A program made the position numbers and the translations under genes. From Oscillospiraceae bacterium (GTDB lineage: Bacteria; Bacillota; Clostridia; Oscillospirales; UBA929): 64,000 nt of DNA. The DNA is taken from contig WRAI01000008.1 of NCBI GenBank assembly GCA_009780275.1, forward strand, positions 337 to 64,336. The letters are read 5' to 3'. Below are positions 1-64,000 of this stretch, one piece after another; positions within the stretch are counted from its first letter, which is position 1; each line of letters starts with the position of its first letter. The notes under the pieces were generated by a model that ran no database searches, had not been told where the DNA came from, and worked only from the letters and a program-made list of their open reading frames with translations.

Positions 1-3000
1 TTTTGCCAATATACGCGTCAATGTCGCCGCCATCATTGATAAGCGTGACGCTTGGACGCACATTGTATTTTACCCGAAAAATCCCCGGTCCCTCCGCATT
101 TATGTCATGGTTTGTAAAAGCATGCTTTCGCTCAACGCCGTTTCCGCTGACATCCATCTCCCACCACGGCTCTATTGTTGTTGTGCCCGGTTCAACTTGC
201 GGATTTGCAACAGCGATCGGCGTATCGATTCGCAGCCCATTGCGCGCCATGTTTCCGGTAAAGGTAAAATCCTGTCCGATAGTGATCAGATTGAGATTGG
301 TATGGGGCACAAAAACACCACCTCCGTCACCTGCTGTGTTATCTGCTATGGACCCCACCGTCCCGCTGAATGAACTGTTCTGCATAACATAAATGCCGCC
401 GCCCTGGGCATTCCCCTCTGTTGTGCTGCCCACAGCTTCATTCCCCACAACCCGGCCACTCGTCGGATTCGTGGTTGTACCGCCGGCCTCCATCACAAAT
501 CTTGCACCATTCACGACCACAACGCCGCCGCCTCGTAATGCACGATTGCCGTAGTCGGGGTTTTCGTCTCCAATAATGCCGCCCGTCATTGTGAAGACGC
601 TGCTTGCGCCATTGACACGCACACCGCTCCCCTCTGTGATGGTGCCAGTTCCCGCGCCTGTCACAGGGTCGGTTCTGGCATGACGGTTATTGCGGATCCT
701 ACCGCCGGACATATTGAATATAGTTGCATTAGCCATATTAACGCCTCCGCCCATTGGGGCGCAGTTTTGTTCTATCGTACCACCACTCATGATGAATCTT
801 CCGTCATCAAGAGCCATGCCGCCACCATTCCAAGCTGTGTTCATGCAAATCTCGCCGCCGCTCATGGTAGCACTTGCGTCATCTCCAATATACACGCCAC
901 CACCGTTAGCTTCTATATCTGTGCTTGTATTGCCCTCGATGACACCGCCTGACATATCAAATCTGCTGCCCGCTCCTGATACCCACACACCGCCACCATC
1001 GCTCCGAGCCGTGTTGTCGCGTACAATTCCACCATCAGCTATGTTGAGAATGCTGGCTTGCGTTGACGCATCAGCAAACGCAGGACACTCTACGGCAATG
1101 CCGCCGCCATTGGTCTCGCTGTGATTTCCCGACACGATAACGCCGTCACTGACGTTAGCTGTTCCTCTGCTGATAAACATACCGCCACCATTGCGTGACA
1201 CGACATGGTTCACGATATGGCCACCACGCAGGTTAACGATGCCGCCGCGCACAAACACGCCGCCGCCGTTGCCTCGTTGGAACGACGCTTCGGTTGATGT
1301 TGCCCGGTTTTCGGCAATCATCCCGTCTTCTACAGTAAATGTACCGCCGTCAGCTGCATAGACCGCGCCGCCGTTCCCTGCCACCGTACTGCCTGTAGCA
1401 ATGTTTTCATTTTCGGTGTGGTTACTTTCGATTCTGCCGTTACGCATGGTGAAGTGGCTGTTTTCGCCTGAAACGAACACACCGCCGCCATTGGCCATGT
1501 TAGCGCTGCCGTTTTCCAAATTAAAATTGAAAGGACTGCCTGCGGCCGCAGCCTGATTTTCAATAATCAATCCATTAGTCATGTTGCCACGCCCGCCATT
1601 AGCAATATAGACGCCACCGCCGTTGCCGGCAAACACATCCACACCGGTAGCCGAAGAGTTCAGCACTCTGATGGCTGCATTGCCCTCAACCCTACCACCA
1701 TTCATATTAAAGGTACTGTTCGCGCCCGAAACAAACACACCCCCACCGTTTGACGTGTTTCTTGCGTTATTGGCAGTTACAGCACTGTGGCCTGTCACCG
1801 CCGCCGTAGCAATATTATCACGAATCACCCCGGTGCTCTGCATTGACTGGCTGCCCATGTTAAAGGTAGCGCCGTTGGCCACAAATACACCACCGCCATT
1901 GCCCGCGACCACATTTGACAAGTTGGAAACTCGCACCCGCTCAGCGCGGTTGCCGCTAATTTCGCCGCCATACATATTGAAGATAGCGTTTGTCCCTTGT
2001 GCAAATACACCTCCACCGTTAGATACGACAGTTGCCGTAAGGTTTCCTGTTGCCCCTGGGTCAGCCGCTACAGTTAACCCGGCATAATTTCCGGAAATTA
2101 CACCGTCATGCATCGTGAATGTGCCACCTGTTCGTATGCTTACAGCACCGCCGTTACTCCTTGTCGTTGTCCGATCAACAGAAGCGTCGATAACTGTCCC
2201 GATAGCACGATTATTTCGAATGACGCCGTTATACATGATAAATTGACCGTGTTCGCTTCCATCCGTTCCTATATTGATAGCACCGCCGGCATTTCTGGCT
2301 GTATTACCTTCCAAAACTCCGTCAAACATAACAAATCGAGCCATAGTAGCATCCTGTCCAAGATTTACAGCACCGCCGTTTCCTCTTACACCGGTTTGTG
2401 CAAAATTATTTCCACCTGCTCCTCTAGCAATATTATCTCGAAGAGTTCCTCCATACATAATCAGTGCTCCGGCACCGCGCACATGTACAGCACCACCGGC
2501 AGCTTGCGCATGATTGGAATGGATGAGAGAGCCCGGCATCAAAGTTAATCTGCCACCCCTTTGTACATCTGTCGCGCCGCTGTTATTCGTTGCGGCGTTT
2601 CTGATGACTGCACCCCGGCACATGATAAAGTGACCGCCAGTGTTGCCGGCAGCTCTTGGCTCTATTGCTACACCGCCACCTGAAAAGCCAGCTATTGCAG
2701 TTACATCCCAGTCGATAGGGGCAGGCGGCACCGCCGGAGCGCCTTGTCCGACAGCGGTGGCGCGATATTGCATAACAAAGTTTCGAATCACTAATCCGAA
2801 TTGATTAGGGTTTCCCGGCTCGCCGATGTCATCATGTGCGGCGTCATTGTTCGCGTTGTTTGCACTCCGTACCATAAACGGCCGCGTGTGGCCGGTCGCA
2901 TTGGTAGAAGTGTCGGTGAGCACGATTTGACCCGGTTCATAACTGCGATGCTGCAATAACGTTGCATCGTATTCGCTTTGTGTGATTTCTCCCGCCGCAA

Positions 3001-3676
3001 GACGTGCGTCAAGATCAAAGGTTTCACTGTGACGACCAACCAAAACAACTGTTGCCCCGCTGCGAACCTCTACTCTGCTGGCAGCGCCGACATTTCCTGT
3101 ATTGATATGGCTCGGGATGATGACATATGTAACTGTGTTTGCAGTCGCTGCCGCTGTAATTGCGTTCAGCACCCTTGTATAAATAGTGTTTGCCGGGGTA
3201 GGAGCAATCTCAACAATGCGATAGTTTGTTTCTCTGGCATACCAGATGCGCGGATCATCTATCTCTTCCTGTGTAAATAAGTCATGCACAGTCAGCGATG
3301 CTCGCAGAAGACCGGGTAGAGCCTCGTCCCGCGACTCTACAGAGAGGGCGTCTTCTATGGAACCATCGTGTCCTGCATCATTTTCATTACTTTCTTCGGT
3401 TTGCTTTCCATCTAGGTCATTTTTTTCAAGTTCCGTTTTACTTTCGACCTCTTCTTCACTAATTTCACTTTCTATGAACTCGCTTTCAACTTCGTCGCTC
3501 TCATATAACTCATAGTCGTCATGTATAGCATTATCGCTATCGTCGCTACTATTAATAATATTATCTCCATAGGTCGTACCTATAAAACTCACAAAAATGA
3601 GATTTATAGCCAAAAAAAGAGCCAGAACACTGAGCAAATAAAATCTTTTTTTTCTTTTTTCATTTGGGAAATACAT
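1..3676 (-). CDS. Very large secreted/cell-surface beta-helix repeat protein (Pmp/PbH1-like); N-terminus in window, C-terminus beyond position 1
   Basis: Manual translation of the minus strand from ATG at 3676 (RBS AAGGAG 6 nt upstream) stays open to position 1, so the ORF track does not list it. It has an N-terminal K-rich hydrophobic anchor (MYFPNEKRKKRFYLLSVLALFLAINLIFV), an acidic D/E/S tract, then dozens of ~25-30 aa repeats of the form NGGGV(F/Y)(V/I)..G..F.M.GG.I..N.A. Confidence 0.8.
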   Translation of the reverse strand, partial: MYFPNEKRKKRFYLLSVLALFLAINLIFVSFIGTTYGDNIINSSDDSDNAIHDDYELYESDEVESEFIESEISEEEVESKTELEKNDLDGKQTEESNENDAGHDGSIEDALSVESRDEALPGLLRASLTVHDLFTQEEIDDPRIWYARETNYRIVEIAPTPANTIYTRVLNAITAAATANTVTYVIIPSHINTGNVGAASRVEVRSGATVVLVGRHSETFDLDARLAAGEITQSEYDATLLQHRSYEPGQIVLTDTSTNATGHTRPFMVRSANNANNDAAHDDIGEPGNPNQFGLVIRNFVMQYRATAVGQGAPAVPPAPIDWDVTAIAGFSGGGVAIEPRAAGNTGGHFIMCRGAVIRNAATNNSGATDVQRGGRLTLMPGSLIHSNHAQAAGGAVHVRGAGALIMYGGTLRDNIARGAGGNNFAQTGVRGNGGAVNLGQDATMARFVMFDGVLEGNTARNAGGAINIGTDGSEHGQFIMYNGVIRNNRAIGTVIDASVDRTTTRSNGGAVSIRTGGTFTMHDGVISGNYAGLTVAADPGATGNLTATVVSNGGGVFAQGTNAIFNMYGGEISGNRAERVRVSNLSNVVAGNGGGVFVANGATFNMGSQSMQSTGVIRDNIATAAVTGHSAVTANNARNTSNGGGVFVSGANSTFNMNGGRVEGNAAIRVLNSSATGVDVFAGNGGGVYIANGGRGNMTNGLIIENQAAAAGSPFNFNLENGSANMANGGGVFVSGENSHFTMRNGRIESNHTENENIATGSTVAGNGGAVYAADGGTFTVEDGMIAENRATSTEASFQRGNGGGVFVRGGIVNLRGGHIVNHVVSRNGGGMFISRGTANVSDGVIVSGNHSETNGGGIAVECPAFADASTQASILNIADGGIVRDNTARSDGGGVWVSGAGSRFDMSGGVIEGNTSTDIEANGGGVYIGDDASATMSGGEICMNTAWNGGGMALDDGRFIMSGGTIEQNCAPMGGGVNMANATIFNMSGGRIRNNRHARTDPVTGAGTGTITEGSGVRVNGASSVFTMTGGIIGDENPDYGNRALRGGGVVVVNGARFVMEAGGTTTNPTSGRVVGNEAVGSTTEGNAQGGGIYVMQNSSFSGTVGSIADNTAGDGGGVFVPHTNLNLITIGQDFTFTGNMARNGLRIDTPIAVANPQVEPGTTTIEPWWEMDVSGNGVERKHAFTNHDINAEGPGIFRVKYNVRPSVTLINDGGDIDAYIGK

Positions 3677-3908
3677 TGAAACTTCTCCTTTCATTACATA
3701 ACGGATACATTTCAATTATACTTTTTTCATAGAGTAATACTACACCCAAAAGGATAAAAAATATCAAAAAAATCGCATCATCGACATTTCACTTGCAGCA
3801 TCTTCCGACAGCCAAACCTTGAAAAGCGGCACAGAATGCACACCATGCGACTTTTTTATTATAGTCTAGAGTCAAGTTTTCTACTGTCGACTCGTCTGCC
3901 AATTCTTC

Positions 3909-3937
3909 TTGACAACCCAATAAATCAATGCTATACT
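3909..3937 (+). promoter_or_regulatory. Sigma-A type promoter for tRNA-Pro (TTGACA-17 nt-TATACT)
   Basis: TTGACA at 3909-3914, 17-nt spacer, TATACT at 3932-3937, about 65 nt upstream of the tRNA. Confidence 0.55.
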
Positions 3938-4004
3938 GCTTTATCAGACAAGCATTACCGTTGAGGGGTAGAAGTCAGACGCCCTCATATTCTAAGCTAA
4001 AAAT

Positions 4005-4081
4005 CGAGGTGTGGCTCAGCTTGGTAGAGCGCTGCGTTCGGGACGCAGAGGCCGCAGGTTCAAATCCTGTCACCTCGACCA
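4005..4081 (+). tRNA. tRNA-Pro (anticodon CGG), CCA encoded
   Basis: A cloverleaf can be drawn by hand: acceptor CGAGGTG/CACCTCG, D arm GCTC/GAGC, anticodon stem CTGCG/CGCAG with loop TTCGGGA, T arm GCAGG-TTCAAAT-CCTGT, then ACCA. Confidence 0.93.
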
Positions 4082-4082
4082 T
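4066..4082 (+). repeat. attL core (17 bp, overlaps tRNA-Pro 3' end)
   Basis: Identical to 12506-12522. Confidence 0.9.
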
Positions 4083-4133
4083 GATTCCCTCAACACGTTG
4101 CGACACAACGATTACGGCGATTACAGAACGCTC

Positions 4134-4154
4134 CGTAACACATTCGTAACACAT
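4134..4154 (+). repeat. Tandem CGTAACACAT motifs (11-bp phase), candidate arm-type recombinase sites at the left end
   Basis: CGTAACACAT at 4134-4143 and 4145-4154. The same motif recurs at 12359-12368, with a degenerate copy at 12370-12379 at the right end. Confidence 0.45.
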
Positions 4155-4177
4155 AAAAATCGATTGCTTGTACAACG

Positions 4178-4206
4178 AACGACACCTCAAATCGGGTGTC
4201 GTTTTT
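4178..4206 (+). terminator. Rho-independent terminator just inside attL
   Basis: AACGACACC / GGTGTCGTT 9-bp stem, 8-nt loop, T-run. Confidence 0.6.
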
Positions 4207-4489
4207 GTTTGTGTACATATGTTCGCATTGTGTGATGTCGATTGATTTCCCAATTGTCATTCGTGCATAAAATCACCCATTATATTATACCATTTTCGAT
4301 TTTAATTGCGTTCGCCATTGCACCCAATTCACACATCATCTACAACCGTCAAAATCAACCGCTAACTGATGAAAACAATGTTTGCAATGTCAACTATGCG
4401 TTCGATTGAAATGCTGTAAAACTGCGAATTTCTGTGTTATGCCGTGAATGCAAAAAATGAACCCATTACGGATTCATTTCATTGCATTA

Positions 4490-4753
4490 TCAAATATGGT
4501 ATTCGGTGTTGTCATGGTCAACATTTGAAATTAAATCATCAATTTTGACACCCAACACAATCGAAATTTTATATAACGTGCGAACTGACATTGTGAATTT
4601 ATCATTGTTGCTTTCAAGTCGTCTGATATAATCATGTGACAAATCAACGAGTTCAGATAATTCTGCCGCAGTCATTTTTATTTGTTTACGATAACGTTTG
4701 ATGTTTTTGCGAATGGTCAAATATATGTCATCATCGAAATCAAATGTACGCAT
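4490..4753 (-). CDS. XRE-family helix-turn-helix regulator (element repressor candidate)
   Basis: 87 aa with an HTH_3-like segment (MTAAELSELVDLSHDYIRRLESN). It is divergent from the cargo gene. Confidence 0.75.
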   Translation of the reverse strand: MRTFDFDDDIYLTIRKNIKRYRKQIKMTAAELSELVDLSHDYIRRLESNNDKFTMSVRTLYKISIVLGVKIDDLISNVDHDNTEYHI

Positions 4754-4905
4754 TGATTATCACCCCACGTTAATTGTACATAAATCAACAAAGGGTGTAT
4801 GTGACTGTGCAGGTCACAAAAATTTGACACACGCCCAAAATCATGTTACCATGTCATTGTCGAAATCGACAAAATATGTAAAAATGACAAGGAGAAACAC
4901 GATTT

Positions 4906-6657
4906 ATGAAAAAGCGGATTTTATCACTGGCACTTGCAATGTTGATGATGTTTTCATTGACAGGTGCGATGTTGACAACGGGGGCGAATGGTGCGATTTC
5001 AAGCATTACATATATTCCAAATCAAATTGCAAATTTCACGATTGAAAATATTGAATTATTTGGCGGACAAATTGATGAAGTCGCACAAGGACAATCGCAT
5101 ACAATTCGTGGAATTGCACCATTTATTCACAATGAAGGACACGAATTTTACGCATGGGGAATTCGTATGATGAACATGGAAACATTTCAATTTGAATGGA
5201 TTGAATTTTTTTATGAGGGTCAAGTCATCACGTTAGGGCAAGACGAATTTGCTGAACGTCATATGATAACAATAATGCCTGTATGGGTACCCGAAAATCA
5301 AAATCCGCCCGAATTAGCAAATGTTTGCACGATTACAGGTCAACTTCCATGTAATTGCGATGTTTTCGTTTGTGACGTTTGTGGTAGAGGTGATTGTGCT
5401 TGCTGTGATGATTGCAATGAATTTCCTTGCGTTTGCGAACCTGTTTTTTGTCCAGATTGCTATTGGAATCCATGTATTTGTGATGTCGAACGCACAGTAT
5501 GGGATTATGACGCAAGAGCAAACGCAAATTCATGGGCGAGAGATTACATAGAAACGGCATGGGATTTTAATATGCTGTCAAGTCGTGTATTGCAAAATAA
5601 CACATGGCAAGCAGGAATTTCACGTTTACACATTGCAGACATTGCTGCACGGTTTATCGAGCATTATACAAATATGACAATCAATGAATTCATTGATTCG
5701 CTTGACGATGATGATTTATACGAAATTCCCGATTTATATGACATTGCAAATTTGTATGAGTTTGATAGTGATGCGTATGCGATGGTTCGATTGGGCATTT
5801 TTCGGGGTTCGCAGTCATATCGTTGGACGGGTTTGCAATTTAGGGCAAATGATTTAATCACACGACAAGAAGCGTCAACATTATTGGGGCGTTTAGTTTC
5901 GTTATTTTGTGGTGCAATTCCGTCGAACATTACAAACGAACAATTGCCGTTTGAGGAAAATTTGCCGTCGTGGGCAAGAAATTATATTCATTTTTTGTAC
6001 AATCAGCAACCGACTCGAATAATGGGAAATACATGCTCACAGGGCGGATATTTATTTCGACCGTTGATGACATTTCCGACACAACAAATGACGATTGCCG
6101 TTGTACGGACATTGAATACATTGTGTGATTTCGGAAATTGTGAATGTGTAATTGACGTTGAACCGCAGACAAAAACAATTTATGTAATTCGTGAAACTTT
6201 TGGCACAACAAATACACAGGCATTTGAAAATTATCAAGCAATGCGGAATGTATTTGACAATGGAAATTTTGCGACATATACGGCGGTTGAGGTTACATGG
6301 CATAGTAGATTTACAGATAACAGCGGAAATTTTGTATTAGAGAATGTTTGGGTTGGTCAAGAAGTTTGGGGTTGGTTAGCAGGAAGTCATGTTTCGGCAG
6401 TTTGGAATGGCAACGAGGGTGCGAGTTTTGATAGGGGTTCAAAAATGGTAGGAGGAATTAGCAATGGGTGGGCAAGAAATAAAGCATTTGGAACAGAGCA
6501 AGCGTTATGGGATTTTATCGAAGGCGATGAAAATTGGGCACATGAAAATCGTTCAACAGGTTGGGGATTTAGAAAATTTTATTTAGTCAACGGTATATGG
6601 ACAACAGGCGATTCAACATGGAGTGGTTTTGATGGGGATTTGATTGTGAGTGCATAA
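4906..6657 (+). CDS. Secreted surface protein: signal peptide, Cys-rich module, three SLH-like repeats, Trp-rich C-terminal domain
   Basis: 583 aa. Signal peptide MKKRILSLALAMLMMFSLTGA. About 50 aa carry ~16 Cys (CNCDVFVCDVCGRGDCACCDDCNEFPCVCEPVFCPDCYWNPCICD). Three SLH-like segments are present (SWARDYIETAW...ISRLHIADIAARF; AMVRLGIFRG...ITRQEASTLLGRL; SWARNYIHFLY...). Confidence 0.65.
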   Translation: MKKRILSLALAMLMMFSLTGAMLTTGANGAISSITYIPNQIANFTIENIELFGGQIDEVAQGQSHTIRGIAPFIHNEGHEFYAWGIRMMNMETFQFEWIEFFYEGQVITLGQDEFAERHMITIMPVWVPENQNPPELANVCTITGQLPCNCDVFVCDVCGRGDCACCDDCNEFPCVCEPVFCPDCYWNPCICDVERTVWDYDARANANSWARDYIETAWDFNMLSSRVLQNNTWQAGISRLHIADIAARFIEHYTNMTINEFIDSLDDDDLYEIPDLYDIANLYEFDSDAYAMVRLGIFRGSQSYRWTGLQFRANDLITRQEASTLLGRLVSLFCGAIPSNITNEQLPFEENLPSWARNYIHFLYNQQPTRIMGNTCSQGGYLFRPLMTFPTQQMTIAVVRTLNTLCDFGNCECVIDVEPQTKTIYVIRETFGTTNTQAFENYQAMRNVFDNGNFATYTAVEVTWHSRFTDNSGNFVLENVWVGQEVWGWLAGSHVSAVWNGNEGASFDRGSKMVGGISNGWARNKAFGTEQALWDFIEGDENWAHENRSTGWGFRKFYLVNGIWTTGDSTWSGFDGDLIVSA

Positions 6658-6770
6658 TCACAACACGCACAATCCACAGTAGAACCGTTTAGTTCATATG
6701 TGAACATGATAACGTGTTGACGATGTGGATAATCGGTTAAACCGCAGAATTAGCGGTCACAATGATAAAT

Positions 6771-6808
6771 AAAAACGCAATGTCGATTTTGTCAACATTG
6801 CGTTTTTT
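6771..6808. terminator. Bidirectional hairpin terminator between convergent element genes
   Basis: AACGCAATGT / ACATTGCGTT 10-bp stem flanked by an A-run and a T-run. Confidence 0.65.
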
Positions 6809-6836
6809 GTGTTCAAAGGAAAATAAAATTTAATAA

Positions 6837-7199
6837 TTATGCAGATTTTTTGATTTCATACGTTTTGTTACAATGATTCATAAATTGATACATTGCATGA
6901 GTAACAATGTTCGTACAATGCACGATTGCAAAAAATATGTCATCATGCAAATCACCAACGTGTTTATTATGTTTTTGTTGATAGATTTCATCAGCGTGTT
7001 TCAATGCGTTTGCAATAATCGAATATGACAATTGATTGTGTTTTTCATTGTATGCAATTAAATCACACGTGCAACGAATGTCATTGCATTTTTCGTCATC
7101 ACGGTTTTTTGATTCGTGATACAATTTCATCATTTCGTTGATGTCGTTTTGCATTTGAGTTTGTGCAGATTTCGAGAGATTTTTGTTTGTATTATTCAT
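6837..7199 (-). CDS. Hypothetical protein (His/Cys-rich, 120 aa)
   Basis: Clean ORF with an upstream RBS region. No recognisable motif. Confidence 0.5.
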   Translation of the reverse strand: MNNTNKNLSKSAQTQMQNDINEMMKLYHESKNRDDEKCNDIRCTCDLIAYNEKHNQLSYSIIANALKHADEIYQQKHNKHVGDLHDDIFFAIVHCTNIVTHAMYQFMNHCNKTYEIKKSA

Positions 7200-7432
7200 T
7201 TGATAATACTCCTTTTTAATGTAAATTTCGTTGATTTCTCAACGATTTATTATGTATATATTATAACATAAAATCAAGCAAAAGTATATGATTTTTGAAA
7301 AGAAAAATAAAGTCGCAAACGCAGACAGCACAAGGTGTTCAGAGGGTCGAGAGGATTATTTTTCAGAAAGTTTTGATATTGTTTTTTGGTTCGCAAAATG
7401 CGGGCAAATTTTATTACAAAGAGGTATTAAAT

Positions 7433-7672
7433 ATGCAGGTGCAATTACAAGGAATTAGAGCATTAGATTTCAAATCAGACAATGGCGAAAATGTCAAAGG
7501 CACACAGTTATTTGTTACATACAATGATGAGAGTGTAAACGGTTTAATGACGGATAAAATTTTCGTCAAACAAGAAGTTCAAATTCCGCAAGGAATCAAA
7601 CAAAACGACATTTTGAATTTGATGTTCAATAACAAGGGAAAAGTCATCGCAATCAGTCAAGCGAAACAATAA
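7433..7672 (+). CDS. Hypothetical small protein (79 aa)
   Basis: ATG at 7433 follows AAAGAGG. The longer track ORF starting at 7295 lacks an RBS. A terminator hairpin follows at 7675-7706. Confidence 0.5.
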   Translation: MQVQLQGIRALDFKSDNGENVKGTQLFVTYNDESVNGLMTDKIFVKQEVQIPQGIKQNDILNLMFNNKGKVIAISQAKQ

Positions 7673-7722
7673 CGAAAAAATGGGCGATTTATTTCGCCCA
7701 TTAAATTTATGAGGAGCATTTT

Positions 7723-8232
7723 ATGAGCAACAAACAAATTAAACAAGTCAAGTTCGGCGCTGTCATTGGTTACATGATTATCATGTTCGCAGTATTTCGC
7801 AGATTTAGCGGTTTTCATATATTCGATGATGTTCGTATCGGAACATTGCCAATTATCGCATTACACGTCATTCTAACGGCGCTCGCTATCGTTGTATTGT
7901 TCGTTATGATTTATGTGTTCGCAACAAATCATTTCGCACGAAAAGCAATACAGGATAAAATCACAAATACGGCGTGTTTGAAAGAGATAACAACGGCAAA
8001 ATTGATTTCGTATAAATTATCAAATACGGATTACGTCACGTTGGCATTTCGTGCGGAGGGTGTTTCCAAAGATGTATGGGAATCGAAACGCAATGCGATT
8101 CAATCGGCAATCAATTATACAATCATTGGAGATATAGAATATTCAAAAAATTGTTGGTCGGTCGTTTATTTCAACGCACGAAAAGGACGGACAAAATCAA
8201 ATCAAGCGAGGTTAGTTGAGAATGATGTTTAA
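7723..8232 (+). CDS. Membrane protein (2-3 TM), probable anchor partner of the FtsK-like ATPase
   Basis: 169 aa with hydrophobic helices (FGAVIGYMIIMFAVF; LPIIALHVILTALAIVVLFVMIYVF). Its 3' end overlaps the next gene. Confidence 0.6.
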   Translation: MSNKQIKQVKFGAVIGYMIIMFAVFRRFSGFHIFDDVRIGTLPIIALHVILTALAIVVLFVMIYVFATNHFARKAIQDKITNTACLKEITTAKLISYKLSNTDYVTLAFRAEGVSKDVWESKRNAIQSAINYTIIGDIEYSKNCWSVVYFNARKGRTKSNQARLVENDV

Positions 8233-8965
8233 TGTTGGATATGATTTGCAAGCATGGAATGATTACAGCGAGAAAAAATACATTACGGCAGATATTTCAT
8301 CAAGCACAAATTCACAAACAGTCATTTGTGGCATGAGCGGAAGTGGTAAGTCATATTTTTTGAATCAGTTATTTGCAAAATTAGTCAAGGCAGAACCCAA
8401 CGGCGAATTTTATTTTGCAGATTTCAAAGGCGATGATTCATTTGCCCATTTAAGGGATTGCAAAAATTATTATTCGTACAAGAACACAATCAAAGCGTTA
8501 GACATTGTGCATGAGAAGTTACAGCAACGAATGAGCGGTATAGATAAATCAAGAAATCAAATAACGTTAATTTTTGATGAGTATGTAGCGAATATTTTAT
8601 CGTTGTTGAATGAATACAAGAAACACGCCCAAGCAGTAATGAATAAAGTATCAGAATTATTGATGATGGGTCGTTCAATGTGTGTTCGATTGATTGTTTC
8701 ATGCCAGCGTCCCGATGCCGCCGTTTTCAATTTTGGTTCAAGATTGAATTATGAAATTTGCATTATTTTAGGTAAGTTTAACAAATCAATTTATGATATG
8801 TTAATGCCGGAACACATCGACGCCGTCAAAATGAAAATTGACAATCATAATTTCGGTTGTGGCGAGGGTTCGTGCGTAATTGGTTCAGATTTGCATTTTA
8901 TCAAAGTTGGCGAAGTTGAAAACATGGAAAATATAAAGAGAATTTGCAAGCAAGCGTTATCATAA
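8222..8965 (+). CDS. FtsK/SpoIIIE (TcpA-like) DNA translocase ATPase domain protein
   Basis: Walker A GMSGSGKS, Walker B LIFDEY, and an FtsK-type LIVSCQRPD motif. The start is ambiguous between 8216 and 8225. Confidence 0.75.
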   Translation: MMFNVGYDLQAWNDYSEKKYITADISSSTNSQTVICGMSGSGKSYFLNQLFAKLVKAEPNGEFYFADFKGDDSFAHLRDCKNYYSYKNTIKALDIVHEKLQQRMSGIDKSRNQITLIFDEYVANILSLLNEYKKHAQAVMNKVSELLMMGRSMCVRLIVSCQRPDAAVFNFGSRLNYEICIILGKFNKSIYDMLMPEHIDAVKMKIDNHNFGCGEGSCVIGSDLHFIKVGEVENMENIKRICKQALS

Positions 8966-8984
8966 TTTTAGAAAACGATATTAT

Positions 8985-9016
8985 AACACGTTCAGATTTT
9001 GAGCGTGTTTTTTTGT
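8985..9016 (+). terminator. Terminator after the FtsK-like gene
   Basis: AACACG...CGTGTT stem followed by T7. Confidence 0.5.
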
Positions 9017-9119
9017 TGCGGTAGAACACAGAATTTTGCGGTTTAACAGATTGGTTCATGTGTTGTCATGGTTGTGTATTGATTGCGAAAATTAGCAAGT
9101 GTGCCGCAGATTTTCAGAT

Positions 9120-9260
9120 GTCACAATGTCACAGAGGTAATAAGAAATTATAGCGTTTTGGGGTTCGTCATGTTGTATAAAATGAGGGTCAAAAGTGGTT
9201 GAAGTTTGTGCAATTTGACGGACGATTTCGGGCGGTTTTTCGAGTTGAAATAGTATAATA
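9120..9260 (+). repeat. Copy A of a bipartite repeated module (GTCACA..GTCACAGAGGTAATAAGAAATTATA ... GGGCGGTTTTTCGAGTTGAAATAGTATAATA)
   Basis: Near-identical blocks recur at 10641-10671 and 10713-10743, so the module brackets rep. Confidence 0.7.
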
Positions 9261-9500
9261 GGAGTATATAAATAATCAAATTAAAGGAGAAAAATTTTTA
9301 TGGGATTTACATAACGATAAAAGATTTTGCGTGAGGGTACGCAAATCGTGCGAAGCGATTGAATTGGATTACTACATTCAATACATAGGTGTTTTGTGAC
9401 ACATTTAGAAAGTCACAGATATAAAGTTCACAAGTTCACATTGAAAACAATATGCACAATTTTATGTGCAAATAAAATAACGTAAAGGATACTATAAAAA

Positions 9501-10631
9501 ATGAGTAACAATAATTTTCCCAATGATTGCATGAACGAAATGCAAAACGAACGTGTACGCAGATTTTTTATCACAATAAATCATTCAGACGTGCGAGAAT
9601 GGACACATGATAAAATTCGTGATGTATGCGAGAAGTTTCCGACAATTAGATATTTTTGTTTTGCAGATGAAATCGGTAACGAAAGTAAGCGTTTACATTC
9701 GCATATATACATAGAATTAGACAACGCAATGCGGTTTAGTACAATGATTAACAATTTCAATGGGGGTCATGTGCAAAAAATACATGAATTTGGTACGGGA
9801 TTTGATTGTCGTAATTACATACGTAAAGATGGTAGGCATTTTGATAAACATGACACAGTTGTTGAAAATACGTTTTATGAATGGGGGCAAGTTCCGCAAG
9901 ACAAATCACAAGGCAAACGCAACGATTGGAGCGATGCACGAACAATGTTAAATGATGGTTTTGATGTTGATAGTATTATTGATACGTTTCCTCATTTAAT
10001 GCGTTATCGTAATATATTAGAAAATGAAATGTTGCATATGAAATCAAGGGGCAGGCAAATGAAAGGTCGTGCGTATGTAACATATATTCAAGGTCGCACG
10101 AATTTGGGTAAAACAACATGGGTATTTGATGAATATGGCGATGATGAAGTATGCAACATTATTGATTACGAAAACAAAAATCAAATATTCGATAGTTATA
10201 TGGGCGAAAGGGTTTTGTTATTAGACGAGTTCGATTCAAGCATTACATATTCGATTTTGAATGGGTACATTGACAGGCGAAAAGTAAAATTGAGTGCGAG
10301 GTATCACAAAAGAACGGTGTGTTATGAAAAAATATACATCGTATCGAATTTGCCGTTAGAAAAACAATATGAAAAATTGAAAAAAGACAATCGTGCATTT
10401 TACGACACGTTCATTCGCAGAATTGATAAAGTTATGGTTTACACAGATTTTTGCAAATTCAACGAATACACGACAAGTGAATATTTTGAGTTGTTAGAAC
10501 ACGACAAATCAATCAATGGTTTTGCGACGAGTGAAAGTAAGAAACAAACGGGATTTTGTAGTATATGTGGCGAATTTGATTGTATGGGCGATAATTGCGA
10601 CGATTTATGGGGCGAGGATTTAGCGAGTTAG
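9501..10631 (+). CDS. rep: Rolling-circle replication initiator with HUH endonuclease + SF3 helicase architecture (CRESS-DNA-virus/pCRESS-like Rep)
   Basis: Motif I RFFITINH, motif II HSHIYIEL, motif III NYIRKDG (YxxK), Walker A GRTNLGKTT, Walker B VLLLDEFD, motif C YIVSN. There is a C-terminal Cys cluster CSICGEFDCMGDNC. Confidence 0.75.
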   Translation: MSNNNFPNDCMNEMQNERVRRFFITINHSDVREWTHDKIRDVCEKFPTIRYFCFADEIGNESKRLHSHIYIELDNAMRFSTMINNFNGGHVQKIHEFGTGFDCRNYIRKDGRHFDKHDTVVENTFYEWGQVPQDKSQGKRNDWSDARTMLNDGFDVDSIIDTFPHLMRYRNILENEMLHMKSRGRQMKGRAYVTYIQGRTNLGKTTWVFDEYGDDEVCNIIDYENKNQIFDSYMGERVLLLDEFDSSITYSILNGYIDRRKVKLSARYHKRTVCYEKIYIVSNLPLEKQYEKLKKDNRAFYDTFIRRIDKVMVYTDFCKFNEYTTSEYFELLEHDKSINGFATSESKKQTGFCSICGEFDCMGDNCDDLWGEDLAS

Positions 10632-10640
10632 GTTTGGTTA

Positions 10641-10743
10641 GTCACAGTCACAGAAGTAATAAGAAATTATACAAGAAACGGATTCGACTTCGGTCGGGTT
10701 CGTTTTTTATTTGGGCGGTTTTTCAAGTCAGAATAGTATAATA
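10641..10743 (+). repeat. Copy B of the bipartite repeated module; contains the rep terminator
   Basis: GTCACAGTCACAGAAGTAATAAGAAATTATA at 10641-10671 and GGGCGGTTTTTCAAGTCAGAATAGTATAATA at 10713-10743. A hairpin plus T-run lies at 10677-10708. Confidence 0.7.
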
Positions 10744-10780
10744 AATGTATAAAATAAACAAAAAAGGAAGTACATTTAAT

Positions 10781-11074
10781 ATGATGGAAAAACGCATGAA
10801 TATTCCGCAAACAACGAGTATTGAAAACGCATTACATATTTATTATCGTCATGCAGAATTAGGCAACAAAGAGATAACAATTTTATTCGGGCAGCGTTCC
10901 CCGAACACGTTGTCGAAATTGAAAAAGATTGCAAAGGACGAAATGCGAGAACGTGAAATGATGTCGTTTGGTTCAAACACGGTCAACACGGTTGTTGCGT
11001 TTGAAGTTTGGGGTATTGACGTTAAGGATTTAGAGCATCGCATGAAAAAGATTAAACAGTTGAAATTAGCGTAA
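10781..11074 (+). CDS. Small putative DNA-binding protein upstream of int (excisionase/regulator candidate)
   Basis: 97 aa from ATG 10781 (RBS AAGGAAG). The call rests on its position immediately 5' of the integrase and an HTH-like stretch (NKEITILFGQRSPNTLSKLKKIA). Function is inferred only. Confidence 0.4.
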   Translation: MMEKRMNIPQTTSIENALHIYYRHAELGNKEITILFGQRSPNTLSKLKKIAKDEMREREMMSFGSNTVNTVVAFEVWGIDVKDLEHRMKKIKQLKLA

Positions 11075-11112
11075 ATAAAAATATGATGATGTTGATTGCT
11101 TGTAAATGGGTG

Positions 11113-11140
11113 TTGACACTACTTTTCAATGTGTTATAAT
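11113..11140 (+). promoter_or_regulatory. Promoter for int (TTGACA-16 nt-TGTTATAAT, extended -10)
   Basis: TTGACA at 11113-11118 and TATAAT at 11135-11140, preceded by TGT. Confidence 0.55.
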
Positions 11141-11177
11141 TCGTTCACAAGCAATCGACAGGAAAGGATAAAAAAAT

Positions 11178-12353
11178 ATGTCGATTAAAAAGATTACAGG
11201 CAAATCAAAAGACGGTTTGCAAAAGTATCATGTTCGTGTAAATTTCATGTGCAACAGAACAGGCAAATATAAGCAGTTCACAAAAATTGCGTATGGGTTA
11301 GAAAATGCAAAAGAATTAGAAATTCAGTTGCAAAAACAAAAAAATGAACATGATATAGATTCAAAAATGACGATTCAGCAGTTATTTGATGAATACATGG
11401 CAAAGAAACGGTTTGAAATTCGTGAATCAACATGGGATACCCATAAGCGACAATATGAAAATCATGTTCAGTCGATTTTAGGCAATATACGAATTAGCAA
11501 GTTGACAACGCAGATTTTGCAGGATTGGAAAACACAAATTGAATCAAAAGGAATGGCGTTGAAAACAAAACAGCATATGTACGGTAATTTACGAGCGTTG
11601 TTAAATTATGCGGTCAAAATGCAGTACATCAATCAGAATTTATTGTTGATTGTCGGCAATTTCAAAGATGCAATGTACACGAAACAGGAAGTTGATTTTT
11701 ACACGTCGGACGAATTTTTGCAGTTTATTGAAGTTGCGAAAGCACAAGCAATAAAACACGAGCGAGAAAATCACGATTGGTCGGAGTATGAGTATTATGT
11801 ATTTTTCAATATTGCGTTTTATTGTGGTTTGCGAAAAAGTGAAATTCATGGGTTGCAATGGAGTGATATTTGTGGTAATATGTTAAGTGTTCGGCGTTCG
11901 ATTCAACAGAAAATCAAAAATGTTGATATTGTGCAACCCCCTAAAACAAAATCGTCATATCGTACAATGCAAATGCCACAAGCATTGATTGACATTTTGA
12001 ACGAACACAAGAAACGCAAACAGCAATTACACAATTTCAGCGATGACAATTTCATTTTAGGCGTTGAGCGTTCATTGCGTAATAGTTCAGTTGCAAATCG
12101 AAATAGTTTATATGCGGAATTGGCACAGTTAAAGCACATACGCATACATGATTTCAGACATTCTCATGCTTCTGTTTTATGCAATGCAAATGTGAATATT
12201 CAGCAAGTTTCAAAACGAATGGGTCATGCACGAGTTGAGGAAACACGGAACACATATTCGCACTTATATCCTCGTGATGTTGAAATTGCCGTTGATGTAT
12301 TTAACAAAATCGACAATGCGAACAAGCGTCCTCGATTGTACGAAATCGCATGA
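11178..12353 (+). CDS. int: Tyrosine site-specific integrase
   Basis: 391 aa with an N-terminal SAM-like domain. The C-terminal catalytic pattern includes GLRKSE, HDFRHSHAS and a terminal Y (NTYSHLY). It lies next to attR. Confidence 0.88.
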   Translation: MSIKKITGKSKDGLQKYHVRVNFMCNRTGKYKQFTKIAYGLENAKELEIQLQKQKNEHDIDSKMTIQQLFDEYMAKKRFEIRESTWDTHKRQYENHVQSILGNIRISKLTTQILQDWKTQIESKGMALKTKQHMYGNLRALLNYAVKMQYINQNLLLIVGNFKDAMYTKQEVDFYTSDEFLQFIEVAKAQAIKHERENHDWSEYEYYVFFNIAFYCGLRKSEIHGLQWSDICGNMLSVRRSIQQKIKNVDIVQPPKTKSSYRTMQMPQALIDILNEHKKRKQQLHNFSDDNFILGVERSLRNSSVANRNSLYAELAQLKHIRIHDFRHSHASVLCNANVNIQQVSKRMGHARVEETRNTYSHLYPRDVEIAVDVFNKIDNANKRPRLYEIA

Positions 12354-12505
12354 CGAAACGTAACACATTTTTAACACAATATTGTGAAATTGTTGCGAAT
12401 ATCAAAATATTGCGAAATAGGCAAAATGCGTGAACACATTGATATGAATAGGTTATAATAGGTTTGGGTGATTGGCGAATATATTAAAATTGTTTGCAAA
12501 TTCGA

Positions 12506-12522
12506 CCTGTCACCTCGACCAT
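12506..12522 (+). repeat. attR core (17 bp)
   Basis: Identical to the tRNA 3' end at 4066-4082. Confidence 0.9.
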
Positions 12523-12565
12523 TAGTCTTAATGAGTCTGTATCCCTAGTTACCTCTGTTGCCAAC

Positions 12566-12610
12566 AAAAGCGTTCTTATCAGCATATTAAACGCTGATAA
12601 GAACGCTTTT
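12566..12610. terminator. Bidirectional terminator (original tRNA-Pro terminator / MFS gene terminator)
   Basis: Perfect 18-bp inverted repeat AAAAGCGTTCTTATCAGC / GCTGATAAGAACGCTTTT with a 9-nt loop. Confidence 0.75.
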
Positions 12611-12669
12611 GTTTTACTATTATTGCAGACAAATTTTAACAGTAGATACCCAAAAACTTGATAACCTAA

Positions 12670-13851
12670 TTATGTTTTGTTGCCTGCCTTTAGTGCGCGC
12701 GCTAAAATTTCATTGCACACAAATACAAGAACAACAAAAGCCAAGCCCAAAGGGAAAAGCGCCTCATAAGAGATAAAATGCATGATTTGGCTGGTCATAA
12801 AGAATAACACTGCTATCCCGGCACCAAAAGCCGCAAGTTCATACCCTACAATTTTAGACACAGTGTGGGGTGCAAATCGATTGGATGTATCACTGACCAA
12901 GGTTGGAAGCATCGGGCCTAGTCCAAGCCCTGCCAAAGCCATGCCCCAAACGTTGCCGACGAAATATAATACTATAACTCCCACTACGGCTACACCCGCG
13001 CCAATACGCACAATCGGAACTTCCTTTAACCACTTTGCGACCCAGCCAAAAAACACTCGACTGACCGTCATTGATATGTAGTAAACGGCTGAAAATATTG
13101 CCACTGTATAAGTCGTTTCTTGCCCGCGCGCAATCAGTGCTGCGCCGGTAAAAAACACGAGGGTATAGTCTGTGCCGCCCAAGAAGAAGAATGTCAATAT
13201 CTCCACAACCTGATGCCACCGTTTTGTTAAATATCGTTTCTTTTCTGTGTTTTCTTCTAACTCGCCCTGAGCTGACTCATTATCATCAATCCAAATCTTT
13301 TTATACATGCTAAGCAAAAGCATAATTGCCACTGCCCCCAAAATACCGGTAATCACAAAATATCCCGCGCGCCAACTTAGCACTGCCATCATCTGACCCA
13401 TAATAATAGGACTTAACGTAGCGCCAACACCCCAAAAGCAGTGCATCCAGTTGTTGTGCCTAGCGGTAAAGTGTTTTGCCATATACGAGTTCATGCTGGA
13501 TGCCATTAATCCAGTGCCAAACCCATAAATCGTTATGGTTGCAAGCACTAATGTAAAATTCGGCGACAAGGCAAGGCCAATAAAGCCTAAACTCATGATG
13601 ATAAGACCATATAAATAAACCGTTTGCAACTTCATAAAACGATTCAGTTTAGATAAGATGATCCCGGCTAATGTGTAGGTAACAGAATATCCCACCAAGA
13701 TATATCCTGTGTGGGCTGTCGTCATTCCCCGGATTTCATCTGCAATGCCAAGCCATGACACAGTAAATGCACCATCGGGAAATCCAACAACAAAATAACT
13801 CACCAAGATAACGCCGAGTAACCATATATTGCTTTTTTTTGCTTCAATCAT
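12670..13851 (-). CDS. MFS transporter
   Basis: 393 aa with about 12 predicted hydrophobic helices. Co-oriented with and overlapping a TetR gene. Confidence 0.75.
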   Translation of the reverse strand: MIEAKKSNIWLLGVILVSYFVVGFPDGAFTVSWLGIADEIRGMTTAHTGYILVGYSVTYTLAGIILSKLNRFMKLQTVYLYGLIIMSLGFIGLALSPNFTLVLATITIYGFGTGLMASSMNSYMAKHFTARHNNWMHCFWGVGATLSPIIMGQMMAVLSWRAGYFVITGILGAVAIMLLLSMYKKIWIDDNESAQGELEENTEKKRYLTKRWHQVVEILTFFFLGGTDYTLVFFTGAALIARGQETTYTVAIFSAVYYISMTVSRVFFGWVAKWLKEVPIVRIGAGVAVVGVIVLYFVGNVWGMALAGLGLGPMLPTLVSDTSNRFAPHTVSKIVGYELAAFGAGIAVLFFMTSQIMHFISYEALFPLGLAFVVLVFVCNEILARALKAGNKT

Positions 13852-14510
13852 GACAATTCCTCACTTTTTATTGGATATAATCCTTCTGCAAACTTCTTAG
13901 ATTTTGCTATAAATGCATCACTCGCAACATCTACACCCAAGAGTCTCATCATATGCTGGACAAACCGTAAGCGTTTATGTAAGTCTTCTGCACTGCACTC
14001 AAGAGTAACAGGGTCACACCATATGCAAAATAAGAGATTGAATAGCTGAGCGCATTCTTCAGGAAATTCTGTTTTTACCGAACCATCTTGATTTCCTTCT
14101 TTTATGATGTCAGTGATAATTGGCGATATCTTTTTCTCCCATGCTCTCAAATCCTCAATAATAAGTCGGGGGCTTCGAGACGTAAGTGCCATTTTTGATA
14201 ACGGCGTTCTCTCAGCATCGTCGTAGAACCTGTTGAACAGACCCACGATTTTTTCTTTAGCTGTCAACATTTTCATGTCAGAGAGCCATTTGTGCATATC
14301 CTGTGCCGTGGAGTCGTTATGTTTGTCTAGTACTGCAGCTAAAATATCCTCTTTCGACTTAAAGTGGTGAAAAATTGTTCCCTTAGACAGCCCTGTCTCG
14401 TTTACAATTTCTTGCGTCGTTGTTTTTTCATAGCCTTTTTCCAAAAAAAGTTTTTCAGAAACAGATAGAATGGTATTGATCGTTTTTTGTGGGTCAATAA
14501 CTCGTGCCAT
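13848..14510 (-). CDS. TetR/AcrR-family transcriptional regulator
   Basis: N-terminal TetR HTH (EKTTTQEIVNETGLSKGTIFHHFKSKEDIL). A 4-nt overlap links it to the MFS gene. Confidence 0.85.
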   Translation of the reverse strand: MARVIDPQKTINTILSVSEKLFLEKGYEKTTTQEIVNETGLSKGTIFHHFKSKEDILAAVLDKHNDSTAQDMHKWLSDMKMLTAKEKIVGLFNRFYDDAERTPLSKMALTSRSPRLIIEDLRAWEKKISPIITDIIKEGNQDGSVKTEFPEECAQLFNLLFCIWCDPVTLECSAEDLHKRLRFVQHMMRLLGVDVASDAFIAKSKKFAEGLYPIKSEELS

Positions 14511-14549
14511 GTGTACAACCTCCTTCTTATATAGTATGATAACACAGCG

Positions 14550-14568
14550 TAGACCGTCGGTCGGTCTA
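14550..14568. promoter_or_regulatory. Palindromic candidate TetR operator TAGACCG-N5-CGGTCTA
   Basis: Perfect 7-bp inverted arms, 40 bp upstream of the TetR start. Confidence 0.45.
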
Positions 14569-14759
14569 TTTTCATGCTATCATTTTCCGCACTCTTTGTC
14601 AAGTATTTTACATACTAACTCGCTTTTGGTAAGCATACATTGACCGACATATCATATGTGCCTTTGTTATAAGCACTGTCAAAAACTTGCTCTTTGCTTT
14701 CTTTTGTGGTATAGTGAGGAGAAAGCCACATCTACAAATATCGAAAGGATTGTATCGAA

Positions 14760-15749
14760 ATGAAAAAAATGTGCAAATTTCTCGCGTTGCTTCTTGTTGT
14801 CACTTTTGCGGCTGCCAGCTTTTCTGCTTGTGAGAACGGAGGCGGTTCTGACGACGGTAATTTCAGCATCGGTATTATTCAATTGTTAGAGCATCCGGCA
14901 CTAGACGCTGCCAGCAACGGCTTTATGGAAGAACTGACGGCGGCGGCAGAGTCCGCGGGATATACCGTAACGTTTGACTTGCAAAACGCGCAAAATGACA
15001 CCGCCACACTAAATACCATCGCGAGCGGCTTTGAGCGGCGCGGGGTAGACTTGGTACTTGCCAATGCCACGCCCAGCGCACAAGCAATGGCCAATGTAAC
15101 CAACGAAATCCCTATCGTTGGTGTATCGATTACTACCTTTGTCGGTGCTGGCTTAGTTGACTCTAACGAAGCACCCGGCGGAAATATTACCGGCGCATCC
15201 GACATGAACCCCGTTCGTGCGCAAATTGAAATGATTTTGGAGTTTTTCCCCGACATCCAAACTATCGGCTTGCTGTATTCATCGGGCGAGGATAACTCTG
15301 TGTATCAAGCGCAATTGGCACGGGATGTTATCGAGGATTTAGGGCTTACCAGCGATTCGGCCACTATCGCCGATGTCAACGACTTGCGCCAAGTCGCTAC
15401 ATCCTTGGCTGGCCGTGTAGATGCCATCTACATACCAACTGACAACAACATCGCCGGCGCAATGGGTGTCATTGAACAAGTCAGCGACAGTTCCAGCACA
15501 CCGTTCTTCGCCGGCGAAGAAAACATGACCATGGGAGGCGGCGTTGCCACACTCAGCGTCAATTACGAGGAGCTGGGGCGGCAAGCCGGCCGTATGGCAG
15601 CGCAAATTCTACTCCAAGGCGCAACCCCGGCAACGATGCCGATTCAAACGGCAGAGCGATACAATTACACTGTCAACGGCTATATGGTCGAGCGTTTGGG
15701 CATTGATGTCCCCACGCGTTTCCAAGAATTTATCCGCATGCCGGAATAA
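14760..15749 (+). CDS. ABC transporter substrate-binding lipoprotein (ABC_sub_bind / BMP-type, the family annotated as putative Trp/Tyr uptake)
   Basis: Lipobox FSAC. The sequence is typical of the PF04392-like family (IGIIQLLEHPALD..., VDAIYIPTDNN). Confidence 0.75.
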   Translation: MKKMCKFLALLLVVTFAAASFSACENGGGSDDGNFSIGIIQLLEHPALDAASNGFMEELTAAAESAGYTVTFDLQNAQNDTATLNTIASGFERRGVDLVLANATPSAQAMANVTNEIPIVGVSITTFVGAGLVDSNEAPGGNITGASDMNPVRAQIEMILEFFPDIQTIGLLYSSGEDNSVYQAQLARDVIEDLGLTSDSATIADVNDLRQVATSLAGRVDAIYIPTDNNIAGAMGVIEQVSDSSSTPFFAGEENMTMGGGVATLSVNYEELGRQAGRMAAQILLQGATPATMPIQTAERYNYTVNGYMVERLGIDVPTRFQEFIRMPE

Positions 15750-15810
15750 TAGAAGTGTTGAAAGGCAGTTTCAACATACCCGAATAATCACTAATTAAAG
15801 GACATATCAT

Positions 15811-16731
15811 ATGTTTTCCATCTTGCAAGTAGCTGTTTCAGAGGGGTTGCTCTGGTCGCTGATGGCGGTCGGCGTTTTTTATACGTTCCGCATTTTAAAT
15901 ATGCCCGATCTGTCCGTCGAAGGCACGTTGATACTGGGCGCGGGATTGGCAGCGCGGCTGATTGCCAACGGCGGTAATCCGTTTGTGGCCACATTACTTG
16001 CCATATGTATTGGCGCGGCAGGCGGCTTTGTCACCGGCATTTTACACACCAAGCTCAAAATACCGTCAATTTTGGCTGGCATTTTGACGATGGTCGGCTC
16101 TTACTCAGTCGCCCTTCGTGTCATGTCACAGCCCAATATTCCGCTGAACCGCTGGCGTACATTCTCTGTCTTCGCGGCATTTGAAAACCTGCTTGGATCA
16201 CTGGGGATAGCCGTTTCTTATGACACCATTGTCATTATCTTCTCTGTTATCGTGGCCATCGCCATTGGTGTGCTCCTCTATTGTTTTGCCGGTACCGAAA
16301 TCGGCTCTGCCATGCGCGCCAGCGGCAACAACTTACAGATGGTCAAAGCGCAAGGCGTCAACACCAATGCCATGATTGTACTGTGTCTGATGATTTCCAA
16401 TGGGCTGGTCGGCTTATCGGGCGCGCTGATTGCGCAATACCAAGGCTTTGCAGTTGTCACCATGGGTGCGGGCACAATTGTCGCCGGTCTTGCCGCAGTG
16501 GTAATTGCCGAAGTGTTATTTAAGTTCCGCAGCTTTTGGGGGCGGTTGATTTCGATTGCTTTGGGTTCAATTATCTATCGCCTCGTTATCGCCCTTGTAT
16601 TGGAATTGGGTATGAATCCCAACGACCTGCGATTGCTTACCGCCATCACTGTTGCCGTCGCCTTGGTGTTGCCGCAAACGCGCGACTGGCTCAAAAGGCT
16701 GTTCGGCAAAGTGCGGGGAGGAGCTTCATAA
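15811..16731 (+). CDS. ABC transporter permease (partner of the BMP-type SBP)
   Basis: 306 aa polytopic membrane protein. Its stop overlaps the ATPase ATG by 1 nt. Confidence 0.8.
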   Translation: MFSILQVAVSEGLLWSLMAVGVFYTFRILNMPDLSVEGTLILGAGLAARLIANGGNPFVATLLAICIGAAGGFVTGILHTKLKIPSILAGILTMVGSYSVALRVMSQPNIPLNRWRTFSVFAAFENLLGSLGIAVSYDTIVIIFSVIVAIAIGVLLYCFAGTEIGSAMRASGNNLQMVKAQGVNTNAMIVLCLMISNGLVGLSGALIAQYQGFAVVTMGAGTIVAGLAAVVIAEVLFKFRSFWGRLISIALGSIIYRLVIALVLELGMNPNDLRLLTAITVAVALVLPQTRDWLKRLFGKVRGGAS

Positions 16732-17525
16732 TGCTACACATTGAAAACCTAAACAAAACCTTCAACCCCGGCACTGTTATTGCCAACCATGCCTTGCGCG
16801 GCGTCAGCCTGACCCTTGCAAGCGGCGATTATGTAACACTCATCGGCGGCAACGGCGCGGGCAAAAGCACGCTGTTAAGTAGTGTCGCCGGTACGTTCAT
16901 GTCTGACACCGGACGCGTTACCATTGACAATGTCGATGTGACAAATTTGCCGGAACATAAGCGAGCGCCATACCTCGGACGCGTCTTTCAAGACCCGATG
17001 ATGGGCACGGCCGCCGGCATGAACATTGAAGAAAACCTTGCCATCGCCTACCGACGCGGCAAGCGGCGCAGTTTGCGCTGGTATATCACGGCAAAAGAGC
17101 GTAAAATCTACCGTGAGCGTCTTGCCACATTGGAGCTGGGGTTAGAAAACCGCATGACTGACAAAGTGGGGTTGCTCTCCGGCGGGCAACGGCAAGCATT
17201 GACCCTCTTAATGGCAACACTCAAGCAACCCAAAGTATTGTTGCTCGACGAACACACTGCCGCACTCGATCCTAAGACAGCACCTAAAGTGCTGGATATC
17301 GGCGACCGAATTATCTCAGAGCATAAACTAACAACCATGATGGTGACGCACAATATGCGCGACGCCATCCGCCACGGCAACCGCCTCATTATGATGAACG
17401 GTGGGCACATTGTGCTAGATGCTTCGGGCGAGGAGAAGAAAAATTTGACAGTGGAAAATCTCATTACCAAGTTCAGCCACGCCAGCGGCGAGGCGTTCGC
17501 GGGAGATCAAGCGCTCTTAGGCTAA
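16731..17525 (+). CDS. ABC transporter ATP-binding protein
   Basis: Walker A GGNGAGKST, signature LSGGQRQ, Walker B LLLDEH. The start is set at ATG 16731 (MLHIENL...). The track ORF from 16536 overlaps the permease. Confidence 0.88.
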   Translation: MLHIENLNKTFNPGTVIANHALRGVSLTLASGDYVTLIGGNGAGKSTLLSSVAGTFMSDTGRVTIDNVDVTNLPEHKRAPYLGRVFQDPMMGTAAGMNIEENLAIAYRRGKRRSLRWYITAKERKIYRERLATLELGLENRMTDKVGLLSGGQRQALTLLMATLKQPKVLLLDEHTAALDPKTAPKVLDIGDRIISEHKLTTMMVTHNMRDAIRHGNRLIMMNGGHIVLDASGEEKKNLTVENLITKFSHASGEAFAGDQALLG

Positions 17526-17540
17526 CTCATGTGCAAACTA

Positions 17541-17585
17541 GACAAAACGGAATGATCCTTAACCAAGGGATGATTCCGTTTTGTC
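17541..17585 (+). terminator. Terminator after the ABC operon
   Basis: 18-bp stem GACAAAACGGAATGATCC / GGATGATTCCGTTTTGTC with one mismatch. Confidence 0.65.
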
Positions 17586-17655
17586 AACTGTCGCAATTGA
17601 CATCGCCTAATAACCTATTATATAATAAAATAACACAACATGCATGGAGGCATTC

Positions 17656-18579
17656 ATGAAGCAATATCTATACAAAGGCGACAAAAACGCCTACAAAGCC
17701 AATCTTCACTGCCACACCACTGTTTCCGACGGCAAATATACGCCCGAGCAAACCAAAGCTATGTATCAAGCCGAGGGATACAGCATTATCGCCTTTACCG
17801 AGCATGACGCGTTAGTTTCACAAGCCTGCTTGAACGATGATAACTTCCTGGCCATCAACGCCTGCGAAGTCAGCGTCACCCAAGACATCAACTATACGCG
17901 CTGCAAAACCTATCACCTCAATTTATATGCAACAGACCCAAATGTCACACAAACGCCTCCTCTCCCGCACATGGCCTACGACGACATCGACGCCATCAAC
18001 CAATATATCCAAAACCGTACAATTGAAGGTTTTCTAGTATGCTACAACCACCCTTATTGGTCGCTGCAAACTTATGATGATTACGAAAAACTACAAGGTT
18101 GCTGGGCGATGGAAATCTACAACCACAGCGGCGAAATCGAGGCATACAACGGCTATAACCCGCAGTCTTACGACGAAAAGCTGCGCACAAGCAACAATAT
18201 TTTCTGCGTTTCGACCGATGATAATCATAATATCCACCCCCTGTACAGCGCCAACTGCGACTCGTTCGGCGGTTGGGTGGTCGTTAACAGCGAAAGCTTG
18301 CAATACCAAGACGTCATAACGGCACTTAGCGATGGCGATTTTTATGCCAGCCAAGGCCCCGAAATCTACGAGGTGTATGTGCAAGATGATAAATTAATTG
18401 TCAAATGCTCCGCCGTTGTCCTCATTGCCGTCTACACCCAAGGGCGAGTATGTTATACTCGCAAAGGCGCAAAGTTAAATCACGCCGAGTTTGACCTTAC
18501 GGGCCACGAAGGATATGTGCGCGTAATGTGCCGCGACAGCCACCATAAGGACGCCAATACAAACGCGCTTTGGTTGTAA
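17656..18579 (+). CDS. PHP-domain metal-dependent phosphoesterase
   Basis: NLHCHTTVSDG PHP motif. GGAGG lies 5 nt upstream of ATG 17656. Confidence 0.7.
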   Translation: MKQYLYKGDKNAYKANLHCHTTVSDGKYTPEQTKAMYQAEGYSIIAFTEHDALVSQACLNDDNFLAINACEVSVTQDINYTRCKTYHLNLYATDPNVTQTPPLPHMAYDDIDAINQYIQNRTIEGFLVCYNHPYWSLQTYDDYEKLQGCWAMEIYNHSGEIEAYNGYNPQSYDEKLRTSNNIFCVSTDDNHNIHPLYSANCDSFGGWVVVNSESLQYQDVITALSDGDFYASQGPEIYEVYVQDDKLIVKCSAVVLIAVYTQGRVCYTRKGAKLNHAEFDLTGHEGYVRVMCRDSHHKDANTNALWL

Positions 18580-18632
18580 AGGAATCTAATCCCCCTGCGA
18601 CAATAAAAAATTTACCATTTTCCAAAAAACAC

Positions 18633-18661
18633 TTGACAAGGCTATCACATCATGCTATACT
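18633..18661 (+). promoter_or_regulatory. Promoter TTGACA-17 nt-TATACT upstream of the Trp leader
   Basis: TTGACA at 18633-18638 and TATACT at 18656-18661. Confidence 0.6.
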
Positions 18662-18700
18662 GTACTAAACAAAAATCACAGTGAGGAGTTTATCCAAACT

Positions 18701-18855
18701 ATGCGTACACACAGCAAAATTTCAATTATGAACGGCGCGGTTGCTTGGCAATGGCGTTTTTGGCGTATTCATAATTGAATTTTACTGCTAAAAATGTGAT
18801 TGTCATGACTTGAAGCAAGGCACAGCGCGGTGAAATTCGCTCGCTGTGTTTTTTT
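18701..18855 (+). promoter_or_regulatory. Candidate tryptophan attenuator: 25-codon leader ORF with 3 Trp codons plus intrinsic terminator
   Basis: Leader ORF 18701-18778 reads MRTHSKISIMNGAVAWQWRFWRIHN (GAGGAG 12 nt upstream). Hairpin CACAGCG/CGCTGTG lies at 18821-18848 and T7 at 18849-18855, 29 nt before the trpB2-like ATG. Confidence 0.6.
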
Positions 18856-18884
18856 GTATCTCAAAACAGGAAGGAAATAAGATC

Positions 18885-20255
18885 ATGTTAGACAAAAACA
18901 ACGTCGTAAAAATTATGTTAGAGGACGCTCATCTCCCGAAGTACTGGTACAACGTCGTGGCCGATATGCCGAACAAGCCCGAGCCATATTATAATCCGCA
19001 AACATTCAATCCTCTTAGCCCAGCAGATATGCAAGTCATTTTCCCCGATGAATTGATTGCACAAGAGGTTTCATCCGAACGATTCATCGAGATCCCTAAG
19101 CCTGTTCGCGAGCTTTACAAGTCTTTCCGCCCCAGCCCACTCTACCGGGCTCGGCAACTCGAAAAGCAACTTGACACCCCGGCGCGTATTTATTACAAAT
19201 ACGAGGGCGGCAACGCCACGGGCAGCCATAAGCTCAACACGGCATTGGCGCAAGTATTTTTCAACAAAGAGGCCGGCATTCGGCGCATCGCCACCGAAAC
19301 AGGTGCTGGGCAATGGGGCTGCGCCGTGGCAATGGCAACGCAGCACTTCGGCCTGGAATGCTGTGTTTACATGGTCAAAGTCAGCTATCAGCAAAAACCA
19401 TATCGAAAATCACTCATGCAAACTTTTGGCGCTAAAATCAACGCCAGCCCGTCGGCTCTGACAAACACGGGACGCGCCATTCTCGCGGCAAATCCAGACA
19501 GCACGGGCAGCCTCGGCATCGCCATCAGCGAAGCCGTTGAGGATGCGGCGACAAACACCGATACCAACTACGCGCTGGGCAGTGTGCTAAATCATGTCTG
19601 CCTACATCAGACAGTCATTGGCCAAGAGAGCAAACTACAGCTCGAAATGGTCGACGAATACCCCGATATCATTTTCGCCTGCTGCGGCGGCGGCAGCAAT
19701 TTTGCCGGCATGACTTTTCCCTTTGTACCCGATAAACTCAGCGGCAAAAACATTCGACTTGTCGCTGTTGAACCAACCGCCTGCCCAACATTGACCAAAG
19801 GTGTCTACGCCTTTGACTATGGCGACACCGCCAAAATGGCGCCCATCGCCAAAATGTATACGCTGGGCCACAACTTCATGCCGGAGGGCATTCATGCCGG
19901 CGGCCTGCGTTATCACGGCGATTCAGCATTAGTGTCCAAGCTATACCATGACGGCATTATTGAGGCAAAATCCTATCCACAAAGCAAGGTGTTTGATGCA
20001 GCGGTGCAATTTGCGAGAGCCGAGGGCATCGTGCCCGCCCCCGAGAGCGCGCACGCCATCCGTGCTGCCATCGACCACGCCAACGAATGTAAGCAAAGCG
20101 GCAAAGATGAAGTCATTCTTATCTCACTCAGTGGCAACGGCTACTTTGACATGACAGCGTATGACACCTATTTCAGCGGCAATATGCAAGATTTTGAGTA
20201 TAGCGGCACAGCTGTTGAAAATGCACTGGACGAATTGCCCTGCGTGAATGTCTAA
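18885..20255 (+). CDS. TrpB-like PLP-dependent enzyme (tryptophan synthase beta, TrpB2 type)
   Basis: 456 aa with the long N-terminal extension typical of TrpB2, the PLP-lysine motif GSHKLN, and GGGSNFAG. The start is at ATG 18885 after AGGAAGGA. Confidence 0.85.
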   Translation: MLDKNNVVKIMLEDAHLPKYWYNVVADMPNKPEPYYNPQTFNPLSPADMQVIFPDELIAQEVSSERFIEIPKPVRELYKSFRPSPLYRARQLEKQLDTPARIYYKYEGGNATGSHKLNTALAQVFFNKEAGIRRIATETGAGQWGCAVAMATQHFGLECCVYMVKVSYQQKPYRKSLMQTFGAKINASPSALTNTGRAILAANPDSTGSLGIAISEAVEDAATNTDTNYALGSVLNHVCLHQTVIGQESKLQLEMVDEYPDIIFACCGGGSNFAGMTFPFVPDKLSGKNIRLVAVEPTACPTLTKGVYAFDYGDTAKMAPIAKMYTLGHNFMPEGIHAGGLRYHGDSALVSKLYHDGIIEAKSYPQSKVFDAAVQFARAEGIVPAPESAHAIRAAIDHANECKQSGKDEVILISLSGNGYFDMTAYDTYFSGNMQDFEYSGTAVENALDELPCVNV

Positions 20256-20265
20256 ACACTCTTAC

Positions 20266-20294
20266 AAAAAAACGCTCATTCGAGCGTTTTTTTT
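20266..20294. terminator. Bidirectional terminator between trpB2-like and the DtxR-family gene
   Basis: AAAAAAACGCTC-ATTC-GAGCGTTTTTTTT. Confidence 0.7.
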
Positions 20295-20665
20295 GTTATC
20301 TCAATATGCCGCTGAATTGCCACAAAACTCTCCTCACTCAGCCCATGCTCCATCTTACAAGCATCTTCATCCGCCGTTTGCTCGTCTACACCCAGTGCTA
20401 TCAACCACTCGGTCAACAGCATATGCCGATCGTACACCCGCCGAGCAATCACATACCCGCTCTCGGTCAACGTAATCTGCCCGTCTTGCATAACAATATA
20501 GTCGCTTGCCCGCAAGTTTTTCATGGCAACACTAATACTCGGCTTAGAAAAACCCATTTCACGCGCAATATCAATCGATCGCACCGAGCCATTTCGTTTC
20601 TGCAAAACTAAAATCGCCTCCAAATAATTTTCAACCGATTCCGGCGGCTTTTTCACGACATGCAC
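20276..20665 (-). CDS. DtxR/MntR-family metal-dependent transcriptional regulator
   Basis: ENYLEAILVLQKRNGSVRSIDIAREMGFSKPSISVAMKNL winged-helix segment plus a dimerisation/metal-binding region. Confidence 0.82.
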   Translation of the reverse strand: MHVVKKPPESVENYLEAILVLQKRNGSVRSIDIAREMGFSKPSISVAMKNLRASDYIVMQDGQITLTESGYVIARRVYDRHMLLTEWLIALGVDEQTADEDACKMEHGLSEESFVAIQRHIEITKKTLE

Positions 20666-20713
20666 CTCCTCGCGATGATACCCTCATCATATCACACAAT
20701 TGGCTCATTGACA

Positions 20714-20748
20714 AGAAAAAAGACAGGGCTTATGCCCTGTCTTTTTTA
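20714..20748. terminator. Hairpin terminator downstream of surface-protein paralog 1
   Basis: AGACAGGGC-TTAT-GCCCTGTCT flanked by A6 and T6. Confidence 0.7.
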
Positions 20749-20755
20749 ATGTTTT

Positions 20756-21601
20756 TTACTTCTCATCCTTTTTAATCAGCTTTGGCACAACCAGCGCACC
20801 TGCGCCTGCCAAGCCTACCAAGCCAACGACAACAATCATTGCCACGCCGGGGTCAAAGGTCTTGGGGTTTCCTGTGCCCGGAGCAGGTGTGCCTGTGCCC
20901 GCACCAGCGGGAGGTGTTGGCGAAGCTGCCGGCGAAGGTGAAGCCGTAGTCGGCGGAGGCGTTCCGTTTCCATTTCCGCCATTTCCATTTTCACCCGCAT
21001 GGACGCGGAACTCGTTGATGGTAACTACTGTGTCAGCAATGACAGTGAAAGCAACAATTCTAAATGCGCCACCTTCGACAGCACGCATCTGAGTAACCAC
21101 AGCTGCATCTGGCATATTATCAAGGCCCATATCAAGAAGGTAATCTATGCTGTGGCTGTCATCGTGAGCACCGACACCCATGGGATCCAAATCGCCATGA
21201 GCACGGAAAAAGTGGAGGTTGCCCGACCAAGTATTTTCGCCTGTTTGAAGCTGAACAATCAAGCCCAACATAGCACGTGTTTCAGCACCAGAACCTTGCG
21301 CAACATCAATGTCAAAGCTAACATACGTGTTGCCTAATTCAGTGTGAGGGATTTCAATTGGAGTAGCGAGATTAACACGCGACCACGGCGCCCAGTTTCC
21401 AGTATAGACAAGCGGGTTGTTGCCGCCACCGGTGACAGTTACACCTGCAGGCAATGCTGTTTCATCAGCTGCTGTCCACGAAGCTGTCGGTAACGTAAGG
21501 ATATCAGCGGGCAGTGAAGCACTCGCCGAAGCCCCCAAAGTTGCGCCCACAAGCAGCGCGGCAATCAAAAACAATGCGATAAATTTAGTCTTTTTCATCA
21601 T
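20756..21601 (-). CDS. Surface protein paralog 1: signal peptide, variable domain, Pro/Thr linker, C-terminal NPKTFD + TM + KKDEK tail
   Basis: N-terminus MMKKTKFIALFLIAALLVGATLGASA. C-terminus GTGNPKTFDPGVAMIVVVGLVGLAGAGALVVPKLIKKDEK. The start may instead be the second ATG at 21598. Confidence 0.75.
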   Translation of the reverse strand: MMKKTKFIALFLIAALLVGATLGASASASLPADILTLPTASWTAADETALPAGVTVTGGGNNPLVYTGNWAPWSRVNLATPIEIPHTELGNTYVSFDIDVAQGSGAETRAMLGLIVQLQTGENTWSGNLHFFRAHGDLDPMGVGAHDDSHSIDYLLDMGLDNMPDAAVVTQMRAVEGGAFRIVAFTVIADTVVTINEFRVHAGENGNGGNGNGTPPPTTASPSPAASPTPPAGAGTGTPAPGTGNPKTFDPGVAMIVVVGLVGLAGAGALVVPKLIKKDEK

Positions 21602-21739
21602 GTCCTCCTAAATAATATGTTGTTGTCCATTTCACCACACAAAATAGCGGCTGTTTTTAGACATCATTACACACATGATACCATAGTATACCGCAAATTG
21701 CAACAGTTAATCGAGGAAATTTTCAGAAAATTTTTCACA

Positions 21740-21772
21740 AAAAAAAGACAGGGCGCAAGCCCTGCCTTTTTA
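21740..21772. terminator. Hairpin terminator downstream of paralog 2
   Basis: AGACAGGGC-GCAA-GCCCTGCCT flanked by A and T runs. Related to the hairpin at 20714-20748. Confidence 0.65.
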
Positions 21773-21788
21773 TCGCGATACTAAACGT

Positions 21789-22616
21789 TTACTTCTCTTC
21801 TTTTTTTACCAGTTTCGGCACAACCAGTGCGCCTGCACCTGCCAAACCTGCCAAGCCTGTTACAACAATCATTGCAGCACCACCGTCAAATGTCTTAGGG
21901 TTCCCTTGTCCGGGTGCGGGTGTACCCGTTCCGGCACCGACCGGAGGTGTCGTAGTCGGCGGAGGCGTTCCGTTATCGGCAGGAGGCGTGTCTGTCGGAG
22001 GTGTTGCATCCGCCGTTGCGGCAAAATAGAAATATTCAATGGTGAATTGTCTGCCCGCGTGCGCATTTGTGCCGTCCGGATTGACCCAGAAACGAACTTC
22101 TTCCAGCGTCAATGTGTTACCGGTTATCAAATCGTTGACATTGATGGCTTTTCTGCCGCCGCCAACAAGCGCATCCGAGCCGATGCCCATGCTGACTTCA
22201 TTGCCTGAATCATTTGAACGAAGCTCTGTCGGTTGGTTGAACGCAAAAATTAAATTAGGAACATCGCCGGTAATGTTGAAAATCAAATACGGCGTTTGTG
22301 TCAAATTGATTTCCAACTCATCAAAAAAGACGCGAAACAGCGTACCAACACCTTGCCCGTCGTTCAACGGACGTTCTTGCAGTGTCACACGAATGCCATT
22401 GCCTTGCGCTGTCGGAATCGCGTGCGGGTTGCCATCCGTGTTTCCCGTGGTGGATGTTTGGCTAGTAATGCCGTCTGTTACGCCCTCAATAAGCAGAGCT
22501 GTAAAGTCAGCTTCCGTCAGCAAATTTACATTTGCCGCGTTCGCCGAAGCACCCAGTGTAGCACCGACAAGCATAGCCGCAATCAGAAACAGCGCGATAA
22601 ATTTTGTATTTTTCAT
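21789..22616 (-). CDS. Surface protein paralog 2 with the same signal peptide and NPKTFD + TM + KKEEK C-terminus
   Basis: MKNTKFIALFLIAAMLVGATLGASA ... GQGNPKTFDGGAAMIVVTGLAGLAGAGALVVPKLVKKEEK. The start is set at ATG 22616 (RBS GGGGGGA). Confidence 0.75.
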   Translation of the reverse strand: MKNTKFIALFLIAAMLVGATLGASANAANVNLLTEADFTALLIEGVTDGITSQTSTTGNTDGNPHAIPTAQGNGIRVTLQERPLNDGQGVGTLFRVFFDELEINLTQTPYLIFNITGDVPNLIFAFNQPTELRSNDSGNEVSMGIGSDALVGGGRKAINVNDLITGNTLTLEEVRFWVNPDGTNAHAGRQFTIEYFYFAATADATPPTDTPPADNGTPPPTTTPPVGAGTGTPAPGQGNPKTFDGGAAMIVVTGLAGLAGAGALVVPKLVKKEEK

Positions 22617-22716
22617 AATATCCCCCCCTAGTTTAAAATAAATTATCATTGTACGTATAATATCACACTATATCTTAAATTGCAACACTTGACTAAAAAA
22701 CTTGTGAAAATTTTTG

Positions 22717-23508
22717 CTAATTCTCGTAGTTGACAGCACTGCCCCGCAATTGCAGCGACAAACGGTCGGCAATCATGGCGATAAACTCCGAGTTGGTCGG
22801 CTTGCCTTTGGTGTTGGATACGGTATAGCCGAAAAAGCCTTGCAAAGTATCCAAGTCTCCCCTGTCCCACGCCACCTCAATGGCATGGCGGATGGCGCGC
22901 TCGACCCGCGACGGTGTTGTACCATATGTTTCCGCAACCGCCGGATAGAGAATCTTTGTAATGTTATTGACCGCTTTTTTGTTCTTAATGCAATAGACAA
23001 TCGCTTCGCGCACATACTGATAGCCCTTGATATGCGCCGGTACGCCAATTTCGTGGATGATATCGGTGACACGTGCCTCAACATCGTTGTCCGAGCGCAC
23101 AAGTGCCATGCTATAACTGTTGCCGCGTCCGCGCCGCGCCGCTTGACGGATACGTTCCATCAGCAGCGTCATATTCACCGGCTTATGCAATATGTAATAG
23201 GCGTTGAGTGCTTTGAGTTCCATCACGATGTTGTCGGGCAGGAATGCCGACACCACAATGAATGCCACACCATTTTGCCCTTTTGTTTCACGCACGCGCC
23301 GTACAATTTCAGTGCCGTCACGACTGGGTAGCAACGTGTCCACGATGGCAACATCAACCGTTTCGATTTCAAGTGTTTTCAACATTTCTTCGCCGTCGCC
23401 GGTAGACGAAACAACCTCTATGTCTTTCTCTACACCCAGCGTTGTCGCCAAAAAAGCGCGGAACTCTGCATTACTGTCTCCAATACAAACCCTAATTCTG
23501 TTGTGCAT
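22717..23508 (-). CDS. spo0A: Sporulation master regulator Spo0A
   Basis: Receiver domain ([17 protein letters not shown]) plus a diagnostic Spo0A C-terminal domain ([35 protein letters not shown]...[18 protein letters not shown]). The start is at ATG 23508, 7 nt after AAGGGG. Confidence 0.93.
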
Positions 23509-23723
23509 TGTCATACCCCTTACTTTATTTTGTTTTTTTCTTGGCATGTTGAAAAACAATTTATCGACCGACAAGTTTATCATTTTTCGGCACTGCACGC
23601 TTCCAAAATATTAAACTCGGCAACTTACCCGCACTGCAGCGCGGACTGCAAGTCGAGAATGTGTTTTTCAACTTCTCTTTTCTGCGACAGGCCTTGTCAA
23701 CGAGAAAAGAATACCATGTTTTT

Positions 23724-23974
23724 TGTCGAGTCTTCAAGGGGATTTTTGACATGTTTTTGGAAAAACAGCGTTTTTTCATCGTGTTTATTCGACAAACAGG
23801 GCATGCACCCAAGAAAATGCGAGCCATTTCGCATTTTCTTGGATATTCGTTTTATTTTATGTCAATTGGTTGCAATTTTGGTTATGGCTTTGTGTGCACG
23901 AAAAAAGTGGCCTAGAGCCTGTCTGCTTTCTGTCTACCAATGATGATTATGAAAACATTCGACAAAGCTCGACA
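23724..23974. promoter_or_regulatory. spo0A upstream region with 0A-box-like heptamers
   Basis: Reading the spo0A strand, TGTCGAA occurs at 23788-23794 and 23958-23964. Near-matches lie at 23724-23730 (TGTCGAG, plus strand) and 23968-23974. Confidence 0.45.
23809..23842. other. Perfect 14-bp stem hairpin (CCAAGAAAATGCGA / TCGCATTTTCTTGG) in the recD2-spo0A spacer
   Basis: Seen directly, with a 6-nt loop. Its role (recD2 terminator or regulatory) is unresolved. Confidence 0.5.
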
Positions 23975-24021
23975 GGAGATTGAAAACATTTTAGCTGAAC
24001 TTTTACGTCATGTCAAGCATT

Positions 24022-26220
24022 TTAAGAAAGTTCTTCCAACCGAGTTCGTAGTGACGTAAACCGCTTGCCGCTCTGTTTCTTTTTCACCATCGCCTCCAAC
24101 ACCTCTACCCGCCCTACAACAATCATCAGCTCCCGCGCCCGCGTCATAGCGGTATAGAGTACCTTACGATTGAGCAACATCGGCGGCGCAGGCATGGCAA
24201 CAAACAGTACTGCCGGAAACTCGCTACCCTGCGCCTTGTGTACCGTCATAGCATATGCCAGCTCCAACTCATAAAGCAAATCAAAGGGGTATTCCACTTC
24301 TCTGTCGGCAAACACAACTGTTAACGAATCCGTGCCTGGGCTGACAGCCGTAACAAGACCAATATCGCCATTGAAAACGCCGCGCCCCGACACCTCATTA
24401 ATGCCATCAACCCACTCCAAATCATAGTTATTGCGCACCTGCATAACGCGATCGCCGAGACGGTATATTGTATCACCAAACCGCCGTTCCGCCTTTTGCG
24501 CATCGAATGGATTAAGTGTTTGCTGCAACATTTTATTAAGGTGAATTGTGCCGCATACGCCACGCCGCGTCGGCGAAATAACCTGAATTTGTTCGGGCGC
24601 GAATCCCATATTTTCAGGCAGCCGTGTCGCACACAGCTCGTTGAGTGTGTCAATCACAGCATCCTCGTGACCGCGTTTAAGCAAATACAAATCGCCGTCG
24701 TTTTGAATATTAGGCGTATCACCCCCGTTAATCTCGTGCGCTGCAACAATGATGCGGCTCTCGGCAGCTTGACGAAAAATCTCAGTCAGCTGCGTGACTG
24801 CAAAAATTTCACTATCTAGAATTTCGCGCAAAACATTGCCGGGGCCAACGCTGGGTAACTGGTCGGCGTCCCCAACCAAAATCAGCCGTGCGTCAGGTTT
24901 GATAGCCGTCAGCAACGCCTGCATGAGCTGAATATCAACCATCGACATTTCATCGACAACAATAACATCGGCACTGAGCGGATTATCCTCATCATAGCGG
25001 TAGTGAATCGCCTCGTCGGCACTGTCAAACCATATTTCCAGCAAGCGATGGATGGTGGTGGCCTCATGCCCTGTAAGCTCGCTCATTCGTTTGGCGGCGC
25101 GTCCCGTCGGCGCAGCAAGTACAACATCTAAATTCAACGCCTTGAAAACATCAACGGCAACGCGAATCGTGGTTGTTTTGCCCGTACCGGGCCCGCCGGT
25201 CAGCACAAACAATGCGTTTTCAACACAAGCACGTACTGCTTCACGCTGACAATCGGCCAATGCCAGTCCCGACTCACCTTCCATCTCTTCAACAAGCGTT
25301 TCCCACGCGCCGACAGGCGGTGGCGGCGATTCATGCAAAGTCATCAAGCGTTGCGCCACATCAATCTCAGCCGCGAACAGCTGTGGCAAATAAACACCGT
25401 GCGGCTCGGCAATAAATCGCCCGCCGTCTATCATATTATCCAGCGCGATTTCAACCGGCTCAATATCTAAATTCAATAATTGTGCCGTCGTTGATACCAG
25501 TGCATCACGCGGCAAATAGCAATGTCCTTGGTTGACATTAAAATACATTTGACACAATAAACCTGCATCAATGCGAATACTTGCTGCGCGGTCAATTTCC
25601 ATCGATAACGCCATGGCATCAGCTTGCGGAAACTGTCTGTCGTATTGCCCTTCCAATACCAAATATGGGTTAGTACGCAGCTTGTCTAACGCAATGTCGC
25701 CGTACACTTGATACAACCGCATGGCAATGTGCGGCATAAAGCCATTGGCGTCTAAGAACTCCATTAAGTGACGTACAGTATTTTGCTTGGCAAACTCTTG
25801 CCCCATTTCGGAGGCTTTTTTCTTAGATATGCCCTTCACTTCTGCCAACAATTCAGGCTCTTGATCAAGAATTTCCAGGCTCCGCGCACCGAACCGCCTG
25901 ACAATCGCCTCAGCTGTTGCCGCACCGATGCCTTTAAGAACACCACTTGATAAATATGCCAACATCGCTGACTCAGTCGCCGGCAAAGCACGTGTAACAA
26001 CGCTTGTTTTGAATTGCGCACCATGCTTGCGATGGTGCGCCCACGTTCCCGTAACTTCCAACTGCTCACCTAGTGCAGCATAAGGGATTGTACCAACGAC
26101 AGTCACATCGGCACCCTCAGTGGTGTGTAACTTGACAACAGCATAGCCGTTCTCCTCATTTTTGAAAAGAACGGCAACGATTTCACCTTGAAGTTGCTCA
26201 TGTTGTTCCATCAGCTGCAT
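24022..26220 (-). CDS. recD2: RecD2-type SF1B ATP-dependent DNA helicase
   Basis: 732 aa. The N-terminal region is followed by Walker A GGPGTGKTT, VVDEMSMVD, and C-terminal SF1 motifs (TVHKAQGSEF, YTAMTRAR). Confidence 0.88.
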   Translation of the reverse strand: MQLMEQHEQLQGEIVAVLFKNEENGYAVVKLHTTEGADVTVVGTIPYAALGEQLEVTGTWAHHRKHGAQFKTSVVTRALPATESAMLAYLSSGVLKGIGAATAEAIVRRFGARSLEILDQEPELLAEVKGISKKKASEMGQEFAKQNTVRHLMEFLDANGFMPHIAMRLYQVYGDIALDKLRTNPYLVLEGQYDRQFPQADAMALSMEIDRAASIRIDAGLLCQMYFNVNQGHCYLPRDALVSTTAQLLNLDIEPVEIALDNMIDGGRFIAEPHGVYLPQLFAAEIDVAQRLMTLHESPPPPVGAWETLVEEMEGESGLALADCQREAVRACVENALFVLTGGPGTGKTTTIRVAVDVFKALNLDVVLAAPTGRAAKRMSELTGHEATTIHRLLEIWFDSADEAIHYRYDEDNPLSADVIVVDEMSMVDIQLMQALLTAIKPDARLILVGDADQLPSVGPGNVLREILDSEIFAVTQLTEIFRQAAESRIIVAAHEINGGDTPNIQNDGDLYLLKRGHEDAVIDTLNELCATRLPENMGFAPEQIQVISPTRRGVCGTIHLNKMLQQTLNPFDAQKAERRFGDTIYRLGDRVMQVRNNYDLEWVDGINEVSGRGVFNGDIGLVTAVSPGTDSLTVVFADREVEYPFDLLYELELAYAMTVHKAQGSEFPAVLFVAMPAPPMLLNRKVLYTAMTRARELMIVVGRVEVLEAMVKKKQSGKRFTSLRTRLEELS

Positions 26221-26249
26221 AAAACTATCCTCATACGAACATTAAAATC

Positions 26250-26278
26250 ATTATAAAGGAACGACCGTCCTTTGTCAA
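26250..26278 (-). promoter_or_regulatory. Consensus sigma-A promoter for recD2 (TTGACA-17 nt-TATAAT on minus strand)
   Basis: The reverse complement of 26273-26278 is TTGACA and that of 26250-26255 is TATAAT, with a 17-nt spacer. Confidence 0.6.
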
Positions 26279-26299
26279 TCAAAAGCGGTCGTCTTACCT

Positions 26300-26605
26300 T
26301 TATTCAGTGGACATATTTTGCATGACCCATAGCTGGCTGTCGTATTGCAGCGCCAACTTCGACAACAAACTGTCATATTTATTTGTCGCGATAACAGGAT
26401 GCAATTCAACAATGCCCCATTGTTGAATCCATGCAATAGATGCCAATGTCTGCCGCAAGCTTTGCTCGTCAAGCATGTCGGCATTGACAACAGCATAAAT
26501 GAGCCGCGCATTGTGCCGCGCAACCATGCCTATGAGCAGCCAAACCAGCGCAACAAGGCCGTAAGCCGCCAGCAACGTAAACAATCCTTCGTAGACTAAA
26601 CGCAT
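26300..26605 (-). CDS. Hypothetical membrane-anchored protein (101 aa)
   Basis: N-terminal TM helix (LFTLLAAYGLVALVWLLIGMVA). No recognisable motif. Confidence 0.5.
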   Translation of the reverse strand: MRLVYEGLFTLLAAYGLVALVWLLIGMVARHNARLIYAVVNADMLDEQSLRQTLASIAWIQQWGIVELHPVIATNKYDSLLSKLALQYDSQLWVMQNMSTE

Positions 26606-26749
26606 ACAAATCGCCTCCTAAGGCATTGTATGCCAAACGAAGCGCTTATGCCCCGAGCAGATAGTATGGAATCACGCCTTTCAACGTGTATGGCTTATAC
26701 GATCAACCACAAAAGGTTTGAACGCGTTCGCTGCCTATTCAACGCAACT

Positions 26750-27259
26750 CTACCCCAACAACCACTGGAACGCCGCCGCGCCACTATAACTAATCACCGT
26801 TAAAATCGCGGCACAAACTATTACCCCGCCAAAAATAGGCGGCATAGCTTCTTTTAATGACATATTGAGCAATGCTGCGACCAGTGACCCCATCCACGAC
26901 CCTGTGCCCGGCAACGGCAATGCACCAAAGAAAAATAATCCCTGCCGCTTATATTTCAATACTTTTTCCGACTTCTTTAATGCCTTTTCCTCAGTTCGTT
27001 CTACCCAAGCACCAAATCGACCCCATTTCTTTAACCATGCAAAAATGCGTTTGATGAATACGATAATAAAGAACACGGGGAAGAAATCTCCCACAACAGC
27101 GACAGGAAAAACAATATACCAAGGCAACCCCAACACAAGTGCACCAAACGGAATGCTGGCACGCACTCCCACCATTGGCGTCAACGAAACAATAAATACG
27201 AGGAGCATTTGTCCCGCTGTTGAGCTCATTAGCCATGTCTCTTGTAACCAAGTAATCAT
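26750..27259 (-). CDS. Small multidrug-export-like (COG2426-type) membrane protein
   Basis: About 169 aa with 4-5 TM helices. The sequence pattern PFGALVLGLPWYIVFPVAVVGDFFPVFFII resembles that family. The start is at ATG 27259 (RBS AAGGAAG), and the tuf terminator occupies 27275-27304. Confidence 0.55.
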   Translation of the reverse strand: MITWLQETWLMSSTAGQMLLVFIVSLTPMVGVRASIPFGALVLGLPWYIVFPVAVVGDFFPVFFIIVFIKRIFAWLKKWGRFGAWVERTEEKALKKSEKVLKYKRQGLFFFGALPLPGTGSWMGSLVAALLNMSLKEAMPPIFGGVIVCAAILTVISYSGAAAFQWLLG

Positions 27260-27319
27260 AGAATACTTCCTTGCAAAACGCCCCCTAATCATAGGAGGCG
27301 TTTGTTGAATTTTAAGTTC

Positions 27320-28519
27320 TTAGCCCTCGATTTCGGAAACAACGCCCGAACCAACGGTACGACCACCTTCACGGATAGCAAAACGTAGACCTTTTTCGAT
27401 AGCAATCGGCGTAATCAGTTCAACACCGATGGTAACATTGTCACCCGGCATACACATCTCAACACCGGCAGGCAATTCGATAACGCCGGTAACATCGGTT
27501 GTACGGAAATAGAACTGCGGACGATAGTTACCGAAGAACGGGCTGTGTCGACCGCCTTCTTCTTTCGACAGGACGTATACTTCGCCTTTGAACTTGGTGT
27601 ACGGCTTAATTGAACCGGGCGCAGCAAGCACTTGACCGCGCTCGATGTCAGTTTTGGCAATACCGCGCAACAACAGTCCGGCATTGTCACCCGACTCAGT
27701 TTCATCCATCTCTTTACGGAACATTTCAACACCCGTAACAACGGTTTTTTGCGTGTCGCGGATGCCGACAATTTCAACTTCCGAACCTTTTGTCAAGCGG
27801 CCACGCTCAACACGGCCGGTCGCAACCGTGCCACGCCCGGTGATGGTGAAAACATCTTCTACGGGCATCAAGAACGGCAAATCAACCAAACGTTCCGGCG
27901 TCGGGATGAATTCATCAACAGCTGCCATCAAGTCCATAATGCACTTGTACTCGGGTGCGTTTTGGTCTGTCGAAGGCGATTCCAACGCAATTTTAGCCGA
28001 ACCGCGGATAATTGGCGTATCGTCACCAGGGAAATCATACTTGTTGAGCAGGTCACGAATTTCCATCTCAACCAGCTCCAACATTTCTTCATCGTCAACT
28101 TGATCAGCTTTGTTCAAGAAAACAACGATGTGCGGCACGCCAACCTGACGAGCAAGCACGATATGCTCACGCGTTTGAGGCATCGGACCGTCAGCCGCGC
28201 TGACAACCAAAATTGCGCCGTCCATTTGCGCCGCACCGGTGATCATGTTTTTAACGTAGTCGGCGTGGCCGGGGCAGTCAACGTGAGCATAGTGGCGGTT
28301 TGCCGTCTCATACTCAACATGAGCAGTACTGATGGTAATACCACGAGCTTTTTCTTCTGGTGTTTTGTCAATTGCATCATACGCGCGGAATTCGGCTTGA
28401 CCGCCAAACGACAGCACTTTTGTGATTGCCGCTGTGGTGGTGGTTTTACCATGGTCAACGTGACCGATGGTGCCGATGTTAACGTGTGGTTTATTACGTT
28501 CGAACTTTTGCTTAGCCAT
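27320..28519 (-). CDS. tuf: Elongation factor Tu
   Basis: [27 protein letters not shown]..., [12 protein letters not shown]. Confidence 0.98.
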
Positions 28520-28629
28520 GGGGTGAATCCTCCTTAGTTTTCATGTCCTTTTGTGATTTATAAATTATTGTATACGATGAGGGAATTTTTGTCAAGGGGG
28601 AAATTTGCCCCGCCTTGTATACGGCAGCT

Positions 28630-30705
28630 CTACTCTTTCCCTGCGATCAGTTTCTCCGTCACACTCTTAGGTAGCTCAGCATAATGACTGGGCTCCATAG
28701 TATACTGTCCGCGCCCTTGCGTGTTGGACCGCATCGACGTCGCGTAACCAAACATTTCGCTCAACGGCACATCGGCGTTGATAATCGTACCGCCGGAGCG
28801 TGCGTCCATCGACCGCACCATACCGCGCCGCGCCGTCAAATCGCCGACAATGGCACCGGTATAATCATCAGGAATGGTAACGCTGACTTTCATAATGGGT
28901 TCCAACAGCACCGGGTCGGCTTTTTTCGCGGCGTCTTTGAACGCCATCGAACCGGCGATTTTGAATGCCATCTCACTACTGTCAACTTCATGATACGAGC
29001 CATCATGCAGTGTGACTTTAACATCAACCACGTTGTAGCCCGCCAGGCCGCCCGACAGCATCGCACCCTGAATACCGGCATCAACAGCACCAATATACTC
29101 CTTGGGAATGGCACCGCCAACGATTTTGTTGACAAACTCGTAGCCTTTGCCCGATTCATTCGGCTCAATGTCAATTTTAACATGACCAAATTGGCCTTTA
29201 CCACCCGACTGGCGCGCATACTTCATATCCGAACTTGACGCACGGCGAATGGTTTCTTTGTACGCAACTTGCGGTTTACCAACATTGGCTTCGACCTTAA
29301 ATTCACGCAACAGTCTGTCAACAATGATTTCAAGGTGAAGTTCGCCCATACCGGCGATGATGGTTTGACCCGTTTCCTCGTCGGTATACGCACGGAAAGT
29401 CGGATCTTCTTCCGCCAATTTCGACAATGCAATGCCCATTTTTTCCTGACCTGCCTTGGTACGTGGCTCAATGGCTACGCGGATAACAGGCTCAGGGAAT
29501 GTCATTGATTCGAGGATAATCGGTTTCTTTTCATCGCACAGCGTGTCGCCTGTCGTGGTATTTTTAAGGCCAACGGCCGCTGCGATGTCACCGGCATAAA
29601 CCACGTCGATATCACTACGATCATTTGCGTGCATTTGCAAAATACGGCCGATACGCTCGCGATTGTCTTTCGATGAATTATACACCGCCGAACCCTGTGC
29701 CAACGTGCCCGAATAGACACGGAAGAAGCATAATTTACCGACATAGGGGTCGGTCATAATCTTAAACGCCAGCGCACTGAACGGCGCGTCGTCGCTGCTT
29801 GGACGGCTGTCTTCCTGTTCAGGGTCATCAGGATTCACACCTTTGATATCCTCAACATCAGTCGGTGCGGGCATATACTCAATAATAGCGTCAAGCAAAA
29901 GCTGCACACCTTTATTTTTATACGATGTGCCGCATAACACGGGGATCATTTTAACGGCGATGGTGGCTTTGCGAATGGCATCACGGATTTTCTGCTCGTC
30001 GATAACTTCACCTTCGAGATACTTCTCCATAATTTCATCGTCAAAGTCGGCCACGGCTTCCAACATTTTTCCGCGGTATTCCTCTGCTGTGTCTTGCAAA
30101 TCAGCAGGGATTTCCTCAATACGAATATCTTTGCCCAAATCGTCATAATAGACATGTGCTTTCATGCCGATAAGGTCGATAATGCCTTTGAAGTCGCCCT
30201 CGCTGCCAATAGGCAACTGAATGGGTATCGCATTACATTTCAGGCGGTCAATCATCATTTCAACCACGTTGTGGAAATCGGCTCCCGTAATATCCATTTT
30301 GTTGATATACGCCATACGCGGTACATTATAGTTATCCGCCTGACGCCACACCGTTTCCGATTGTGGTTCAACACCGCCTTTGGCACACAATACCGTCACC
30401 GAGCCATCCAATACGCGCAAGCTACGCTCAACTTCAACGGTGAAATCAACGTGACCCGGTGTATCAATGACATTGATGCGGTGATCTTTCCATTCGCAGG
30501 TGGTCGCCGCGCTGGTAATGGTAATGCCGCGCTCTTGCTCTTGTTCCATCCAGTCCATGGTGGCATTGCCCTCATGGGTTTCGCCAAGTTTGTAGTTCTT
30601 GCCAGTGTAGAACAAAATGCGTTCCGTTGTCGTGGTTTTTCCCGCGTCAATATGCGCCATAATGCCGATATTGCGGGTTTTTTCCAGGGATGTCTGTCTT
30701 GACAT
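28630..30705 (-). CDS. fusA: Elongation factor G
   Basis: [33 protein letters not shown], 691 aa. Confidence 0.98.
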
Positions 30706-30717
30706 TTCTTGTTCTCC

Positions 30718-31188
30718 TTACCAGCGGTAATGCGCGAATGCTTTATTTGCCTCCGCCATTTTGTGCATATCTTCGCGTTTCTTAACGGCACTACCGGTTT
30801 CGTTTAGTGCGTCGAGCAACTCAGCCGCCAATTTTTCGCGAATAGTACGTTCACTGCGCTTGCGGGCACAATCGGTCAACCAGCGCAGACCTAATGTTGT
30901 ACGGCGCTCGGGACGCACTTCCACCGGGACTTGATACGTCGAGCCGCCAACACGGCGCGCTTTGACCTCCAATGCCGGCATGATGTTCTCCAATGCCTCG
31001 GTAAACGCTTCCAACGGCTCTTTACCGCTCTTTTCGCGCACGATGTCAAAGGCACCATACACGGCTTTTTGCGCCACACCTTTTTTGCCATCAAGCATGA
31101 TGGAATTGATTAGCTTGGTCACCAACTTTGAGTTGTAGACCGGATCGGGCAACACATCCCTCTTGGGGATAAAACCTCTTCTGGGCAC
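30718..31188 (-). CDS. rpsG: 30S ribosomal protein S7 (GTG start)
   Basis: [28 protein letters not shown]... RBS GAAGGAGGG upstream of GTG. Confidence 0.97.
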
Positions 31189-31539
31189 GTTGCTTCCCTC
31201 CTTCTAAAATTTTAGAGCTCCTCGGTACTCGGAACGATAAAATCGCCCCGTTGTGCCTTGCCCGACATTTCGTAGAGGCAAACTGCGTTCACCCACGAAC
31301 GCAAACAGCGCGTCCCTACATAATATCTAAAACAAGGCATAAACCTTGCGTCTAATTTCGTTTATTTCGCGATTGTATCACGTCTCATATACGGCGACTA
31401 CTCATCGAAATTTCAGTCTTTCAACTTCCGACTCCGTTAGCTTGTTTCTGGCGTTTCGTTTGCGACGAAAGCCGACAGTTTCCAACTACATGAAAGTTTA
31501 CAGACACGCCAAATTTTGTCGACCGCCTATTCAGCGTTT

Positions 31540-31956
31540 CTACTTCGCTTTGGGCTTCTTAGCACCATACTTCGAGCGCGACTGCTTGCGATTTGCGACA
31601 CCGACTGTGTCGAGTGTGCCGCGAATGATATGGTAACGGCAACCCGGCAAATCTTTGACACGACCGCCGCGAATCATCACCACGCTATGTTCCTGCAGCG
31701 TGTGACCCACGCCTGGAATATAGGCTGTGACCTCAATACCATTGCTCAAACGCACACGCGCCACTTTACGCAGAGCCGAATTCGGCTTCTTAGGCGTTTG
31801 CGTACGCACAACAGTACAGACACCGCGCTTTTGCGGCGACGAATGGTCAGTCGCGCGATTTTTCAGTGTGTTAAGACCCACTTGCATGGCCGGTGCGGTC
31901 GACTTGTATGTCACCTTCTCGCGCCCCTTGCGCACCAATTGGTTAAATGTTGGCAT
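31540..31956 (-). CDS. rpsL: 30S ribosomal protein S12
   Basis: [14 protein letters not shown]...[16 protein letters not shown]. Confidence 0.98.
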
Positions 31957-32103
31957 AATCTTCCTCCTTCCTTCAATGCTTGTTCGCGTTTTATTGCACG
32001 CAGACAGTTACTATACACCAAAATCAACCTATTGTCAATAGCCCGCCTCTCACTTTACACAAAAAACTTCTATAAAATTTTTCAAAAAAATGCGTTTGAG
32101 CTG

Positions 32104-32132
32104 TTGACAAATTATATTCTTTGCGATACACT
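32104..32132 (+). promoter_or_regulatory. nrdD promoter TTGACA-17 nt-TACACT
   Basis: TTGACA at 32104-32109 and TACACT at 32127-32132. Confidence 0.55.
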
Positions 32133-32174
32133 ACATATACGATTGCGCTGCGACGCCACCACAACATATTGCGC
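32128..32174 (+). promoter_or_regulatory. Tandem NrdR boxes
   Basis: ACACTACATATACGAT (32128-32143) and CCACAACATATTGCGC (32159-32174). Centres are 31 bp apart and box 1 overlaps the -10. Confidence 0.6.
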
Positions 32175-32236
32175 TTTATGTTATCCGACGATTTGGCGCA
32201 AGGTTTACTGTTTCTATTTAAAAAGGAGTGTTACAC

Positions 32237-34594
32237 ATGACAGAGAGAGTTTTGGCCGTTGATGCCATTAAGAAAAGGGATGGGCGGGTTGTTGGATTCG
32301 ACTGCCAGAAAGTCGCGCGCGCAATGGAAAAAGCTTTTTTCGCCACTTGCGGCTCGGAACGTTCCGATGTCGCCCACAAATTGTCGTTGCAAGTTTACGA
32401 TGTCCTGCTCGCCAACCCCCACACAACACCTGATGTCGAAGGCATACAAGACATCGTTGAACAAGTTTTGATGGACAACGGGCATGTGCAGACCGCCAAG
32501 GCATACATATTATACCGCGCTCAACGCAGCCGTCAACGCGAAATGAACACCTCATTGATGAAAATTTATGAGGACATTTCATTCAGCGACGCGGCAACAA
32601 GTGACGTCAAGCGCGAAAACGCCAACATTGATGGTGATACCGCCATGGGTACTATGCTTAAATACGGTACTGAGGGCGCTAAGCAATTCTATGATATGTT
32701 CATGCTCAACCCCGAACATTCGGCGGCGCACAAAGAAGGTGACATTCACATCCACGACCTCGACTTCTACGGTTTGACGACGACATGCTGTCAAATCGAT
32801 ATCATCAAATTGTTCAGCAACGGCTTCTCAACCGGGCACGGTACGCTGCGCGAGCCGAACCATATCTCCTCTTACGCCGCGCTGGCTTGTATCGCTATCC
32901 AAGCAAACCAAAATGACCAGCACGGTGGACAGAGTGTTATGAATTTCGACTACGGCCTTGCTTTGGGTGTCGCCAAAACGTATGCCAATATGTATGCCGA
33001 CGCGATGAGCAATGCGCTTGAATTACTTGGCGGCATTGAAAATGCACGTGAGATCGCTAAGGCAACGCAGGCGCGAATACTTGAATCAGCCAACCTCAAA
33101 CCGGTGATTGCCAACGACAACGGCTATGCTGACCATGAAGCAGCCTTGTTGCTCTCACATGTTGACGACGAGAAACTTGTTGTCAAGATGCAAACTTTCG
33201 CCCGCAAGCAAGGTGAGAAAGAAACCGAACGCGCCACATACCAGGCCATGCAAGCACTGGTGCACAATCTCAATACCATGCACAGCCGCGCCGGTGCACA
33301 AACGCCGTTCTCCTCCATTAACTACGGCATGGACACCAGCCCCGAAGGCCGCATGGTTATCCGCAATGTGCTGTTGGCGACCGAAGCAGGCCTTGGGCGC
33401 GGCGAAACGCCGATTTTTCCCATCCATGTCTTCCGTGTCAAGGAAAGCATCAACTACAATCCCGGCGACCCGAGCTACGATTTGTTCCAATTGGCCTGTC
33501 GCGTCAGCGCCAAGCGGTTATTCCCCAACTTCGCTTTTGTCGACGCACCATTTAATCTAAAATTCTACAAGCCCGATGACCCAAATACCCACGTATCATA
33601 TATGGGCTGCCGCACACGCGTATTGTCAAACGCTTACGACCCCACCAAAGAAATCAGCGGCGGGCGCGGCAACCTATCTTTCTCGAGCCTCAATCTACCA
33701 CGTATGGCCATTAAAGCCAATCGCAATGTCACGCAATTTTTCGAGGAACTCGACCGCAAAATTGACATGCTTATCGAGCAGATGTATGAGCGGTACGAGG
33801 TGCAAGCCAAAAAACGCGTGTACAACTTCCCATTCCTGATGGGGCAAGGTGTATGGCTTGACTCCGAAAAGCTGGGCCCCAACGACACGATTGGCGAAGT
33901 GCTAAAACACGGTACGCTATCAATGGGCTTTATCGGATTAGCCGAAACACTGGTGGCATTGACCGGTTCACATCACGGCGAATCTGAAATCGCCCAAAAT
34001 TTAGGTTTGGAAATCATCGGCCATATCCGTGCGCGACTGGATGCCGAGAGCAAAAAGCGCGGCATGAACTTCACGTTGCTCGCCACGCCTGCAGAGGGCT
34101 TATGCGGCCGGTTTGTCAAACTCGACAAAAACCGTTATGGCGAAATTACCGGCGTGACTGACAAAGACTTTTACACCAATAGCTTCCACATTCCCGTTGA
34201 ATTTGACATCGGCATTTACGACAAAATTCAACTCGAAGCCCCCTACCACGCACTGACCAACGCAGGGCATATCACCTACGTTGAACTTGACGGCGACACG
34301 GCGCGCAACCCCGAGGCGTTTGAGAAAGTCATCCGCATTATGAAAGATGCGGGCGTGGGTTACGGTTCAATTAACCACCCTGTCGACCAAGATCCCGTTT
34401 GCGGCTTCTCCGGCATTATCGACGACGAGTGCCCGCAATGTGGTCGCACCGAAGCTGACGGGCAGGGCGAATTTGAACGCATCCGCCGCGTCACCGGCTA
34501 CCTTGCCGGCTCGATTGAGCGGTTCAACAATGCCAAACGCGCCGAAGAGCGCGCCCGAATCAAGCATGAAAAGGCCTGTTTAAGCGAAGTGTAG
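32237..34594 (+). CDS. nrdD: Anaerobic ribonucleoside-triphosphate reductase (class III)
   Basis: N-terminal ATP-cone, a large catalytic core, a C-terminal Cys cluster (CGFSG...CPQCG) and the glycyl-radical tail RRVTGYL. ATG 32237 lies 8 nt after AAGGAG. Confidence 0.93.
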   Translation: MTERVLAVDAIKKRDGRVVGFDCQKVARAMEKAFFATCGSERSDVAHKLSLQVYDVLLANPHTTPDVEGIQDIVEQVLMDNGHVQTAKAYILYRAQRSRQREMNTSLMKIYEDISFSDAATSDVKRENANIDGDTAMGTMLKYGTEGAKQFYDMFMLNPEHSAAHKEGDIHIHDLDFYGLTTTCCQIDIIKLFSNGFSTGHGTLREPNHISSYAALACIAIQANQNDQHGGQSVMNFDYGLALGVAKTYANMYADAMSNALELLGGIENAREIAKATQARILESANLKPVIANDNGYADHEAALLLSHVDDEKLVVKMQTFARKQGEKETERATYQAMQALVHNLNTMHSRAGAQTPFSSINYGMDTSPEGRMVIRNVLLATEAGLGRGETPIFPIHVFRVKESINYNPGDPSYDLFQLACRVSAKRLFPNFAFVDAPFNLKFYKPDDPNTHVSYMGCRTRVLSNAYDPTKEISGGRGNLSFSSLNLPRMAIKANRNVTQFFEELDRKIDMLIEQMYERYEVQAKKRVYNFPFLMGQGVWLDSEKLGPNDTIGEVLKHGTLSMGFIGLAETLVALTGSHHGESEIAQNLGLEIIGHIRARLDAESKKRGMNFTLLATPAEGLCGRFVKLDKNRYGEITGVTDKDFYTNSFHIPVEFDIGIYDKIQLEAPYHALTNAGHITYVELDGDTARNPEAFEKVIRIMKDAGVGYGSINHPVDQDPVCGFSGIIDDECPQCGRTEADGQGEFERIRRVTGYLAGSIERFNNAKRAEERARIKHEKACLSEV

Positions 34595-34595
34595 T

Positions 34596-35081
34596 ATGAC
34601 TTTACGAATTAATGCCCGCATCAACGAAACCATCGCCGACGGCCCCGGCTTCCGCTACGCCATTTACACGCAAGGCTGCCTACACAACTGCGAAGGCTGC
34701 CACAATCCCGAAGCCCTAACCCCCGACGGCGGCTATGACATTGACCTCGCAGTCATTTTAGCCGAAATCGACGGCAACCCGCTGCTGGACGGCATTACGC
34801 TGTCCGGCGGCGAGCCGTTCTTGCAAATCGAGCCGCTTGTTGACCTCTGCCGCATCGTACGGGCCAAAGGCTTGAACATTTGGGCGTTTTCCGGTTGGAC
34901 ATTTGAGGAGCTTTACGCCGATGAACACAAGCGGCAGCTTTTAGAGCTGTGCGATGTAGTTATCGACGGGCGGTTTATGCTTGCCGAGCGGACGCTGACG
35001 TTGCCATGGCGCGGCAGCGAAAATCAACGAGTGATTGATGTCCCTGCAAGCCTGCGCGATGGGGTTGCTGTGACGTTATAG
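34596..35081 (+). CDS. nrdG: Anaerobic RNR activating protein (radical SAM)
   Basis: GCLHNCEGCHN cluster motif, 161 aa, immediately after nrdD. Confidence 0.9.
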   Translation: MTLRINARINETIADGPGFRYAIYTQGCLHNCEGCHNPEALTPDGGYDIDLAVILAEIDGNPLLDGITLSGGEPFLQIEPLVDLCRIVRAKGLNIWAFSGWTFEELYADEHKRQLLELCDVVIDGRFMLAERTLTLPWRGSENQRVIDVPASLRDGVAVTL

Positions 35082-35147
35082 GCAATACAATGTCCAAGAC
35101 TATGCATGTAATTAGGTTCAACGAAAAAACGCCCTACGAGACGATTT

Positions 35148-35744
35148 TTACTCCCAATTGCCTTGTGTATACCGTGTGTCCAGCATATCGCTAATACCTG
35201 CTAATAACATTATAATCCCTTGCACACGGTGCGGCTGCACGATGTAACTGCCGCGATTGTTGCTGTCCTCAACGACCAGGTCGGCGGCAAGCAGCGGTTT
35301 TAAGTGATGGTATACTTGTCCGGTGGTGTTATAGCCGCATTGCTCAACAAGCTGTGCAACGGTACGCGGCGCACGGAGCAATGCCAATAACATATTCAAC
35401 CTGTCGTTGTTGCCAATGCACGCCAACACCTTTGTTGCGACATTACTTTCGATGAGTGCGAGTAAATTGTCGGTACTTGCTTGCTTGGTTATCCAGTTCG
35501 ATTGCCTGCCGCCCGACGCAAACACACCTAGATACGTAATTGCGCCGCTATTACCGTCGTTATCGACTTTTTCACAATGTTCCTCCATCAGAATGGACAG
35601 TCGCTCATCAGGGTGCATTTTTTCCATTGGTTCGACGTGTTTCCATTCTTTTGTTGGTTGTTTTGACGTTCTCATCAACAAGCCTTTGATTTCGTCAAGC
35701 TGTTCGCGGATGCTGTCGATTTCTTTGCCATAGTTGCGCTCCAT
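35148..35744 (-). CDS. ArsR-type winged-helix regulator with an N-terminal extension
   Basis: The C-terminal half has RLNMLLALLRAPRTVAQLVEQCGYNTTGQVYHHLKPLLAADLV. Confidence 0.65.
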   Translation of the reverse strand: MERNYGKEIDSIREQLDEIKGLLMRTSKQPTKEWKHVEPMEKMHPDERLSILMEEHCEKVDNDGNSGAITYLGVFASGGRQSNWITKQASTDNLLALIESNVATKVLACIGNNDRLNMLLALLRAPRTVAQLVEQCGYNTTGQVYHHLKPLLAADLVVEDSNNRGSYIVQPHRVQGIIMLLAGISDMLDTRYTQGNWE

Positions 35745-35889
35745 AGTGACCTCCTGATAATATTGATTTACGCATTAGCATAATATCATATTACCATACC
35801 TCCGCACATTCGTCAATGCGTTTATTCGTATTTTCGTAAATTGTTTTCGCGTGATTTGTTAACGCTCCTAATAAATACTATCCAAAACC

Positions 35890-35918
35890 AAAAGGGACGG
35901 CTCACGCCGTCCCTTTCT
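35890..35918 (-). terminator. Terminator after the fused ABC transporter gene
   Basis: GGGACGGC-TCAC-GCCGTCCC with a T-rich tail on the minus strand. Confidence 0.65.
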
Positions 35919-35929
35919 CTTTCTCTCAA

Positions 35930-38305
35930 TTATTCGGTTCTAAGTGCCACCACCGGGTCTTTCTTAGCCGCCATCTTCGACGGAATAAAGCCCGCCAATA
36001 ACGTCAAGCCAATACTGCCCAGCACCAAAACGGTTGCCGACACAACCGGCAGACTTGCAATGCTCGGCACTTCGACCATGCTGTACACAACGGCGTTGAT
36101 TGGAATGGTCAGTAAGAAGGCGATGCCAACCCCTAACAAACCCGCGCCCAGCCCAATCAGAGCCGCTTCAGCGTTAAACACGCGTGAAATATCTTTCTTA
36201 CGCGCACCGACGGCACGCAAAATGCCAATCTCCTTCGTGCGTTCCAACACCGACACATAGATGATTATAGCAATCATAATCGTCGAAACAAACAGCGAAA
36301 TGGCGGTAAAAGCAATCAACACCGCGCTGATAACGCCAAGTATGGCTGTGATCATGCCCGCAATCATCGCGCCCGGGTCATCGTAAAGAATCTGCTCCTC
36401 CTCGGCGCGACCCTCGTTCCACGCATCTAAATATTCTAAGATGACGTCTTTGCCCTCATAGTTACGCGGATAAATCAACATAAATATAGGGTCGGCATTA
36501 TACCCTAAAAATTGCAGTAACGGCGTGCGCAACTCTTCTGTCGCGTCGAGATAAAGAGGCGTGCCGGCTTGGACTTCACTGCCGGGGCCACCAATATCTA
36601 CATTGACAAGAACGTAATCGCTATCGGCTTGCGCTTCGGCAATACGCCCGGCATTGTCCAGCACAAGCTGCGTCAGTGACGGCAGATACAATAGCCCCGG
36701 ATGAATCATCTCCAATGGCATATTCACACCCTCACGCATCCGCAGTACGCCGACAACTTCCAATTGCAGCCCCTCGTCAAACAAGCGATCAAACTCACCG
36801 GCTTGCGGTGTCGCGAAAAAACCGCTATCCAATTCTTCATACCAGTCGTCGTTAAAGACAAGACTCAGTGGTGTTGCACCAATGAAGTCAGTCAGCTCCA
36901 AGCTGTCACTGTCGGTAAAGAATCCCAATCGTGTAAAGAAACGATGGTCAATGCGGTTGTATTCGTCAACAACCAGCAAAATCTCATGCGGTTCAGTCGG
37001 CATACGGCTGTCCTCGCCAATCAGTTCATAAAGCGACAGCACAAAGTCCGGATTGTCGGGCATTTCTTGCCAAAAAGCACTGATGCTCATTGACGTCATG
37101 CCCATGGGTATATGTGAGCGGTCAAAAATAATCGTTGTGTCTTCACCGCGCGCCAGCAAATTCATATTGACAAGCCGCAGCCAACTCTGAGCGTGAACGG
37201 CGTCGGGGTGTAACTCACTCAGTGCCGCCACATAATCAAAGTACTCTTGTGTCAAGACATTGGTGTGCGTGCGCATATTCTCCATACGATCCCAACGATA
37301 GACAATATTATCCTCCGTAAAGGCCTCCTGTCCGTTTTCAAAGCCTTGCATCATAGCTTCCATATCCATCGGGTTTTCCGAAATCACGAGGGGAAAATTG
37401 GCTAACGCCTCGGATTGCATAGTATCAATGTAATTGCCCATACCAGCCGACAACGCCAACACCAGTGCAATGCCAATGATGCCGATGCTGCCCGCAAACG
37501 CCGTAATCAATGTGCGTCCACGCTTAGTCATCAAATTCTTAAACGACAGCGCCGTTGCCATGACAAACGACATTGAGGTTTTCTTAAATTTCGCGGGTTG
37601 CGCCGCTGTCGCCACTTCATCATCAACAACAGGGTTGCTGTCCGATTGCACCTCACCGTCAAGTAAGCGGATAATACGCGTACTGTACTCATCAGCCAAT
37701 TCAGCATTGTGTGTCACCATAATAACCAAACGTGTTTTAGCAATTTCTTTCAAAATCTCCATAACTTGTGTGCTGGTCTGGCTGTCAAGTGCCCCCGTCG
37801 GCTCATCGGCCAAAATGATATCTGGATTATTGATCAACGCCCGCGCAATGGCAACGCGTTGCATCTGCCCACCCGACAGTTGGTTAGGCTTTTTACGAAA
37901 CTGGTCACCCAGGCCTACATCAATAAGTGCCTGTTTGGCGCGCTTGCGACGCGCCCGTGCCGAAACGCCCGACAACGTCAGCGCAATTTCAACATTTTGC
38001 AGCACCGTTTGGTGGCCGATGAGATTATAGCTTTGAAATACAAAGCCAACTGAACAGTTGCGATAGGCATCCCAATCAGCATTTTTGAATTGCTTAGTTG
38101 ATTTTCCACCGATGATTAAATCGCCGCTGTCATAGCGGTCCAGCCCGCCAACAAGATTGAGCAACGTCGTCTTGCCGCAGCCCGATGGACCGAGAATAGA
38201 TACAAATTCACTATCACGAAACGCCATTGACACGCCATTGAGAGCAGTCACCGTTTCAGCAGCTTTGTATGTTTTGCGGATATTTTCGAGTTTCAGTTTG
38301 AGCAT
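35930..38305 (-). CDS. Fused ABC transporter ATPase + FtsX/MacB-type permease
   Basis: N-terminus has [17 protein letters not shown] and [11 protein letters not shown]. There is a long extracytoplasmic region and C-terminal FtsX-like TM helices. Confidence 0.85.
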
Positions 38306-38419
38306 GTGTTATAAAATGTCCTTTCAAATGATAGGGGACGATTGCGATCGTCCCACAACTTATATTAGTATATCAAACAAATATTAGCACAATATGAACA
38401 GATAGCCATTGCATATATT

Positions 38420-39208
38420 TTAAAACGCCACAAATGACAGCTGCCCATCTGTGAAACGACTAAGGCGTGTAAAACCGACCTCGCGCAACAACGCCTGCCC
38501 CGCCTGCAAGTTGGCACCCACACGGTCGGCTGTATGCGCGTCGGAGCCGATGGTAATAATCTCACCGCCGCATTCACGATACAATTTTAGCAATGGCAAA
38601 TCGGGATGAGTACGGTTGCCTTGTTCAGGCCTATCCATGCCGGCTACGTTGAGCTCAATGCCCAAGCCCTTATCGATGACCACGTTGAACAACTCGACAA
38701 TCCGCGGATAATAGCGCGTAAAGTCAATGTTGAGTTCCTTAGGGATATACCGCAATGGATATGTCAAATGTCCCAATACCGAAAATTTGCCCCAAGCCAC
38801 CAGTTCAAACAACTCATCGACATACAAATTCAGCACCTCATACGCTGACTCAGCACAATTAAAGGTGAGAAAATAAAAATCAAGGGCAAGTTTCAAGTTG
38901 TGAAGTGAGCCGATGGTAAATTCCGGCTGATAGTCACGCATCAATGCATCAGCAGCACTGAGGTCATGGTGCGCCTGTCCCAACTCCATGCCTCGCACAA
39001 GCGACACATCTGGATATAAGGCGCGCACGCGCTCAAATTCTTTTTCTGTAACCAAACAGTCGCTTTCCGGCTTTTGTCCACACAAATCAATGTGGTCGGT
39101 AATGGCAAGCTCGGCAACGCCAGCATTTCGTGCGGCTTGTGCCATGGCGTCAAGACTGTCGCGCCCATCAAACGAAGCAGCTGTATGGGTATGGTAATCG
39201 TAAAGCAT
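38420..39208 (-). CDS. PHP-family histidinol-phosphatase-like protein
   Basis: MLYDYHTHTAASFDG..., ITDHID. The start is set at ATG 39208 after GGAGGA. The track ORF extends to 39313. Confidence 0.75.
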   Translation of the reverse strand: MLYDYHTHTAASFDGRDSLDAMAQAARNAGVAELAITDHIDLCGQKPESDCLVTEKEFERVRALYPDVSLVRGMELGQAHHDLSAADALMRDYQPEFTIGSLHNLKLALDFYFLTFNCAESAYEVLNLYVDELFELVAWGKFSVLGHLTYPLRYIPKELNIDFTRYYPRIVELFNVVIDKGLGIELNVAGMDRPEQGNRTHPDLPLLKLYRECGGEIITIGSDAHTADRVGANLQAGQALLREVGFTRLSRFTDGQLSFVAF

Positions 39209-39377
39209 ATATCCTCCATGCAGAGCGCAATATCTCCATTGCGCTGCAAATTGTGCTACACCCAGTATACGGCAAACACAGTCAGAATTCAAGTGCTTTT
39301 TAGCCATTGACATTTGATGAATGCTCGTGTATAGTAGGTATAGCGTTCTAAATTAAATTATGAAAAGAGGAAACCCC

Positions 39378-39803
39378 ATGAAAACAAAACGTATCGGTGC
39401 GGCTCTTATCGCTGTCGCACTTGTCGCGATGTTACTCTTAACCGCCTGCGGCGGCGGTGGCTCCAGCACAAGCCTCAGCGGCACATTCTCCGACGACTTG
39501 GGCGAGATTTCGGTTACATTCAGCGGACAGAACAACATCGAAATCACAGAGTACGGCTTTACTGTTTCAGGTACATACCGTTTGAATGACGGCGTCATTA
39601 CTGTTTCAGTCAGCCGTTCTGCAGTGCGCGCCGCGATGGAAGCCCAAATGGAAGAAATGGAACTTTCACTGGAAGAGTTTGCCGACGAAATTGAAGAAGA
39701 GCTTGACCTCATCATGGAAGAGTTTGCCGAAATGGAACTCATTTGGGATGAAGATGCCGACACCATCGACTTTGAAGGCTTCGTTACCCTTACAAGAGAC
39801 TAA
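39378..39803 (+). CDS. Small acidic lipoprotein
   Basis: Lipobox LLLTAC. ATG 39378 follows AGAGGA. The C-terminus is E-rich. Confidence 0.65.
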   Translation: MKTKRIGAALIAVALVAMLLLTACGGGGSSTSLSGTFSDDLGEISVTFSGQNNIEITEYGFTVSGTYRLNDGVITVSVSRSAVRAAMEAQMEEMELSLEEFADEIEEELDLIMEEFAEMELIWDEDADTIDFEGFVTLTRD

Positions 39804-39815
39804 TATAGTATACTC

Positions 39816-39845
39816 AAAGGGACGGCATTTTCCGTCCCTTTTTTA
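39816..39845. terminator. Bidirectional terminator between convergent genes
   Basis: AAAGGGACGG-CATTT-TCCGTCCCTTTTTT. Confidence 0.7.
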
Positions 39846-39856
39846 TTTGCATGAAC

Positions 39857-40789
39857 TCACGCCGCATCTTCTTGCAATAACAGTGCCCAATAATCGTCAA
39901 TCATTTGCTGGATTTCAGCATCCGGTGTCACGCCCTCTACTGAAAGTAACCTGCCGTCAAAATCCTGTAAAGTCCAAACTCCATATACTCTTGCAAACGT
40001 AAGATCCAGCTGCCCTAAATAATGATTCTGCTCACCGCCGGCCTGCACAATTGGAATTCTGCGCTCGCCATCACGGACAATCTCGGGCTCATGGAGCGCT
40101 AAATGGTTATCTCCGCCAATAATCGCACTGACTGAGCGCATGGTCCTGTCCAGCTCAATGCCCGCGTGCGAGAGCACAATATGGATATCAGCTCTGTCGT
40201 TCGTCTCCTCCACTATTTGCAAAACAGTCTGTGCCGGATCCAAAAAGGTATAACGGCTGGTAAACTCAAAGCCTCGATCCCAAGGCTTTGGGGATGTCAC
40301 ACCAATAATGGCTACATCCACGCCCTGCACATCAAGAATAATGTACGGCAAAAAGCCTTCCACAAACGCACCGTCCAACATCACATTGCCTAACAATACA
40401 GGAAACTCAGCATGCTGCAAAATAGTGTGCTGCGAAATATAGCGCAATTCATCATCAACCCGCGGAAATTCATTATTGCCAAACACAAGAGCATCGTACC
40501 CCATGGCGTTCATAACACTAATTTCCGCCACACCGTTCCATGCTTCAAAAGGCCCGCGCCTATAGATATCTCCACCATCCAACAGCAACACATTTTCCGT
40601 TTCAGCACGGATTTCATTAATCAAAGTCGCATATTGCGGCACATCAAACAATACACCGTGCCAATCGTTGGTATGCAGGATGGTAAGATGAAATGTCTCC
40701 TGCTCTCCACTGCACCCGGCTGAAAACACCGCAAGCATTATCATGCAGAGCATTAAAACGGTTATTTTCTTCAGCTTCATGGTTTGCAC
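39857..40789 (-). CDS. Metallophosphoesterase / 5'-nucleotidase-like lipoprotein
   Basis: Lipobox FSAGC. Calcineurin-like motifs HTNDWHG, GGDIYRRG, GNNEF. Confidence 0.78.
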   Translation of the reverse strand: MQTMKLKKITVLMLCMIMLAVFSAGCSGEQETFHLTILHTNDWHGVLFDVPQYATLINEIRAETENVLLLDGGDIYRRGPFEAWNGVAEISVMNAMGYDALVFGNNEFPRVDDELRYISQHTILQHAEFPVLLGNVMLDGAFVEGFLPYIILDVQGVDVAIIGVTSPKPWDRGFEFTSRYTFLDPAQTVLQIVEETNDRADIHIVLSHAGIELDRTMRSVSAIIGGDNHLALHEPEIVRDGERRIPIVQAGGEQNHYLGQLDLTFARVYGVWTLQDFDGRLLSVEGVTPDAEIQQMIDDYWALLLQEDAA

Positions 40790-40808
40790 ATCCTTTTTTA
40801 TTGTTCTC

Positions 40809-43220
40809 TTACCCCATCACAACCGTCACATCACACACGCAGCCGTTGTCGCAAGGCGTAATTTTATCAACTTCCTGCCCGTTGACCAAAATTTTGACAA
40901 CGCCTTTTTCTACACCGTTTGGGTTTTCAACGGTGATGTTATACGTTGCGCCGCGCCAACGGCGTGTTGCGGTAAAGCCTTTCCAGTCAGCGGGAACACA
41001 CGGGTCAATCGTCAAGCAATCATACCCCGGGCGAACGCCGACCATGTAATGCGTTGCCGCAAAATACGCCCAGCCGCCCGAACCTGTCATCCACGGGTGC
41101 CGCGCGCGGCCGTGCGCCGTGTGGTCTTTGCCCATGACGAACTGGCAGTACATATACGGCTCGGCTTGACGGATGTCAATCATTTCATTTTGGCGCGACG
41201 GTAATAACGCGTCGTAGAATTTCATTGCGCGTTCGCCGCGTCCCAGCATGGCTTCTGCGACCCACGCCCACGGGTTTGGGTGGCTGAAAATTGCGCCGTT
41301 TTCTTTTACGCCGGGATACACGCGCGTCATGTAGCCAATGTCGTCGTCTGGCACTGTAAACGACGGCGCGTTGAGCATTAAGCCCCACGGTGTATAGAGC
41401 CATTCGTCGACCGAGTCCATGCACGACAAGGCGTGTTCGCGCGGTGCAACGCCCGAAATAACCGCCCATGTGTTCGATTCCATATGCACTTTTCCCTCGG
41501 CGGACTGCTGTGTGCCGATTTTCAAGCCGTTTTTGGTAATGCCGCGGGCGTACCATTTGCCGTCCCACAATTCTTTTTCGCAGGCAACAACAACTTTGTT
41601 GCGCATGGCTGTATATTTCGCCAAGTCGTCGGTTTTCCCTGTAAACTGGCATAACTCAATAAAGTAATTCAACGCCCATGCGTGCAAGAAGCTAACCATA
41701 GCACTTTCGCCGCCGCCTAAGTTGAGGCAGTCGTTCCAGTCGGCGCGCAAGCCTTTGCAAATGCCGGTTTGTCCGACTTGCTCGGCAGAGAAATCCAAAA
41801 TTTTGGTCAAATGTTCGTACACCGAACCGCTAATATCATTGCCGCTGGCGTTTTCCGCGTAACCAACAACTTCGTCCAGCAACGAAATTTCGCCTGTTTC
41901 CTTGATATACTCGCAAATGGCAGCCACCAACCACAGCGCTGAATCAGCGGTTGTGTCACGCAAATCTTCGCGGATTAAGTTGCCCATATCGGGTTCCGGT
42001 TTGACAGTCGGCGATTTTGCAGGCACTTTGCGCTCGCCTTTGGGCTTAAACCACTCCGGCTCGAACAAATGCAATCCCCAGCCGCGTGTTGTTAAGGCTT
42101 GCAGCAGTTCCATAATACGCGAACGGCATTTTTCGGGGTTTGAATGCGGGATACACATCGCGTCCTGCGCCGTATCGCGGTAGCCGAGACCTGTACGCCC
42201 GCCAACCTCGATAAACGATGCAAATCGCGAGAACATCACGTTGATTTCGCTTTGATACAGCGTCCATGTGTTCAGCATGGTGTTCATGCCGTCGTGCGGC
42301 GTGTTGATTTGCAGTGCGCCCAGCTTATCTTCCCAGAATTTCGCCAAATCGGCACGGGCAGCATCAAGCGCTTGCGGGCAAGAATACTTTTCGCGAATGG
42401 GTGCGCCTTCTTCGCGTTTGCCGTTGCCAATCATGAACGAAAAGCGTTTGCTTTCGCCGGGGGCGATGGTGATTTTTTTGTGCAACCCCATGCAATGGTT
42501 GCCTGTTTTTTCAAACGAATTTGTGCACTCGCCTTTTTCGACGGCAATCGGGTTGCGCTCGTCGTGCCAAACGCCTAAGAAGTTGTCGCGCAAACAATCA
42601 AAACTGTCCGGCTCAAAGCAAGCCGCCGCCCATTGGTAGCCGTCGGGGTCGTAGAACAGGTCGAGTTCAATCATGCCGTCGGCATAGCTGCTGCCGCTGC
42701 AATAGTTGGACATTTGAAAGTTTTGGTTGTCAAAATCAATGTGATTGTAGCTGAATTCGGCATAACCGAACAGCGAGAATTCGCGCGGCTTGTCCGTCGT
42801 GTTTTCCACCGTTACATCCATAATATAAACATCGTCACCGCGCGGAATAAAGTTGGTTTGCGTGGCTTTAATGCCTTTGTACTCGCACTCGTAAGTCGAG
42901 TACGACAACCCGTGGCGGCACAAATATTTCGCTTGGTCAAGCGGCTTGCCAACCGGCTGCCATGAAACTGACCAGTAATCACCATCAGCGTTATCACGCA
43001 GATACACGTAATGCCCGGGTCTGTCCAGCGGTGTACCGTTGGGGCGGAAGCGCGTAATGCGATGGTACTGCGGCGATTCGTAGAACAAGTAGCCGCCTGA
43101 TGTATGGTTAAGCACCGCACACATTTTTTCTACACCAATGTAGTTTGTCCACGACACGGGCACGTCCATGCGGTCGATAACGTATTCGCGCCGCGCGTCA
43201 TCAAAATAGCCATATTTCAT
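40809..43220 (-). CDS. GH94 cellobiose/cellodextrin phosphorylase
   Basis: 803 aa. The N-terminus MKYGYFDDARREYVI...WTNYIG and overall length and pattern are typical of cellobiose phosphorylases. Confidence 0.8.
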   Translation of the reverse strand: MKYGYFDDARREYVIDRMDVPVSWTNYIGVEKMCAVLNHTSGGYLFYESPQYHRITRFRPNGTPLDRPGHYVYLRDNADGDYWSVSWQPVGKPLDQAKYLCRHGLSYSTYECEYKGIKATQTNFIPRGDDVYIMDVTVENTTDKPREFSLFGYAEFSYNHIDFDNQNFQMSNYCSGSSYADGMIELDLFYDPDGYQWAAACFEPDSFDCLRDNFLGVWHDERNPIAVEKGECTNSFEKTGNHCMGLHKKITIAPGESKRFSFMIGNGKREEGAPIREKYSCPQALDAARADLAKFWEDKLGALQINTPHDGMNTMLNTWTLYQSEINVMFSRFASFIEVGGRTGLGYRDTAQDAMCIPHSNPEKCRSRIMELLQALTTRGWGLHLFEPEWFKPKGERKVPAKSPTVKPEPDMGNLIREDLRDTTADSALWLVAAICEYIKETGEISLLDEVVGYAENASGNDISGSVYEHLTKILDFSAEQVGQTGICKGLRADWNDCLNLGGGESAMVSFLHAWALNYFIELCQFTGKTDDLAKYTAMRNKVVVACEKELWDGKWYARGITKNGLKIGTQQSAEGKVHMESNTWAVISGVAPREHALSCMDSVDEWLYTPWGLMLNAPSFTVPDDDIGYMTRVYPGVKENGAIFSHPNPWAWVAEAMLGRGERAMKFYDALLPSRQNEMIDIRQAEPYMYCQFVMGKDHTAHGRARHPWMTGSGGWAYFAATHYMVGVRPGYDCLTIDPCVPADWKGFTATRRWRGATYNITVENPNGVEKGVVKILVNGQEVDKITPCDNGCVCDVTVVMG

Positions 43221-43239
43221 TGAAAAGTCCTCCGTTTGT

Positions 43240-44346
43240 TTATTTTATCTCCTTAATTGCCTTTACCAGTCCATCAATATCCTCACGCATTGTACCACAC
43301 CCAAATGAAATTCGCAATGCCGACGTAACAATTTCCGGCGGCAATTTCATATCGACAAGCAACTGTTGCCGCTTGCCTTTATTGCAAGCCGTGCCTGATG
43401 AAATGTAAACGCCTTTGTCGGACAGCTTGCGAACCAACACTTCACCGGGCAACGGGGGCAACGCAAAGGCGATGATGTGCGGGGCTTCATGTGGAGGGAT
43501 AATTGTTAGGTTTGGGATGGTTCTTAATTGTTGCAGGGCATAGTTTTTCAAATCTGTGTAGGGGCGGCATTCTGCCGCCCACGGCTCACCCATTGCGTCA
43601 TTTATCATGCACGGGCGGCAGAATGCCGCCCCTACGAAATCCACCGCCACACCAAACGCCGCAATGCCCGATACATTCTCAGTCCCCCGCGGCTCCAAAT
43701 TCTGCATTCTACATTCTGCATTCTGCATTACAATCGCCCCTATCCCCTTCGGCGCGCCAATCTTATGCCCGCTTATGCTCAATGTATGCGGTAATTTCGG
43801 CAACGCAATCTTACCAAACGCCTGCACAGCATCACAATGCACCCATGCATCGGGGCTGCGCTCCTTGGCAAGCGTAAACAATAATTCCGTGTCCGGGACA
43901 GATCCATTTTCGCTGCATACTGCTGTGCAGTTGACCAGCACCGTATCAGCCGTCAATGCCGCCGCAAACTCTTCGGGGTCAATGCCGCCGCTACGTGTTG
44001 GCGGTACGATGGTCAGCGTAAAGCCTTTGGATTTATAGGCATTAAGTTGCGTCGTCACGCTCGGATGTTCGAGTGCAGTCGAAACAATATGCCCGCCGCG
44101 TTTCAACACTGACTGAAACACCAACGCATTGCTCGCTGTGCCGCCCGATGTATATATTATGCAATCAGGCGTACAGCCAACTGCACGGGCAATACGATCA
44201 CTCGCCGCATGAATATATTGCGCCGCACGGACGCCCATAGCGTGTAAACTGGACGGATTGCCATAATTAACCGTCATGGCTTCAAGCGCGATTTCGGCGG
44301 CTTGCGGCAGAACAGGAGTGGTTGCAGCGTGGTCGAGATAAATCAT
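43240..44346 (-). CDS. NifS/IscS-like class V aminotransferase (cysteine desulfurase-like), atypical: in-frame repeat insertions, GGGQExG motif missing
   Basis: IYLDHAATTP, PLP lysine SGHKIGAPKG, SSGTAC active-site Cys region. The internal segments MQNAECRMQN and GAAFCRPCMINDAMGEPWAAECRPY are encoded by repeats. Confidence 0.75.
   Translation of the reverse strand: MIYLDHAATTPVLPQAAEIALEAMTVNYGNPSSLHAMGVRAAQYIHAASDRIARAVGCTPDCIIYTSGGTASNALVFQSVLKRGGHIVSTALEHPSVTTQLNAYKSKGFTLTIVPPTRSGGIDPEEFAAALTADTVLVNCTAVCSENGSVPDTELLFTLAKERSPDAWVHCDAVQAFGKIALPKLPHTLSISGHKIGAPKGIGAIVMQNAECRMQNLEPRGTENVSGIAAFGVAVDFVGAAFCRPCMINDAMGEPWAAECRPYTDLKNYALQQLRTIPNLTIIPPHEAPHIIAFALPPLPGEVLVRKLSDKGVYISSGTACNKGKRQQLLVDMKLPPEIVTSALRISFGCGTMREDIDGLVKAIKEIK
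43558..43635. repeat. 78-bp palindromic element (23-bp perfect inverted arms, each itself a hairpin) inside the nifS-like CDS
   Basis: GTAGGGGCGGCATTCTGCCGCCC (43558-43580) and its exact reverse complement (43613-43635). The length is 26 codons. Confidence 0.85.
43699..43729. repeat. Heptamer tandem repeat ATTCTGC/ATTCTAC x4.4 inside the nifS-like CDS
   Basis: ATTCTGC ATTCTAC ATTCTGC ATTCTGC ATT. The unit matches the loop region of the neighbouring palindrome arms. Confidence 0.85.
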
Positions 44347-46118
44347 GTTTTTAGCTTGATGTGCAGCTCCGCCAATTGCTCCTCATCCACCACATCGGGG
44401 CTATTCATCATCGGCTCAGCCGCCTGCTGCGTCTTGGGGAAGGCGATTACATCACGTATATTATCCGTTCCGGATAACAACATGACAAGTCTATCCAACC
44501 CAAATCCAATGCCGCCATGGGGCGGAACTCCATAGGTAAACGCCTCAATCATATGCCCAAACCGCGCTTGAATCTCCTCTTCGGGCAAGCCCAATAATTG
44601 AAACATTCGCGTCTGCACATCGGCACGGTGAATTCGAATCGAACCGCTGCACAGCTCATAGCCATTGATGACTAAATCGTAAGCCTTTGCCCGCGTTGCG
44701 CCTAAATCGCTGTCCAGCAAAGCAACATCCTCATCCATTGGCGCGGTGAACGGGTGGTGCATGGCAACATGCCGCCCCGCCTCCTCGTTGTACTCAAACA
44801 GCGGGAATTCGGTAATCCATACCGGCGTGAATTCATCGGGCTTGCATAGATTCAACCGCTTGGCACACTCAACACGCAAGCAACCGAGCAGGTGCTTGAC
44901 TTGTGCGTCATCTTCGCTTGAAATGACAAGCAGTACGTCGCCGTCTTGAAAGTTTGTTTTTGTATAAATGGCTTGCAATTCGCTCTCATTCAATTGCTTG
45001 GCAAAGCTCGACGACATCTCGCCATTCGCCATTTTAAGCCACGCCAAACCGCCCGCACCAATGCCTTTGGCGTAAGCGGTGATATTATCCATGTCCTTGC
45101 GCGACCAATTTGCCGCTTGCCCGTCAACCTTGATGGCACGAACACTGCCACCATTTTTTACGGCGTTGGCAAAAACAACAAAGGCTGTGTCTTTCACACA
45201 CTCGGAGAGGTTGATGATTTCCATGCCATAGCGCAAATCGGGCTTGTCACTGCCATATCGTTCGACAGCTTCATGCCACGTCATGCGCGGGAAATCGGGT
45301 AGCGTCACGTCAATTGTATCGGAAAACACGGCTTTAATCATGCGCTCATTCATGTCCAACACGTCATCAATATCAACAAACGACATTTCGGCGTCAATCT
45401 GTGTAAAATCGGGTTGCCTATCGGCGCGCAAGTCCTCGTCACGGAAACAACGCGCGATTTGAAAATACCGCCCAATGCCGCCCACCATTAGCAATTGCTT
45501 ATACTGCTGCGGCGACTGGGGCAACGCGTAAAACTTGCCCGGGTGTAAGCGTGACGGCACGAGGTAATCGCGTGCGCCTTCGGGTGTTGATTTTGTCAAA
45601 ATCGGCGTTTCGACCTCGATAAAGCCCTCGTCGTCATAGAATTTGCGAATAGCCATCGTTGCCTTGTGCCGCAACTGCAAATTCTTCTGCAACGGCGCAC
45701 GGCGCAAGTCGAGGTAGCGGTATTTCAGCCTCAACAATTCACCTGCGTCGCTGTCATCGAGAATTTCAAACGGCGGGGTTTCTGATTTGGAAAATACCGT
45801 CAAACTTATCGCTTGCACTTCAATTTCACCGGTCGGCAAGTCTTTGTTGACATCCCGCTCGCCGCGTTGGTTGACAACGCCCGTTACGGCAACGCACCAT
45901 TCTCCACGCAACGCCGAGGCTTGGGCAAACAGTTCAGCGTTTTCTGTTTCGTTAAACGTGCATTGCACAATGCCTGTCTTGTCGCGCAGTTGCACAAAGA
46001 GCAGTCCACCCAGATTGCGCGCACGGGCGACCCAACCGCAGAGTGTGACGGTTTGTGTTGCGTGAGCGACACGCAATGCACCGCAAGGGTGCGTGGGGGT
46101 GTGGGGGAAGTTTGGCAT
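44343..46118 (-). CDS. aspS: Aspartyl-tRNA synthetase
   Basis: Class II aaRS motifs (FRDEDLRADRQPDFTQID, GGIGFGLDRL). The start is at ATG 46118 (AAAGGA 8 nt upstream). The track's N-terminal extension is encoded by a hairpin. An ATGA overlap links it to the nifS-like gene. Confidence 0.93.
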   Translation of the reverse strand: MPNFPHTPTHPCGALRVAHATQTVTLCGWVARARNLGGLLFVQLRDKTGIVQCTFNETENAELFAQASALRGEWCVAVTGVVNQRGERDVNKDLPTGEIEVQAISLTVFSKSETPPFEILDDSDAGELLRLKYRYLDLRRAPLQKNLQLRHKATMAIRKFYDDEGFIEVETPILTKSTPEGARDYLVPSRLHPGKFYALPQSPQQYKQLLMVGGIGRYFQIARCFRDEDLRADRQPDFTQIDAEMSFVDIDDVLDMNERMIKAVFSDTIDVTLPDFPRMTWHEAVERYGSDKPDLRYGMEIINLSECVKDTAFVVFANAVKNGGSVRAIKVDGQAANWSRKDMDNITAYAKGIGAGGLAWLKMANGEMSSSFAKQLNESELQAIYTKTNFQDGDVLLVISSEDDAQVKHLLGCLRVECAKRLNLCKPDEFTPVWITEFPLFEYNEEAGRHVAMHHPFTAPMDEDVALLDSDLGATRAKAYDLVINGYELCSGSIRIHRADVQTRMFQLLGLPEEEIQARFGHMIEAFTYGVPPHGGIGFGLDRLVMLLSGTDNIRDVIAFPKTQQAAEPMMNSPDVVDEEQLAELHIKLKT

Positions 46119-46136
46119 AGTGTGTATCCTTTCGTA

Positions 46137-46159
46137 GCGGGCGAACTGCGTTCGCCCGC
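46137..46159. other. Perfect GC-rich hairpin GCGGGCGAAC-TGC-GTTCGCCCGC just upstream of aspS
   Basis: 10-bp stem, 3-nt loop. The T-run is on the plus strand only. Confidence 0.7.
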
Positions 46160-46208
46160 GTTTTATCATCTGCGAATTGGCTGCATGGCAGAAAATGCTT
46201 ATTAGTTA

Positions 46209-47135
46209 CTAAACTTTATCAAGATACCACGTTGGTATAGTATTTTGCATATTGTTTAACCAACTAAGAACATTCGCCATATAACGAATACCAATTTCGG
46301 GTTTTCCATCTGTATACATAATACATAGTTCCATCAACGCGTGATAAGCGAGGTAATAAGCTAATACTTCAAAAAAACCATGAGGCGGGTCGCCGTCAAA
46401 ATAGCCTCTTACTAACCCTGTGTTAAAATAGGGAGTAACATCGCCGATCAAATTGACGTTGAGAAATTCCATCCACGGGTCGCCGGTATCTTCTTCATAG
46501 CCCCAACAATCAAAATCAATCACGCCAATTTCACCGTTTGGCATAGCAATCAAATTAAATTTATTACAGTCGCCGTGAATAAACGTTTGCGGCCTGTCGA
46601 CAAATAAATGCTTGTTTTCCTGCAAGTAACGGACTACCAAATCCCCGCTTTCAGATTTAATGGGATTTGTATTGTAGAAGTCAATCTTGCTTTGCACCTC
46701 GCGAAGAAACCAAGCATCCCACGGTTCGGCTTTCACGGATGCAGGGAGGGTGTGCATTTTTCTGAACATCTCACCTGCCTTTAATCCCAAAACATACTGC
46801 GACTTTTCGGATAAACTCGGCAAGATAGTTTCCAAATCCTCGCCGTCAACCCATTTCATAAGTTGATAGATATTTTTTCCATTGTTGCATAAACCAAAAT
46901 CCACAGGAACGGAAAGGTTTATATCAAGCGCAGCCGCACGTTTCAGCTTAGCATATTCGCTTTTTTTGAGTCCGAGTTTATCAATGTCTGAAATACGCAG
47001 AAGCAGTTTTTCTCCATTGGTTGTTTCAATACGGTATTTTTTATCGCCAGACCACCCTTTGTTAAGTAGCTCAATTTTTACAAAAGTATCAAATCCGGGA
47101 ATGTCACGAAAAATATCCTTTTTCATCACCATCAT
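46209..47135 (-). CDS. Aminoglycoside-phosphotransferase-family (APH/ChoK-like) kinase
   Basis: Brenner motif FIHGDCNKFN and DFD motif VIDFDCWG. AT-rich relative to its neighbours. The start is ambiguous between 47126 and 47135. Confidence 0.75.
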   Translation of the reverse strand: MMVMKKDIFRDIPGFDTFVKIELLNKGWSGDKKYRIETTNGEKLLLRISDIDKLGLKKSEYAKLKRAAALDINLSVPVDFGLCNNGKNIYQLMKWVDGEDLETILPSLSEKSQYVLGLKAGEMFRKMHTLPASVKAEPWDAWFLREVQSKIDFYNTNPIKSESGDLVVRYLQENKHLFVDRPQTFIHGDCNKFNLIAMPNGEIGVIDFDCWGYEEDTGDPWMEFLNVNLIGDVTPYFNTGLVRGYFDGDPPHGFFEVLAYYLAYHALMELCIMYTDGKPEIGIRYMANVLSWLNNMQNTIPTWYLDKV

Positions 47136-47194
47136 ACCACCTAATGCAATTTATTATAGGTTCTACTAATATAAATACCCCACTATGGCCACGC

Positions 47195-48445
47195 TTACAA
47201 AACCATTTTACAAATCGCCGCCGCGTCCAATGCACATTCAACAGCAGAACCATCAGCCATATCCTTAACTTGCACTTTATCCGCCGCAACCTCATCATCA
47301 CCAATGACAACAACATACCGCGCTTTGATCTTATCGGCTTGCTTCATTTGTGCCTTAACCTTGCGCCCCATGACATCGCGCACCGCTGCAACGCCTAATC
47401 CGCGCAACTCGTGTGTCAACACCGTGACAACGGCATCATCCTCACACGCATTGACAATGCAAACGTCCGGCACACTTTTTTCACCCGTTCCAATGCCCTG
47501 CGCCTGCGCTGTCAACAGCAAGCGTTCAATGCCGCTGCCGAAGCCCAGTGCCGGCGTGGGCGGCCCGCCCAGCGTTTCAATCAACCCATCGTAACGCCCG
47601 CCGCCGCATACGGTATTCTGCGCACCCAAACTGCCGGCGACCTTAAACTCAAAGACGGTTCGCGTGTAATAATCAAACCCGCGCACCATTGTCTTGTTAA
47701 GCGTATAAGCAATGCCTAACGCAGATAAATGCGCTTTTAGGCTCTCAAAATGCTCATGACACGGAATACACAGATGGTCAGCCGAATACGGCGCGTTTGC
47801 TGCAACAGCTTGGCAGTCGGGATTCTTGCAATCCAGAATACGCAATGGGTTGCGCTGAATTCTGTCTTCACACAAGCCGCAAAGATCGTGTTGCGCCAAG
47901 TATTCTTTCAATATCGAGTGATAAATCGGGCGGCAATCGGGACAGCCGATACTATTGATTTCCAATGTCACGCCGGCAATGCCTATGCGTTGCAAATAGG
48001 CGTCCGCCAATGCTATCAATTCAGCGTCAGCGTCAGCCCCGGCAGGCCCAAAGCACTCTACGCCGAACTGGTGATGTTGGCGCAAACGCCCTGCTTGCGG
48101 GCGTTCATAGCGAAAATTCGGCCCGATGTAATAGACTTTTTGCGGTAACCCCTGCGCCAATAAGCTATGCTCCAACATGGCGCGGCAAACACCCGCCGTA
48201 CCCTCGGGGCGCATGGTAATGCTTCGCCCGCCCTTGTCAATCAGCGTATACATCTCTTTTTGCACAACATCGGTCGTTTCGCCCGCCCCGCGCTCAAACA
48301 GCTCAGTATGCTCTATCATCGGTGTGCGGATTTCACTATAACCATATAGCCGCGCCGTATCACGCAGCAGGGCTTCCAGCCATTGCCACGATGTGCAGTC
48401 GAGAATATCGTGTGTGCCTTTGGGTGCTTTGGTGAGTAACTGCAT
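47195..48445 (-). CDS. hisS: Histidyl-tRNA synthetase
   Basis: KGTHDILD, MRPEGTAGVCRA, GGGRYDGL motifs. Confidence 0.95.
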   Translation of the reverse strand: MQLLTKAPKGTHDILDCTSWQWLEALLRDTARLYGYSEIRTPMIEHTELFERGAGETTDVVQKEMYTLIDKGGRSITMRPEGTAGVCRAMLEHSLLAQGLPQKVYYIGPNFRYERPQAGRLRQHHQFGVECFGPAGADADAELIALADAYLQRIGIAGVTLEINSIGCPDCRPIYHSILKEYLAQHDLCGLCEDRIQRNPLRILDCKNPDCQAVAANAPYSADHLCIPCHEHFESLKAHLSALGIAYTLNKTMVRGFDYYTRTVFEFKVAGSLGAQNTVCGGGRYDGLIETLGGPPTPALGFGSGIERLLLTAQAQGIGTGEKSVPDVCIVNACEDDAVVTVLTHELRGLGVAAVRDVMGRKVKAQMKQADKIKARYVVVIGDDEVAADKVQVKDMADGSAVECALDAAAICKMVL

Positions 48446-48463
48446 AATAAACCTCCATAATGA

Positions 48464-49474
48464 TTACGGCAGCACTCTCTCCACCGTATATCCATAATTT
48501 TTGAGCAAGTAGACAACACTGTCTTCACCTATCAAGTGTCCGAGACCCACGACAAAAAATACATTCTTGCCATCGGCCATATACTGCCGCGCCACTTGGG
48601 TCATGCCAATATCGCGCTGAATAAATAAGGCATCCCAAATTTCTTCGTACAGCTCCGCCGGCGCGTCCTCATATTCGGCATAAAACAACGTCAAGAAACC
48701 CTCTTCATCTCCTTGTTGCCACATCTCGTACATTTCAACCAGCATCATCGCGCCCTCTTCAACATACGCTGCGCTTTCCAGCATAACTATCTGCGCCGGC
48801 ATCGAAAGTCCCATCAGCATTTCCAGCTGCATTCCCATCGATTCGACCTCTAAAATATCCATGTCCCGCGCCATCGCTGCCTGAATAAAATGCATATCCA
48901 CGCCATATTCTGCCGACATTCCCGCCTGCTCAACGGCAACACTTGCCAGCGTCGAGTGCCACATAAATGGCTTTAATGTGTTCAGCATATCCAGCATGAC
49001 GTTTGGCACGCCAAAATCGGCCAAAATCGCGATCAATCTTTCGTGCAACGCCTCGCCAATGTCATCGGCAATTGTCCGCCCCTCTTGATACGTCTGCATG
49101 GCGTGGATGGCCAAAATGGCTCCCATGTCATTTTCAAATGCGTATAAATCAGCTTCCACCGCCAAGTAGTCGCTGCGATAAAATGCATCCATAATAAAGT
49201 CGGGCAACGGGTAAATCGATGCCTCACCGGCATGAATTGAGCCGAATAAATACATGGCCTGTCCTTCCGGCGATGTCACGCGCCACATTAGCGGGGTGAT
49301 ATCAGCCGACGTAACAGAAGTGATAGGCGTATCTTCGGGCGTGTCCGTCACGCCGGGCGATGGCTCCGGCGAAGGCGCAGACGCGATATTGTCTTGGTTT
49401 TGACAGCCACCCAACAGCGGCAAGATAAGCAAAGCAGCGGTCAACAAAGCCAACAAATTATGCTTCCATTTCAT
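48464..49474 (-). CDS. TraB/GumN-family lipoprotein
   Basis: Lipobox LLGGC. LWRVTSPEGQAMYLFGSIHAG and VVGLGHLIGEDS are typical of the GumN/TraB family. Confidence 0.75.
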   Translation of the reverse strand: MKWKHNLLALLTAALLILPLLGGCQNQDNIASAPSPEPSPGVTDTPEDTPITSVTSADITPLMWRVTSPEGQAMYLFGSIHAGEASIYPLPDFIMDAFYRSDYLAVEADLYAFENDMGAILAIHAMQTYQEGRTIADDIGEALHERLIAILADFGVPNVMLDMLNTLKPFMWHSTLASVAVEQAGMSAEYGVDMHFIQAAMARDMDILEVESMGMQLEMLMGLSMPAQIVMLESAAYVEEGAMMLVEMYEMWQQGDEEGFLTLFYAEYEDAPAELYEEIWDALFIQRDIGMTQVARQYMADGKNVFFVVGLGHLIGEDSVVYLLKNYGYTVERVLP

Positions 49475-49623
49475 AATCGAGTCATCCTTTATTTTTTATT
49501 GTTGCCAGTATAACACATTCCGATTGACTTCACAACCCGTTGATACTGTGGTATAATGACAGAGCTCTAGACGCTTATCACAGCACGGTGAGAGCGTCAC
49601 GCTCTGTAAGATTGGAGGCAATT

Positions 49624-50778
49624 ATGAACTTCAACAAAACCACCAACCGCAGCAATACCGAATCTCTAAAATACGACAGTGCGGCAAACTACGGCAAGCC
49701 TGACGGCTTACTGCCGCTTTGGGTCGCCGATATGGACTTCCCCGCCCCCGATTGCGTGACCTCTGCACTGCAAGAACGTGTAGCACATGGCATTTTCGGC
49801 TACGCCGTCCCCGACGACACCTATTACAACGCCGTAATAAACTGGTTTGCCGCACGCTTCAACTACCACGCCGATCCCAGATGGCTCACCATCACACTCG
49901 GCGTCGTCTATGCCATCAACATGGCCATTGACGCGTTTACTGCATCCGGCGACGGCATTTTAATCCAAGAACCCGTCTACTACCCATTCCGCCAAAGCAT
50001 CACGGCAAACAGACGGCGAGTTGTTGTTAACGAACTTGTTTTACAGGACGGCAAGTATGTTATCGACTTCGCCGACTTTGAGGAGAAAGCCCGTCAGAGC
50101 AAACTGTTTCTGCTATGCAGTCCGCACAACCCTGTCGGGCGCGTTTGGACTGTTGATGAACTACGAAAAATGGTTGACATTTGCGTGAAACACAACGTGC
50201 TGATTGTTGCCGACGAAATTTGGTGCGATTTCATCTATGGCAACCGCCAACACTATATGTTGCCTGCTCTTATGCCCGAGGCGCAAGACAATATTATCCT
50301 TTGCACGGCACCAAGCAAGACATTTAATCTTGCCGGCTTGCAAAACGCCAACATCTTCATCAGTAATCCAAACTTACGTAAAGTTTTCCGCAGAACGGTC
50401 AACAGAAACGGCATGGAGATGCCCAACAACGCCGGCTTCGTCGCCGCCCGCGCGGCGTATTCGCACGGCGGCGATTGGTTGACGGAATTGTTGCAGTATA
50501 TCGAAAGCAATTTCATCTATATTGATGGATTTCTTAAAACTAACTTGCCCACTGTCAAGCTCATCGCTCCGCAAGGCACATACTTAGCATGGCTCGACTG
50601 CCGCGCACTTGACGTAACGCCGGACGAACTCGAGCACAAACTACTCCATGAAGCCAAAATATGGCTCAGTCGCGGCGACTCATTTGGCGCACTTGGCGCA
50701 GGCTTTATGCGCCTAAATGCTGCCTGCCCGCACATCACCCTAGGTGAGTGCCTGCGTCGCATGGCTGCAGCCTTATAG
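49624..50778 (+). CDS. PatB/MalY-type class I/II aminotransferase (C-S lyase)
   Basis: SLKYD..., LPLWVADMDF, SPHNPVGRVW, and the SKTFNLAGL PLP-lysine motif. ATG 49624 follows GGAGG. Confidence 0.85.
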   Translation: MNFNKTTNRSNTESLKYDSAANYGKPDGLLPLWVADMDFPAPDCVTSALQERVAHGIFGYAVPDDTYYNAVINWFAARFNYHADPRWLTITLGVVYAINMAIDAFTASGDGILIQEPVYYPFRQSITANRRRVVVNELVLQDGKYVIDFADFEEKARQSKLFLLCSPHNPVGRVWTVDELRKMVDICVKHNVLIVADEIWCDFIYGNRQHYMLPALMPEAQDNIILCTAPSKTFNLAGLQNANIFISNPNLRKVFRRTVNRNGMEMPNNAGFVAARAAYSHGGDWLTELLQYIESNFIYIDGFLKTNLPTVKLIAPQGTYLAWLDCRALDVTPDELEHKLLHEAKIWLSRGDSFGALGAGFMRLNAACPHITLGECLRRMAAAL

Positions 50779-50854
50779 AGCATACTGCCCTCACGCGCCA
50801 CACATATATAAACACAGCATTTCAGCTCTATTGCAATCAAGCGCCCGTCCGCCC

Positions 50855-51523
50855 CTATACTGCGGTTTTGCCATTCGCCGGCATCCATAGTTCCCTAAAC
50901 CGCCGCATCGTCATCCCAACCCCGAGGAAAAACATACCCTTGCTCGTCCCGCTCAACGCGCCCGTCACCGTAAATGGAATCACGGCGGCCACTATTGCGG
51001 CAACGCCAAACGTCATGTACAAGTATGGTAAATATTGCGACATCCGCCCCAATACAGCGCGGTAAATAATCGACTCGCGCACTGCCGTAAAGAACTTGTA
51101 ATGCCCGAGGAAGAATAAAAACACAGTTGCCAAGGCAATCCCGCCCGGAATGTACCAGCCGCCAAAAAATGCCAACATCGCAGCGAACATATATAAAATA
51201 AACAAGATGGTCATTGTCCAACGCAACGACTGCAAACGTTGCAGCATAACCTGACTGCCCTGCCGCCTGCGGCAAGCCAAAACATACCGCCACACATTGA
51301 CACTCACCGCCATTTGCGGCAGCAAAAAGAACGTTACAATCACCAAATACAGCCCGCCAAAATCATCCACGCCCGGCAATTGGCTAAAAAATAACGTCGT
51401 TCCGCCGGTGGTGACAAAATGCAGATACTCAAAGACAAAGCTCATTGAAAATCCCAACGCCGCAACCAGCATCACCGGCGTCGAAGACTCTCGCGCAATA
51501 TTATCAATGAGCCTTTTGTCCAT
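50855..51523 (-). CDS. Hypothetical polytopic membrane protein
   Basis: 222 aa with about 6 hydrophobic helices. Confidence 0.55.
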   Translation of the reverse strand: MDKRLIDNIARESSTPVMLVAALGFSMSFVFEYLHFVTTGGTTLFFSQLPGVDDFGGLYLVIVTFFLLPQMAVSVNVWRYVLACRRRQGSQVMLQRLQSLRWTMTILFILYMFAAMLAFFGGWYIPGGIALATVFLFFLGHYKFFTAVRESIIYRAVLGRMSQYLPYLYMTFGVAAIVAAVIPFTVTGALSGTSKGMFFLGVGMTMRRFRELWMPANGKTAV

Positions 51524-51575
51524 CCTTACACCTCACCCATTACCTATCACTGAACTCTTGCGTGGGGCCATATCC

Positions 51576-52697
51576 TTACCCCCAAATCCCACTCCCGACA
51601 ATCACTGCCAATGCCTCATCAACGCCGCCCAATACATTCACATGCCCCATCTTGCGCTTGTCCACAGCCTTAGCCTTGCCGTATAGATGAATTTTCCCCG
51701 TCTTTAACAACGGCAAATATGCCGTTAAATCGTCTAATTTCTCTTTATTCAAATGATCGCCCAAAATGTTGACCATCACCACTGGCGTATGCAGTGCCGT
51801 ATCGCCCAGCGGCAACCCGCACACCGCGCGAACATGCTGCTCAAACTGACTCGTCAAACAAGCATCAATGGTATAATGCCCCGAATTGTGCGGGCGCGGT
51901 GCCAATTCGTTGATGAGAACCTCATCGCCAACAACAAACATCTCGACACCCATCACACCGATGACATCCATCTCTTCGGCAATCTTGCGCGCATAGGCCA
52001 ACGCCTTTGCCTCAACAGCCGCGTCAATCTGTGCCGGCACAATGCTCTGGTGCAAAATATTGTTGACATGAGTGTTCTCGGCAACCGGAAACACCGCCGT
52101 TTCACCCATCGTACTCCGCGCCACAATAACTGAAATCTCCTTGCTAAACGGCACAAACTTCTCCAAAATGCACTCTTTCTGGCCCACCAGCTCTTGCCCC
52201 GCCGCTAAGTCGTCCGCCGAGCGCAATACAACCTGTCCTTTTCCATCATACCCGCCCGTTGTCGTTTTCAGCACGGATGGATATGTTGCTTTCTCGGCCA
52301 ACGCTTCGGCACTGTCAATTAAGCAAAACTCGGCAACAGGAATACCCATCGCCGCAATCGCACTCTTCTCACGAAAGCGGTGCTGCGTGGTATACAACAC
52401 TTGGCTGCCCTGCGGCAAATAGGCGTTCTTTTCGAGCCAAGCCAACGCTTCATGGTCAATGTTTTCAAACTCATACGTAATCACATCGCTGATTTCAGCC
52501 AATTTCTTAATGGCGTCCATGTCGTTGTATGCCGCCGTAATTTCAATATCGGCAATCTGCCCGCACGGACAATTCGGTGTTGGCTCAAGCACGGCCACAA
52601 AGTAACCCATTGCCTTAGCACTCAGACACATCATGCGCGCCAACTGCCCGCCACCAATAATGCCGATGGTTTGATACGGATAAATCGTTTTGCTCAT
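51576..52697 (-). CDS. purK: N5-carboxyaminoimidazole ribonucleotide synthase
   Basis: IGIIGGGQLARM, ATP-grasp pattern. ATG 52697 lies 1 nt after the purE stop. Confidence 0.9.
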   Translation of the reverse strand: MSKTIYPYQTIGIIGGGQLARMMCLSAKAMGYFVAVLEPTPNCPCGQIADIEITAAYNDMDAIKKLAEISDVITYEFENIDHEALAWLEKNAYLPQGSQVLYTTQHRFREKSAIAAMGIPVAEFCLIDSAEALAEKATYPSVLKTTTGGYDGKGQVVLRSADDLAAGQELVGQKECILEKFVPFSKEISVIVARSTMGETAVFPVAENTHVNNILHQSIVPAQIDAAVEAKALAYARKIAEEMDVIGVMGVEMFVVGDEVLINELAPRPHNSGHYTIDACLTSQFEQHVRAVCGLPLGDTALHTPVVMVNILGDHLNKEKLDDLTAYLPLLKTGKIHLYGKAKAVDKRKMGHVNVLGGVDEALAVIVGSGIWG

Positions 52698-52698
52698 G

Positions 52699-53178
52699 TT
52701 ACACCTCGTCACTCAATACTTTTTGCGTAATCTTCGCCTGTCGCGCCTCTATTTTAGCATACAACGCGCTGTCAAAGGCCGCGAGAATCCGTGCTGCCAT
52801 CAGCCCCGCATTGGTCGCACCGGCAACACCGATGGCCATCGTCGCCACAGGTGTACCCGCTGGCATCTGCACAATCGACAGCAGCGAATCCATGCCATTC
52901 AATGCCTTCGACTGTACCGGCACGCCAATGACGGGCAAACTCGTGCAAGCCGCCACCATGCCCGGCAAATGCGCCGCACCGCCCGCACCCGCGATAATGG
53001 CTTTCAGACCACGATCTGCGGCCGTCTTAGCATACTCGACCATATATTCTGGCGTCCGGTGCGCCGAAACGACTTTTTTCTCATATAAAACCCCAAGTTC
53101 ATCCAGAACTTTCGCCGCGCAATTCATCGTGTCCAAATCCGACGTACTGCCCATAATAATGCCAATTTGTGTTTGCAT
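52699..53178 (-). CDS. purE: N5-CAIR mutase
   Basis: [27 protein letters not shown]. Confidence 0.95.
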
Positions 53179-53313
53179 GGTAGCTGTCCTCCGTAGGCGT
53201 TTTGTTCTTATTTATTTTATCATATTTGTGTGGAGTGTTCAAGGTACTGTTGGAGGTTTTATTGTTTTATCTTGTGGCGGGCAATAACGTAGAATGCTTA
53301 TTAGGCACACAAC

Positions 53314-54387
53314 CTAAATATCACGTAACTCATATTCAAATGGCTTATCACATGAAAATATCTCATGATAAAAGCCTTTGTAGGAAATATCATCTTCTAA
53401 ACATTTTATAAGGTAAGACAATTCCTCATCACATTCCACCACGCCGCCGCTATTCCACATATCTTCAAATGCGGCTATAATTTCTTCCATAAGGCTAACT
53501 TGCAAAAATAACGGCAGATTTTCCAACACCTCATCATCAATCGCAGTTTCAGAACGATAGCCGGCGATAACCGTTTCAAAGTAGCTGTTCATAGCCTGTT
53601 TGCGCTTATTGGCATCCGGCTCATTTTGCGCCCAACCTATGCCGTGTTGCCAAAGGCTTGCCAAATCGAACATATACCAGCCGAAACACGAATTATCAAA
53701 GTCAAAGACTGTTATTTGTCCTGTTTCAAAATCAATATTGTAGTTTCCATCATTGAAATCGCAATGTATCATGCCGAACACTTCACGGCTTTGGTCTGTT
53801 TCTTTCAGGGTTTGCAGCAGAGAAAACATTTTTTCCTTACAATGAGATAGCGAATTGGGGATTAACGTGTCAATGTATTCGGCAGTAAATCTGTCTAGAA
53901 AGCTGCATCTGCGGTGAATAGGAGTGTACACTTTCGACAGTTGGTGCAGCTTCCCTAAAACTTTGCCACAATCGTAGTAATACTCGGCAATCGGAACGCC
54001 TTCACGATATTGATAGTGATTTTCTACAAGCAATTTCCCTTTTGCTTGTTCAAACAAGCAGACGAAAAATGTGTGCTTATCGTGCGTTATTTCCTCGACC
54101 ATATTACCCATTCGAGAGCAAATAACATTGGCAACACTACCGCCATTTTCGTGTAAATATCGGATAAATTCAGTTTCACCAAGATAATCGTCCATGTTTC
54201 TATCACTTCGAAAAGCAATACGGAGTATTCTCGATTCTGAATCGTTTTTGTCACAATAGTAGACAACATTTGGAGCGATATAATCCCTTTCAATGTGGGT
54301 GAATGTATAACCTTCCAACTCATATAACTCCCACACCATCGGAAGTAAAAAGGACTCACCAATTTTTACAACTTCGTTATATGTCAA
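53314..54387 (-). CDS. Phosphotransferase-family (APH/ChoK-like) kinase
   Basis: IHCDFNDGNYNI (HxDxxxxN) and VFDFDNS (DFD). AT-rich. Confidence 0.7.
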   Translation of the reverse strand: MTYNEVVKIGESFLLPMVWELYELEGYTFTHIERDYIAPNVVYYCDKNDSESRILRIAFRSDRNMDDYLGETEFIRYLHENGGSVANVICSRMGNMVEEITHDKHTFFVCLFEQAKGKLLVENHYQYREGVPIAEYYYDCGKVLGKLHQLSKVYTPIHRRCSFLDRFTAEYIDTLIPNSLSHCKEKMFSLLQTLKETDQSREVFGMIHCDFNDGNYNIDFETGQITVFDFDNSCFGWYMFDLASLWQHGIGWAQNEPDANKRKQAMNSYFETVIAGYRSETAIDDEVLENLPLFLQVSLMEEIIAAFEDMWNSGGVVECDEELSYLIKCLEDDISYKGFYHEIFSCDKPFEYELRDI

Positions 54388-54453
54388 TATGTATCTCCTT
54401 TACACCGTAAAATATAAATTTCCTACTTAATCTATGATTTCAAAATATCCGCT

Positions 54454-55968
54454 TCACCGTCCAAATATTTTCCGCACCGTACCCTTGCCCAACATCACCA
54501 ACTTTTTCCAAATATGCCGCACACGCACCGACCGCATGCCAATTTTATACATTCGTTCAACTTTTGTGCGTTGTTCCGGCACATCGGGCTGTCCCAATGC
54601 CATTACTTTTTTCTTATAGCGCGGCACTTGTGTCAGTGACACCAGCTTGTAGATATAATTCATCGTCTCATCGCAATTCTCATTTTTCCAGTACATTTCA
54701 TACTGCTCGTGCATCGGCGCGTTGAGGAATCGCTCCATCTCCTCGGGTGACACAAGCCCTTTGTCAATGGCCTTTTGCACAATCGCCGTACCCGGCAGAA
54801 AGTTTAGCCCATGCAACCGCAACTCGAATTTTCCTTTGAGTTCCAAGCAAAGAAATAAAGTCTCACGCAAGGTATCATGCGTTTCAAAGTGATGCCGCAC
54901 CATCAAGTCAAAAATCACCTCTGGCACTTTGGCGTCCACCAACGACTGACTTGCCGCGATAATATCCTCATTCGTTTCGGGCCGGTTAAAGATCTGCCGC
55001 CGGATGTATGGTGAACCGCTTTGCAGCCCCATCGTCACTTTATACAATCCGACATTGACAAACTTGGCAAAATTTTTAGCGTCAGCATGCCGCGGGTGCC
55101 CCCACACCTCAAAGGGCAGGTTGATCCGCGCTTTATATTTAGCGCAAAACTCATCCACCCACGCCTCGTCCTCAGGGAAAATTTCGTCGTAAAAGCGGAT
55201 ATATTTCAGGTTTTTCATCTTGGCCTTAGCATGTGCCAACTCATCAATCACACTGTCAATTGAGCGAAGCCGCACCGTCTTTCCCTTACCGGCATGAATG
55301 CGCTTCCACGCTGACGAGCTGCAATACGAGCAAGCGTGCGGGCAGCCCCGCGAACAGGAAATTTCATAGCTCATCGACCCCAGCAGCGGGTCTTCGTGTT
55401 TTTTGACAATATCATTATCAATGATATATTTATTGGGCAGCCCAAGTTCCAGCCAGCCAAATTTATCCAAATCGCGCAGCAAGTCGCGCAGCTCATTCTG
55501 CACCACTGCGCCGCCCTCATCGCGATAAGCAAGATTACGAATGTTCGCAAAGTCATTCACGCCCGACTTTAACATATCAGCCAGTTCAATAAATGTCTCC
55601 TCACCTTCGCTCCGTACCACCAAATCGGCATGCTTTAAACACTCCTCAGCAAACATCGTCGGATAAATGCCGCCCCAAACGATCGGCACATCAATTGCCT
55701 GCTTCAAGGCATCATTGACTTCAATAATCGTCTCCATATAAAATGACGCCATCACGCTCAGCCCAACAGCCAAAGGGTCTTTCGACTTAACCAGCTCAAC
55801 CAGCAACTCAATTTCCCGCGCCGTCGCACCTTTGGGGTTGATAAAGCTGATGTTTTTAAAAAACACCGTCGTCACATCGTAACCGGCCTGCGTCAATGCC
55901 TTTTCGATATGCTTAATCCCCAACGCCTTGGGCATATAGAAGTTGATGAGCACAATTCTATTGTTCAT
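54454..55968 (-). CDS. B12-binding-domain radical SAM protein (class B)
   Basis: N-terminal cobalamin-binding-like domain. CSRGCPHACSYC is the CxxxCxxC motif. 504 aa. Confidence 0.82.
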   Translation of the reverse strand: MNNRIVLINFYMPKALGIKHIEKALTQAGYDVTTVFFKNISFINPKGATAREIELLVELVKSKDPLAVGLSVMASFYMETIIEVNDALKQAIDVPIVWGGIYPTMFAEECLKHADLVVRSEGEETFIELADMLKSGVNDFANIRNLAYRDEGGAVVQNELRDLLRDLDKFGWLELGLPNKYIIDNDIVKKHEDPLLGSMSYEISCSRGCPHACSYCSSSAWKRIHAGKGKTVRLRSIDSVIDELAHAKAKMKNLKYIRFYDEIFPEDEAWVDEFCAKYKARINLPFEVWGHPRHADAKNFAKFVNVGLYKVTMGLQSGSPYIRRQIFNRPETNEDIIAASQSLVDAKVPEVIFDLMVRHHFETHDTLRETLFLCLELKGKFELRLHGLNFLPGTAIVQKAIDKGLVSPEEMERFLNAPMHEQYEMYWKNENCDETMNYIYKLVSLTQVPRYKKKVMALGQPDVPEQRTKVERMYKIGMRSVRVRHIWKKLVMLGKGTVRKIFGR

Positions 55969-56093
55969 ATCCGCCTCCGCAAGTGCATTGCTATTCTATT
56001 GTACCATACAAGTGAGGCATATTCAATCCCCCACAACCAAAACCATTATACCATGCCCAATCGATACATTATTACAAATTTCTCGCATATAAC

Positions 56094-56123
56094 AAAAAAT
56101 CCGCCCTCATGGACGGATTTCTC
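56094..56123 (-). terminator. rpsU terminator
   Basis: Minus-strand AUCCGUCC-AUGA-GGGCGGAU followed by U6. Confidence 0.7.
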
Positions 56124-56163
56124 AACTGCTTTCCATGCCATACATGACACCTACTCAACAGTT

Positions 56164-56346
56164 CTACTTAAATTTCTTTTTCTTCGCCCTGGCTGCCTCA
56201 GCTTTCTTGCGGCGGCGAACACTCGGGCTTTCATAGTGTTCACGACGGCGCAATTCGGAGAGAACACCCGACTTCGCGCAGTTACGTTTGAAACGCTTAA
56301 GCGCACTATCCAGCGATTCGTTGTCTTTGACTTTGACTTCTGACAT
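56164..56346 (-). CDS. rpsU: 30S ribosomal protein S21
   Basis: [42 protein letters not shown]... The start is at ATG 56346 after GGAGGG. Confidence 0.93.
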
Positions 56347-56536
56347 TGACTTTTCCCTCCTCTCACATAAACGATATGATACCGTCATAGTATACATCAT
56401 TCCGAACCGTTTGTCAAGAGGGATTGTCCAACTTACAAAATTTTATGATTGTTATCTTTTGTCGTGCCTTGTGTGCAGCAGCTGCGCGAAAATTTCTGCG
56501 CACTCCCATTTTATCGGCCGTCTACGGCAGCTCTTT

Positions 56537-56950
56537 TTACCACGTTATCAAATCTCGCAACTGCTCTAGTCGCACCTCACCGATGCCGCTGACATGCGTC
56601 AAATCCTCTGCCGACGTAAACGCACCGTACCGCTCGCGGAAATCAACAATCCGCTGTGCCAATGCCGGCCCAATCCCCGGCAGCACTTGCAGTTCTTCCA
56701 TCGTCGCTGTGTTGACATTAACCCTGCCATCATCTTGCGGTGGCACCTCTGCCGTGGCGGAATCCCCCACCGGCGGGCCGGCAACTTGCCCACCCAAAAT
56801 CGGACTGCCGCTGTCACCGCGAATGGTATATGTCCCTTCGCTCTGCCTCGCCCCTATGTAATAGCCCAAGCTTGCGGCCAGCATGCCCACCACAATCACG
56901 GCAATCGCGGCCGTCGACAACGAAATACGCCGTTGCGGCTTATCTGACAT
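56537..56950 (-). CDS. comEA: ComEA-like helix-hairpin-helix DNA-binding membrane protein
   Basis: N-terminal TM helix. C-terminus VNVNTATMEELQVLPGIGPALAQRIVDFRERYGAFTSAEDLTHVSGIG. Confidence 0.85.
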   Translation of the reverse strand: MSDKPQRRISLSTAAIAVIVVGMLAASLGYYIGARQSEGTYTIRGDSGSPILGGQVAGPPVGDSATAEVPPQDDGRVNVNTATMEELQVLPGIGPALAQRIVDFRERYGAFTSAEDLTHVSGIGEVRLEQLRDLITW

Positions 56951-56955
56951 ACACG

Positions 56956-57180
56956 CTACCTCCTACGCCTATAAGGTTGCTTCTCATCTGTCATACCAAG
57001 CAAGTAATCAACGCTCGTATCAAACGCCAACGCCAACTTCTTACAAAGCGGCACCGTCAATGCCCTCTTACCCAGCTCCAATTTTGAGTACGTGCTTTGG
57101 TCAATGCCTGTCCGCATTTGCACTTGCAGCTGGGTATAGCCTTTAGCTATACGTAGCTCTTTTAATCTATTCAATCGCAA
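56956..57180 (-). CDS. XRE-family HTH regulator
   Basis: LKELRIAKGYTQLQVQMRTGIDQSTYSKLELGKR. Confidence 0.8.
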   Translation of the reverse strand: MRLNRLKELRIAKGYTQLQVQMRTGIDQSTYSKLELGKRALTVPLCKKLALAFDTSVDYLLGMTDEKQPYRRRR

Positions 57181-57297
57181 TCACCTAGGGCTATTATGTC
57201 ATAATCTGGCGACTGCACTAGGTCAATTTGCCCTATTTTGTACAAAAACACCTTCTCAACTCTCGAAGATATTCTTCATTGCAATCGTAAGAGTCTA

Positions 57298-58503
57298 TTA
57301 CCCCTCTTGACAGGTCTGCACCATCCCCCATGGTTTTCTGTCAAGCCATTGACCATTTGGCTCAAAATCATCGCAGCATCGTGTGCACCAAATCTCAGCG
57401 TTGCTGCCAAAGTTATGCGCAGCAGAGTTCCGATGATCCATCACGCAGCGCATACCATATCGGTCAAGACAAGGCGTTGACCTGTCCCAAGGTTTCCGCC
57501 CCATAAATGGCCCTTGCGTACAAGCCACGTCAAACAAGTGTGTCAACTCGTGCCGTACAAGGTTGATAAACGGCACATACGTCAACGAATTCTCCGAACT
57601 TCTGTTCATCACCGCTACTTGCCCACGTCTTTGAAGTGCCGCACCGCCCGGCTCTGTATGTCGTCCGTCAATGGTCATACACAAAATGCCGCCCTGCCAT
57701 ATCATTTGTATCGCATTCGGGTCATCGTTTCCAAAGTTTTGATTTATAAAAGCAAGGCTTCTATAATAGTCTAAATGACCCGGCCGCGTACATAAACTCA
57801 TTCTGGACGGTATCGCACCCGCGTATTCGTGATTACTCTCATGCGTAGGCAAGTTCACCGGAATAAACTCAATATTAAATTGCATATTCCACATATTCCG
57901 AAACGGAGCAGCCATGTTGTCGAAGGCCGCCCCGAGGTGTGCCACGTTCGCTTGTTCGTTCGGTCGAAATGTCCTGTCTACAAAAACCTGAACAGTAACA
58001 GGCGGGTTGCTTCGCTCTTTCTTCACACCGGTGAACACAACCGCTTCCGGTACAGGCGTCGGTGTCATCGTCGGCGCATATGGCTCTGGCGTCAATGTAG
58101 GCGTTGGCGTCGGCGGCTGCATCGGTGTTGGCATAGGCGACGGAGGAGACGGTATTGGTGACGGCGTAATCGGGGGCGGTGTCAATGTCGGAAGCACTGC
58201 AGTTGGAGGAGTCGGCGACGGTTTGAACAGGCCTTTGACAGATGAAGTCTGTGTTAAGATTGGTTTTGGAGCCGCCAACACCTGCATTGATGAATTTGAC
58301 ACAGTCGTCAAAGTAAGCGTTTTTAGCATTGGCCGCGCAAGCAACTCAATCGGCACTCCATTAACTGTACTAGCCATCCACAGATACGCACCGCTCAAAC
58401 ATGCAACTAAAAAAAATGCCAAAATCGCTGCTGTCATAATCCTTCTCTTCATCTCATTCACCAATCCCTTCTGCACACAACCAAACAATGATTTTTCGTT
58501 CAT
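57298..58503 (-). CDS. Membrane-anchored/secreted protein with a Pro/Thr-rich linker and an HExxH metallopeptidase-like, Cys-rich C-terminal domain
   Basis: TM helix IMTAAILAFFLVACLSGAYLWMA. About 60-aa P/T tract. HELTH motif (VRHELTHLFD). Multiple Cys near the C-terminus. The start is uncertain. Confidence 0.6.
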   Translation of the reverse strand: MNEKSLFGCVQKGLVNEMKRRIMTAAILAFFLVACLSGAYLWMASTVNGVPIELLARPMLKTLTLTTVSNSSMQVLAAPKPILTQTSSVKGLFKPSPTPPTAVLPTLTPPPITPSPIPSPPSPMPTPMQPPTPTPTLTPEPYAPTMTPTPVPEAVVFTGVKKERSNPPVTVQVFVDRTFRPNEQANVAHLGAAFDNMAAPFRNMWNMQFNIEFIPVNLPTHESNHEYAGAIPSRMSLCTRPGHLDYYRSLAFINQNFGNDDPNAIQMIWQGGILCMTIDGRHTEPGGAALQRRGQVAVMNRSSENSLTYVPFINLVRHELTHLFDVACTQGPFMGRKPWDRSTPCLDRYGMRCVMDHRNSAAHNFGSNAEIWCTRCCDDFEPNGQWLDRKPWGMVQTCQEG

Positions 58504-58605
58504 TTTTTGTTCACACTATCTTAGCATTCGTTGCTTTGTGCAGAAAAAGTGGGGGCTTGTCGTTTTTTAATACGTTTACAACAATATTAGCGTAAAAATT
58601 GGCAA

Positions 58606-58640
58606 AAAAACCTGCAACCATTGAGGTTGCAGGTTTTTTC
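58606..58640. terminator. Bidirectional terminator downstream of the hemolysin-III gene
   Basis: AAAAAAACCTGCAACC-ATTGA-GGTTGCAGGTTTTTT. Confidence 0.75.
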
Positions 58641-58651
58641 GTTAAAATAAT

Positions 58652-59314
58652 TTAACCAGCCATGACAAACACGGCAATCGCCACCGAGTGCAAAATAGAT
58701 GCCGCAATGACAAACAGATGAAATACTGAGTGCATATATTTCTTCTTCCGCCCTGCTGCGTAAAAAATCACGCCGACGGTATACAGCACGCCGCCGAGCA
58801 AAATCAAAGTAAAAAACGGCGTACCCAATACAGAAATCAGCCGCCCGATTCGAAACATAGCCGTCCAGCCCATCACCAAGTAACAAACCAGCGAAAATGC
58901 CATAAACCGCTTCATATTGACGGCATTCAGCACAATGCCCAGCACAGCCAGCCCCCAAATGACGCCAAAAATCAACCACGCGTCAAGAGGATAAACCTCG
59001 CGGAATCGATTAAGCGTCACCGGCGTATACGTGCCGGCAATTAAAACAAAGATCGTGCAATGGTCGAAAACACGGAACACCCGCTTAGGCAATCCAACCT
59101 TCAATCCATGATAGACACTCGACATAGTAAACAATAGCACGACTGAAAATCCGTAAATCATGCCTGACACAATGCCCCACACATTTTGGTTATACGCCGC
59201 GACCACAACACACGCCAACAACGCCACAACGCCTAATCCGCCGCCGACAACATGGGTAATCATGTTAAACTGCTCTTCACCGCGCGTATATTTTGGAGGC
59301 ACAGACATAGGCAC
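58652..59314 (-). CDS. Hemolysin III / PAQR-family membrane protein
   Basis: 7 TM helices. Motifs SSVYHG, DHCTIFVLIAGTYTP, HSVFHLFV. Confidence 0.85.
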   Translation of the reverse strand: MPMSVPPKYTRGEEQFNMITHVVGGGLGVVALLACVVVAAYNQNVWGIVSGMIYGFSVVLLFTMSSVYHGLKVGLPKRVFRVFDHCTIFVLIAGTYTPVTLNRFREVYPLDAWLIFGVIWGLAVLGIVLNAVNMKRFMAFSLVCYLVMGWTAMFRIGRLISVLGTPFFTLILLGGVLYTVGVIFYAAGRKKKYMHSVFHLFVIAASILHSVAIAVFVMAG

Positions 59315-59812
59315 TCTCCTTTTTTGAACTCATTATAGTACGCGGCACGGCATGTTGTCAAGGCGCTGCGCGCGTTGACATATATCGTAGTTTCTGCTAT
59401 AACGCGTTAAAAGCACGGAGGTTGACAGAGAAATAAAAAGACAAGGTAATACACTCTTAATTACCAGCAATGGTTTTGATTTGCAATGCAAGTTAGAAGC
59501 ACATTATAAAGACTTCTTTGCTTGGCTACGCAGAGACGAGAAGCGAGCCAAGGATAACCTTTGGGCTATTCATTTTTTGAGCACCTTGCCTAACGGCGAA
59601 GGCTGGATTGACGTTGAGGATAGCCTAAAAAACTCCGTATATGCAACGCCATCTTCTTCTGCGAGAGGCGCAATGCTGCTCACGAGTACAAAAGGAGCCA
59701 TCGTAGGCCCCTCAAGTATATAAAGGAATCTGAATATATCTTGTCTAACGTCCCCAACCCAGATCATATCGATTATTATTGGTTTCTCGATGAACTTAGG
59801 TTATTCTTTCAG

Positions 59813-60919
59813 CTAACCAATGGTCACAGTTGTTCGATCTGCATCAATATACATTTCAATTCCCAACGACATATAAAACCATTTTAGTGTTAATGAATCA
59901 ATCAACAAATCGTCACTTGTTTCATCAATCCACATATGACCTCCCGGCGTTGGTACTAGATAATTCCATTGGGTATCCATTTCAATTAGTGAAATGCCTG
60001 CTTTATCTAATAGAAATTCCCTGCCATTGTGCAATATAGTGACCATTCCATTCCTGTGGCGGATCACATCAAATCCTAATGCATCTGAAATAGCAAGAAT
60101 TGGAAGTAAAGCAGTTTCATTATAGAACATTATCTGATTTCTTCTTGTAAAATCAACATTATTGATGATAAGACGACCGGAACGACCACCAAATCTTTCT
60201 GTGAAATTGTGTTGTGTATGAAAAATATATTCAATTTCATAAAATTGGAAATCAACTAGTTCGCCTGCCCAAATGAGGTCAAGTTCTTCCGGTGTTGGTT
60301 CAATGTGATTAAGCTCAATTGTGATAAAATAGTGTTCTCTCTCCGCTTTTACCCATATGGCAGGCGGGAATCCGCCTGAGTGGAGCAAAGTTACAGTTTC
60401 AATGCGATTTGCAACGTTATTGCCTGTTAACAACTTTTGAATTGTCGCAGGATCTCCAATAAATTGTAACAGCGATTCGTCTACGACCAACGATGCCCCA
60501 AGCCTAACATGATTATAGTCAAAAATGTTGGTCGCTGTCGCATCCACTGCTTCAGTGCTAGCAACTTCTGGTAATGTGCCGCCATAAAACACTCTTTTAT
60601 TGGCATACGATGATACTAAAGTGTTCTTTGAAGGATCGTGCATAAAGCGATAAAACGTGTCAAATGGAATGGACTCATATGCAACGATAAAATACGGCGC
60701 TGTAGTTTTTGTGTCATGTTCGTTGTAGCTATTCAACATTTCATTGTTATCATCAGTGGCGTACTGATCAGAGTCAACTCCATTTGACTCTGGCACAACC
60801 TCAAACTGGATGTTGTAATTCCCTACGCTAGCAGAACACCCGCTCGCGAGAACAAGTGGCAGGAAACAAAGTGCAAAAATAATAAGACACTTTACATAAA
60901 GGCCTGCTTTATTTTTCAT
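59813..60919 (-). CDS. Lipoprotein with a C-terminal copper-amine-oxidase-N-terminal-like (stalk) domain
   Basis: Lipobox LASGC. The C-terminus LLPILAISDALGFDVIRHRNGMVTILHNGREFLL resembles the Cu_amine_oxidN1 fold family. AT-rich. Confidence 0.6.
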   Translation of the reverse strand: MKNKAGLYVKCLIIFALCFLPLVLASGCSASVGNYNIQFEVVPESNGVDSDQYATDDNNEMLNSYNEHDTKTTAPYFIVAYESIPFDTFYRFMHDPSKNTLVSSYANKRVFYGGTLPEVASTEAVDATATNIFDYNHVRLGASLVVDESLLQFIGDPATIQKLLTGNNVANRIETVTLLHSGGFPPAIWVKAEREHYFITIELNHIEPTPEELDLIWAGELVDFQFYEIEYIFHTQHNFTERFGGRSGRLIINNVDFTRRNQIMFYNETALLPILAISDALGFDVIRHRNGMVTILHNGREFLLDKAGISLIEMDTQWNYLVPTPGGHMWIDETSDDLLIDSLTLKWFYMSLGIEMYIDADRTTVTIG

Positions 60920-60956
60920 GTGTATAGTCCTCCCTTTGTTATATTCATTAGCTATT

Positions 60957-61512
60957 TTAAAAATTAACCCGGTATAAAAAATGTATGGTATATGAATTTG
61001 AACCCCATCTTTGTGTCAAGATAGATGAATCAGCACGATGATCCATAAAAAGACCCGTTGAGTGCGAGTGTAACATAAATAGACCATTCGGCATAATAAA
61101 TGTGGCCTCCGCTGTTGGTGCATAAACGCCAATGCTTATTACTGATAATAGCAAGAATAATGCCAAACCTTTCGACACTAACCTACGCATTTTTATCATA
61201 TGACCTTCCAAACGGCCTCTTTTCAACGAATTGTGCTATGACGACATCGCTCGACATGTAAAGAGCATCCTCAAATGATACATAAAAATATGTAAAATGC
61301 ACCTCGAATTCGCCTCTAGGCCCATCAATAAATTCTATTTCATGTGGCATGGTTGGGACAATATTAAAATCCATTATCTCCGTTGTCTGAGTGGCTTCGT
61401 GAGTTTGGACATCATCAGTGCAGGGATTTTCTTGTGAGACAGGTTCTGTATTGCCACAAGCACTTTACAATAAAATTGCACACAAAATTACTGCTATGAA
61501 TAATTTTTTCAT
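60957..61512 (-). pseudogene. Decayed paralog of the 62556-63566 lipoprotein gene (nonsense codon in the lipobox, frameshift, truncation)
   Basis: ATG 61512 gives MKKLFIAVILCAILL-TAA(61465-61467)-SACGN... The same frame continues to 61183 (VVIAQFVEKRPFGR vs paralog VVIVQYVGHRPFGR). A second frame at 61226-60957 carries HSHSTGLFMDHRA vs paralog SQHSTGLDFSARS. Confidence 0.6.
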
Positions 61513-61753
61513 ATTAACCATCCCTTCTAACAAGCATGGACATGACTATTAAGCAAGGAAGAAGCATTTTAGTTACCTGCGCTCAAGATACTCATCAAGC
61601 AAGCTCCCGCCGCCATACTTCCTCTCTATAACGCCGCGATTCATTAAATCAATCATCTCTGTTCTTTCTAGTATTATCTCTGCCACAACTGATGTATCCA
61701 TCAATTCTGTAGAATCGCCAAACCATTGCTCAAACTCCTCTGAACCAATTGGA

Positions 61754-62500
61754 TTAACCGGCGCTTGCATCAGCGTTTATAAAATAATGCCTTCCGAAAC
61801 TTCCATTTCTAAAAACCCTCACTTCACCATGTGGAAATCTTTCTCTGAAATACTCGTATCCACTGTGAAATCCATCATTCTCATTAAGGTCCATCCCTCC
61901 TGTCCATTCAAAATTTCCATCACCTAAATCTCTAATGTCATGAATCATTACCGGCACATCATCAAGATAGAGCATAATATGCCACTCGTTAGTATCTTCA
62001 AGTAAATCAAAAATTCGTGCGGCATTCAGTTCAAACACAACCACTAGATGCGCATTAGAGCCGGCGATTATCGGCCTCCCTCGGCTAAGGTCATCAAACA
62101 CTTGGCTTACTGTCCGCCCGCCGGTATGTGAAAATGCGTTTGATCCACCTGTAAATCGACGGATAGCAACTGCTGTGGCATCAACCCCCAACATTTCATT
62201 TGGAGGAGGATTTCTGCCTGTTGCCACCCTTGCAAATTCGGTCTGCGTGAGTGAGTTGTTGTTTGAGTGCCTGTTTCTCAATACTGATACCGAAACAGCA
62301 GCCCAACACCAGTTTGTTCGCTCCTGTCGGATATTGGGAACCCATACGTTCGTTGGCGGCAATACACTCCACCGCGCCCAATACGTTCTATTACTATCCG
62401 GCACGCTGTGGGTGGCCAAGACCTGCGTGCCGCCGGTCTGCGCTGTCCACCAACCTGCAAAGGTAAAACCTGCTCTTGTCGGCACAGGCAACGTCCCCAT
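61754..62500 (-). CDS. N-terminally truncated protein: one Listeria-Bacteroides (Flg_new) repeat + papain-fold (C39-like) cysteine peptidase-like domain
   Basis: GTLPVPTRAGFTFAGWWTAQTGGTQV...TYWARW repeat, then QERTNWCWAAVSVSVL. No signal peptide. The frame is open upstream to 62566 and encodes the start of the repeat (YGNKEGGSVSPTS) with no start codon. Confidence 0.55.
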   Translation of the reverse strand: MGTLPVPTRAGFTFAGWWTAQTGGTQVLATHSVPDSNRTYWARWSVLPPTNVWVPNIRQERTNWCWAAVSVSVLRNRHSNNNSLTQTEFARVATGRNPPPNEMLGVDATAVAIRRFTGGSNAFSHTGGRTVSQVFDDLSRGRPIIAGSNAHLVVVFELNAARIFDLLEDTNEWHIMLYLDDVPVMIHDIRDLGDGNFEWTGGMDLNENDGFHSGYEYFRERFPHGEVRVFRNGSFGRHYFINADASAG

Positions 62501-62555
62501 GGCTGTGCCCGCCTGCCTGCTCCACGATGTCGGGCTAACAGAGCCGCCCTCTTTA

Positions 62556-63566
62556 TTACCGTATGCCTAAGATTTCTTCTATTTCATGCTGCTCGTTTAT
62601 GCCAAACAAGCTATTGCGGGAGGAAAGGTCAAACCAATAACTCCCTTCGCGTATTGCCTCAATCGCAACAATATGCTGCTCTCCCGGAAAGACTGTATCT
62701 GCGAAAAATATGACAACAATTTCATCTCCGGGAAGAAAGCCACTTTTTAGAGATTGAATGATAGTGGCATGATAAATGTCAGTAGACATCCAATCTGATG
62801 GTGGCACTTCATCATTCAATCTAAGTGGCTCTTTAATCTCTACAAGCGCAACGTGAGGTGACCCACTGATAATATCCTCCATGGCCTCGGAGCGAATAAA
62901 CTCTCTTGCAGGCGCGTTATCCCTTGTCAAGTCCTCAACATACGATACGACTTCCTGCCGTGCAACACTTCTTGCACTAAAGTCCAAGCCTGTCGAGTGC
63001 TGGGATAACTCTTTGCCGTGCATCGTGCTGCGTGAGGGATCGTTGAGGTCAATAACCGTTCTGCGAATCAACGTAAATCCATTTTCACGTGTATTTGCAT
63101 AAACCGAACTTATTTTTCTGAGCGGCAGCAGATAATCTGTTCCGTGGCTAAACGTTAAATTGTCCGATCTATCACTAACCTCTATTTCATTCCCCCATAT
63201 ATCAATATCGGGGCGCTCCACATACACAAAAATTCTGTCTTCGGCATTGCCCAGTATTCTCTCCTGTACAATAAATTCAAACTCTGTTAATGTTCGCCCA
63301 AACGGCCGGTGGCCTACATACTGCACAATAACCACATCGGTAGGTGGAAATTCTGTCAATAGCTCTTCAAATGTGAAGTATTCATATACAAACGAATGTC
63401 CCGAAGAAGACTCAGTCGATGGAGACGTCTCCGGTGCAGGCGAAACCTCAACATCAGGTACAGGAGAGTGCTCAAGTGTACAAGATATCGGCGAAGACGA
63501 AGAAACATTGCAAGCACTTAATATCAGCGTCAGTGAAAATGCAAGCGCAATTATCGTTTTTTTCAT
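62556..63566 (-). CDS. Lipoprotein (family shared with the pseudogene at 60957-61512)
   Basis: Lipobox LILSAC, Ser/Pro-rich linker, 336 aa. Confidence 0.65.
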   Translation of the reverse strand: MKKTIIALAFSLTLILSACNVSSSSPISCTLEHSPVPDVEVSPAPETSPSTESSSGHSFVYEYFTFEELLTEFPPTDVVIVQYVGHRPFGRTLTEFEFIVQERILGNAEDRIFVYVERPDIDIWGNEIEVSDRSDNLTFSHGTDYLLPLRKISSVYANTRENGFTLIRRTVIDLNDPSRSTMHGKELSQHSTGLDFSARSVARQEVVSYVEDLTRDNAPAREFIRSEAMEDIISGSPHVALVEIKEPLRLNDEVPPSDWMSTDIYHATIIQSLKSGFLPGDEIVVIFFADTVFPGEQHIVAIEAIREGSYWFDLSSRNSLFGINEQHEIEEILGIR

Positions 63567-63658
63567 GATAATCCCTCTTTCTAAAAATCAATTTACTTTT
63601 TGCAAATTTCGCATATACTTATCTGAAAAAATCGTAAACTTGGCGCAAGTGCCGTCTT

Positions 63659-64000
63659 TCATTTGCATTTAACGTAAATGTTGTGTGAAGTCCGTGCACA
63701 CCGTCCCTCATAACCTCCGGCCCGGCATGTGTGTGACCCTCCCACCCTGGTAGGAAATCCGCGATTACCATTCCAGGTAATCGTTATATTGGGCGCAGCA
63801 GGCGCAACGACAGTCAGCTGCACTGTCTGCCAGCCAACACTCCAATTCCCCGTGCGGACGCTAATATCAACTGTCCCCGTTTGCTGTGCCGTAACACGCC
63901 CATTTTGGTCAACCGTTGCCACATTCGTGTTCCACGAGTGCCATACTAACCCACCGGGCAGTGTTGCGTTAGAGGGAATCGGCGAGGTTGATAGCGTGCG
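63659..64000 (-). CDS. 3' end of a surface protein with a Big_2 (bacterial Ig-like) domain and a degraded Flg_new repeat; N-terminus beyond window end
   Basis: The frame is open from 64000: ...LVWHSWNTNVATVDQNGRVTAQQTGTVDISVRT (Big_2 pattern), then ITWNGNRG. A +2 frame reads LPGWEGHTHAGPEV...TFTLNA, which suggests a deletion or frameshift. Confidence 0.55.
   Translation of the reverse strand, partial: RTLSTSPIPSNATLPGGLVWHSWNTNVATVDQNGRVTAQQTGTVDISVRTGNWSVGWQTVQLTVVAPAAPNITITWNGNRGFPTRVGGSHTCRAGGYEGRCARTSHNIYVKCK

Follow-up and report, generated by a model that had tools for sequence, protein, structure and literature searches.

The window, meaning the whole 64-kb stretch of DNA that was analyzed, carries an 8.4-kb element inserted at a tRNA-Pro(CGG) gene on the plus strand (4005 to 4081), which was located with ARAGORN and matched the Rfam tRNA model with 67.4 bits. 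The 17-bp sequence CCTGTCACCTCGACCAT occurs exactly twice, at 4066 to 4082 (attL core, plus strand) and at 12506 to 12522 (attR core, plus strand), and 0 such repeats were expected in 100 shuffles, even allowing 2 mismatches. Because this core consists of the final 16 nt of the tRNA gene, encoded CCA included, plus one T, the integration target remains intact after insertion. The G+C content is 0.356 inside the element (4083 to 12505), compared with 0.499 to its left (1 to 4004) and 0.484 to its right (12523 to 64000). The perfect att duplication and the AT-rich interior claimed in a preliminary description of this DNA were thus both borne out, and the data support a site-specific integrative element delimited by a tRNA-derived att duplication.

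A left arm-type-like repeat, CGTAACACATTCGTAACACA (4134 to 4153, plus strand), constitutes a putative integrase arm site and matches at 90% its right counterpart, CGTAACACATTTTTAACACA (12359 to 12378, plus strand). A syntenic relative (L004), whose Rep is 43% identical to that of the window element, carries analogous TTCGTACAC repeats just inside both of its ends; position and motif are kept between the two elements. L004 is inserted elsewhere, with an exact 16-bp repeat of its own, so the lineage has moved. On the right lies a hairpin (12563 to 12613) with a 21-bp stem (−23.2 kcal/mol, z = −10), an A-run on its 5' side and a T-run on its 3' side; 41 nt separate it from the preceding att copy, and 57 nt from the stop codon of a convergent MFS gene. 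A strong bidirectional terminator had been described at 12566 to 12610; the hairpin is real, and it is interpreted as a terminator of the host locus, facing the tRNA gene on one side and the MFS gene on the other, that was separated from the tRNA gene by the insertion.

The element encodes nine proteins. The tyrosine integrase (391 aa; 11178 to 12353, plus strand) was identified by Pfam Phage_integrase (63.4 bits), a SAM-like N domain and PHROG_1 (2.5e-67), and its gene ends 152 bp from the right att copy, in agreement with the roughly 150 bp reported. Its catalytic set is complete (R219/K/H324/R327/H350/Y360); a catalytically dead integrase had been named beforehand as one of several joint signs of a fixed remnant. 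A sigma-70-like consensus promoter, TTGACA-16-TATAAT with a TG (12/12 matches), precedes int at 11113 to 11140 on the plus strand. At the other end, an XRE/Cro-C1-type HTH regulator of 87 aa (4490 to 4753, minus strand; Pfam HTH_3, 2.6e-10; PHROG repressor families) is encoded divergently from the remaining genes and is conserved in L004. Upstream of int, a 97-aa protein (109 aa if started at its first ATG; 10781 to 11074, plus strand) is by its position a putative directionality factor or regulator, as it occupies the slot of the excisionase (HTH_17, DUF3173) in relatives. No family match was obtained for it in Pfam, PHROGs or NCBIfam, its only homologue was found in L004, and its AF2 model was poor (pLDDT 62).

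Two further genes appear to be accessory. The first encodes a 583-aa secreted, Cys-rich protein with a signal peptide (4906 to 6657, plus strand; called from sequence features), including 15 Cys within residues 141 to 200. The earlier gene list proved correct in outline except for its labeling of this product as an SLH protein: no family reached threshold in Pfam, PHROGs or NCBIfam, and the SLH-like repeats are faint (best E of 0.054, with 13.9 bits where the cut-off is 20.8). Its counterpart in L004 is a non-homologous protein combining weak SLH and CAP matches, and the 583-aa product is probably a cargo or surface protein, e.g., an adhesin or exclusion protein. A terminator-like hairpin with a 16-bp stem (6771 to 6807) separates this gene from the convergent gene for a 120-aa protein (6837 to 7199, minus strand), which had no matches in Pfam, PHROGs or NCBIfam, is not present in L004, and has homologues confined to copies of the window element.

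Replication and DNA-processing genes

The rep gene (9501 to 10631, plus strand) encodes a 376-aa protein with an HUH nuclease domain and an SF3 helicase domain. Nuclease motifs I (FFITIN22), II (HSH66) and III (YIRK106) and the helicase Walker A, B and C motifs (residues 198, 239 and 280) were all identified, and the PDB search returned the PCV2 Rep (7lar; 6e-5). Pfam scores for Viral_Rep and RNA_helicase were sub-threshold (15.7 bits for PF02407, cut-off 26), while homologues carry PF02407/PF00910, with PF02407 present in P0002 to P0004 and in L006/L007. The only plasmid match was RepA of p4M. On this basis, Rep is identified as a circovirus-type (CRESS-type) two-domain rolling-circle initiator and, putatively, a relaxase. 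A TAGTATTAC stem-loop origin was found at 85 of 107 loci of the Rep family, and the family therefore comprises true rolling-circle initiators.

The canonical TAGTATTAC hairpin is absent from the window element and its closest relative. The sole candidate origin lies 5' of rep (9358 to 9440, plus strand), where a weak hairpin, with stem ATTGAAT/ATTCAAT and loop tggattactac, is followed by GTGACA/GTCACA/GTTCACA repeats; the hairpin is not significant on its own (dG of −3.2 kcal/mol, z of −0.9). The same region contains the first copy of an operator/promoter-like cassette (9118 to 9280, plus strand), composed of two GTCACA repeats, GAGGTAATAAGAAATTATA and then TTGAAA-N16-TATAAA, the hexamers having been read from the sequence. 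A second copy precedes the gene for the 97-aa protein (10641 to 10763, plus strand). Both were recognized from their repeats and from alignment with the corresponding units of L004.

One of the "unknown" products of the preliminary description is, according to its structural model and profile comparisons, an RstB-like (inovirus-type) ssDNA-binding protein (SSB) of 79 aa (7433 to 7672, plus strand). AF2 modeled it with a pLDDT of 95 as a five-strand OB-fold barrel, which matched BFVD entries, including Inoviridae sp. and an "RstB-like protein," with TM scores of 0.79 to 0.89. PDB matches were weak (E of about 0.05 to 0.3, TM of about 0.5), with ribosomal OB-fold proteins ranked ahead of Ff gene V protein and other SSBs. 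In an hhalign comparison, the 79-aa protein matched its RstB-like counterpart from bajarodino virus 30 with 98.5%.

Downstream lie the genes for a 169-aa membrane protein (7723 to 8232, plus strand; called by phmmer, iterated profile and hydropathy) and a 247-aa FtsK/SpoIIIE-type P-loop ATPase (8222 to 8965, plus strand; called by Pfam, PHROG and BLASTP), the start of the latter overlapping the stop of the former by 11 nt. In phmmer searches, the membrane protein matched proteins of 436 to 441 aa (E of 9e-5 and 2e-4), and its iterated profile covered residues of about 28 to 201 of FtsK-like proteins of 420 to 489 aa, i.e., their N-terminal TM half. The ATPase was barely above the Pfam cut-off for FtsK_SpoIIIE (24.5 versus 24 bits) and matched the PHROG FtsK/SpoIIIE-like family with 1.8e-15; an FtsK-type profile gave 422 bits, although the ATPase itself had helped seed that profile. 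BLASTP aligned it to residues 195 to 374, the C-terminal motor half, of a 422-aa protein of L006 (E of 1e-9). By these complementary alignments, the two products together correspond to one full-length FtsK/TcpA-like coupling protein that is split between two genes. In other elements from Firmicutes, full-length FtsK_SpoIIIE proteins of 420 to 490 aa are encoded next to the same Rep, and that of L107 (FtsK_SpoIIIE, 66.9 bits) narrowly passes TrwB_AAD_bind, a T4CP domain. The split is kept in L004, where the genes also overlap. Across the family, the short ATPase adjoins Rep at 22 loci, and the membrane-protein gene lies 5' of it in most mapped loci. A terminator-like hairpin follows the ATPase gene (8985 to 9009, plus strand). 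When the ATPase was compared with the Zot seed profile, no match was obtained at E ≤ 10.

Relationship to described plasmids, mobilizable elements and inoviruses

The element is a further instance of a class that has already been described, namely integrated pCRESS plasmids and class 7 integrative mobilizable elements (IMEs). Among integrated pCRESS plasmids, family (i) (pCRESS1-3, 5, and 8) combines Rep, an FtsK-like ATPase, an SSB and a tyrosine recombinase, mostly at tRNA genes, as in the 8-kb ButMB-E1 of Butyrivibrio at tRNA-Gly (Kazlauskas 2019, PMC6668415). Shared with the element are the HUH plus SF3 Rep, the tyrosine recombinase, att sites formed by direct repeats and located mostly within tRNA genes, the FtsK-like ATPase, the SSB, sometimes a surface protein, and the lack of virion genes. 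The match to p4M RepA, which names the pCRESS1-3 cluster, is the sole pointer to a particular pCRESS group. Unlike family (i), the element has its FtsK-like protein in two genes and a small RstB-type SSB, lacks the TAGTATTAC hairpin of most relatives, and resides in an uncultured Oscillospiraceae MAG.

IME_Class_7, exemplified by IME_SiniSF1_ebfC, is defined by Rel_PF02407, TcpA and a tyrosine integrase; two streptococcal examples have been described, every PF02407 IME in that survey has TcpA, and the helper proposed for it would supply an FA-type T4SS together with TcpA (Coluzzi 2017, PMC5357655; Guédon 2017, PMC5704250). Both this class and the element display the order tcpA-rel-xis-int, with a small protein in the xis slot, and both lack a T4SS. 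The element likewise has its own integration/excision module with defined att ends, as well as a coupling protein with an N-terminal TM segment and PF01580, although here as two genes colinear with the fused proteins. It differs in having a Rep below the PF02407 cut-off, extra SSB, XRE and secreted-protein genes, and a tRNA target rather than ebfC. An integrated rolling-circle plasmid of this kind can also be described as an IME, and the IME-like assignment made earlier is fair.

A comparable gene order, with an OB-fold protein, an FtsK-like coupling protein and a rolling-circle relaxase, is found in helP-conQ-nicK of ICEBs1 and orf23-22-21-20 of Tn916, where the relaxase also replicates the excised element, as is proposed here for Rep. 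No sequence link was detected between the 79-aa protein and HelP. NicK is a Rep_trans protein that needs host PcrA, whereas the element Rep has its own SF3 helicase; moreover, T4SS genes come next after this module in the ICEs, and the element lacks them. None of its nine genes matched a T4SS component (the VirB4 model, with a cut-off of 643, reached 23 bits through the P-loop only), and the claimed lack of T4SS and capsid genes was upheld in Pfam, PHROGs and NCBIfam.

The same Rep family also occurs in Gram-positive inoviruses, among them the IMG/VR UViGs L012, L018 and L024 and the GenBank bajarodino viruses (e.g., PQ006165.1). These have genomes of 5 to 10 kb with a repressor and often an integrase, their Reps are 31 to 38% identical to that of the element, and their RstB-like SSB is homologous to the 79-aa protein. 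They additionally encode Zot, a number of small proteins with one TM domain each, and an adsorption-like protein that is large and anchored. The element has none of these and carries the split FtsK/TcpA-like protein instead.

Proposed mode of transfer and alternative readings

We judge the chances to be about even that the element is a site-specifically integrated rolling-circle plasmid that exports ssDNA via a helper T4SS. The most likely course of events would begin with the XRE repressor holding the element silent. Upon induction, the integrase would recombine attL with attR, probably with the 97-aa protein as directionality factor, and release an 8.4-kb circle. Rep would then introduce a nick into a single strand, at an origin located within the 535-bp spacer 5' of rep, and remain attached to the 5' end. 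The SF3 helicase domain of Rep itself would unwind the DNA, and the 79-aa SSB would coat the displaced strand. Through the two-piece coupling protein, Rep with its bound ssDNA would reach the mating pore that a conjugative element in the same cell provides; this pore would probably be a Firmicute T4SS of the FA type, such as those of Tn916/ICEBs1-like ICEs. In the recipient, the strand would be recircularized, copied and integrated at tRNA-Pro. Rolling-circle plasmid Reps can act as ICEBs1 relaxases, according to work as it is cited within the streptococcal IME literature. Transfer is undemonstrated for any member of the class, and helpers are only "proposed" (PMC5357655, PMC5704250); the preliminary description was accordingly fair in leaving the transfer route open.

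A rather unlikely alternative is that the plasmid has no transfer of its own, being excised, replicated by Rep and the SSB, and passed on by inheritance, with the membrane-anchored ATPase segregating its copies when the cell divides, or that it is a fixed, immobile remnant. Kazlauskas 2019 (PMC6668415) speaks of "integrated plasmids" and interprets the FtsK-like protein as a DNA segregation ATPase. In addition, no helper T4SS was seen within the window or in those further parts of the contig that were covered, and the element lacks the canonical origin hairpin. Neither an empty attB nor a circular attP turned up in the collections scanned, from which the organism is absent. The three copies of the element that were recovered, each from another sample, show 100% identity and are either integrated or fragmentary. 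However, all enzymes are intact and the att repeats perfect, and L004 sits elsewhere with its own repeat. Moreover, the Rep family was counted at 238 loci across many Clostridia families in one-genome-per-species bacterial assemblies, a spread that requires horizontal transfer. An N-terminal TM segment and an FtsK motor beside a rolling-circle relaxase-like gene are also typical of Firmicute coupling proteins.

It is improbable, in our estimation, that the element is an inovirus-derived satellite or capsid-less derivative. Its Rep and RstB-like SSB would in that case produce ssDNA in the manner of a filamentous phage, and this DNA would either be packaged with coat and Zot proteins supplied by a helper inovirus or be exported by the FtsK-like pump, which would take the place of Zot. 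RS1, which is packaged by CTXphi, offers a model for such a satellite. The homology of Rep and the 79-aa SSB to proteins of true inoviruses, whose genomes also encode Zot, a gIII-like protein and small ORFs with a single TM domain, is consistent with this origin, as is the combination of a divergent XRE repressor, Rep and RstB-like protein, which has its parallel in rstR-rstA-rstB. In a rough tree, Reps linked to Zot intermingle with those linked to FtsK, and the FtsK-HerA superfamily includes Zot as well as FtsK. Nevertheless, Zot is absent, the ORF list and hydropathy revealed no single-TM coat candidate of 30 to 90 aa, and the large secreted protein lacks an anchor at its C terminus. The TM domain of the fused relatives is N-terminal to the motor, which is the topology of coupling proteins and the reverse of pI/Zot, and a satellite would have no need of its own membrane ATPase.

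Transfer of dsDNA with the FtsK-like ATPase alone had been raised in the preliminary description and is highly improbable; the ATPase would then pump the DNA autonomously into a neighboring cell, as TraB does for pSAM2-type AICEs of actinomycetes. Such AICEs are small and integrated in a tRNA gene, which for pSAM2 is also tRNA-Pro, and the element parallels the pSAM2 set of Int, repressor, rolling-circle Rep, small membrane protein(s) and FtsK-like ATPase. NCBIfam plasmid_TraB matched the ATPase at E of 0.0066 and a fused relative at 3.7e-7, but the ATPase scored 15 bits, far below the 800 bits set as cut-off. The element further differs from AICEs in Rep family, in ATPase size and domains, and in host biology: its ATPase is a bare 247-aa motor without space for a C-terminal DNA-recognition domain, and the TraB mechanism is known solely from mycelial actinomycetes. 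The SF3 helicase of Rep and the dedicated SSB suggest an ssDNA intermediate instead. We give equally little credence to the notion that the family is a capsid-less offshoot, or the plasmid ancestor, of Gram-positive filamentous phages, with the Zot/coat module swapped for a two-piece membrane FtsK-like pump and Rep- and RstB-coated ssDNA leaving by the pump alone or in vesicles, without T4SS or virion; if true, this would be a DNA export route not yet described.

Nothing in the window copy points to unusual biology. As an integrated rolling-circle plasmid, this Oscillospiraceae example joins a widespread and experimentally untouched class of small integrated plasmids, in which the coupling protein appears as two genes in about two dozen Clostridia elements and the origin of the family is the circovirus-type TAGTATTAC hairpin. 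Separately, the same Rep and SSB module was seen to serve true inoviruses of Clostridia, and a module common to inoviruses and plasmids bears on the exchange of replication modules between ssDNA viruses and plasmids.

Boundaries and gene content of the element

The sole tRNA of the window, tRNA-Pro(CGG) at 4005-4081, was located by ARAGORN and agreed with Rfam, whose scan of the window gave no match besides this tRNA. The 17-mer CCTGTCACCTCGACCAT is present in two copies in total, exact at 4066-4082 and 12506-12522, while no copies are expected from shuffled sequence, even with 2 mismatches permitted. G+C content between the copies is 35.6% versus 49.9% in the left flank and 48.4% in the right flank, and 152 bp separate the end of the integrase gene from the right copy. 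An att duplication, an AT-richer interior and an integrase ending about 150 bp from the right copy had each been put forward in the preliminary description, and all were borne out; overall, the integrative element that it recognized is real and its reading is supported. Between the right att copy and a convergent MFS gene lies a hairpin (12563-12613; 21-bp stem, -23.2 kcal/mol, z = -10) with an A-run on its 5' side and a T-run on its 3' side. This had been taken for the tRNA terminator displaced by the insertion; the hairpin itself was confirmed, and its position is consistent with displacement, proof of which would need an empty site.

The predicted junction sequences of the window element are attB (GTTCAAATCCTGTCACCTCGACCATTAGTCTTAATGA) and attP (AAATTCGACCTGTCACCTCGACCATGATTCCCTCAAC). 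A degenerate attL/attR/attB/attP pattern returned zero matches in JGI metagenomes and IMG/VR, and as even the integrated form was missing, the organism is absent from these collections and the junction scan is therefore uninformative. An exact-match search with the flanking MFS protein, aimed at finding a contig free of the element, recovered nothing beyond the same contig. A contig from another sequencing run (L002, Logan SRR5215140) corresponds to window 4052-13177 and is 100% identical across 9126 bp. Its left end, a 31-mer ending on the last base of attL, was considered as an empty site and rejected as an assembly-graph branch within the conserved tRNA.

The closest syntenic relative, L004, belongs to an Oscillospiraceae MAG (isolate Lab288P1bin4) and has the same gene order as the window element: XRE, secreted protein, SSB, membrane protein, ATPase, long spacer, Rep, 96-aa protein and integrase. 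At its ends are two exact copies of a 16-bp repeat, 7.8 kb apart. Together, the ends and att architecture of the two elements indicate that the lineage has inserted at no fewer than two different sites. Short direct repeats just within each end (CGTAACACA in the window element, TTCGTACAC in L004) are putative integrase arm sites, matching what is expected of these. At 13055-16400 of L004, the right att core leads into the 3' end of a tRNA, which is truncated, and then a second island carrying AbiEii and another integrase, an arrangement resembling tandem accretion at a single tRNA site.

Genes were annotated using Pfam, PHROGs and NCBIfam. An XRE-type HTH regulator encoded on the minus strand (4490-4753) is followed by a 583-aa protein (4906-6657) that carries a signal peptide and a stretch rich in Cys, and that matches no family at threshold. 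The label of SLH surface protein given to it earlier is unsupported at threshold (E 0.054, 13.9 bits versus a cut-off of 20.8). A secreted protein is encoded immediately after the XRE gene in both elements (window 4906-6657, L004 5815-7032), with no detectable homology between the two; SLH-like motifs are faint in the former and weak in the latter, which also has a CAP domain. This slot may be an exchangeable surface-protein position. The remaining genes encode a 120-aa orphan read from the minus strand, a 79-aa protein (7433-7672), a 169-aa membrane protein (7723-8232), a 247-aa FtsK/SpoIIIE-type ATPase (8222-8965), Rep (9501-10631, separated from the ATPase gene by a 535-bp spacer), a 97-aa protein (10781-11074) and a tyrosine integrase (11178-12353) in which residues R219, K256/258, H324, R327, H350 and Y360 are present. 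A single-sequence AF2 model of the 97-aa protein (pLDDT 62) was too poor for structure search. Scans with Pfam, PHROGs and NCBIfam gave no match in the element to T4SS, capsid, coat or Zot models, in agreement with the earlier claim that T4SS and capsid genes are absent. The rest of the window is housekeeping in character (EF-G, EF-Tu, NrdD, AspRS, HisRS, RecD2 and a GH94 enzyme).

Rep, the split coupling protein and the SSB

Rep contains HUH motifs I (FFITIN), II (HSH) and III (YIRK), followed by Walker A, Walker B and motif C. Of solved structures, only the porcine circovirus 2 Rep hexamer (7lar, 6e-5) is related to it in sequence, and homologues of the window Rep carry Pfam Viral_Rep and RNA_helicase domains; together, these data identify Rep as a CRESS-type nuclease-helicase initiator. 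A degenerate-peptide scan of a one-genome-per-species collection confirmed 238 relatives, nearly all in Clostridia and Erysipelotrichia, to which IMG/VR adds 32. The window Rep has one plasmid match, p4M RepA, after which pCRESS1-3 was named. Firmicute-type Reps of this family were also seen on two short contigs, labelled Methanobacteriota archaeon (L093, which also carries Zot-type ATPases) and Desulfovibrio piger (L045, whose Rep directly adjoins the Rep of L010, an IMG/VR inovirus contig, in a rough tree); both contigs are probably mis-binned.

The 247-aa ATPase can be aligned with residues 195-374 in a 422-aa FtsK_SpoIIIE protein (E 1e-9) encoded 3' of a homologous Rep in an Erysipelotrichaceae element adjoining guaA, and the 169-aa membrane protein matches the N-terminal part of 436-441-aa proteins of this type (E 9e-5 and 2e-4). 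Using two rounds and trimmed hits, the membrane-protein profile covered residues ~28-201 of 12 non-redundant fused proteins, and the ATPase profile covered residues ~195-430 in the same 12. In one fused example, FtsK_SpoIIIE scored 66.9 bits and the T4CP domain TrwB_AAD_bind just passed. The two genes overlap by 11 nt in the window and by 17 nt in L004 (43% Rep identity); a short ATPase of 237-264 aa is encoded upstream of rep at 22 loci, and its gene is preceded by a membrane-protein gene in most mapped loci. The overlapping pair in L004 and the recurrence of the short ATPase argue that the split is a conserved arrangement and not a frameshift. With TM segments first and the motor second, the topology is that of TcpA/ConQ/VirD4-type coupling proteins, whereas that of inovirus pI/Zot is the reverse. 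The iterated Zot profile drifts into the FtsK group, and the comparison of Zot with FtsK is based on first-round profiles.

The 79-aa family has no Pfam model. AlphaFold with a 49-sequence alignment predicted a five-stranded barrel (pLDDT 95), for which Foldseek returned 81-90-aa viral proteins at TM 0.79-0.89, as well as an Inoviridae sp. protein, an 'RstB-like protein', the Thermus inovirus OH3 SSB and phage B5 Orf1. PDB matches of the model were weak (E ~0.05-0.3), with ribosomal OB-fold proteins first, then the Ff gene V protein and other SSBs. The family profile matched the 'RstB-like' protein of GenBank bajarodino virus 30 at 98.5% probability. From the predicted fold and this profile match, the protein is an inovirus-type ssDNA-binding protein. 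With regard to HelP, neither the 79-aa family nor the 111-136-aa proteins at the SSB position in relatives gave a DUF961 or other match.

Class of the element and its possible transfer

It is close to certain that the window element belongs to a known class, the integrated plasmids, to which it adds a new example. Bacterial CRESS-like Reps fall into nine groups, most of them on tyrosine-recombinase-integrated elements, mainly in tRNA genes; family (i) has an FtsK-like ATPase, an SSB and at times a surface-exclusion protein, and no virion genes (Kazlauskas, PMC6668415). In the streptococcal IMEs of Coluzzi et al. and Guédon et al., a TcpA gene comes first, then genes for a 'relaxase' of rolling-circle type (PF02407 among them), for an excisionase and for a tyrosine integrase, and transfer through helpers with TcpA and an FA-type T4SS is a proposal only (PMC5357655, PMC5704250). 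ICEBs1 and Tn916 share the order of the window element, with the OB-fold HelP, coupling protein and rolling-circle relaxase. Judged by defining features, the window element is not an ICE, inovirus or AICE.

In the best-supported model, which we give an even chance, the integrase would excise the element, Rep would nick and then unwind the DNA, the SSB would coat the strand, and the split coupling protein would hand the complex to the T4SS of a helper; the transfer step is one that we infer. The main weaknesses of this model are that the element has no canonical origin hairpin, that attB and attP were not seen and that the window contains no helper. An integrated plasmid with a purely intracellular life, or a copy now fixed, would fit these points; against it stand the intact integrase residues and the insertions at different sites, and we consider it unlikely.

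Some relatives are true inoviruses, including IMG/VR contigs L012, L013, L018, L024, L033, L039 and L010 and six GenBank 'bajarodino viruses' (e.g., L122, PQ006165.1), and they encode a two-domain Rep of the same family. In these genomes Zot scores exceed the Pfam cut-off, several ORFs encode 45-65-aa proteins with a single TM segment, and one large protein combines a signal peptide with a C-terminal anchor; many of the genomes also have an RstB-like SSB and a TAGTATTAC hairpin. Among Zot-linked Reps, Walker A and YxxK are kept in 41 of 41 and the HUH pattern in 39 of 41, indicating that the Rep used by these inoviruses is a CRESS-type nuclease-helicase; according to a 2019 survey, inovirus Reps are without a helicase domain. 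In a rough neighbour-joining tree, Zot-linked and FtsK-linked Reps are interleaved. This link seems to merit proper analysis and belongs to the family, not to this locus. For the window element, a satellite of an inovirus or a capsid-less derivative would accord with the predicted SSB and, set beside the missing coat and Zot matches, is improbable. Least probable is AICE-like dsDNA transfer by FtsK alone.

Replication origins and regulatory repeats

At 85 of the 107 loci having enough upstream sequence, rep is preceded by a GC-rich stem-loop whose loop contains (T)AGTATTAC, the median distance being 93 nt (e.g., L052 9853-9880, L062 9878-9907, L012 4508-4539 and L067 5802-5830); the structure is present in FtsK-type as well as Zot-type elements. 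(T)AGTATTAC is the circovirus/nanovirus nonanucleotide, and the origin of the family is thus clear. The other 22 loci, which lack this canonical hairpin, include both the window element and its closest relative: with L067 as a positive control, AGTATTAC at ≤1 mismatch within a hairpin loop was absent from the window and L004. The sole origin candidate in the window element, at 9358-9382, has an 11-nt loop containing GGATTAC, with GTCACA-type repeats after it, and is thermodynamically insignificant as a hairpin. A duplicated AATAGTATAATA was rejected as a variant nonanucleotide; because it lies outside any hairpin and L004 keeps ATAATA only, it is more likely a -10 region.

An intergenic cassette is duplicated in the window, before rep (9118-9280) and before the 97-aa gene (10641-10763), and consists of a pair of GTCACA repeats, GARGTAATAAGAAATTATA and, last, a promoter-like stretch that is conserved. 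Four analogous copies occur in L004 (7031-7063, 9015-9078, 9599-9732 and 11099-11232). The cassette is probably a shared operator/promoter. In the rep leader (9284-9314), a good AAAGGAG ribosome-binding site precedes an ORF of four codons, ATGGGATTTACATAA. In L067, a Defluviitaleaceae MAG contig, two inverted copies of the ATPase-Rep module occupy 3864-11091, and the SSB and membrane-protein gene were detected with the left copy only. Each module has its own origin hairpin, with loops AGTATTAC and AATATTAC, and a split integrase lies between them.

Follow-up and report, generated by a model that had tools for sequence, protein, structure and literature searches.

Results

The integrated element and its genes

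The window analysed here is a continuous stretch of 64,000 nucleotides from an Oscillospiraceae (gut-type Clostridia) genome, and within it we observe an element of ~8.4 kb (4066-12527) inserted in the 3' end of a tRNA-Pro gene. Its genes and boundaries are given below, together with the likeness of its ORFs to those of locus L001, the closest syntenic relative.

4005-4081, + strand: tRNA-Pro (CGG), the integration target (ARAGORN; Rfam tRNA, 67.4 bits)
4066-4087, no strand: attL, a 22-nt direct repeat over the tRNA 3' end (CCTGTCACCTCGACCATGATTC), 20/22 identical to 12506-12527
4490-4753, - strand: XRE-type HTH regulator, 87 aa (Pfam HTH_3, E 2.6e-10)
4906-6657, + strand: cargo ORF, 583 aa, with an N-terminal signal-like segment and Cys-rich stretches
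7295-7672, + strand: small conserved ORF (56% identical over 98 aa in L001)
7723-8232, + strand: membrane ORF, 169 aa, with hydrophobic stretches visible in its sequence (L001 has a similarly arranged ORF of 37% identity)
8216-8965, + strand: FtsK/TcpA-like P-loop ATPase, 249 aa (Pfam FtsK_SpoIIIE, E 2.1e-5, 24.5 bits, marginal against a cut-off of 24)
8985-9009, + strand: terminator-like hairpin and T run after the FtsK-like gene
9501-10631, + strand: rep, ATG start, 376 aa
10745-11074, + strand: ORF between rep and int, 109 aa (L001 has an ORF of 54% identity at this position)
11113-11140: sigma-70 consensus promoter of the integrase (match 12/12)
11178-12353, + strand: tyrosine integrase, 391 aa (Pfam Phage_integrase, E 2.9e-17; SAM-like N-terminal domains)
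12506-12527, no strand: attR, the direct-repeat partner of 4066-4087

The element is fully syntenic with L001, in which a homologue of the HTH regulator (58% identical) occupies the same position and a different ORF stands in place of the 583-aa cargo ORF. The tRNA-Pro gene and its direct repeat bear out an earlier note on this DNA, which had placed the element in a tRNA gene. The same note listed an FtsK-like translocase, and an FtsK_SpoIIIE domain is indeed present in the 249-aa ORF; however, that ORF is not full-length, and the separate membrane ORF at 7723-8232 is probably the N-terminal transmembrane part of the coupling protein. Since the FtsK-like gene is also split in L001, the split is not a recent frameshift. 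Homologues of the FtsK-like gene lie directly upstream of rep in 17/79 related loci, and anywhere in the locus in 22/79. By analogy with the position of such genes in pCRESS elements (PMC6668415 supplement), the ORF at 7295-7672 is a candidate DUF961-like SSB, and the 109-aa ORF is, purely by its position, a putative excisionase or regulator. Searches of Pfam, PHROGs, NCBIfam and PDB sequences with the ORFs at 4906-6657, 6837-7199, 7295-7672, 7723-8232 and 10745-11074 returned nothing usable, and no mating-pore gene was found among the nine ORFs of the element.

The joint presence of Rep, tyrosine integrase and FtsK-like protein had been regarded as special, and in fact it is a published one. 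Previous work noted that pCRESS1-3, -5 and -8 are mostly integrated in tRNA genes beside a tyrosine integrase, and have FtsK-like ATPases and SSBs in common (Kazlauskas 2019, PMC6668415, Supplementary Note 1), the combination being described for pCRESS1-3, and an IME class was defined by a Rel_PF02407 relaxase, a TcpA coupling protein and a tyrosine integrase (Coluzzi 2017, PMC5357655). At the level of gene content the window element has the same genes as IME_Class_7, namely an integrase with att sites and a PF02407-type initiator with an FtsK-like gene directly upstream, and it is very probably an IME or integrated plasmid of this published kind (pCRESS2 / IME_Class_7).

The Rep protein

The product of rep has the following layout:

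residues ~19-112: HUH endonuclease, followed by a linker/oligomerisation region
residues ~190-325: SF3 helicase
residues ~330-376: Cys-rich acidic tail

All six motifs of the CRESS set that the earlier note had read in this 376-aa ORF are present in its translation, three in the nuclease (FFITINH 22-28, HSHIYIEL 66-73 and NYIRKDG 105-111) and three in the helicase (GRTNLGKTT 198-206, VLLLDEFD 238-245 and IVSN 280-283). In an alignment of five Rep sequences H66, Y106, K109, G203, K204, E243, N283 and R267 are invariant. The Cys-rich acidic tail of ~45 residues is unique to the window Rep and absent from its relatives.

The fusion of HUH and SF3 domains, also claimed in that note, is confirmed by homology. 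A profile built from the window Rep and four homologues matches full-length PCV2 Rep (7lar) at E 6.5e-19 over residues 14-287 and thus over both domains, and matches the isolated PCV2 nuclease domains 2hw0, 5xor, 8h56 and 6wdz at E 1.8e-7 to 1.3e-6; in the profile match the HxH of Rep aligns to PCV2 HLQ and Y106 to the tyrosine of YCSK. The single Rep sequence finds 7lar, in the helicase region, at E 6e-5. A Pfam check, which had been proposed as a test of the assignment, succeeds at the family level, with four of five members passing the thresholds of both Viral_Rep (PF02407) and RNA_helicase; the window Rep alone, however, stays under them (PF02407 at E 0.019 and 15.7 bits versus 26; RNA_helicase at E 0.0021, slightly under the cut-off). 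PHROGs gave no match to Rep. An AlphaFold model from five sequences was poor (pLDDT 60) and was used solely for a fold match of the helicase domain; the top match of this low-confidence model by E-value was the redondovirus Rep double hexamer 9pqq_A, and it also matched the PCV2 Rep ATPase domain 8xms (TM 0.66 on the target). By its sequence, Rep is a CRESS-type protein in which an HUH nuclease is fused to an SF3 helicase, and a true relative of circovirus Rep.

Within the CRESS-type Reps of bacteria the best BLASTP matches are the pCRESS2 references (30% identity, E 3e-35), then pCRESS3, then pCRESS1. A neighbour-joining tree of 38 family members and 6 references transcribed from the Kazlauskas 2019 supplement places Rep inside the cluster that holds the two pCRESS2 references, to which pCRESS3 is sister, pCRESS1 being the outgroup, in a tree of few references and no bootstrap; of the phylogeny that had been suggested, with pCRESS and CRESS-virus Reps side by side, it covers the pCRESS half and contains no viral Reps. 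The published motif signatures largely agree. pCRESS4-8 carry YLxH in motif III, pCRESS3 has HUQ in motif II and pCRESS1 lacks the Asn of motif C (Kazlauskas 2019, PMC6668415); the window Rep, as expected of pCRESS2, has YIRK without YLxH (NYIRKDG), HUH rather than HUQ (HSH 66-68) and the motif C Asn (IVSN 280-283). In pCRESS2 the Walker B aspartates are reportedly replaced by glutamates (PMC6668415), and here the window Rep differs, having Asp-Glu (LLLDEF). This acidic pair varies inside the cluster that holds the pCRESS2 references, reading FEEF in P0003 and P0004 and DEF in P0002 and P0005. Rep is almost certainly a pCRESS2-type HUH-SF3 initiator.

The earlier note held such Reps to be rare in bacteria, which does not hold: an exhaustive search returned 840 half-identity clusters at E<1e-30 and 9,518 cluster representatives at E<1e-10, and the kind was published in 2017-2019. 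The immediate neighbourhood is sparse. The nearest Reps are two sequences only, at 40-43% identity, a word-indexed protein search with the window Rep found four homologues only, and a metagenome contig scan for closer relatives gave one locus, at 31% identity. A search for the same rep on free circles, which had also been suggested, produced Rep-only circles of the family at 31-33% identity but no close relative of the window Rep. Two further members matter below: the Rep of L113 falls in the same small clade of the tree, and the Rep of L001, in which HRN replaces HUH, is possibly in decay.

Origins in related loci and the candidate hairpin

Upstream of rep, and on its strand, 97/108 related loci carry AGTATTAC, which in 88 of the 97 lies in a perfect stem, 81 of these having loops of 10-11 nt; AGTATTACC occurs in 63/73 upstream regions and in none of the control regions. 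The origin of ~90% of the relatives is nAGTATTAC in a 10-11-nt loop on a ~10-bp stem, followed by two abutting iterons, 44-170 nt upstream of rep. The iteron pairs differ between elements, and in one locus (L037) the origin is inverted relative to rep. RNAalifold found no consensus structure on a MAFFT alignment of 60 origins because MAFFT put all gaps in one arm, and the stems were counted directly instead. A virus-type origin in these bacterial loci is not stated in Kazlauskas 2019, its supplements or the other literature searched.

In the window the region between the FtsK-like gene and rep contains the following:

9326-9345, + strand: auxiliary hairpin TTTGCGT-GAGGGT-ACGCAAA, then GCGAAGC at 9350-9356 (-6.4 kcal/mol, z -5.4)
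9358-9382, + strand: candidate origin/nick hairpin, 7-bp stem and 11-nt loop
9395-9440, no strand: iteron cluster, with TGTGAC (+) at 9395-9400, GTCACAG at 9412-9418 and AGTTCACA twice at 9425-9440

The stem-loop that had been noted at 9359-9381 is real and its stem is one pair longer, ATTGAAT/ATTCAAT at 9358-9364 and 9376-9382, enclosing the loop TGGATTACTAC at 9365-9375. It lies 134 nt before the rep start codon, its 11-nt loop ends in TAC, and it matches the origin of the relatives in position, strand and loop length. As in the relatives it is preceded by a GC hairpin and GCGAAGC, a motif found upstream of rep in 19/73 relatives and 0 control regions, and within 80 nt before the origin in 17/60 loci examined. 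We screened both strands of the 64 kb for perfect stems of at least 7 bp with a loop of 10-12 nt and at least a 6/9 nonamer match in the register of the relatives, and 9358-9382 was the sole match, against 0.34 expected (~0.0014 for this intergenic region on this strand), with criteria that were set after the hairpin had been seen. Moreover, the canonical stem-loop of L113, on the rep strand, has three extra loop bases after ...TATTAC, as does the window loop.

Other features of the hairpin fit less well. AGTATTAC is not present within 700 nt upstream of the window rep, and the loop agrees with it at 5/8 positions when aligned from the stem and at 6/8 in a GGATTAC register; against the nonamer TAGTATTAC the agreement is 6/9 in register and 7/9 when shifted by 3 nt, and the two registers imply different cut sites. 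Matches of 7/9 to TAGTATTAC are at chance level, with 137 in the window versus 124 +/- 10.5 expected. The ATTAC core in the loop, to which the earlier note had pointed, is weak alone, the loop differing from AGTATTAC at 2-3 positions, although place, strand and loop size fit. The short A/T-rich hairpin folds as single-stranded DNA at -2.9 kcal/mol (z = -4.1 versus shuffles), compared with -5 to -10 kcal/mol for the origin stems of the relatives. The repeats GTCACAG and AGTTCACA are present just as that note gave them, but its comparison with a CRESS-type origin layout holds for the hairpin and not for the iterons: the first TGTGAC begins 13 nt past the stem, where the iteron pair of the relatives follows by 0-6 nt, and the other copies are inverted or the variant GTTCACA rather than abutting on the same strand. 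L001 has no comparable hairpin and no stem-loop origin. Rfam gave no known RNA family around rep. An exact TAGTATTAC at 3734-3742 on the - strand was considered as the origin and rejected, as it lies outside the att sites and has neither inverted repeat nor iterons; ~0.5 such matches are expected by chance in 128 kb.

Weighing these features, we consider the hairpin at 9358-9382 probably, though not provenly, a diverged and degenerate copy of the virus-type origin, and we lean by a little towards its being the nick site of Rep.

Stemless modules and repeats around rep

A second set of origin-like sequences surrounds rep.

9120-9152, - strand: stemless origin-like module, copy 1, minus strand TATAATTTCTTATTAC-C-TCTGTGACA-T-TGTGACA
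9227-9280, + strand: promoter-like repeated block, copy 1, upstream of rep, GGGCGGTTTTTC...AATAGTATAAT (76% identical to 10710-10763)
10641-10671, - strand: stemless origin-like module, copy 2, minus strand TATAATTTCTTATTAC-T-TCTGTGAC-TGTGAC, 10 nt after the rep stop
10710-10763, + strand: promoter-like repeated block, copy 2, upstream of the 109-aa ORF

The modules lie on either side of rep, on the strand opposite to it, and each joins TTATTAC to an iteron pair like those of the family; the two copies are 24/25 identical (a direct-repeat family) and have homologues in L001. TGTGAC/GTCACA is at chance over the whole window (31 versus 32 expected), and 6 of the 31 sites fall in ~0.4 kb of non-coding DNA flanking rep, where ~0.2 are expected. 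The modules sit at the ends of transcription units, two copies in the window and four in L001. The blocks at 9227-9280 and 10710-10763 are putative promoters, in which a consensus scan found no promoter. Within them TAGTATAAT (9251-9259 and 10734-10742) was rejected as a nick site, since it is the -10-like part of the promoter-like repeat and its L001 equivalent is GGGATAAT. We also discarded the rep-flanking repeats as a family-wide feature, as they are present only in the window and L001.

Discussion

Our structural and comparative observations are best accommodated, and in our judgement probably explained, by an element of the pCRESS2/IME-class-7 kind whose Rep would nick at 9358-9382 for replication and/or transfer. 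The integrase would excise the element as a circle, possibly aided by the 109-aa ORF. Rep would bind the TGTGAC-type repeats and extrude or melt the hairpin, and Tyr106 would cut the + strand within the loop. The likeliest cut would be T9373/A9374, because, counted from the stem, the canonical T/AC falls there and the -4T/+1A pair is retained, Reps being known to require -4/+1 pairing (PMC9973303); the alternative, from the GGATTAC alignment, would be T9370/A9371. The covalent Rep-DNA complex would prime replication of the excised circle by the rolling-circle mode, the SF3 domain unwinding the DNA, and alternatively or additionally it could be passed to the FtsK/TcpA-like coupling ATPase for transfer via the mating pore of a helper conjugative element.

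The working Rep sites could instead be the stemless modules at 9120-9152 and 10641-10671, TCTTATTAC then TCTGTGAC-TGTGAC on the strand opposite to rep, which we think rather unlikely. Rep would here dock on the iteron pairs and, where the DNA is melted, cut at TCTTATT/AC, and the hairpin would be a decayed relic or a 5'-UTR structure. The modules do carry the exact iteron arrangement of the family, (c)TTCTGTGAC-n-TGTGACA, beside a 7/9 nonamer; their TATTAC core is intact and so a better core match than the hairpin loop, they keep the -4T/+1A pair, and conservation between the window and L001 is limited to their 33-nt core, of which L001 has four copies reading TATTATTAC (8/9) and in which a stem-loop origin is lacking altogether. 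A point against is the HRN of the possibly decaying L001 Rep, and none of the six module copies has an inverted repeat around the nonamer, as against 88/97 relatives that have one. Moreover, the modules lie on the strand opposite to the origin of ~90% of relatives, although the inverted origin of L037 provides a precedent in the family; several origins in one element would cut the replicon into sub-circles; and the regular placement of the modules after stop codons or terminators and before promoters would suit a regulatory role as well.

It is also conceivable, although improbable, that the replication/transfer module is decaying, with the canonical origin mutated away and the element a fixed or purely integrase-driven island, in which Rep is kept only for a time, or else for some other function, for instance as a regulator acting through the repeats. 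The lack of the otherwise widespread AGTATTAC, the weak hairpin (-2.9 kcal/mol), the mere two near Reps together with the metagenome contig scan that found no close relative, and the split coupling-protein gene all agree with decay. Yet the 376-codon rep ORF is intact with all catalytic and ATPase residues conserved, the att repeats are still 20/22 identical, the integrase is intact behind a perfect promoter, the split is shared with L001, and the repeats around rep, far from eroded, are highly structured.

We reject as extremely unlikely that the element is an integrated, prophage-like CRESS-type virus: Rep is circovirus-like and family members are present in the 'viral' contig collection of IMG/VR, but there is no capsid candidate, in that no element ORF matches a capsid or other virion family in Pfam and PHROGs has nothing for Rep, Rep is the sole product encoded by the family's small circular contigs in IMG/VR, pCRESS elements are without homologues of known viral structural proteins (Kazlauskas 2019, PMC6668415), and the element carries conjugation-type (FtsK/TcpA) and integration genes instead.

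Read as a pCRESS2/IME-class-7 element, the locus shares with pCRESS2 (p4M-like cluster, pCRESS1-3; Kazlauskas, Varsani, Koonin & Krupovic 2019, PMC6668415) an HUH + SF3 Rep in Clostridia hosts, the motif signatures given above (motif III without YLxH, HUH not HUQ, motif C Asn), integration in a tRNA gene with att repeats, a tyrosine integrase, an FtsK-like ATPase, an ORF in the SSB position and the absence of a capsid gene. It differs in its ~30% identity to the two references tested, in its DE rather than Glu-Glu Walker B (LLLDEFD), and in its Cys-rich tail, its degenerate canonical origin and the stemless modules that flank rep. With the streptococcal IME_Class_7 it has in common the three signature genes, a tcpA-like gene directly upstream of a Rep-like gene, a small size and the want of its own mating-pore genes, a likeness of gene content in which mobilisation is putative on both sides. 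However, its host is an Oscillospiraceae bacterium and not Streptococcus, its coupling protein is encoded by two ORFs, one for the membrane part and a short one for the ATPase, and its Rep alone is under the PF02407 threshold (15.7 vs 26 bits).

Similar to the circovirus/nanovirus Rep (PCV2, PDB 7lar), the window Rep has the same domain order and catalytic motifs, and the origins of its relatives have the PCV2 layout, with the identical nonanucleotide TAGTATTAC in a stem-loop, then tandem repeats, on the Rep-sense strand. Unlike a circovirus, the element is bacterial, integrated and capsid-less, measures ~8 kb against 1-2 kb for the virus, and has the loop TGGATTACTAC, not ..TAGTATTAC. The MobT/NicK relaxases of ICEBs1, Tn916 and ICESt3 are likewise rolling-circle-type initiators with an FtsK-related ATPase encoded immediately upstream, and in ICEBs1 a single protein acts in transfer as well as in replicating the excised element (summarised in PMC5357655); they differ in that the nuclease belongs to Rep_trans (PF02486) and has no helicase fused to it, and in that a type IV secretion system is encoded by the elements themselves. 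At the other extreme stand the Rep-only mini-plasmids L105, L107 and L109 (IMG/VR), whose Reps are of the same family (31-33% identity) and which, unlike the element, are free circles of 2.2-2.6 kb without integrase or FtsK-like gene, and pRGRH0065, a two-gene plasmid with a Rep of this family (cited by Kazlauskas 2019, PMC6668415).

The element is thereby a further divergent member of a described and abundant class of integrated plasmids/IMEs, known since 2017-2019, whose Rep is the presumed ancestor of CRESS-virus Reps. A virus-type origin in ~90% of the bacterial loci would, if unreported, carry the plasmid-to-virus scenario beyond the protein to the DNA on which it acts. Moreover, studies of specificity and the engineering of HUH tags could draw on the dozens of natural Rep/iteron pairs that these origins supply. 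The window element and L001 represent natural variation, with a degenerate or lost stem-loop and multiplied stemless nonamer-iteron modules, and together they make a test case for which parts of an origin Rep really needs.

Finally, and as a decidedly speculative reading that we hold very doubtful, the stemless modules might be nick-and-join sites of Rep, such that a start at one and a stop at the next would free transcription units as circles. If so, one product would be a rep-only circle of 1,519 nt (9137-10656), comparable to an alphasatellite or a rolling-circle transposon, Rep might drive the amplification or exchange of gene cassettes, and the scheme would offer a plausible half-way stage between integrated plasmids and the small replicons that consist of Rep only.

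Identity of the Rep protein

The rep gene is a single ORF on the + strand (9501-10631) with an ATG start and 376 aa, and its translation contains all six motifs on which the earlier note had based its identification of a CRESS-virus-like Rep (residues 22-28, 66-73, 105-111, 198-206, 238-245 and 280-283). An identical protein is recorded as a hypothetical protein from an Oscillospiraceae metagenome-assembled genome. Searched alone, Rep stayed short of the Pfam cut-offs, with E 0.0021 for RNA_helicase and E 0.019 for Viral_Rep, had no matches in NCBIfam, and gave nothing usable in PHROGs (one chance-level match, E 0.37); the single sequence is too diverged for curated thresholds. It did match the helicase part of porcine circovirus 2 (PCV2) Rep (7lar; E 6e-5). 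A profile of Rep aligned with four homologues (33-42% identity, from a word-indexed search) matched PCV2 Rep over residues 14-287, both domains included (E 6.5e-19), as well as redondovirus Rep and isolated PCV2 nuclease domains, and placed the HxH of motif II opposite HLQ of PCV2 and Tyr106 opposite the tyrosine of YCSK. Moreover, Viral_Rep and RNA_helicase were matched by four of five family members, and the best fold matches of a low-confidence AlphaFold model (pLDDT 60) were redondovirus and PCV2 Rep. Because of these profile, Pfam and fold matches to circovirus-type Reps we assign the N-terminal domain to the HUH nucleases and the Walker motifs to an SF3 helicase; neither a non-HUH N-terminus nor a non-SF3 ATPase was seen in the profile searches, and the identification as a CRESS-type Rep was correct. 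The C-terminal extension (residues ~330-376; 10488-10628) is absent from relatives, ends in the acidic DDLWGEDLAS and contains CxxC-x4-C-x4-C, which could form a small zinc-binding knuckle.

Placement among known classes

Kazlauskas 2019 (PMC6668415) defined nine groups of bacterial 'pCRESS' Reps, of which those outside pCRESS7 and pCRESS9 are in 97.5% of cases encoded in site-specifically integrated chromosomal elements, mostly in tRNA genes and with an adjoining tyrosine integrase; FtsK-like ATPases and SSB proteins are common to pCRESS1-3, -5 and -8 elements, and homologues of known viral structural proteins occur in no element of the set. Earlier, Coluzzi 2017 (PMC5357655) had described streptococcal integrative mobilizable elements (IMEs) with a PF02407 'relaxase', a tyrosine integrase and, upstream of the relaxase gene, a gene for the FtsK-related coupling protein TcpA, so the architecture of the window element is already published. 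Motif III of the window Rep is YIRK instead of YLxH, motif II is HSH instead of HUQ, and motif C carries an Asn, which by the Kazlauskas 2019 criteria points to pCRESS2, although in place of the pCRESS2 Glu-Glu in Walker B, a trait that varies among close relatives, it has Asp-Glu. Against six pCRESS references transcribed from the supplementary alignment of that study (PMC6668415), BLASTP ranked pCRESS2 best (30% identity, E 3e-35), then pCRESS3 and pCRESS1, and a rough neighbour-joining tree placed the window Rep within a cluster holding both pCRESS2 references.

At E<1e-30 an exhaustive profile search returned 840 representatives of half-identity clusters, a number that rose to 9,518 at E<1e-10, and two short peptide patterns found 238 loci in species-representative genomes, almost all of Clostridia and Erysipelotrichia. 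Since the family is large and the architecture published, we find no support for the view that such Reps are known but rare, or that their combination with an integrase and an FtsK-like ATPase is unusual; the element adds a divergent member to a class that is abundant and already described, and the novelty claimed for it is unjustified. IMG/VR added 32 loci, including three 2.2-2.6-kb circular contigs encoding little besides Rep. These (L105, 2645 nt; L107, 2270 nt; L109, 2358 nt) carry terminal direct repeats of 77-127 nt and were therefore assembled as circles; the two with ORFs listed, L107 and L109, encode a Rep of the window family and at most one small ORF, and all three look like free mini-replicons with Rep alone, entered among viral contigs but without a capsid gene. 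Homologues also occur on short contigs of a Methanobacteriota MAG (L052) and a Desulfovibrio piger assembly (L004), which may reflect real transfer or, since all other hosts are Bacillota, binning errors. In one locus (L048, ~5520-5900) a CRISPR array with the repeat GTATTCCCCGCGTGAGCGGGGGTGATCC lies directly upstream of the rep homologue.

The element and its syntenic relative

A 22-nt direct repeat (20/22 identical) at 4066-4087, over the 3' end of tRNA-Pro(CGG), and at 12506-12527 delimits an element of ~8.4 kb, which besides rep contains the following.

4490-4753, minus strand: XRE-type HTH gene
within the element: 583-aa signal-bearing cargo ORF, no family assigned
within the element: two small ORFs
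7723-8232: membrane ORF, overlapping the ATPase ORF
8216-8965: FtsK_SpoIIIE-type ATPase ORF, 249 aa
after rep: 109-aa ORF
11178-12353: tyrosine integrase, downstream of a perfect sigma-70 consensus promoter

The same gene order is found in L001, a locus of another Oscillospiraceae genome, with identities of 58% (HTH), 56% (small ORF), 37% (membrane ORF), 62% (ATPase), 43% (Rep), 54% (109-aa ORF) and 52% (integrase), but L001 has different cargo and no tRNA at its border. In both, two overlapping ORFs, membrane and ATPase (7723-8232/8216-8965 in the window, 3598-4089/4022-4840 in L001), encode the FtsK/TcpA-like coupling protein, and since their frame relation is shared, the split is a conserved trait and not due to a sequencing error. 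In the L001 Rep (P0002), HRN replaces the HUH motif.

Origin in the Rep family

We compared DNA upstream of rep in related loci with equally long control regions. Of the 73 upstream regions in a first scan, 63 contained the 9-mer AGTATTACC, which was absent from all controls, and 42 contained TAGTATTAC, the nonanucleotide of circoviruses and nanoviruses. The motif AGTATTAC lies on the rep strand upstream of rep in 97 of the 108 loci with enough upstream sequence (~90%; among L002-L112, for example L002:1689-1743, L033:5859-5913 and L051:5466-5520). In 88 of these 97 it stands between perfectly complementary arms (median 10 bp), and 81 of the 88 have loops 10-11 nt long. The arms change in sequence from locus to locus and keep their complementarity; directly after the 3' arm come (c)TTC and two copies of a 6-7-nt iteron whose sequence is element-specific (TGTCGCA, TGTGACA, GTAGCA, TGTGTCA or TGTACA), and the nonamer is usually 44-170 nt before the start codon (79 genome loci). 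The circovirus origin has the same layout. We found no mention of such a family-wide origin in the main text and supplements of Kazlauskas 2019 (PMC6668415) or in the literature that was searchable. In L037 (~3230-3260), and in the related L036 and L039, a canonical origin with AGTATTAC in a 10-bp stem and iterons is on the opposite strand, 55 nt upstream of rep, so within the family origin and rep can have opposite orientations. The heptamer GCGAAGC, which forms a very stable DNA mini-hairpin, is present upstream of rep in 19 of 73 relatives versus 0 control regions; it is enriched upstream of the origin stem-loop and clusters near -65 and -25 from the nonamer.

Candidate origin in the window

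The window is among the few loci in which AGTATTAC was not found upstream of rep, and the best candidate for a diverged origin is the stem-loop proposed in the earlier note, at 9358-9382. A 7-bp stem encloses its loop of 11 nt, and it shares the strand of rep, 134 nt ahead of the start codon; on its 5' side lie GCGAAGC (9350-9356) and, before this, a stable GC hairpin (9326-9345, -6.4 kcal/mol). When both strands of the 64 kb were scanned for hairpins with a perfectly paired stem of 7 bp or more, a loop of 10-12 nt and, in the register of the relatives, 6/9 or better identity to TAGTATTAC, this hairpin and nothing else was returned; block shuffles gave 0.34 expected matches per window and, by arithmetic, ~0.0014 for this intergenic region and strand, figures that are indicative only because the criteria were chosen after the hairpin had been seen. 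On either strand of the element it is also the one hairpin with at least 6/8 identity to AGTATTAC in its loop. In register with the 3' arm the loop is GATTACT/AC, in which the T/AC cut site is retained along with the -4T/+1A Watson-Crick pair, found to be required by Smiley et al. 2022 (PMC9973303); aligned on GGATTAC it matches GTATTAC at 6/7 and has three extra bases after the nonamer, as does the loop GAGTAAGTATTACATA of L113, whose Rep (P0010) belongs to the small clade of the window Rep, and on these alignments the register is ambiguous. The proposal has geometry, strand and position as in relatives on its side; against it stand a weak stem (-2.9 kcal/mol vs -5 to -10 in relatives), a diverged nonamer (2-3 nearly invariant positions changed), repeats that do not abut the stem, and the syntenic L001 element, in which neither a comparable hairpin nor any stem-loop origin was found. 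We consider it reasonable and comparatively supported, yet not settled, and the balance tips slightly towards 9358-9382 being the nick site. We regard an exact TAGTATTAC at 3734-3742 (-) as a chance match; it is not part of the element, lies ~270 nt from the tRNA gene in DNA that resembles a promoter region, and has neither an inverted repeat nor iterons. At 9284-9314, ahead of rep and three hairpins, a four-codon ORF (MGFT, stop) follows a strong ribosome-binding site (AAAGGAG); it may encode a leader peptide or belong to a structured 5' UTR.

In the account with the best support, the element is an integrated plasmid or an IME, which its integrase would excise as a circle. Rep would recognise the TGTGAC repeats, nick the + strand in the 9358-9382 loop via Tyr106 and drive rolling-circle replication of the excised circle, with unwinding by its SF3 domain; alternatively or additionally it may deliver the strand to the FtsK/TcpA-like ATPase for transfer via the mating pore of a helper element. 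Of this account, only gene content, homology and comparative origin anatomy are observed directly; we infer excision, nicking, replication and transfer from the families involved, namely from the biochemistry of circovirus Rep and from NicK of ICEBs1 as a precedent (summary in PMC5357655).

Stemless modules flanking rep

Most of the residual interest lies in the family-wide circovirus-type origin and in origin-like modules of the window/L001 sub-lineage. TGTGAC/GTCACA occurs at chance frequency across the whole window, with 6 of 31 copies in the non-coding DNA flanking rep, and four of these six are two pairs within a 25-nt direct repeat (9128-9152 and 10647-10671, 24/25 identical) that forms part of the modules.

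9120-9152 and 10641-10671, opposite to rep: stemless modules of the window
2914-2946, 4929-4961, 5513-5545 and 7013-7045, opposite to rep: stemless modules of L001

On the strand opposite to rep the window modules read TATAATTTCTTATTAC-C/T-TCTGTGAC(A)-(T)-TGTGAC. In this sequence a 7/9 nonanucleotide, its TATTAC core intact, is followed at once by an iteron pair of exact family type, and no inverted repeat was found around the nonanucleotide. Those of L001 have TATTATTAC (8/9), 8 nt, and then TTCTGTGAC-G-TGTGTCAC; the module nonanucleotide is near-canonical (TCTTATTAC or TATTATTAC), each with a family-type iteron pair. One module stands at the end of each transcription unit, in L001 of four consecutive units, and between the two elements conservation is limited to this 33-nt module core. 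Among the 113 loci, stemless modules were found in no others and are restricted to the window and syntenic L001. In L001 an extra Zn-ribbon and HTH_23 ORF (5031-5408) is inserted between two modules upstream of rep. The modules may serve as additional binding sites for Rep, acting in regulation, or else as alternative sites of nicking, and their strand is no absolute objection because an inverted canonical origin exists in L037. That they are paired sites letting Rep release single cassettes as circles, a reading raised by the two direct copies that bracket rep 1,519 nt apart, seems to us very improbable.

What the first reader, a model, noticed from the sequence alone, without database searches (positions are those of the whole stretch)
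18633..18887. Ribosome-mediated tryptophan attenuator candidate (Trp-rich leader peptide) upstream of a stand-alone TrpB2-like gene
A near-consensus promoter lies at 18633-18661. After it comes a 25-codon ORF (18701-18778, SD GAGGAG) encoding MRTHSKISIMNGAVAWQWRFWRIHN, with three Trp codons within six positions. Trp is normally among the rarest residues. About 42 nt after its stop there is a GC-rich hairpin (18821-18848) and T7, and the trpB2-like gene starts 29 nt later. This matches the trpL-type leader-peptide attenuator architecture. Clostridia usually control trp genes with T-boxes, and I see no T-box specifier or conserved T-box sequence and no TRAP (G/U)AG repeats here. Leader-peptide control of a TrpB2 (indole-salvage-type) gene in a Clostridium would be unusual.
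Basis: partly seen in the sequence, partly recalled or inferred. Interest (0 to 1): 0.65.

Follow-up and report, generated by a model that had tools for sequence, protein, structure and literature searches.

The report
Tryptophan leader-peptide attenuator before trpB2
A short Trp-rich mini-gene and a set of competing RNA hairpins sit between the only promoter and a stand-alone tryptophan-synthase-like gene in an uncultured Oscillospiraceae bacterium. The arrangement looks like an E. coli-style ribosome-sensed tryptophan switch, in a bacterial group that normally uses other devices for this job.

Summary
All the parts are there: a promoter (TTGACA, 17 nt, TGcTATACT); a 25-codon ORF with Trp at codons 16, 18 and 21; an intrinsic terminator with U7; and a TrpB2 gene 29 nt further on, whose ATG is at 18885, not 18886.

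Folding finds the full classical helix set:
- **1:2** (18746-71 : 18776-805, -25.5 kcal/mol) carries the Trp codons in its 5' strand.
- **2:3** (18776-805 : 18811-39, -19.0) starts at the leader stop codon.
- **3:4** (terminator, -17.7).

In constrained folds, a ribosome masked at any Trp codon lets 2:3 form before the terminator's 3' arm emerges. No ribosome, or a ribosome at the stop codon, does not. Chance gives such a Trp-rich ORF in this leader at p about 0.0005.

Orthologous trpB2 genes in related Clostridia carry either UGG-specifier T-boxes or TRAP-like (G/U)AG repeats. The gene is therefore Trp-regulated in this clade, and the window uses a third device.

Weak points:
- The organism is a singleton MAG and the nearest TrpB2 is 74% identical, so there is no conservation or covariation evidence.
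- An extra 21-bp helix between the 5' end and the terminator's 3' arm is unexplained.
- Nothing has been tested experimentally.

Verdict: a probable new member of a known kind, confidence about 0.65.

The parts
18633..18661 (+). Sigma-70-type promoter: TTGACA (18633-38), 17-nt spacer, TGc-TATACT (-10 at 18656-61). The transcription start is inferred near 18667-18670.
   Evidence: 11 of 12 consensus positions, with an extended -10 TG. No + strand promoter-like site was found between the terminator and the trpB2 start codon at 18885.
18670..18691 (+). Segment A: the 5' end of the leader transcript, including the leader SD (GAGGAG, 18683-88). It is complementary to 18833-18856, which covers the terminator loop, 3' arm and U tract.
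   Evidence: The duplex energy is -25.3 kcal/mol and 0 of 3000 dinucleotide shuffles reach it.
18701..18778 (+). Leader ORF of 25 codons, MRTHSKISIMNGAVAWQWRFWRIHN. Trp codons are at 18746-48, 18752-54 and 18761-63. The stop codon UGA is at 18776-78.
   Evidence: chance p about 0.00045. The ORF is kept in the second assembly of the same species (L081) with one missense change, G18735C (Gly12Ala).
18746..18771 (+). Segment 1: the 5' strand of helix 1:2. It contains all three Trp codons.
   Evidence: the 1:2 hairpin is -25.5 kcal/mol, z = -7.1, reached by 0 of 200 shuffles; 0 of 3000 shuffles.
18776..18805 (+). Segment 2: pairs either with segment 1 or with segment 3. It begins with the leader stop codon.
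   Evidence: (inverted repeat I4, 18777-88 / 18827-38).
18811..18839 (+). Segment 3: pairs with segment 2 to form the antiterminator. The outer helix is 13 bp (18776-88 : 18827-39) and the inner helices are 18795-805 : 18811-24; together they are -19.0 kcal/mol. Alternatively it pairs with segment 4 to form the terminator.
   Evidence: z = -2.4, reached by 7 of 200 shuffles; 2% of shuffles reach the 2:3 energy.
18819..18855 (+). Intrinsic terminator (3:4): stems 18819-27 : 18842-50 and 18829-33 : 18837-41, then a U7 tract at 18849-55.
   Evidence: -17.7 kcal/mol, z = -3.8.
18717..18783 (+). Extra 16-nt inverted repeat I1 (18717-32 / 18768-83, 94% complementary). It competes with the top of 1:2 and the start of 2:3. 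Its role is unknown.
18885..20255 (+). Stand-alone trpB2 (TrpB-like PLP enzyme, 456 aa). Its own SD, AAGGA, is at 18871-75.
20266..20293 (+). Terminator after trpB2. It makes the gene monocistronic.
   Evidence: 12-bp stem followed by a T run.

Best explanation
This is a ribosome-mediated (leader-peptide) transcription attenuator that senses charged tRNA-Trp and controls the stand-alone trpB2 gene.

**How it would work.** Transcription starts at the 18633-61 promoter. A ribosome then translates the 25-codon leader.

- **Trp scarce.** The ribosome stalls at UGG 16, 18 or 21 and covers segment 1. Segment 2 (18776-18805) is left free to pair with segment 3 (18811-18839). This ties up the terminator's 5' arm and loop before its 3' arm is made. 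RNA polymerase reads through and trpB2 is expressed.
- **Trp plentiful.** The ribosome runs to the UGA at 18776. It covers the first half of segment 2, or leaves so that 1:2 re-forms. Segment 3 then pairs with segment 4, and transcription stops at the U7 tract.

**Shown here:**
- The parts and their positions.
- The stability of the helices and how rarely shuffled sequence matches it.
- The dependence of the predicted fold on ribosome position.

**Inferred:**
- That the leader is translated.
- That stalling happens.
- That the choice between helices is made kinetically during transcription.
- That the extra A:D helix helps to hold segment 4 once 2:3 has formed.
For: 1. **The terminator must be conditional.** No + strand promoter-like site was found in the 29 nt between the T run and the start codon. 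The nearest promoter, at 18633-61, is separated from trpB2 by a good intrinsic terminator, so expression needs read-through.
2. **The Trp-rich ORF is not chance.** Three in-frame UGG codons fall within six codons of an ATG-started, SD-preceded ORF, placed exactly upstream of a Trp-synthase-like gene. Shuffles give p about 0.00045.
3. **The helix set is complete.**
   - 1:2 is -25.5 kcal/mol (z = -7.1).
   - 2:3 is -19.0 (z = -2.4).
   - 3:4 is -17.7 (z = -3.8).
   - When 18779-18810 is shuffled, 1:2 and 2:3 are reached together in 0 of 3000 trials.
4. **The geometry is right.**
   - The Trp codons sit in the 5' strand of 1:2.
   - Four codons follow the last Trp.
   - The stop codon is the first triplet of segment 2.
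   - With RNA emerged to 18841, the outer 2:3 helix forms 10-13 of 13 bp with a ribosome at W16, W18 or W21.
   - It forms 0 of 13 bp with no ribosome or with a ribosome at the stop codon.
5. **The gene is Trp-regulated in this clade.** Orthologues have T-boxes with a UGG specifier or TRAP-like (G/U)AG repeats over the SD and AUG. The window has neither.
6. **There is precedent in Firmicutes.** His leader peptides replacing T-boxes have been predicted in bacilli (PMC2965389). The bmrB-bmrCD system is a demonstrated case of ribosome-mediated transcription attenuation (PMC4191407).
Against: - **No comparative support.** The leader exists only in this species, in the window and in L081. None of 166 related trpB2 loci has a Trp-rich leader, so there is no covariation evidence.
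- **The 2:3 helix is only moderately unusual on its own.** Between 2% and 3.5% of shuffles reach it.
- **Equilibrium does not favour 2:3.** In full-length folds without segment A, the terminator wins at every ribosome position, so the switch must be kinetic.
- **Segment A complicates the off state.** With A present, the A:D helix replaces the terminator at every ribosome position unless A itself is masked. 'Off' in plentiful Trp is therefore not guaranteed by thermodynamics.
- **The SD-to-AUG spacing of 12 nt is long.**
- **Coupling may be weak.** In B. subtilis, RNA polymerase outruns the lead ribosome (cited in PMC9226507). Classical coupling may therefore be weak in Firmicutes.
- **The Trp codons are interspersed, not tandem.**
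Confidence: 0.65

Rival explanations
1. This is an attenuator gated by the A:D helix rather than by Trp-codon stalling. The 5' end of the transcript, including the leader SD, captures the terminator's 3' arm and U tract. Read-through would then depend on whether segment A is free: on translation initiation at the leader, or on a protein or RNA bound to A. The Trp codons would be secondary or incidental.
For: - A:D is the strongest alternative to the terminator: -25.3 kcal/mol, reached by 0 of 3000 shuffles.
- It is in the full-length MFE for every ribosome position. It disappears only when the SD and start region are masked.
- Its nucleation site (18833-38) is transcribed before the terminator's 3' arm.
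Against: - It does not explain the three in-frame UGG codons (p about 0.00045).
- It does not explain the very strong 1:2 helix built on those codons (z = -7.1).
- It does not explain why segment 2 starts at the stop codon.
- A long-range helix spanning about 150 nt should fold more slowly than the local terminator hairpin.
- No known factor-binding motif is present.
Confidence: 0.13
2. This is a constitutive, leaky terminator or insulator between the promoter and trpB2. The small ORF and the alternative helices would be chance features with no regulatory role.
For: - The locus is a singleton with no conservation.
- 2:3 alone is reached by 2-3.5% of shuffles.
- Across the 64 kb, small Trp-rich ORFs do arise by chance: five were observed against 1.7 expected.
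Against: - Several improbable features coincide at the one Trp gene in the window: the ORF (p about 0.00045), 1:2 (0 of 3000 shuffles) and A:D (0 of 3000).
- A strong terminator directly in front of a gene that has no + strand promoter-like site in the 29 nt after it makes little sense unless read-through is conditional.
- Orthologues are Trp-regulated.
Confidence: 0.08
3. The promoter-to-terminator unit (about 190 nt) is a gene in its own right. It would encode a small Trp/Arg-rich peptide, a stable small RNA, or both, with the paired 5' and 3' ends protecting the RNA. trpB2 would merely receive read-through.
For: - The terminated RNA would fold with its two ends paired (A:D), which hides the SD.
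- Attenuator-derived RNAs and leader peptides acting in trans are known in Sinorhizobium: rnTrpL (PMC6614838) and peTrpL (PMC7298713).
Against: - Nothing in the 25-residue sequence argues for an independent function, and no homologue search was run with it (it is too short).
- There is no second copy in the window.
- This reading does not exclude attenuation and would be an add-on to it.
- trpB2 still depends on this promoter.
Confidence: 0.06

Closest known systems
E. coli / enterobacterial trpL leader-peptide attenuator (Rfam RF00513 Trp_leader)
   Same: - A short ORF with clustered Trp codons near its 3' end.
- Helix 1:2 built on those codons.
- A stop codon at the border of segment 2.
- A 2:3 antiterminator that overlaps the 5' arm of an intrinsic terminator followed by a U tract.
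- The same predicted logic: a stall gives read-through.
   Different: - No sequence or covariance-model similarity; there is no RF00513 hit at E <= 10.
- 25 codons with the pattern W-x-W-x-x-W, instead of 14 codons with tandem WW.
- It controls a single stand-alone trpB2 rather than the trp operon.
- The host is a Clostridia-class Firmicute.
- It has an extra 5' segment A that pairs with the terminator's 3' arm, and an extra 16-nt inverted repeat.
Actinobacterial trp attenuators (Corynebacterium and Streptomyces; candidate attenuator upstream of C. diphtheriae trpB2A), PMC1262725
   Same: A Gram-positive host. Leader peptides with two or three UGG codons, GC-rich terminators and U tracts. A gene labelled trpB2 is among the predicted targets.
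   Different: - A different phylum.
- The conserved gGCC-rGCy-GGCC triples described there are absent.
- Those attenuators are conserved across genera, whereas this one is a singleton.
His leader peptides replacing T-boxes upstream of hisS paralogues and hisZ in bacilli (PMC2965389), and bmrB-bmrCD ribosome-mediated attenuation in B. subtilis (PMC4191407)
   Same: Firmicute examples of ribosome-dependent transcription attenuation. In the first case the leader peptide stands where relatives have a T-box, as seen here.
   Different: The sensed signal differs: His codons in one case, antibiotic-induced stalling in the other. So do the genes controlled and the sequences.
tRNA-Trp T-box leaders (RF00230) and TRAP (G/U)AG-repeat sites
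   Same: They control orthologous trpB2 genes in the nearest relatives and answer the same physiological question, Trp supply.
   Different: The window has neither element. The sensor here would be the translating ribosome, not an RNA-tRNA contact or a Trp-binding protein.

Membership tests
Leader-peptide (trpL-type) transcription attenuator | Short translatable ORF (SD plus start codon) inside the 5' leader | tested here: met
   GAGGAG at 18683-88 and ATG at 18701; 25 codons. The SD-to-AUG spacing of 12 nt is longer than usual. Translation itself was not tested.
Leader-peptide (trpL-type) transcription attenuator | Cluster of codons for the regulating amino acid near the 3' end of the ORF | tested here: met
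   UGG at codons 16, 18 and 21 of 25. The chance probability in this leader is about 0.00045.
Leader-peptide (trpL-type) transcription attenuator | Intrinsic terminator between the leader ORF and the structural gene, with no promoter after it | tested here: met
   Hairpin 18819-50 (-17.7 kcal/mol, z = -3.8) plus U7. No + strand promoter-like site in the 29 nt before the ATG.
Leader-peptide (trpL-type) transcription attenuator | Mutually exclusive helices 1:2, 2:3 and 3:4, with the regulatory codons in segment 1 and the stop codon at or next to segment 2 | tested here: met
   1:2 is -25.5, 2:3 is -19.0 and 3:4 is -17.7 kcal/mol. 2:3 forms only with a ribosome masked at the Trp codons. 1:2 and 2:3 are reached together in 0 of 3000 shuffles. 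This is prediction only.
Leader-peptide (trpL-type) transcription attenuator | Conservation of the leader ORF and helices (covariation) in orthologous loci | tested here: inconclusive
   The leader is absent from all 166 related loci, which are at most 74% identical in TrpB2. The only other copy is the same species with one SNP. No relatives are close enough to test.
Leader-peptide (trpL-type) transcription attenuator | Trp-dependent read-through that requires leader translation | not testable with these tools
   This needs reporter fusions, Term-seq or ribosome profiling.
Rfam RF00513 Trp_leader (homology) | Match to the covariance model | tested here: not met
   No RF00513 hit in 18500-19000 at E <= 10. 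The element works like a Trp leader but is not a homologue.
T-box leader (RF00230) | Stem I with a specifier loop, and the T-box sequence in an antiterminator bulge | tested here: not met
   No hit at E <= 10. Relatives score 101-103 bits with a GAA-UGG-A specifier.
TRAP binding site | Several (G/U)AG triplets separated by 2-3 nt | tested here: not met
   The longest chain in the window's -80..+30 region is 1. Relatives have 4-8.
TnaC-type Trp-induced arrest peptide | Conserved W12, D16 and P24 before the stop codon, with Rho-dependent termination downstream (features recalled from own knowledge) | tested here: not met
   The peptide ends in ...RIHN with no Pro and none of the W-x3-D spacing. 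An intrinsic terminator follows it.
TrpB2 (TrpB-like PLP enzyme) for the controlled gene | Full-length match above the curated cut-off | tested here: met
   NF009057 scores 717 bits against a cut-off of 366, and TIGR01415 scores 622 against 519. Pfam gives PALP. The best solved relatives are 6hul, 4qys and 6hte.

The most novel reading that the evidence does not exclude
This is a five-segment attenuator adapted to a host in which ribosomes do not keep pace with RNA polymerase. The SD-containing 5' end (A) is a second antiterminator strand. It captures the terminator's 3' arm and U tract and stacks on 2:3. A stalled ribosome plus a queued one occlude the start codon, which keeps A ribosome-free. 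Leader initiation, Trp-codon stalling and termination would thus be wired together in a way not described for trpL-type leaders. The element would also have arisen de novo in one lineage, replacing an ancestral TRAP-like or T-box control of the same gene.
Probability: 0.2. Interest if true: 0.65.

Novelty: new member of a known kind. Interest (0 to 1): 0.45.

Why it matters
Classical leader-peptide attenuation of amino-acid genes is textbook for Proteobacteria and known in Actinobacteria. Firmicutes are thought to rely on T-boxes, TRAP and riboswitches, and B. subtilis does not couple translation to transcription.

A Trp leader peptide in an Oscillospiraceae genome, standing exactly where relatives have a UGG T-box or a TRAP-like site, would show three things:
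- The same gene can swap between three unrelated Trp sensors over short evolutionary distances.
- Such attenuators can arise de novo.
- Ribosome-sensed attenuation is usable in Clostridia.

It also marks TrpB2 as a Trp-starvation-induced gene in these organisms, which fits an indole-salvage role.

The value is limited by two things: this is a single uncultured genome, and the mechanism class is already known.

Tried and rejected
- **Known RNA families.** I scanned the whole window at gathering threshold and 18500-19000 at E <= 10. There is no T-box, Trp_leader or riboswitch, only chance-level hits.
- **Homologous leaders.** blastn and tblastn of the leader and peptide against 80 genome loci found nothing. 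A scan for Trp-rich small ORFs upstream of trpB2 in 161 loci, and then in 6 more fetched by protein identity, found none except the same-species contig L081.
- **Closer relatives.** Scans of genome contigs, metagenome contigs and the 5.8-billion-protein collection give nothing above 74% identity. Covariation analysis and a covariance model were therefore pointless, and I did not build one.
- **First 2:3 attempt.** I initially considered only the inner pairing 18795-805: 18811-24 (-4.6 kcal/mol) and nearly rejected the classical model. The outer 13-bp helix 18776-88: 18827-39 appeared only in the masked co-transcriptional folds.
- **Mobile-element or repeat origin of the A/D inverted repeat.** There is no second copy of the leader in the window.
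- **TRAP gene.** The flanks are short, so this is uninformative.
- **Leader on the upstream ABC transporter (14510-14760).** It has a short 5' UTR and no leader ORF.
- **Kinetic folding simulation.** This was not available. Only stepwise MFE folds were done, and they show several competing structures and do not settle the order of events.
Full report
**1. The observation**

- **Promoter.** The -35 box TTGACA is at 18633-38. A 17-nt spacer follows, then the -10 box TATACT at 18656-61, preceded by an extended TG. It matches 11 of 12 consensus positions.
- **Leader SD.** GAGGAG is at 18683-88, 12 nt before an ATG at 18701.
- **Leader ORF.** The ORF 18701-18778 encodes MRTHSKISIMNGAVAWQWRFWRIHN. 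Its UGG codons are at 18746, 18752 and 18761.
- **Terminator.** A hairpin at 18819-18850 is followed by T7 at 18849-55.
- **Structural gene.** It has its own terminator at 20266-93.

The gene product is a TrpB2-type enzyme. It scores 717 bits against NCBIfam NF009057 (cut-off 366), and its best solved relatives are the archaeal TrpB2 chains 6hul, 4qys and 6hte.

No + strand promoter-like site lies in the 29 nt between the T run and the start codon. trpB2 can therefore be transcribed only by reading through this terminator.

**2. Chance**

A small ORF with at least three Trp in six codons on the + strand of this 251-nt leader appears in 0.045% of shuffles. The 64-kb window holds four other such ORFs against 1.7 expected. 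All four start with TTG and fall within the spans of long ORFs. Only this one is intergenic, ATG-started and preceded by an SD.

**3. Structure**

Folding the whole leader gives z = -3.9. Taking it apart gives a complete classical set of helices.

| Helix | Coordinates | Energy (kcal/mol) | Against shuffles |
|---|---|---|---|
| 1:2 | 18746-71 : 18776-805 | -25.5 | z = -7.1 |
| 2:3 antiterminator | outer 13 bp 18776-88 : 18827-39; inner 18795-805 : 18811-24 | -19.0 | z = -2.4 |
| 3:4 terminator | 18819-50 | -17.7 | z = -3.8 |

Helix 1:2 has all three Trp codons in its 5' strand, and the stop codon sits just past its apical loop. When 18779-18810 is shuffled 3000 times, the 1:2 energy is never reached. 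The 2:3 energy is reached in 2% of trials, and both together are never reached.

The key test was constrained folding of the RNA that has emerged up to 18841, before the terminator's 3' arm exists. Ribosome footprints of about 30 nt were masked.

| Ribosome position | Predicted state |
|---|---|
| None | 1:2 forms and 2:3 is absent |
| W16, W18 or W21 in the A site | Outer 2:3 helix forms, 10-13 of 13 bp |
| Stop codon in the A site | 2:3 is absent, because its 5' strand is covered |

That is the logic of trpL.

At equilibrium on the full-length RNA, with segment A left out, the terminator wins in every case. As in E. coli, the decision would therefore have to be kinetic.

**4. What does not fit neatly**

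- **A:D helix.** The 5' end of the transcript, including the leader SD (segment A, 18670-91), is complementary to the terminator loop, 3' arm and U tract (18833-56). The helix has 21 bp, the duplex is -25.3 kcal/mol, and 0 of 3000 shuffles reach it.
  - With A included, A:D replaces the terminator in the full-length MFE at every ribosome position. The terminator returns only when the SD and start region are masked.
  - A:D can coexist with the outer 2:3 helix, directly abutting it.
  - I read it as a lock that captures segment 4 once 2:3 has formed, which is inference. It could instead be the main antiterminator; that is the first rival explanation.
- **Inverted repeat I1.** A 16-nt repeat (18717-32 / 18768-83) adds a further competing structure.
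- **Segment A with segment 2.** A 7-bp pairing between them adds another.
- **SD-to-AUG spacing.** At 12 nt it is long.

**5. Relatives**

The window's organism is annotated as an Oscillospiraceae MAG. Its TrpB2 is a singleton, and the next best proteins are 72-74% identical.

A second assembly of the same species (L081) differs at one base in 7371. That base is G18735C inside the leader ORF (Gly12Ala), outside all the main helices.

None of 166 other trpB2 loci has a Trp-rich leader or any similarity to this one. They are informative all the same.

- **T-boxes.** Several Clostridia loci (L010, L031, L084, L088; the T-box sequence is also visible in L089 and L091) have a T-box directly upstream. 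The specifier reads GAA-UGG-A, which is Trp.
- **TRAP-like repeats.** 28 of 44 Bacillota loci carry chains of 4-8 (G/U/A)AG triplets with 2-3 nt spacers across the SD and start codon. This includes all four nearest relatives fetched by identity.
  - In background windows of the same loci, chains of at least 4 occur at 0.28% and chains of at least 5 never occur in 3972 windows.
  - This is the pattern TRAP recognises in (G/U)AG repeats in Bacillus (PMC3064811).
- **Exclusivity.** The T-box loci listed above have chains of at most 3, and the window has 1.

The same orthologous gene is therefore under Trp control by at least two known devices in this clade. The window has a third in the same place.

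**6. Comparison with what is known**

The element works like the trpL attenuator of E. coli and the actinobacterial trp attenuators (PMC1262725). It is not a homologue of either, since there is no RF00513 hit at E <= 10.

In Firmicutes, amino-acid-sensing leader peptides are rare. His leaders that replace T-boxes were predicted in bacilli in 2010, and were then said to be the first outside Proteobacteria and Actinobacteria (PMC2965389). Ribosome-mediated transcription attenuation has been demonstrated for bmrB-bmrCD (PMC4191407). B. subtilis RNA polymerase outruns the ribosome (cited in PMC9226507), which is a reason for caution here.

I did not find a described Trp leader peptide in Clostridia, or one controlling a stand-alone trpB2 in Firmicutes, in the papers searched. 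That search was not exhaustive.

**7. Verdict**

It remains a prediction for a single uncultured genome, without comparative or experimental backing.

- Confidence that this is a conditional attenuator: about 0.85.
- Confidence that it senses Trp through ribosome stalling on the leader: about 0.65.
- Novelty: a new, independently evolved member of a known kind.
- Open question: the extra 5' helix may make it a variant.
- Interest: moderate (0.45).

Noticed in passing
Related loci, -80..+30 around the trpB2 start: e.g. L003 2924-3036, L002, L004, L007, L030, L085 and L162-L167 near 950-1003: There is a conserved TRAP-like element: 4-8 (G/U/A)AG triplets with 2-3 nt spacers over the SD and AUG of trpB2. 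It occurs in 28 of 44 Bacillota loci. Background windows never reach 5 repeats (0 of 3972). It has short 5' UTRs, and the loci with recognised T-boxes have chains of at most 3. This suggests TRAP-type translational control of trpB2 in many uncultured Clostridia.
   Followed up: partly
L010 2695-2942, L031 2653-2915, L084 1648-1904, L088 1642-1903 (also L089 and L091): T-box leaders sit directly upstream of orthologous trpB2. The three whose alignments were read (L084, L031, L010) have a UGG (Trp) specifier. So three different Trp-sensing devices occupy the same position in one gene family.
   Followed up: yes
window 18735: The only difference between the window and a second assembly of the same species (L081, 7371 nt) is G18735C. 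It lies inside the leader ORF (Gly12Ala) and outside the main helices. It could be strain variation or an assembly difference.
   Followed up: partly
window 18847-18858 and 18889-18900: A 12-nt inverted repeat (83% complementary) joins the terminator's U tract and trpB2 codons 2-5. It could add a translational component in read-through transcripts.
   Followed up: no
window 18876-18884 versus relatives: The 8-mer AAUAAGAU just before the window's trpB2 AUG matches the start of the relatives' element (AAUAAGAUGAGGAGAGAUGAG...). It could be a vestige of a lost repeat site, or a chance match in AT-rich sequence.
   Followed up: no
window 4005-12353: tRNA-Pro(cgg) at 4005-4081 is followed by several ORFs with no Pfam hit, an FtsK/SpoIIIE-like ATPase (8216-8965) and a phage-type integrase (11178-12353). 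This may be an integrated mobile element.
   Followed up: no
window 44343-49474 (- strand): hisS and aspS lie in a run of four same-strand ORFs headed by a TraB/PrgY-family gene; an APH-family phosphotransferase ORF sits between hisS and aspS. The gap before hisS is 18 nt. No T-box was found there or anywhere else in the 64 kb, which is unusual for Firmicute aminoacyl-tRNA synthetase genes.
   Followed up: no
window 14760-17525: An ABC transporter with a PF04392 substrate-binding protein lies two genes upstream of trpB2. A paper title retrieved (PMC9382623) describes Streptococcus suis TrpX as part of a tryptophan uptake system; from memory TrpX belongs to this Pfam family, which I did not check here. 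A divergent TetR gene is next to it. Its 5' UTR is short and has no leader ORF.
   Followed up: partly
window 17597-17626: A perfect consensus promoter (TTGACA, 18 nt, TATAAT) sits in front of the PHP/CehA-family metallohydrolase gene (17644-18579) directly upstream of the leader. No terminator was found between that gene and the leader promoter.
   Followed up: no
L014 1648-1733; L026 199-310, L039 2635-2747, L150 1680-1790: A NiCo riboswitch lies just downstream of trpB2 in L014. TPP riboswitches on the opposite strand lie just upstream of trpB2 in three loci, controlling divergent genes.
   Followed up: no
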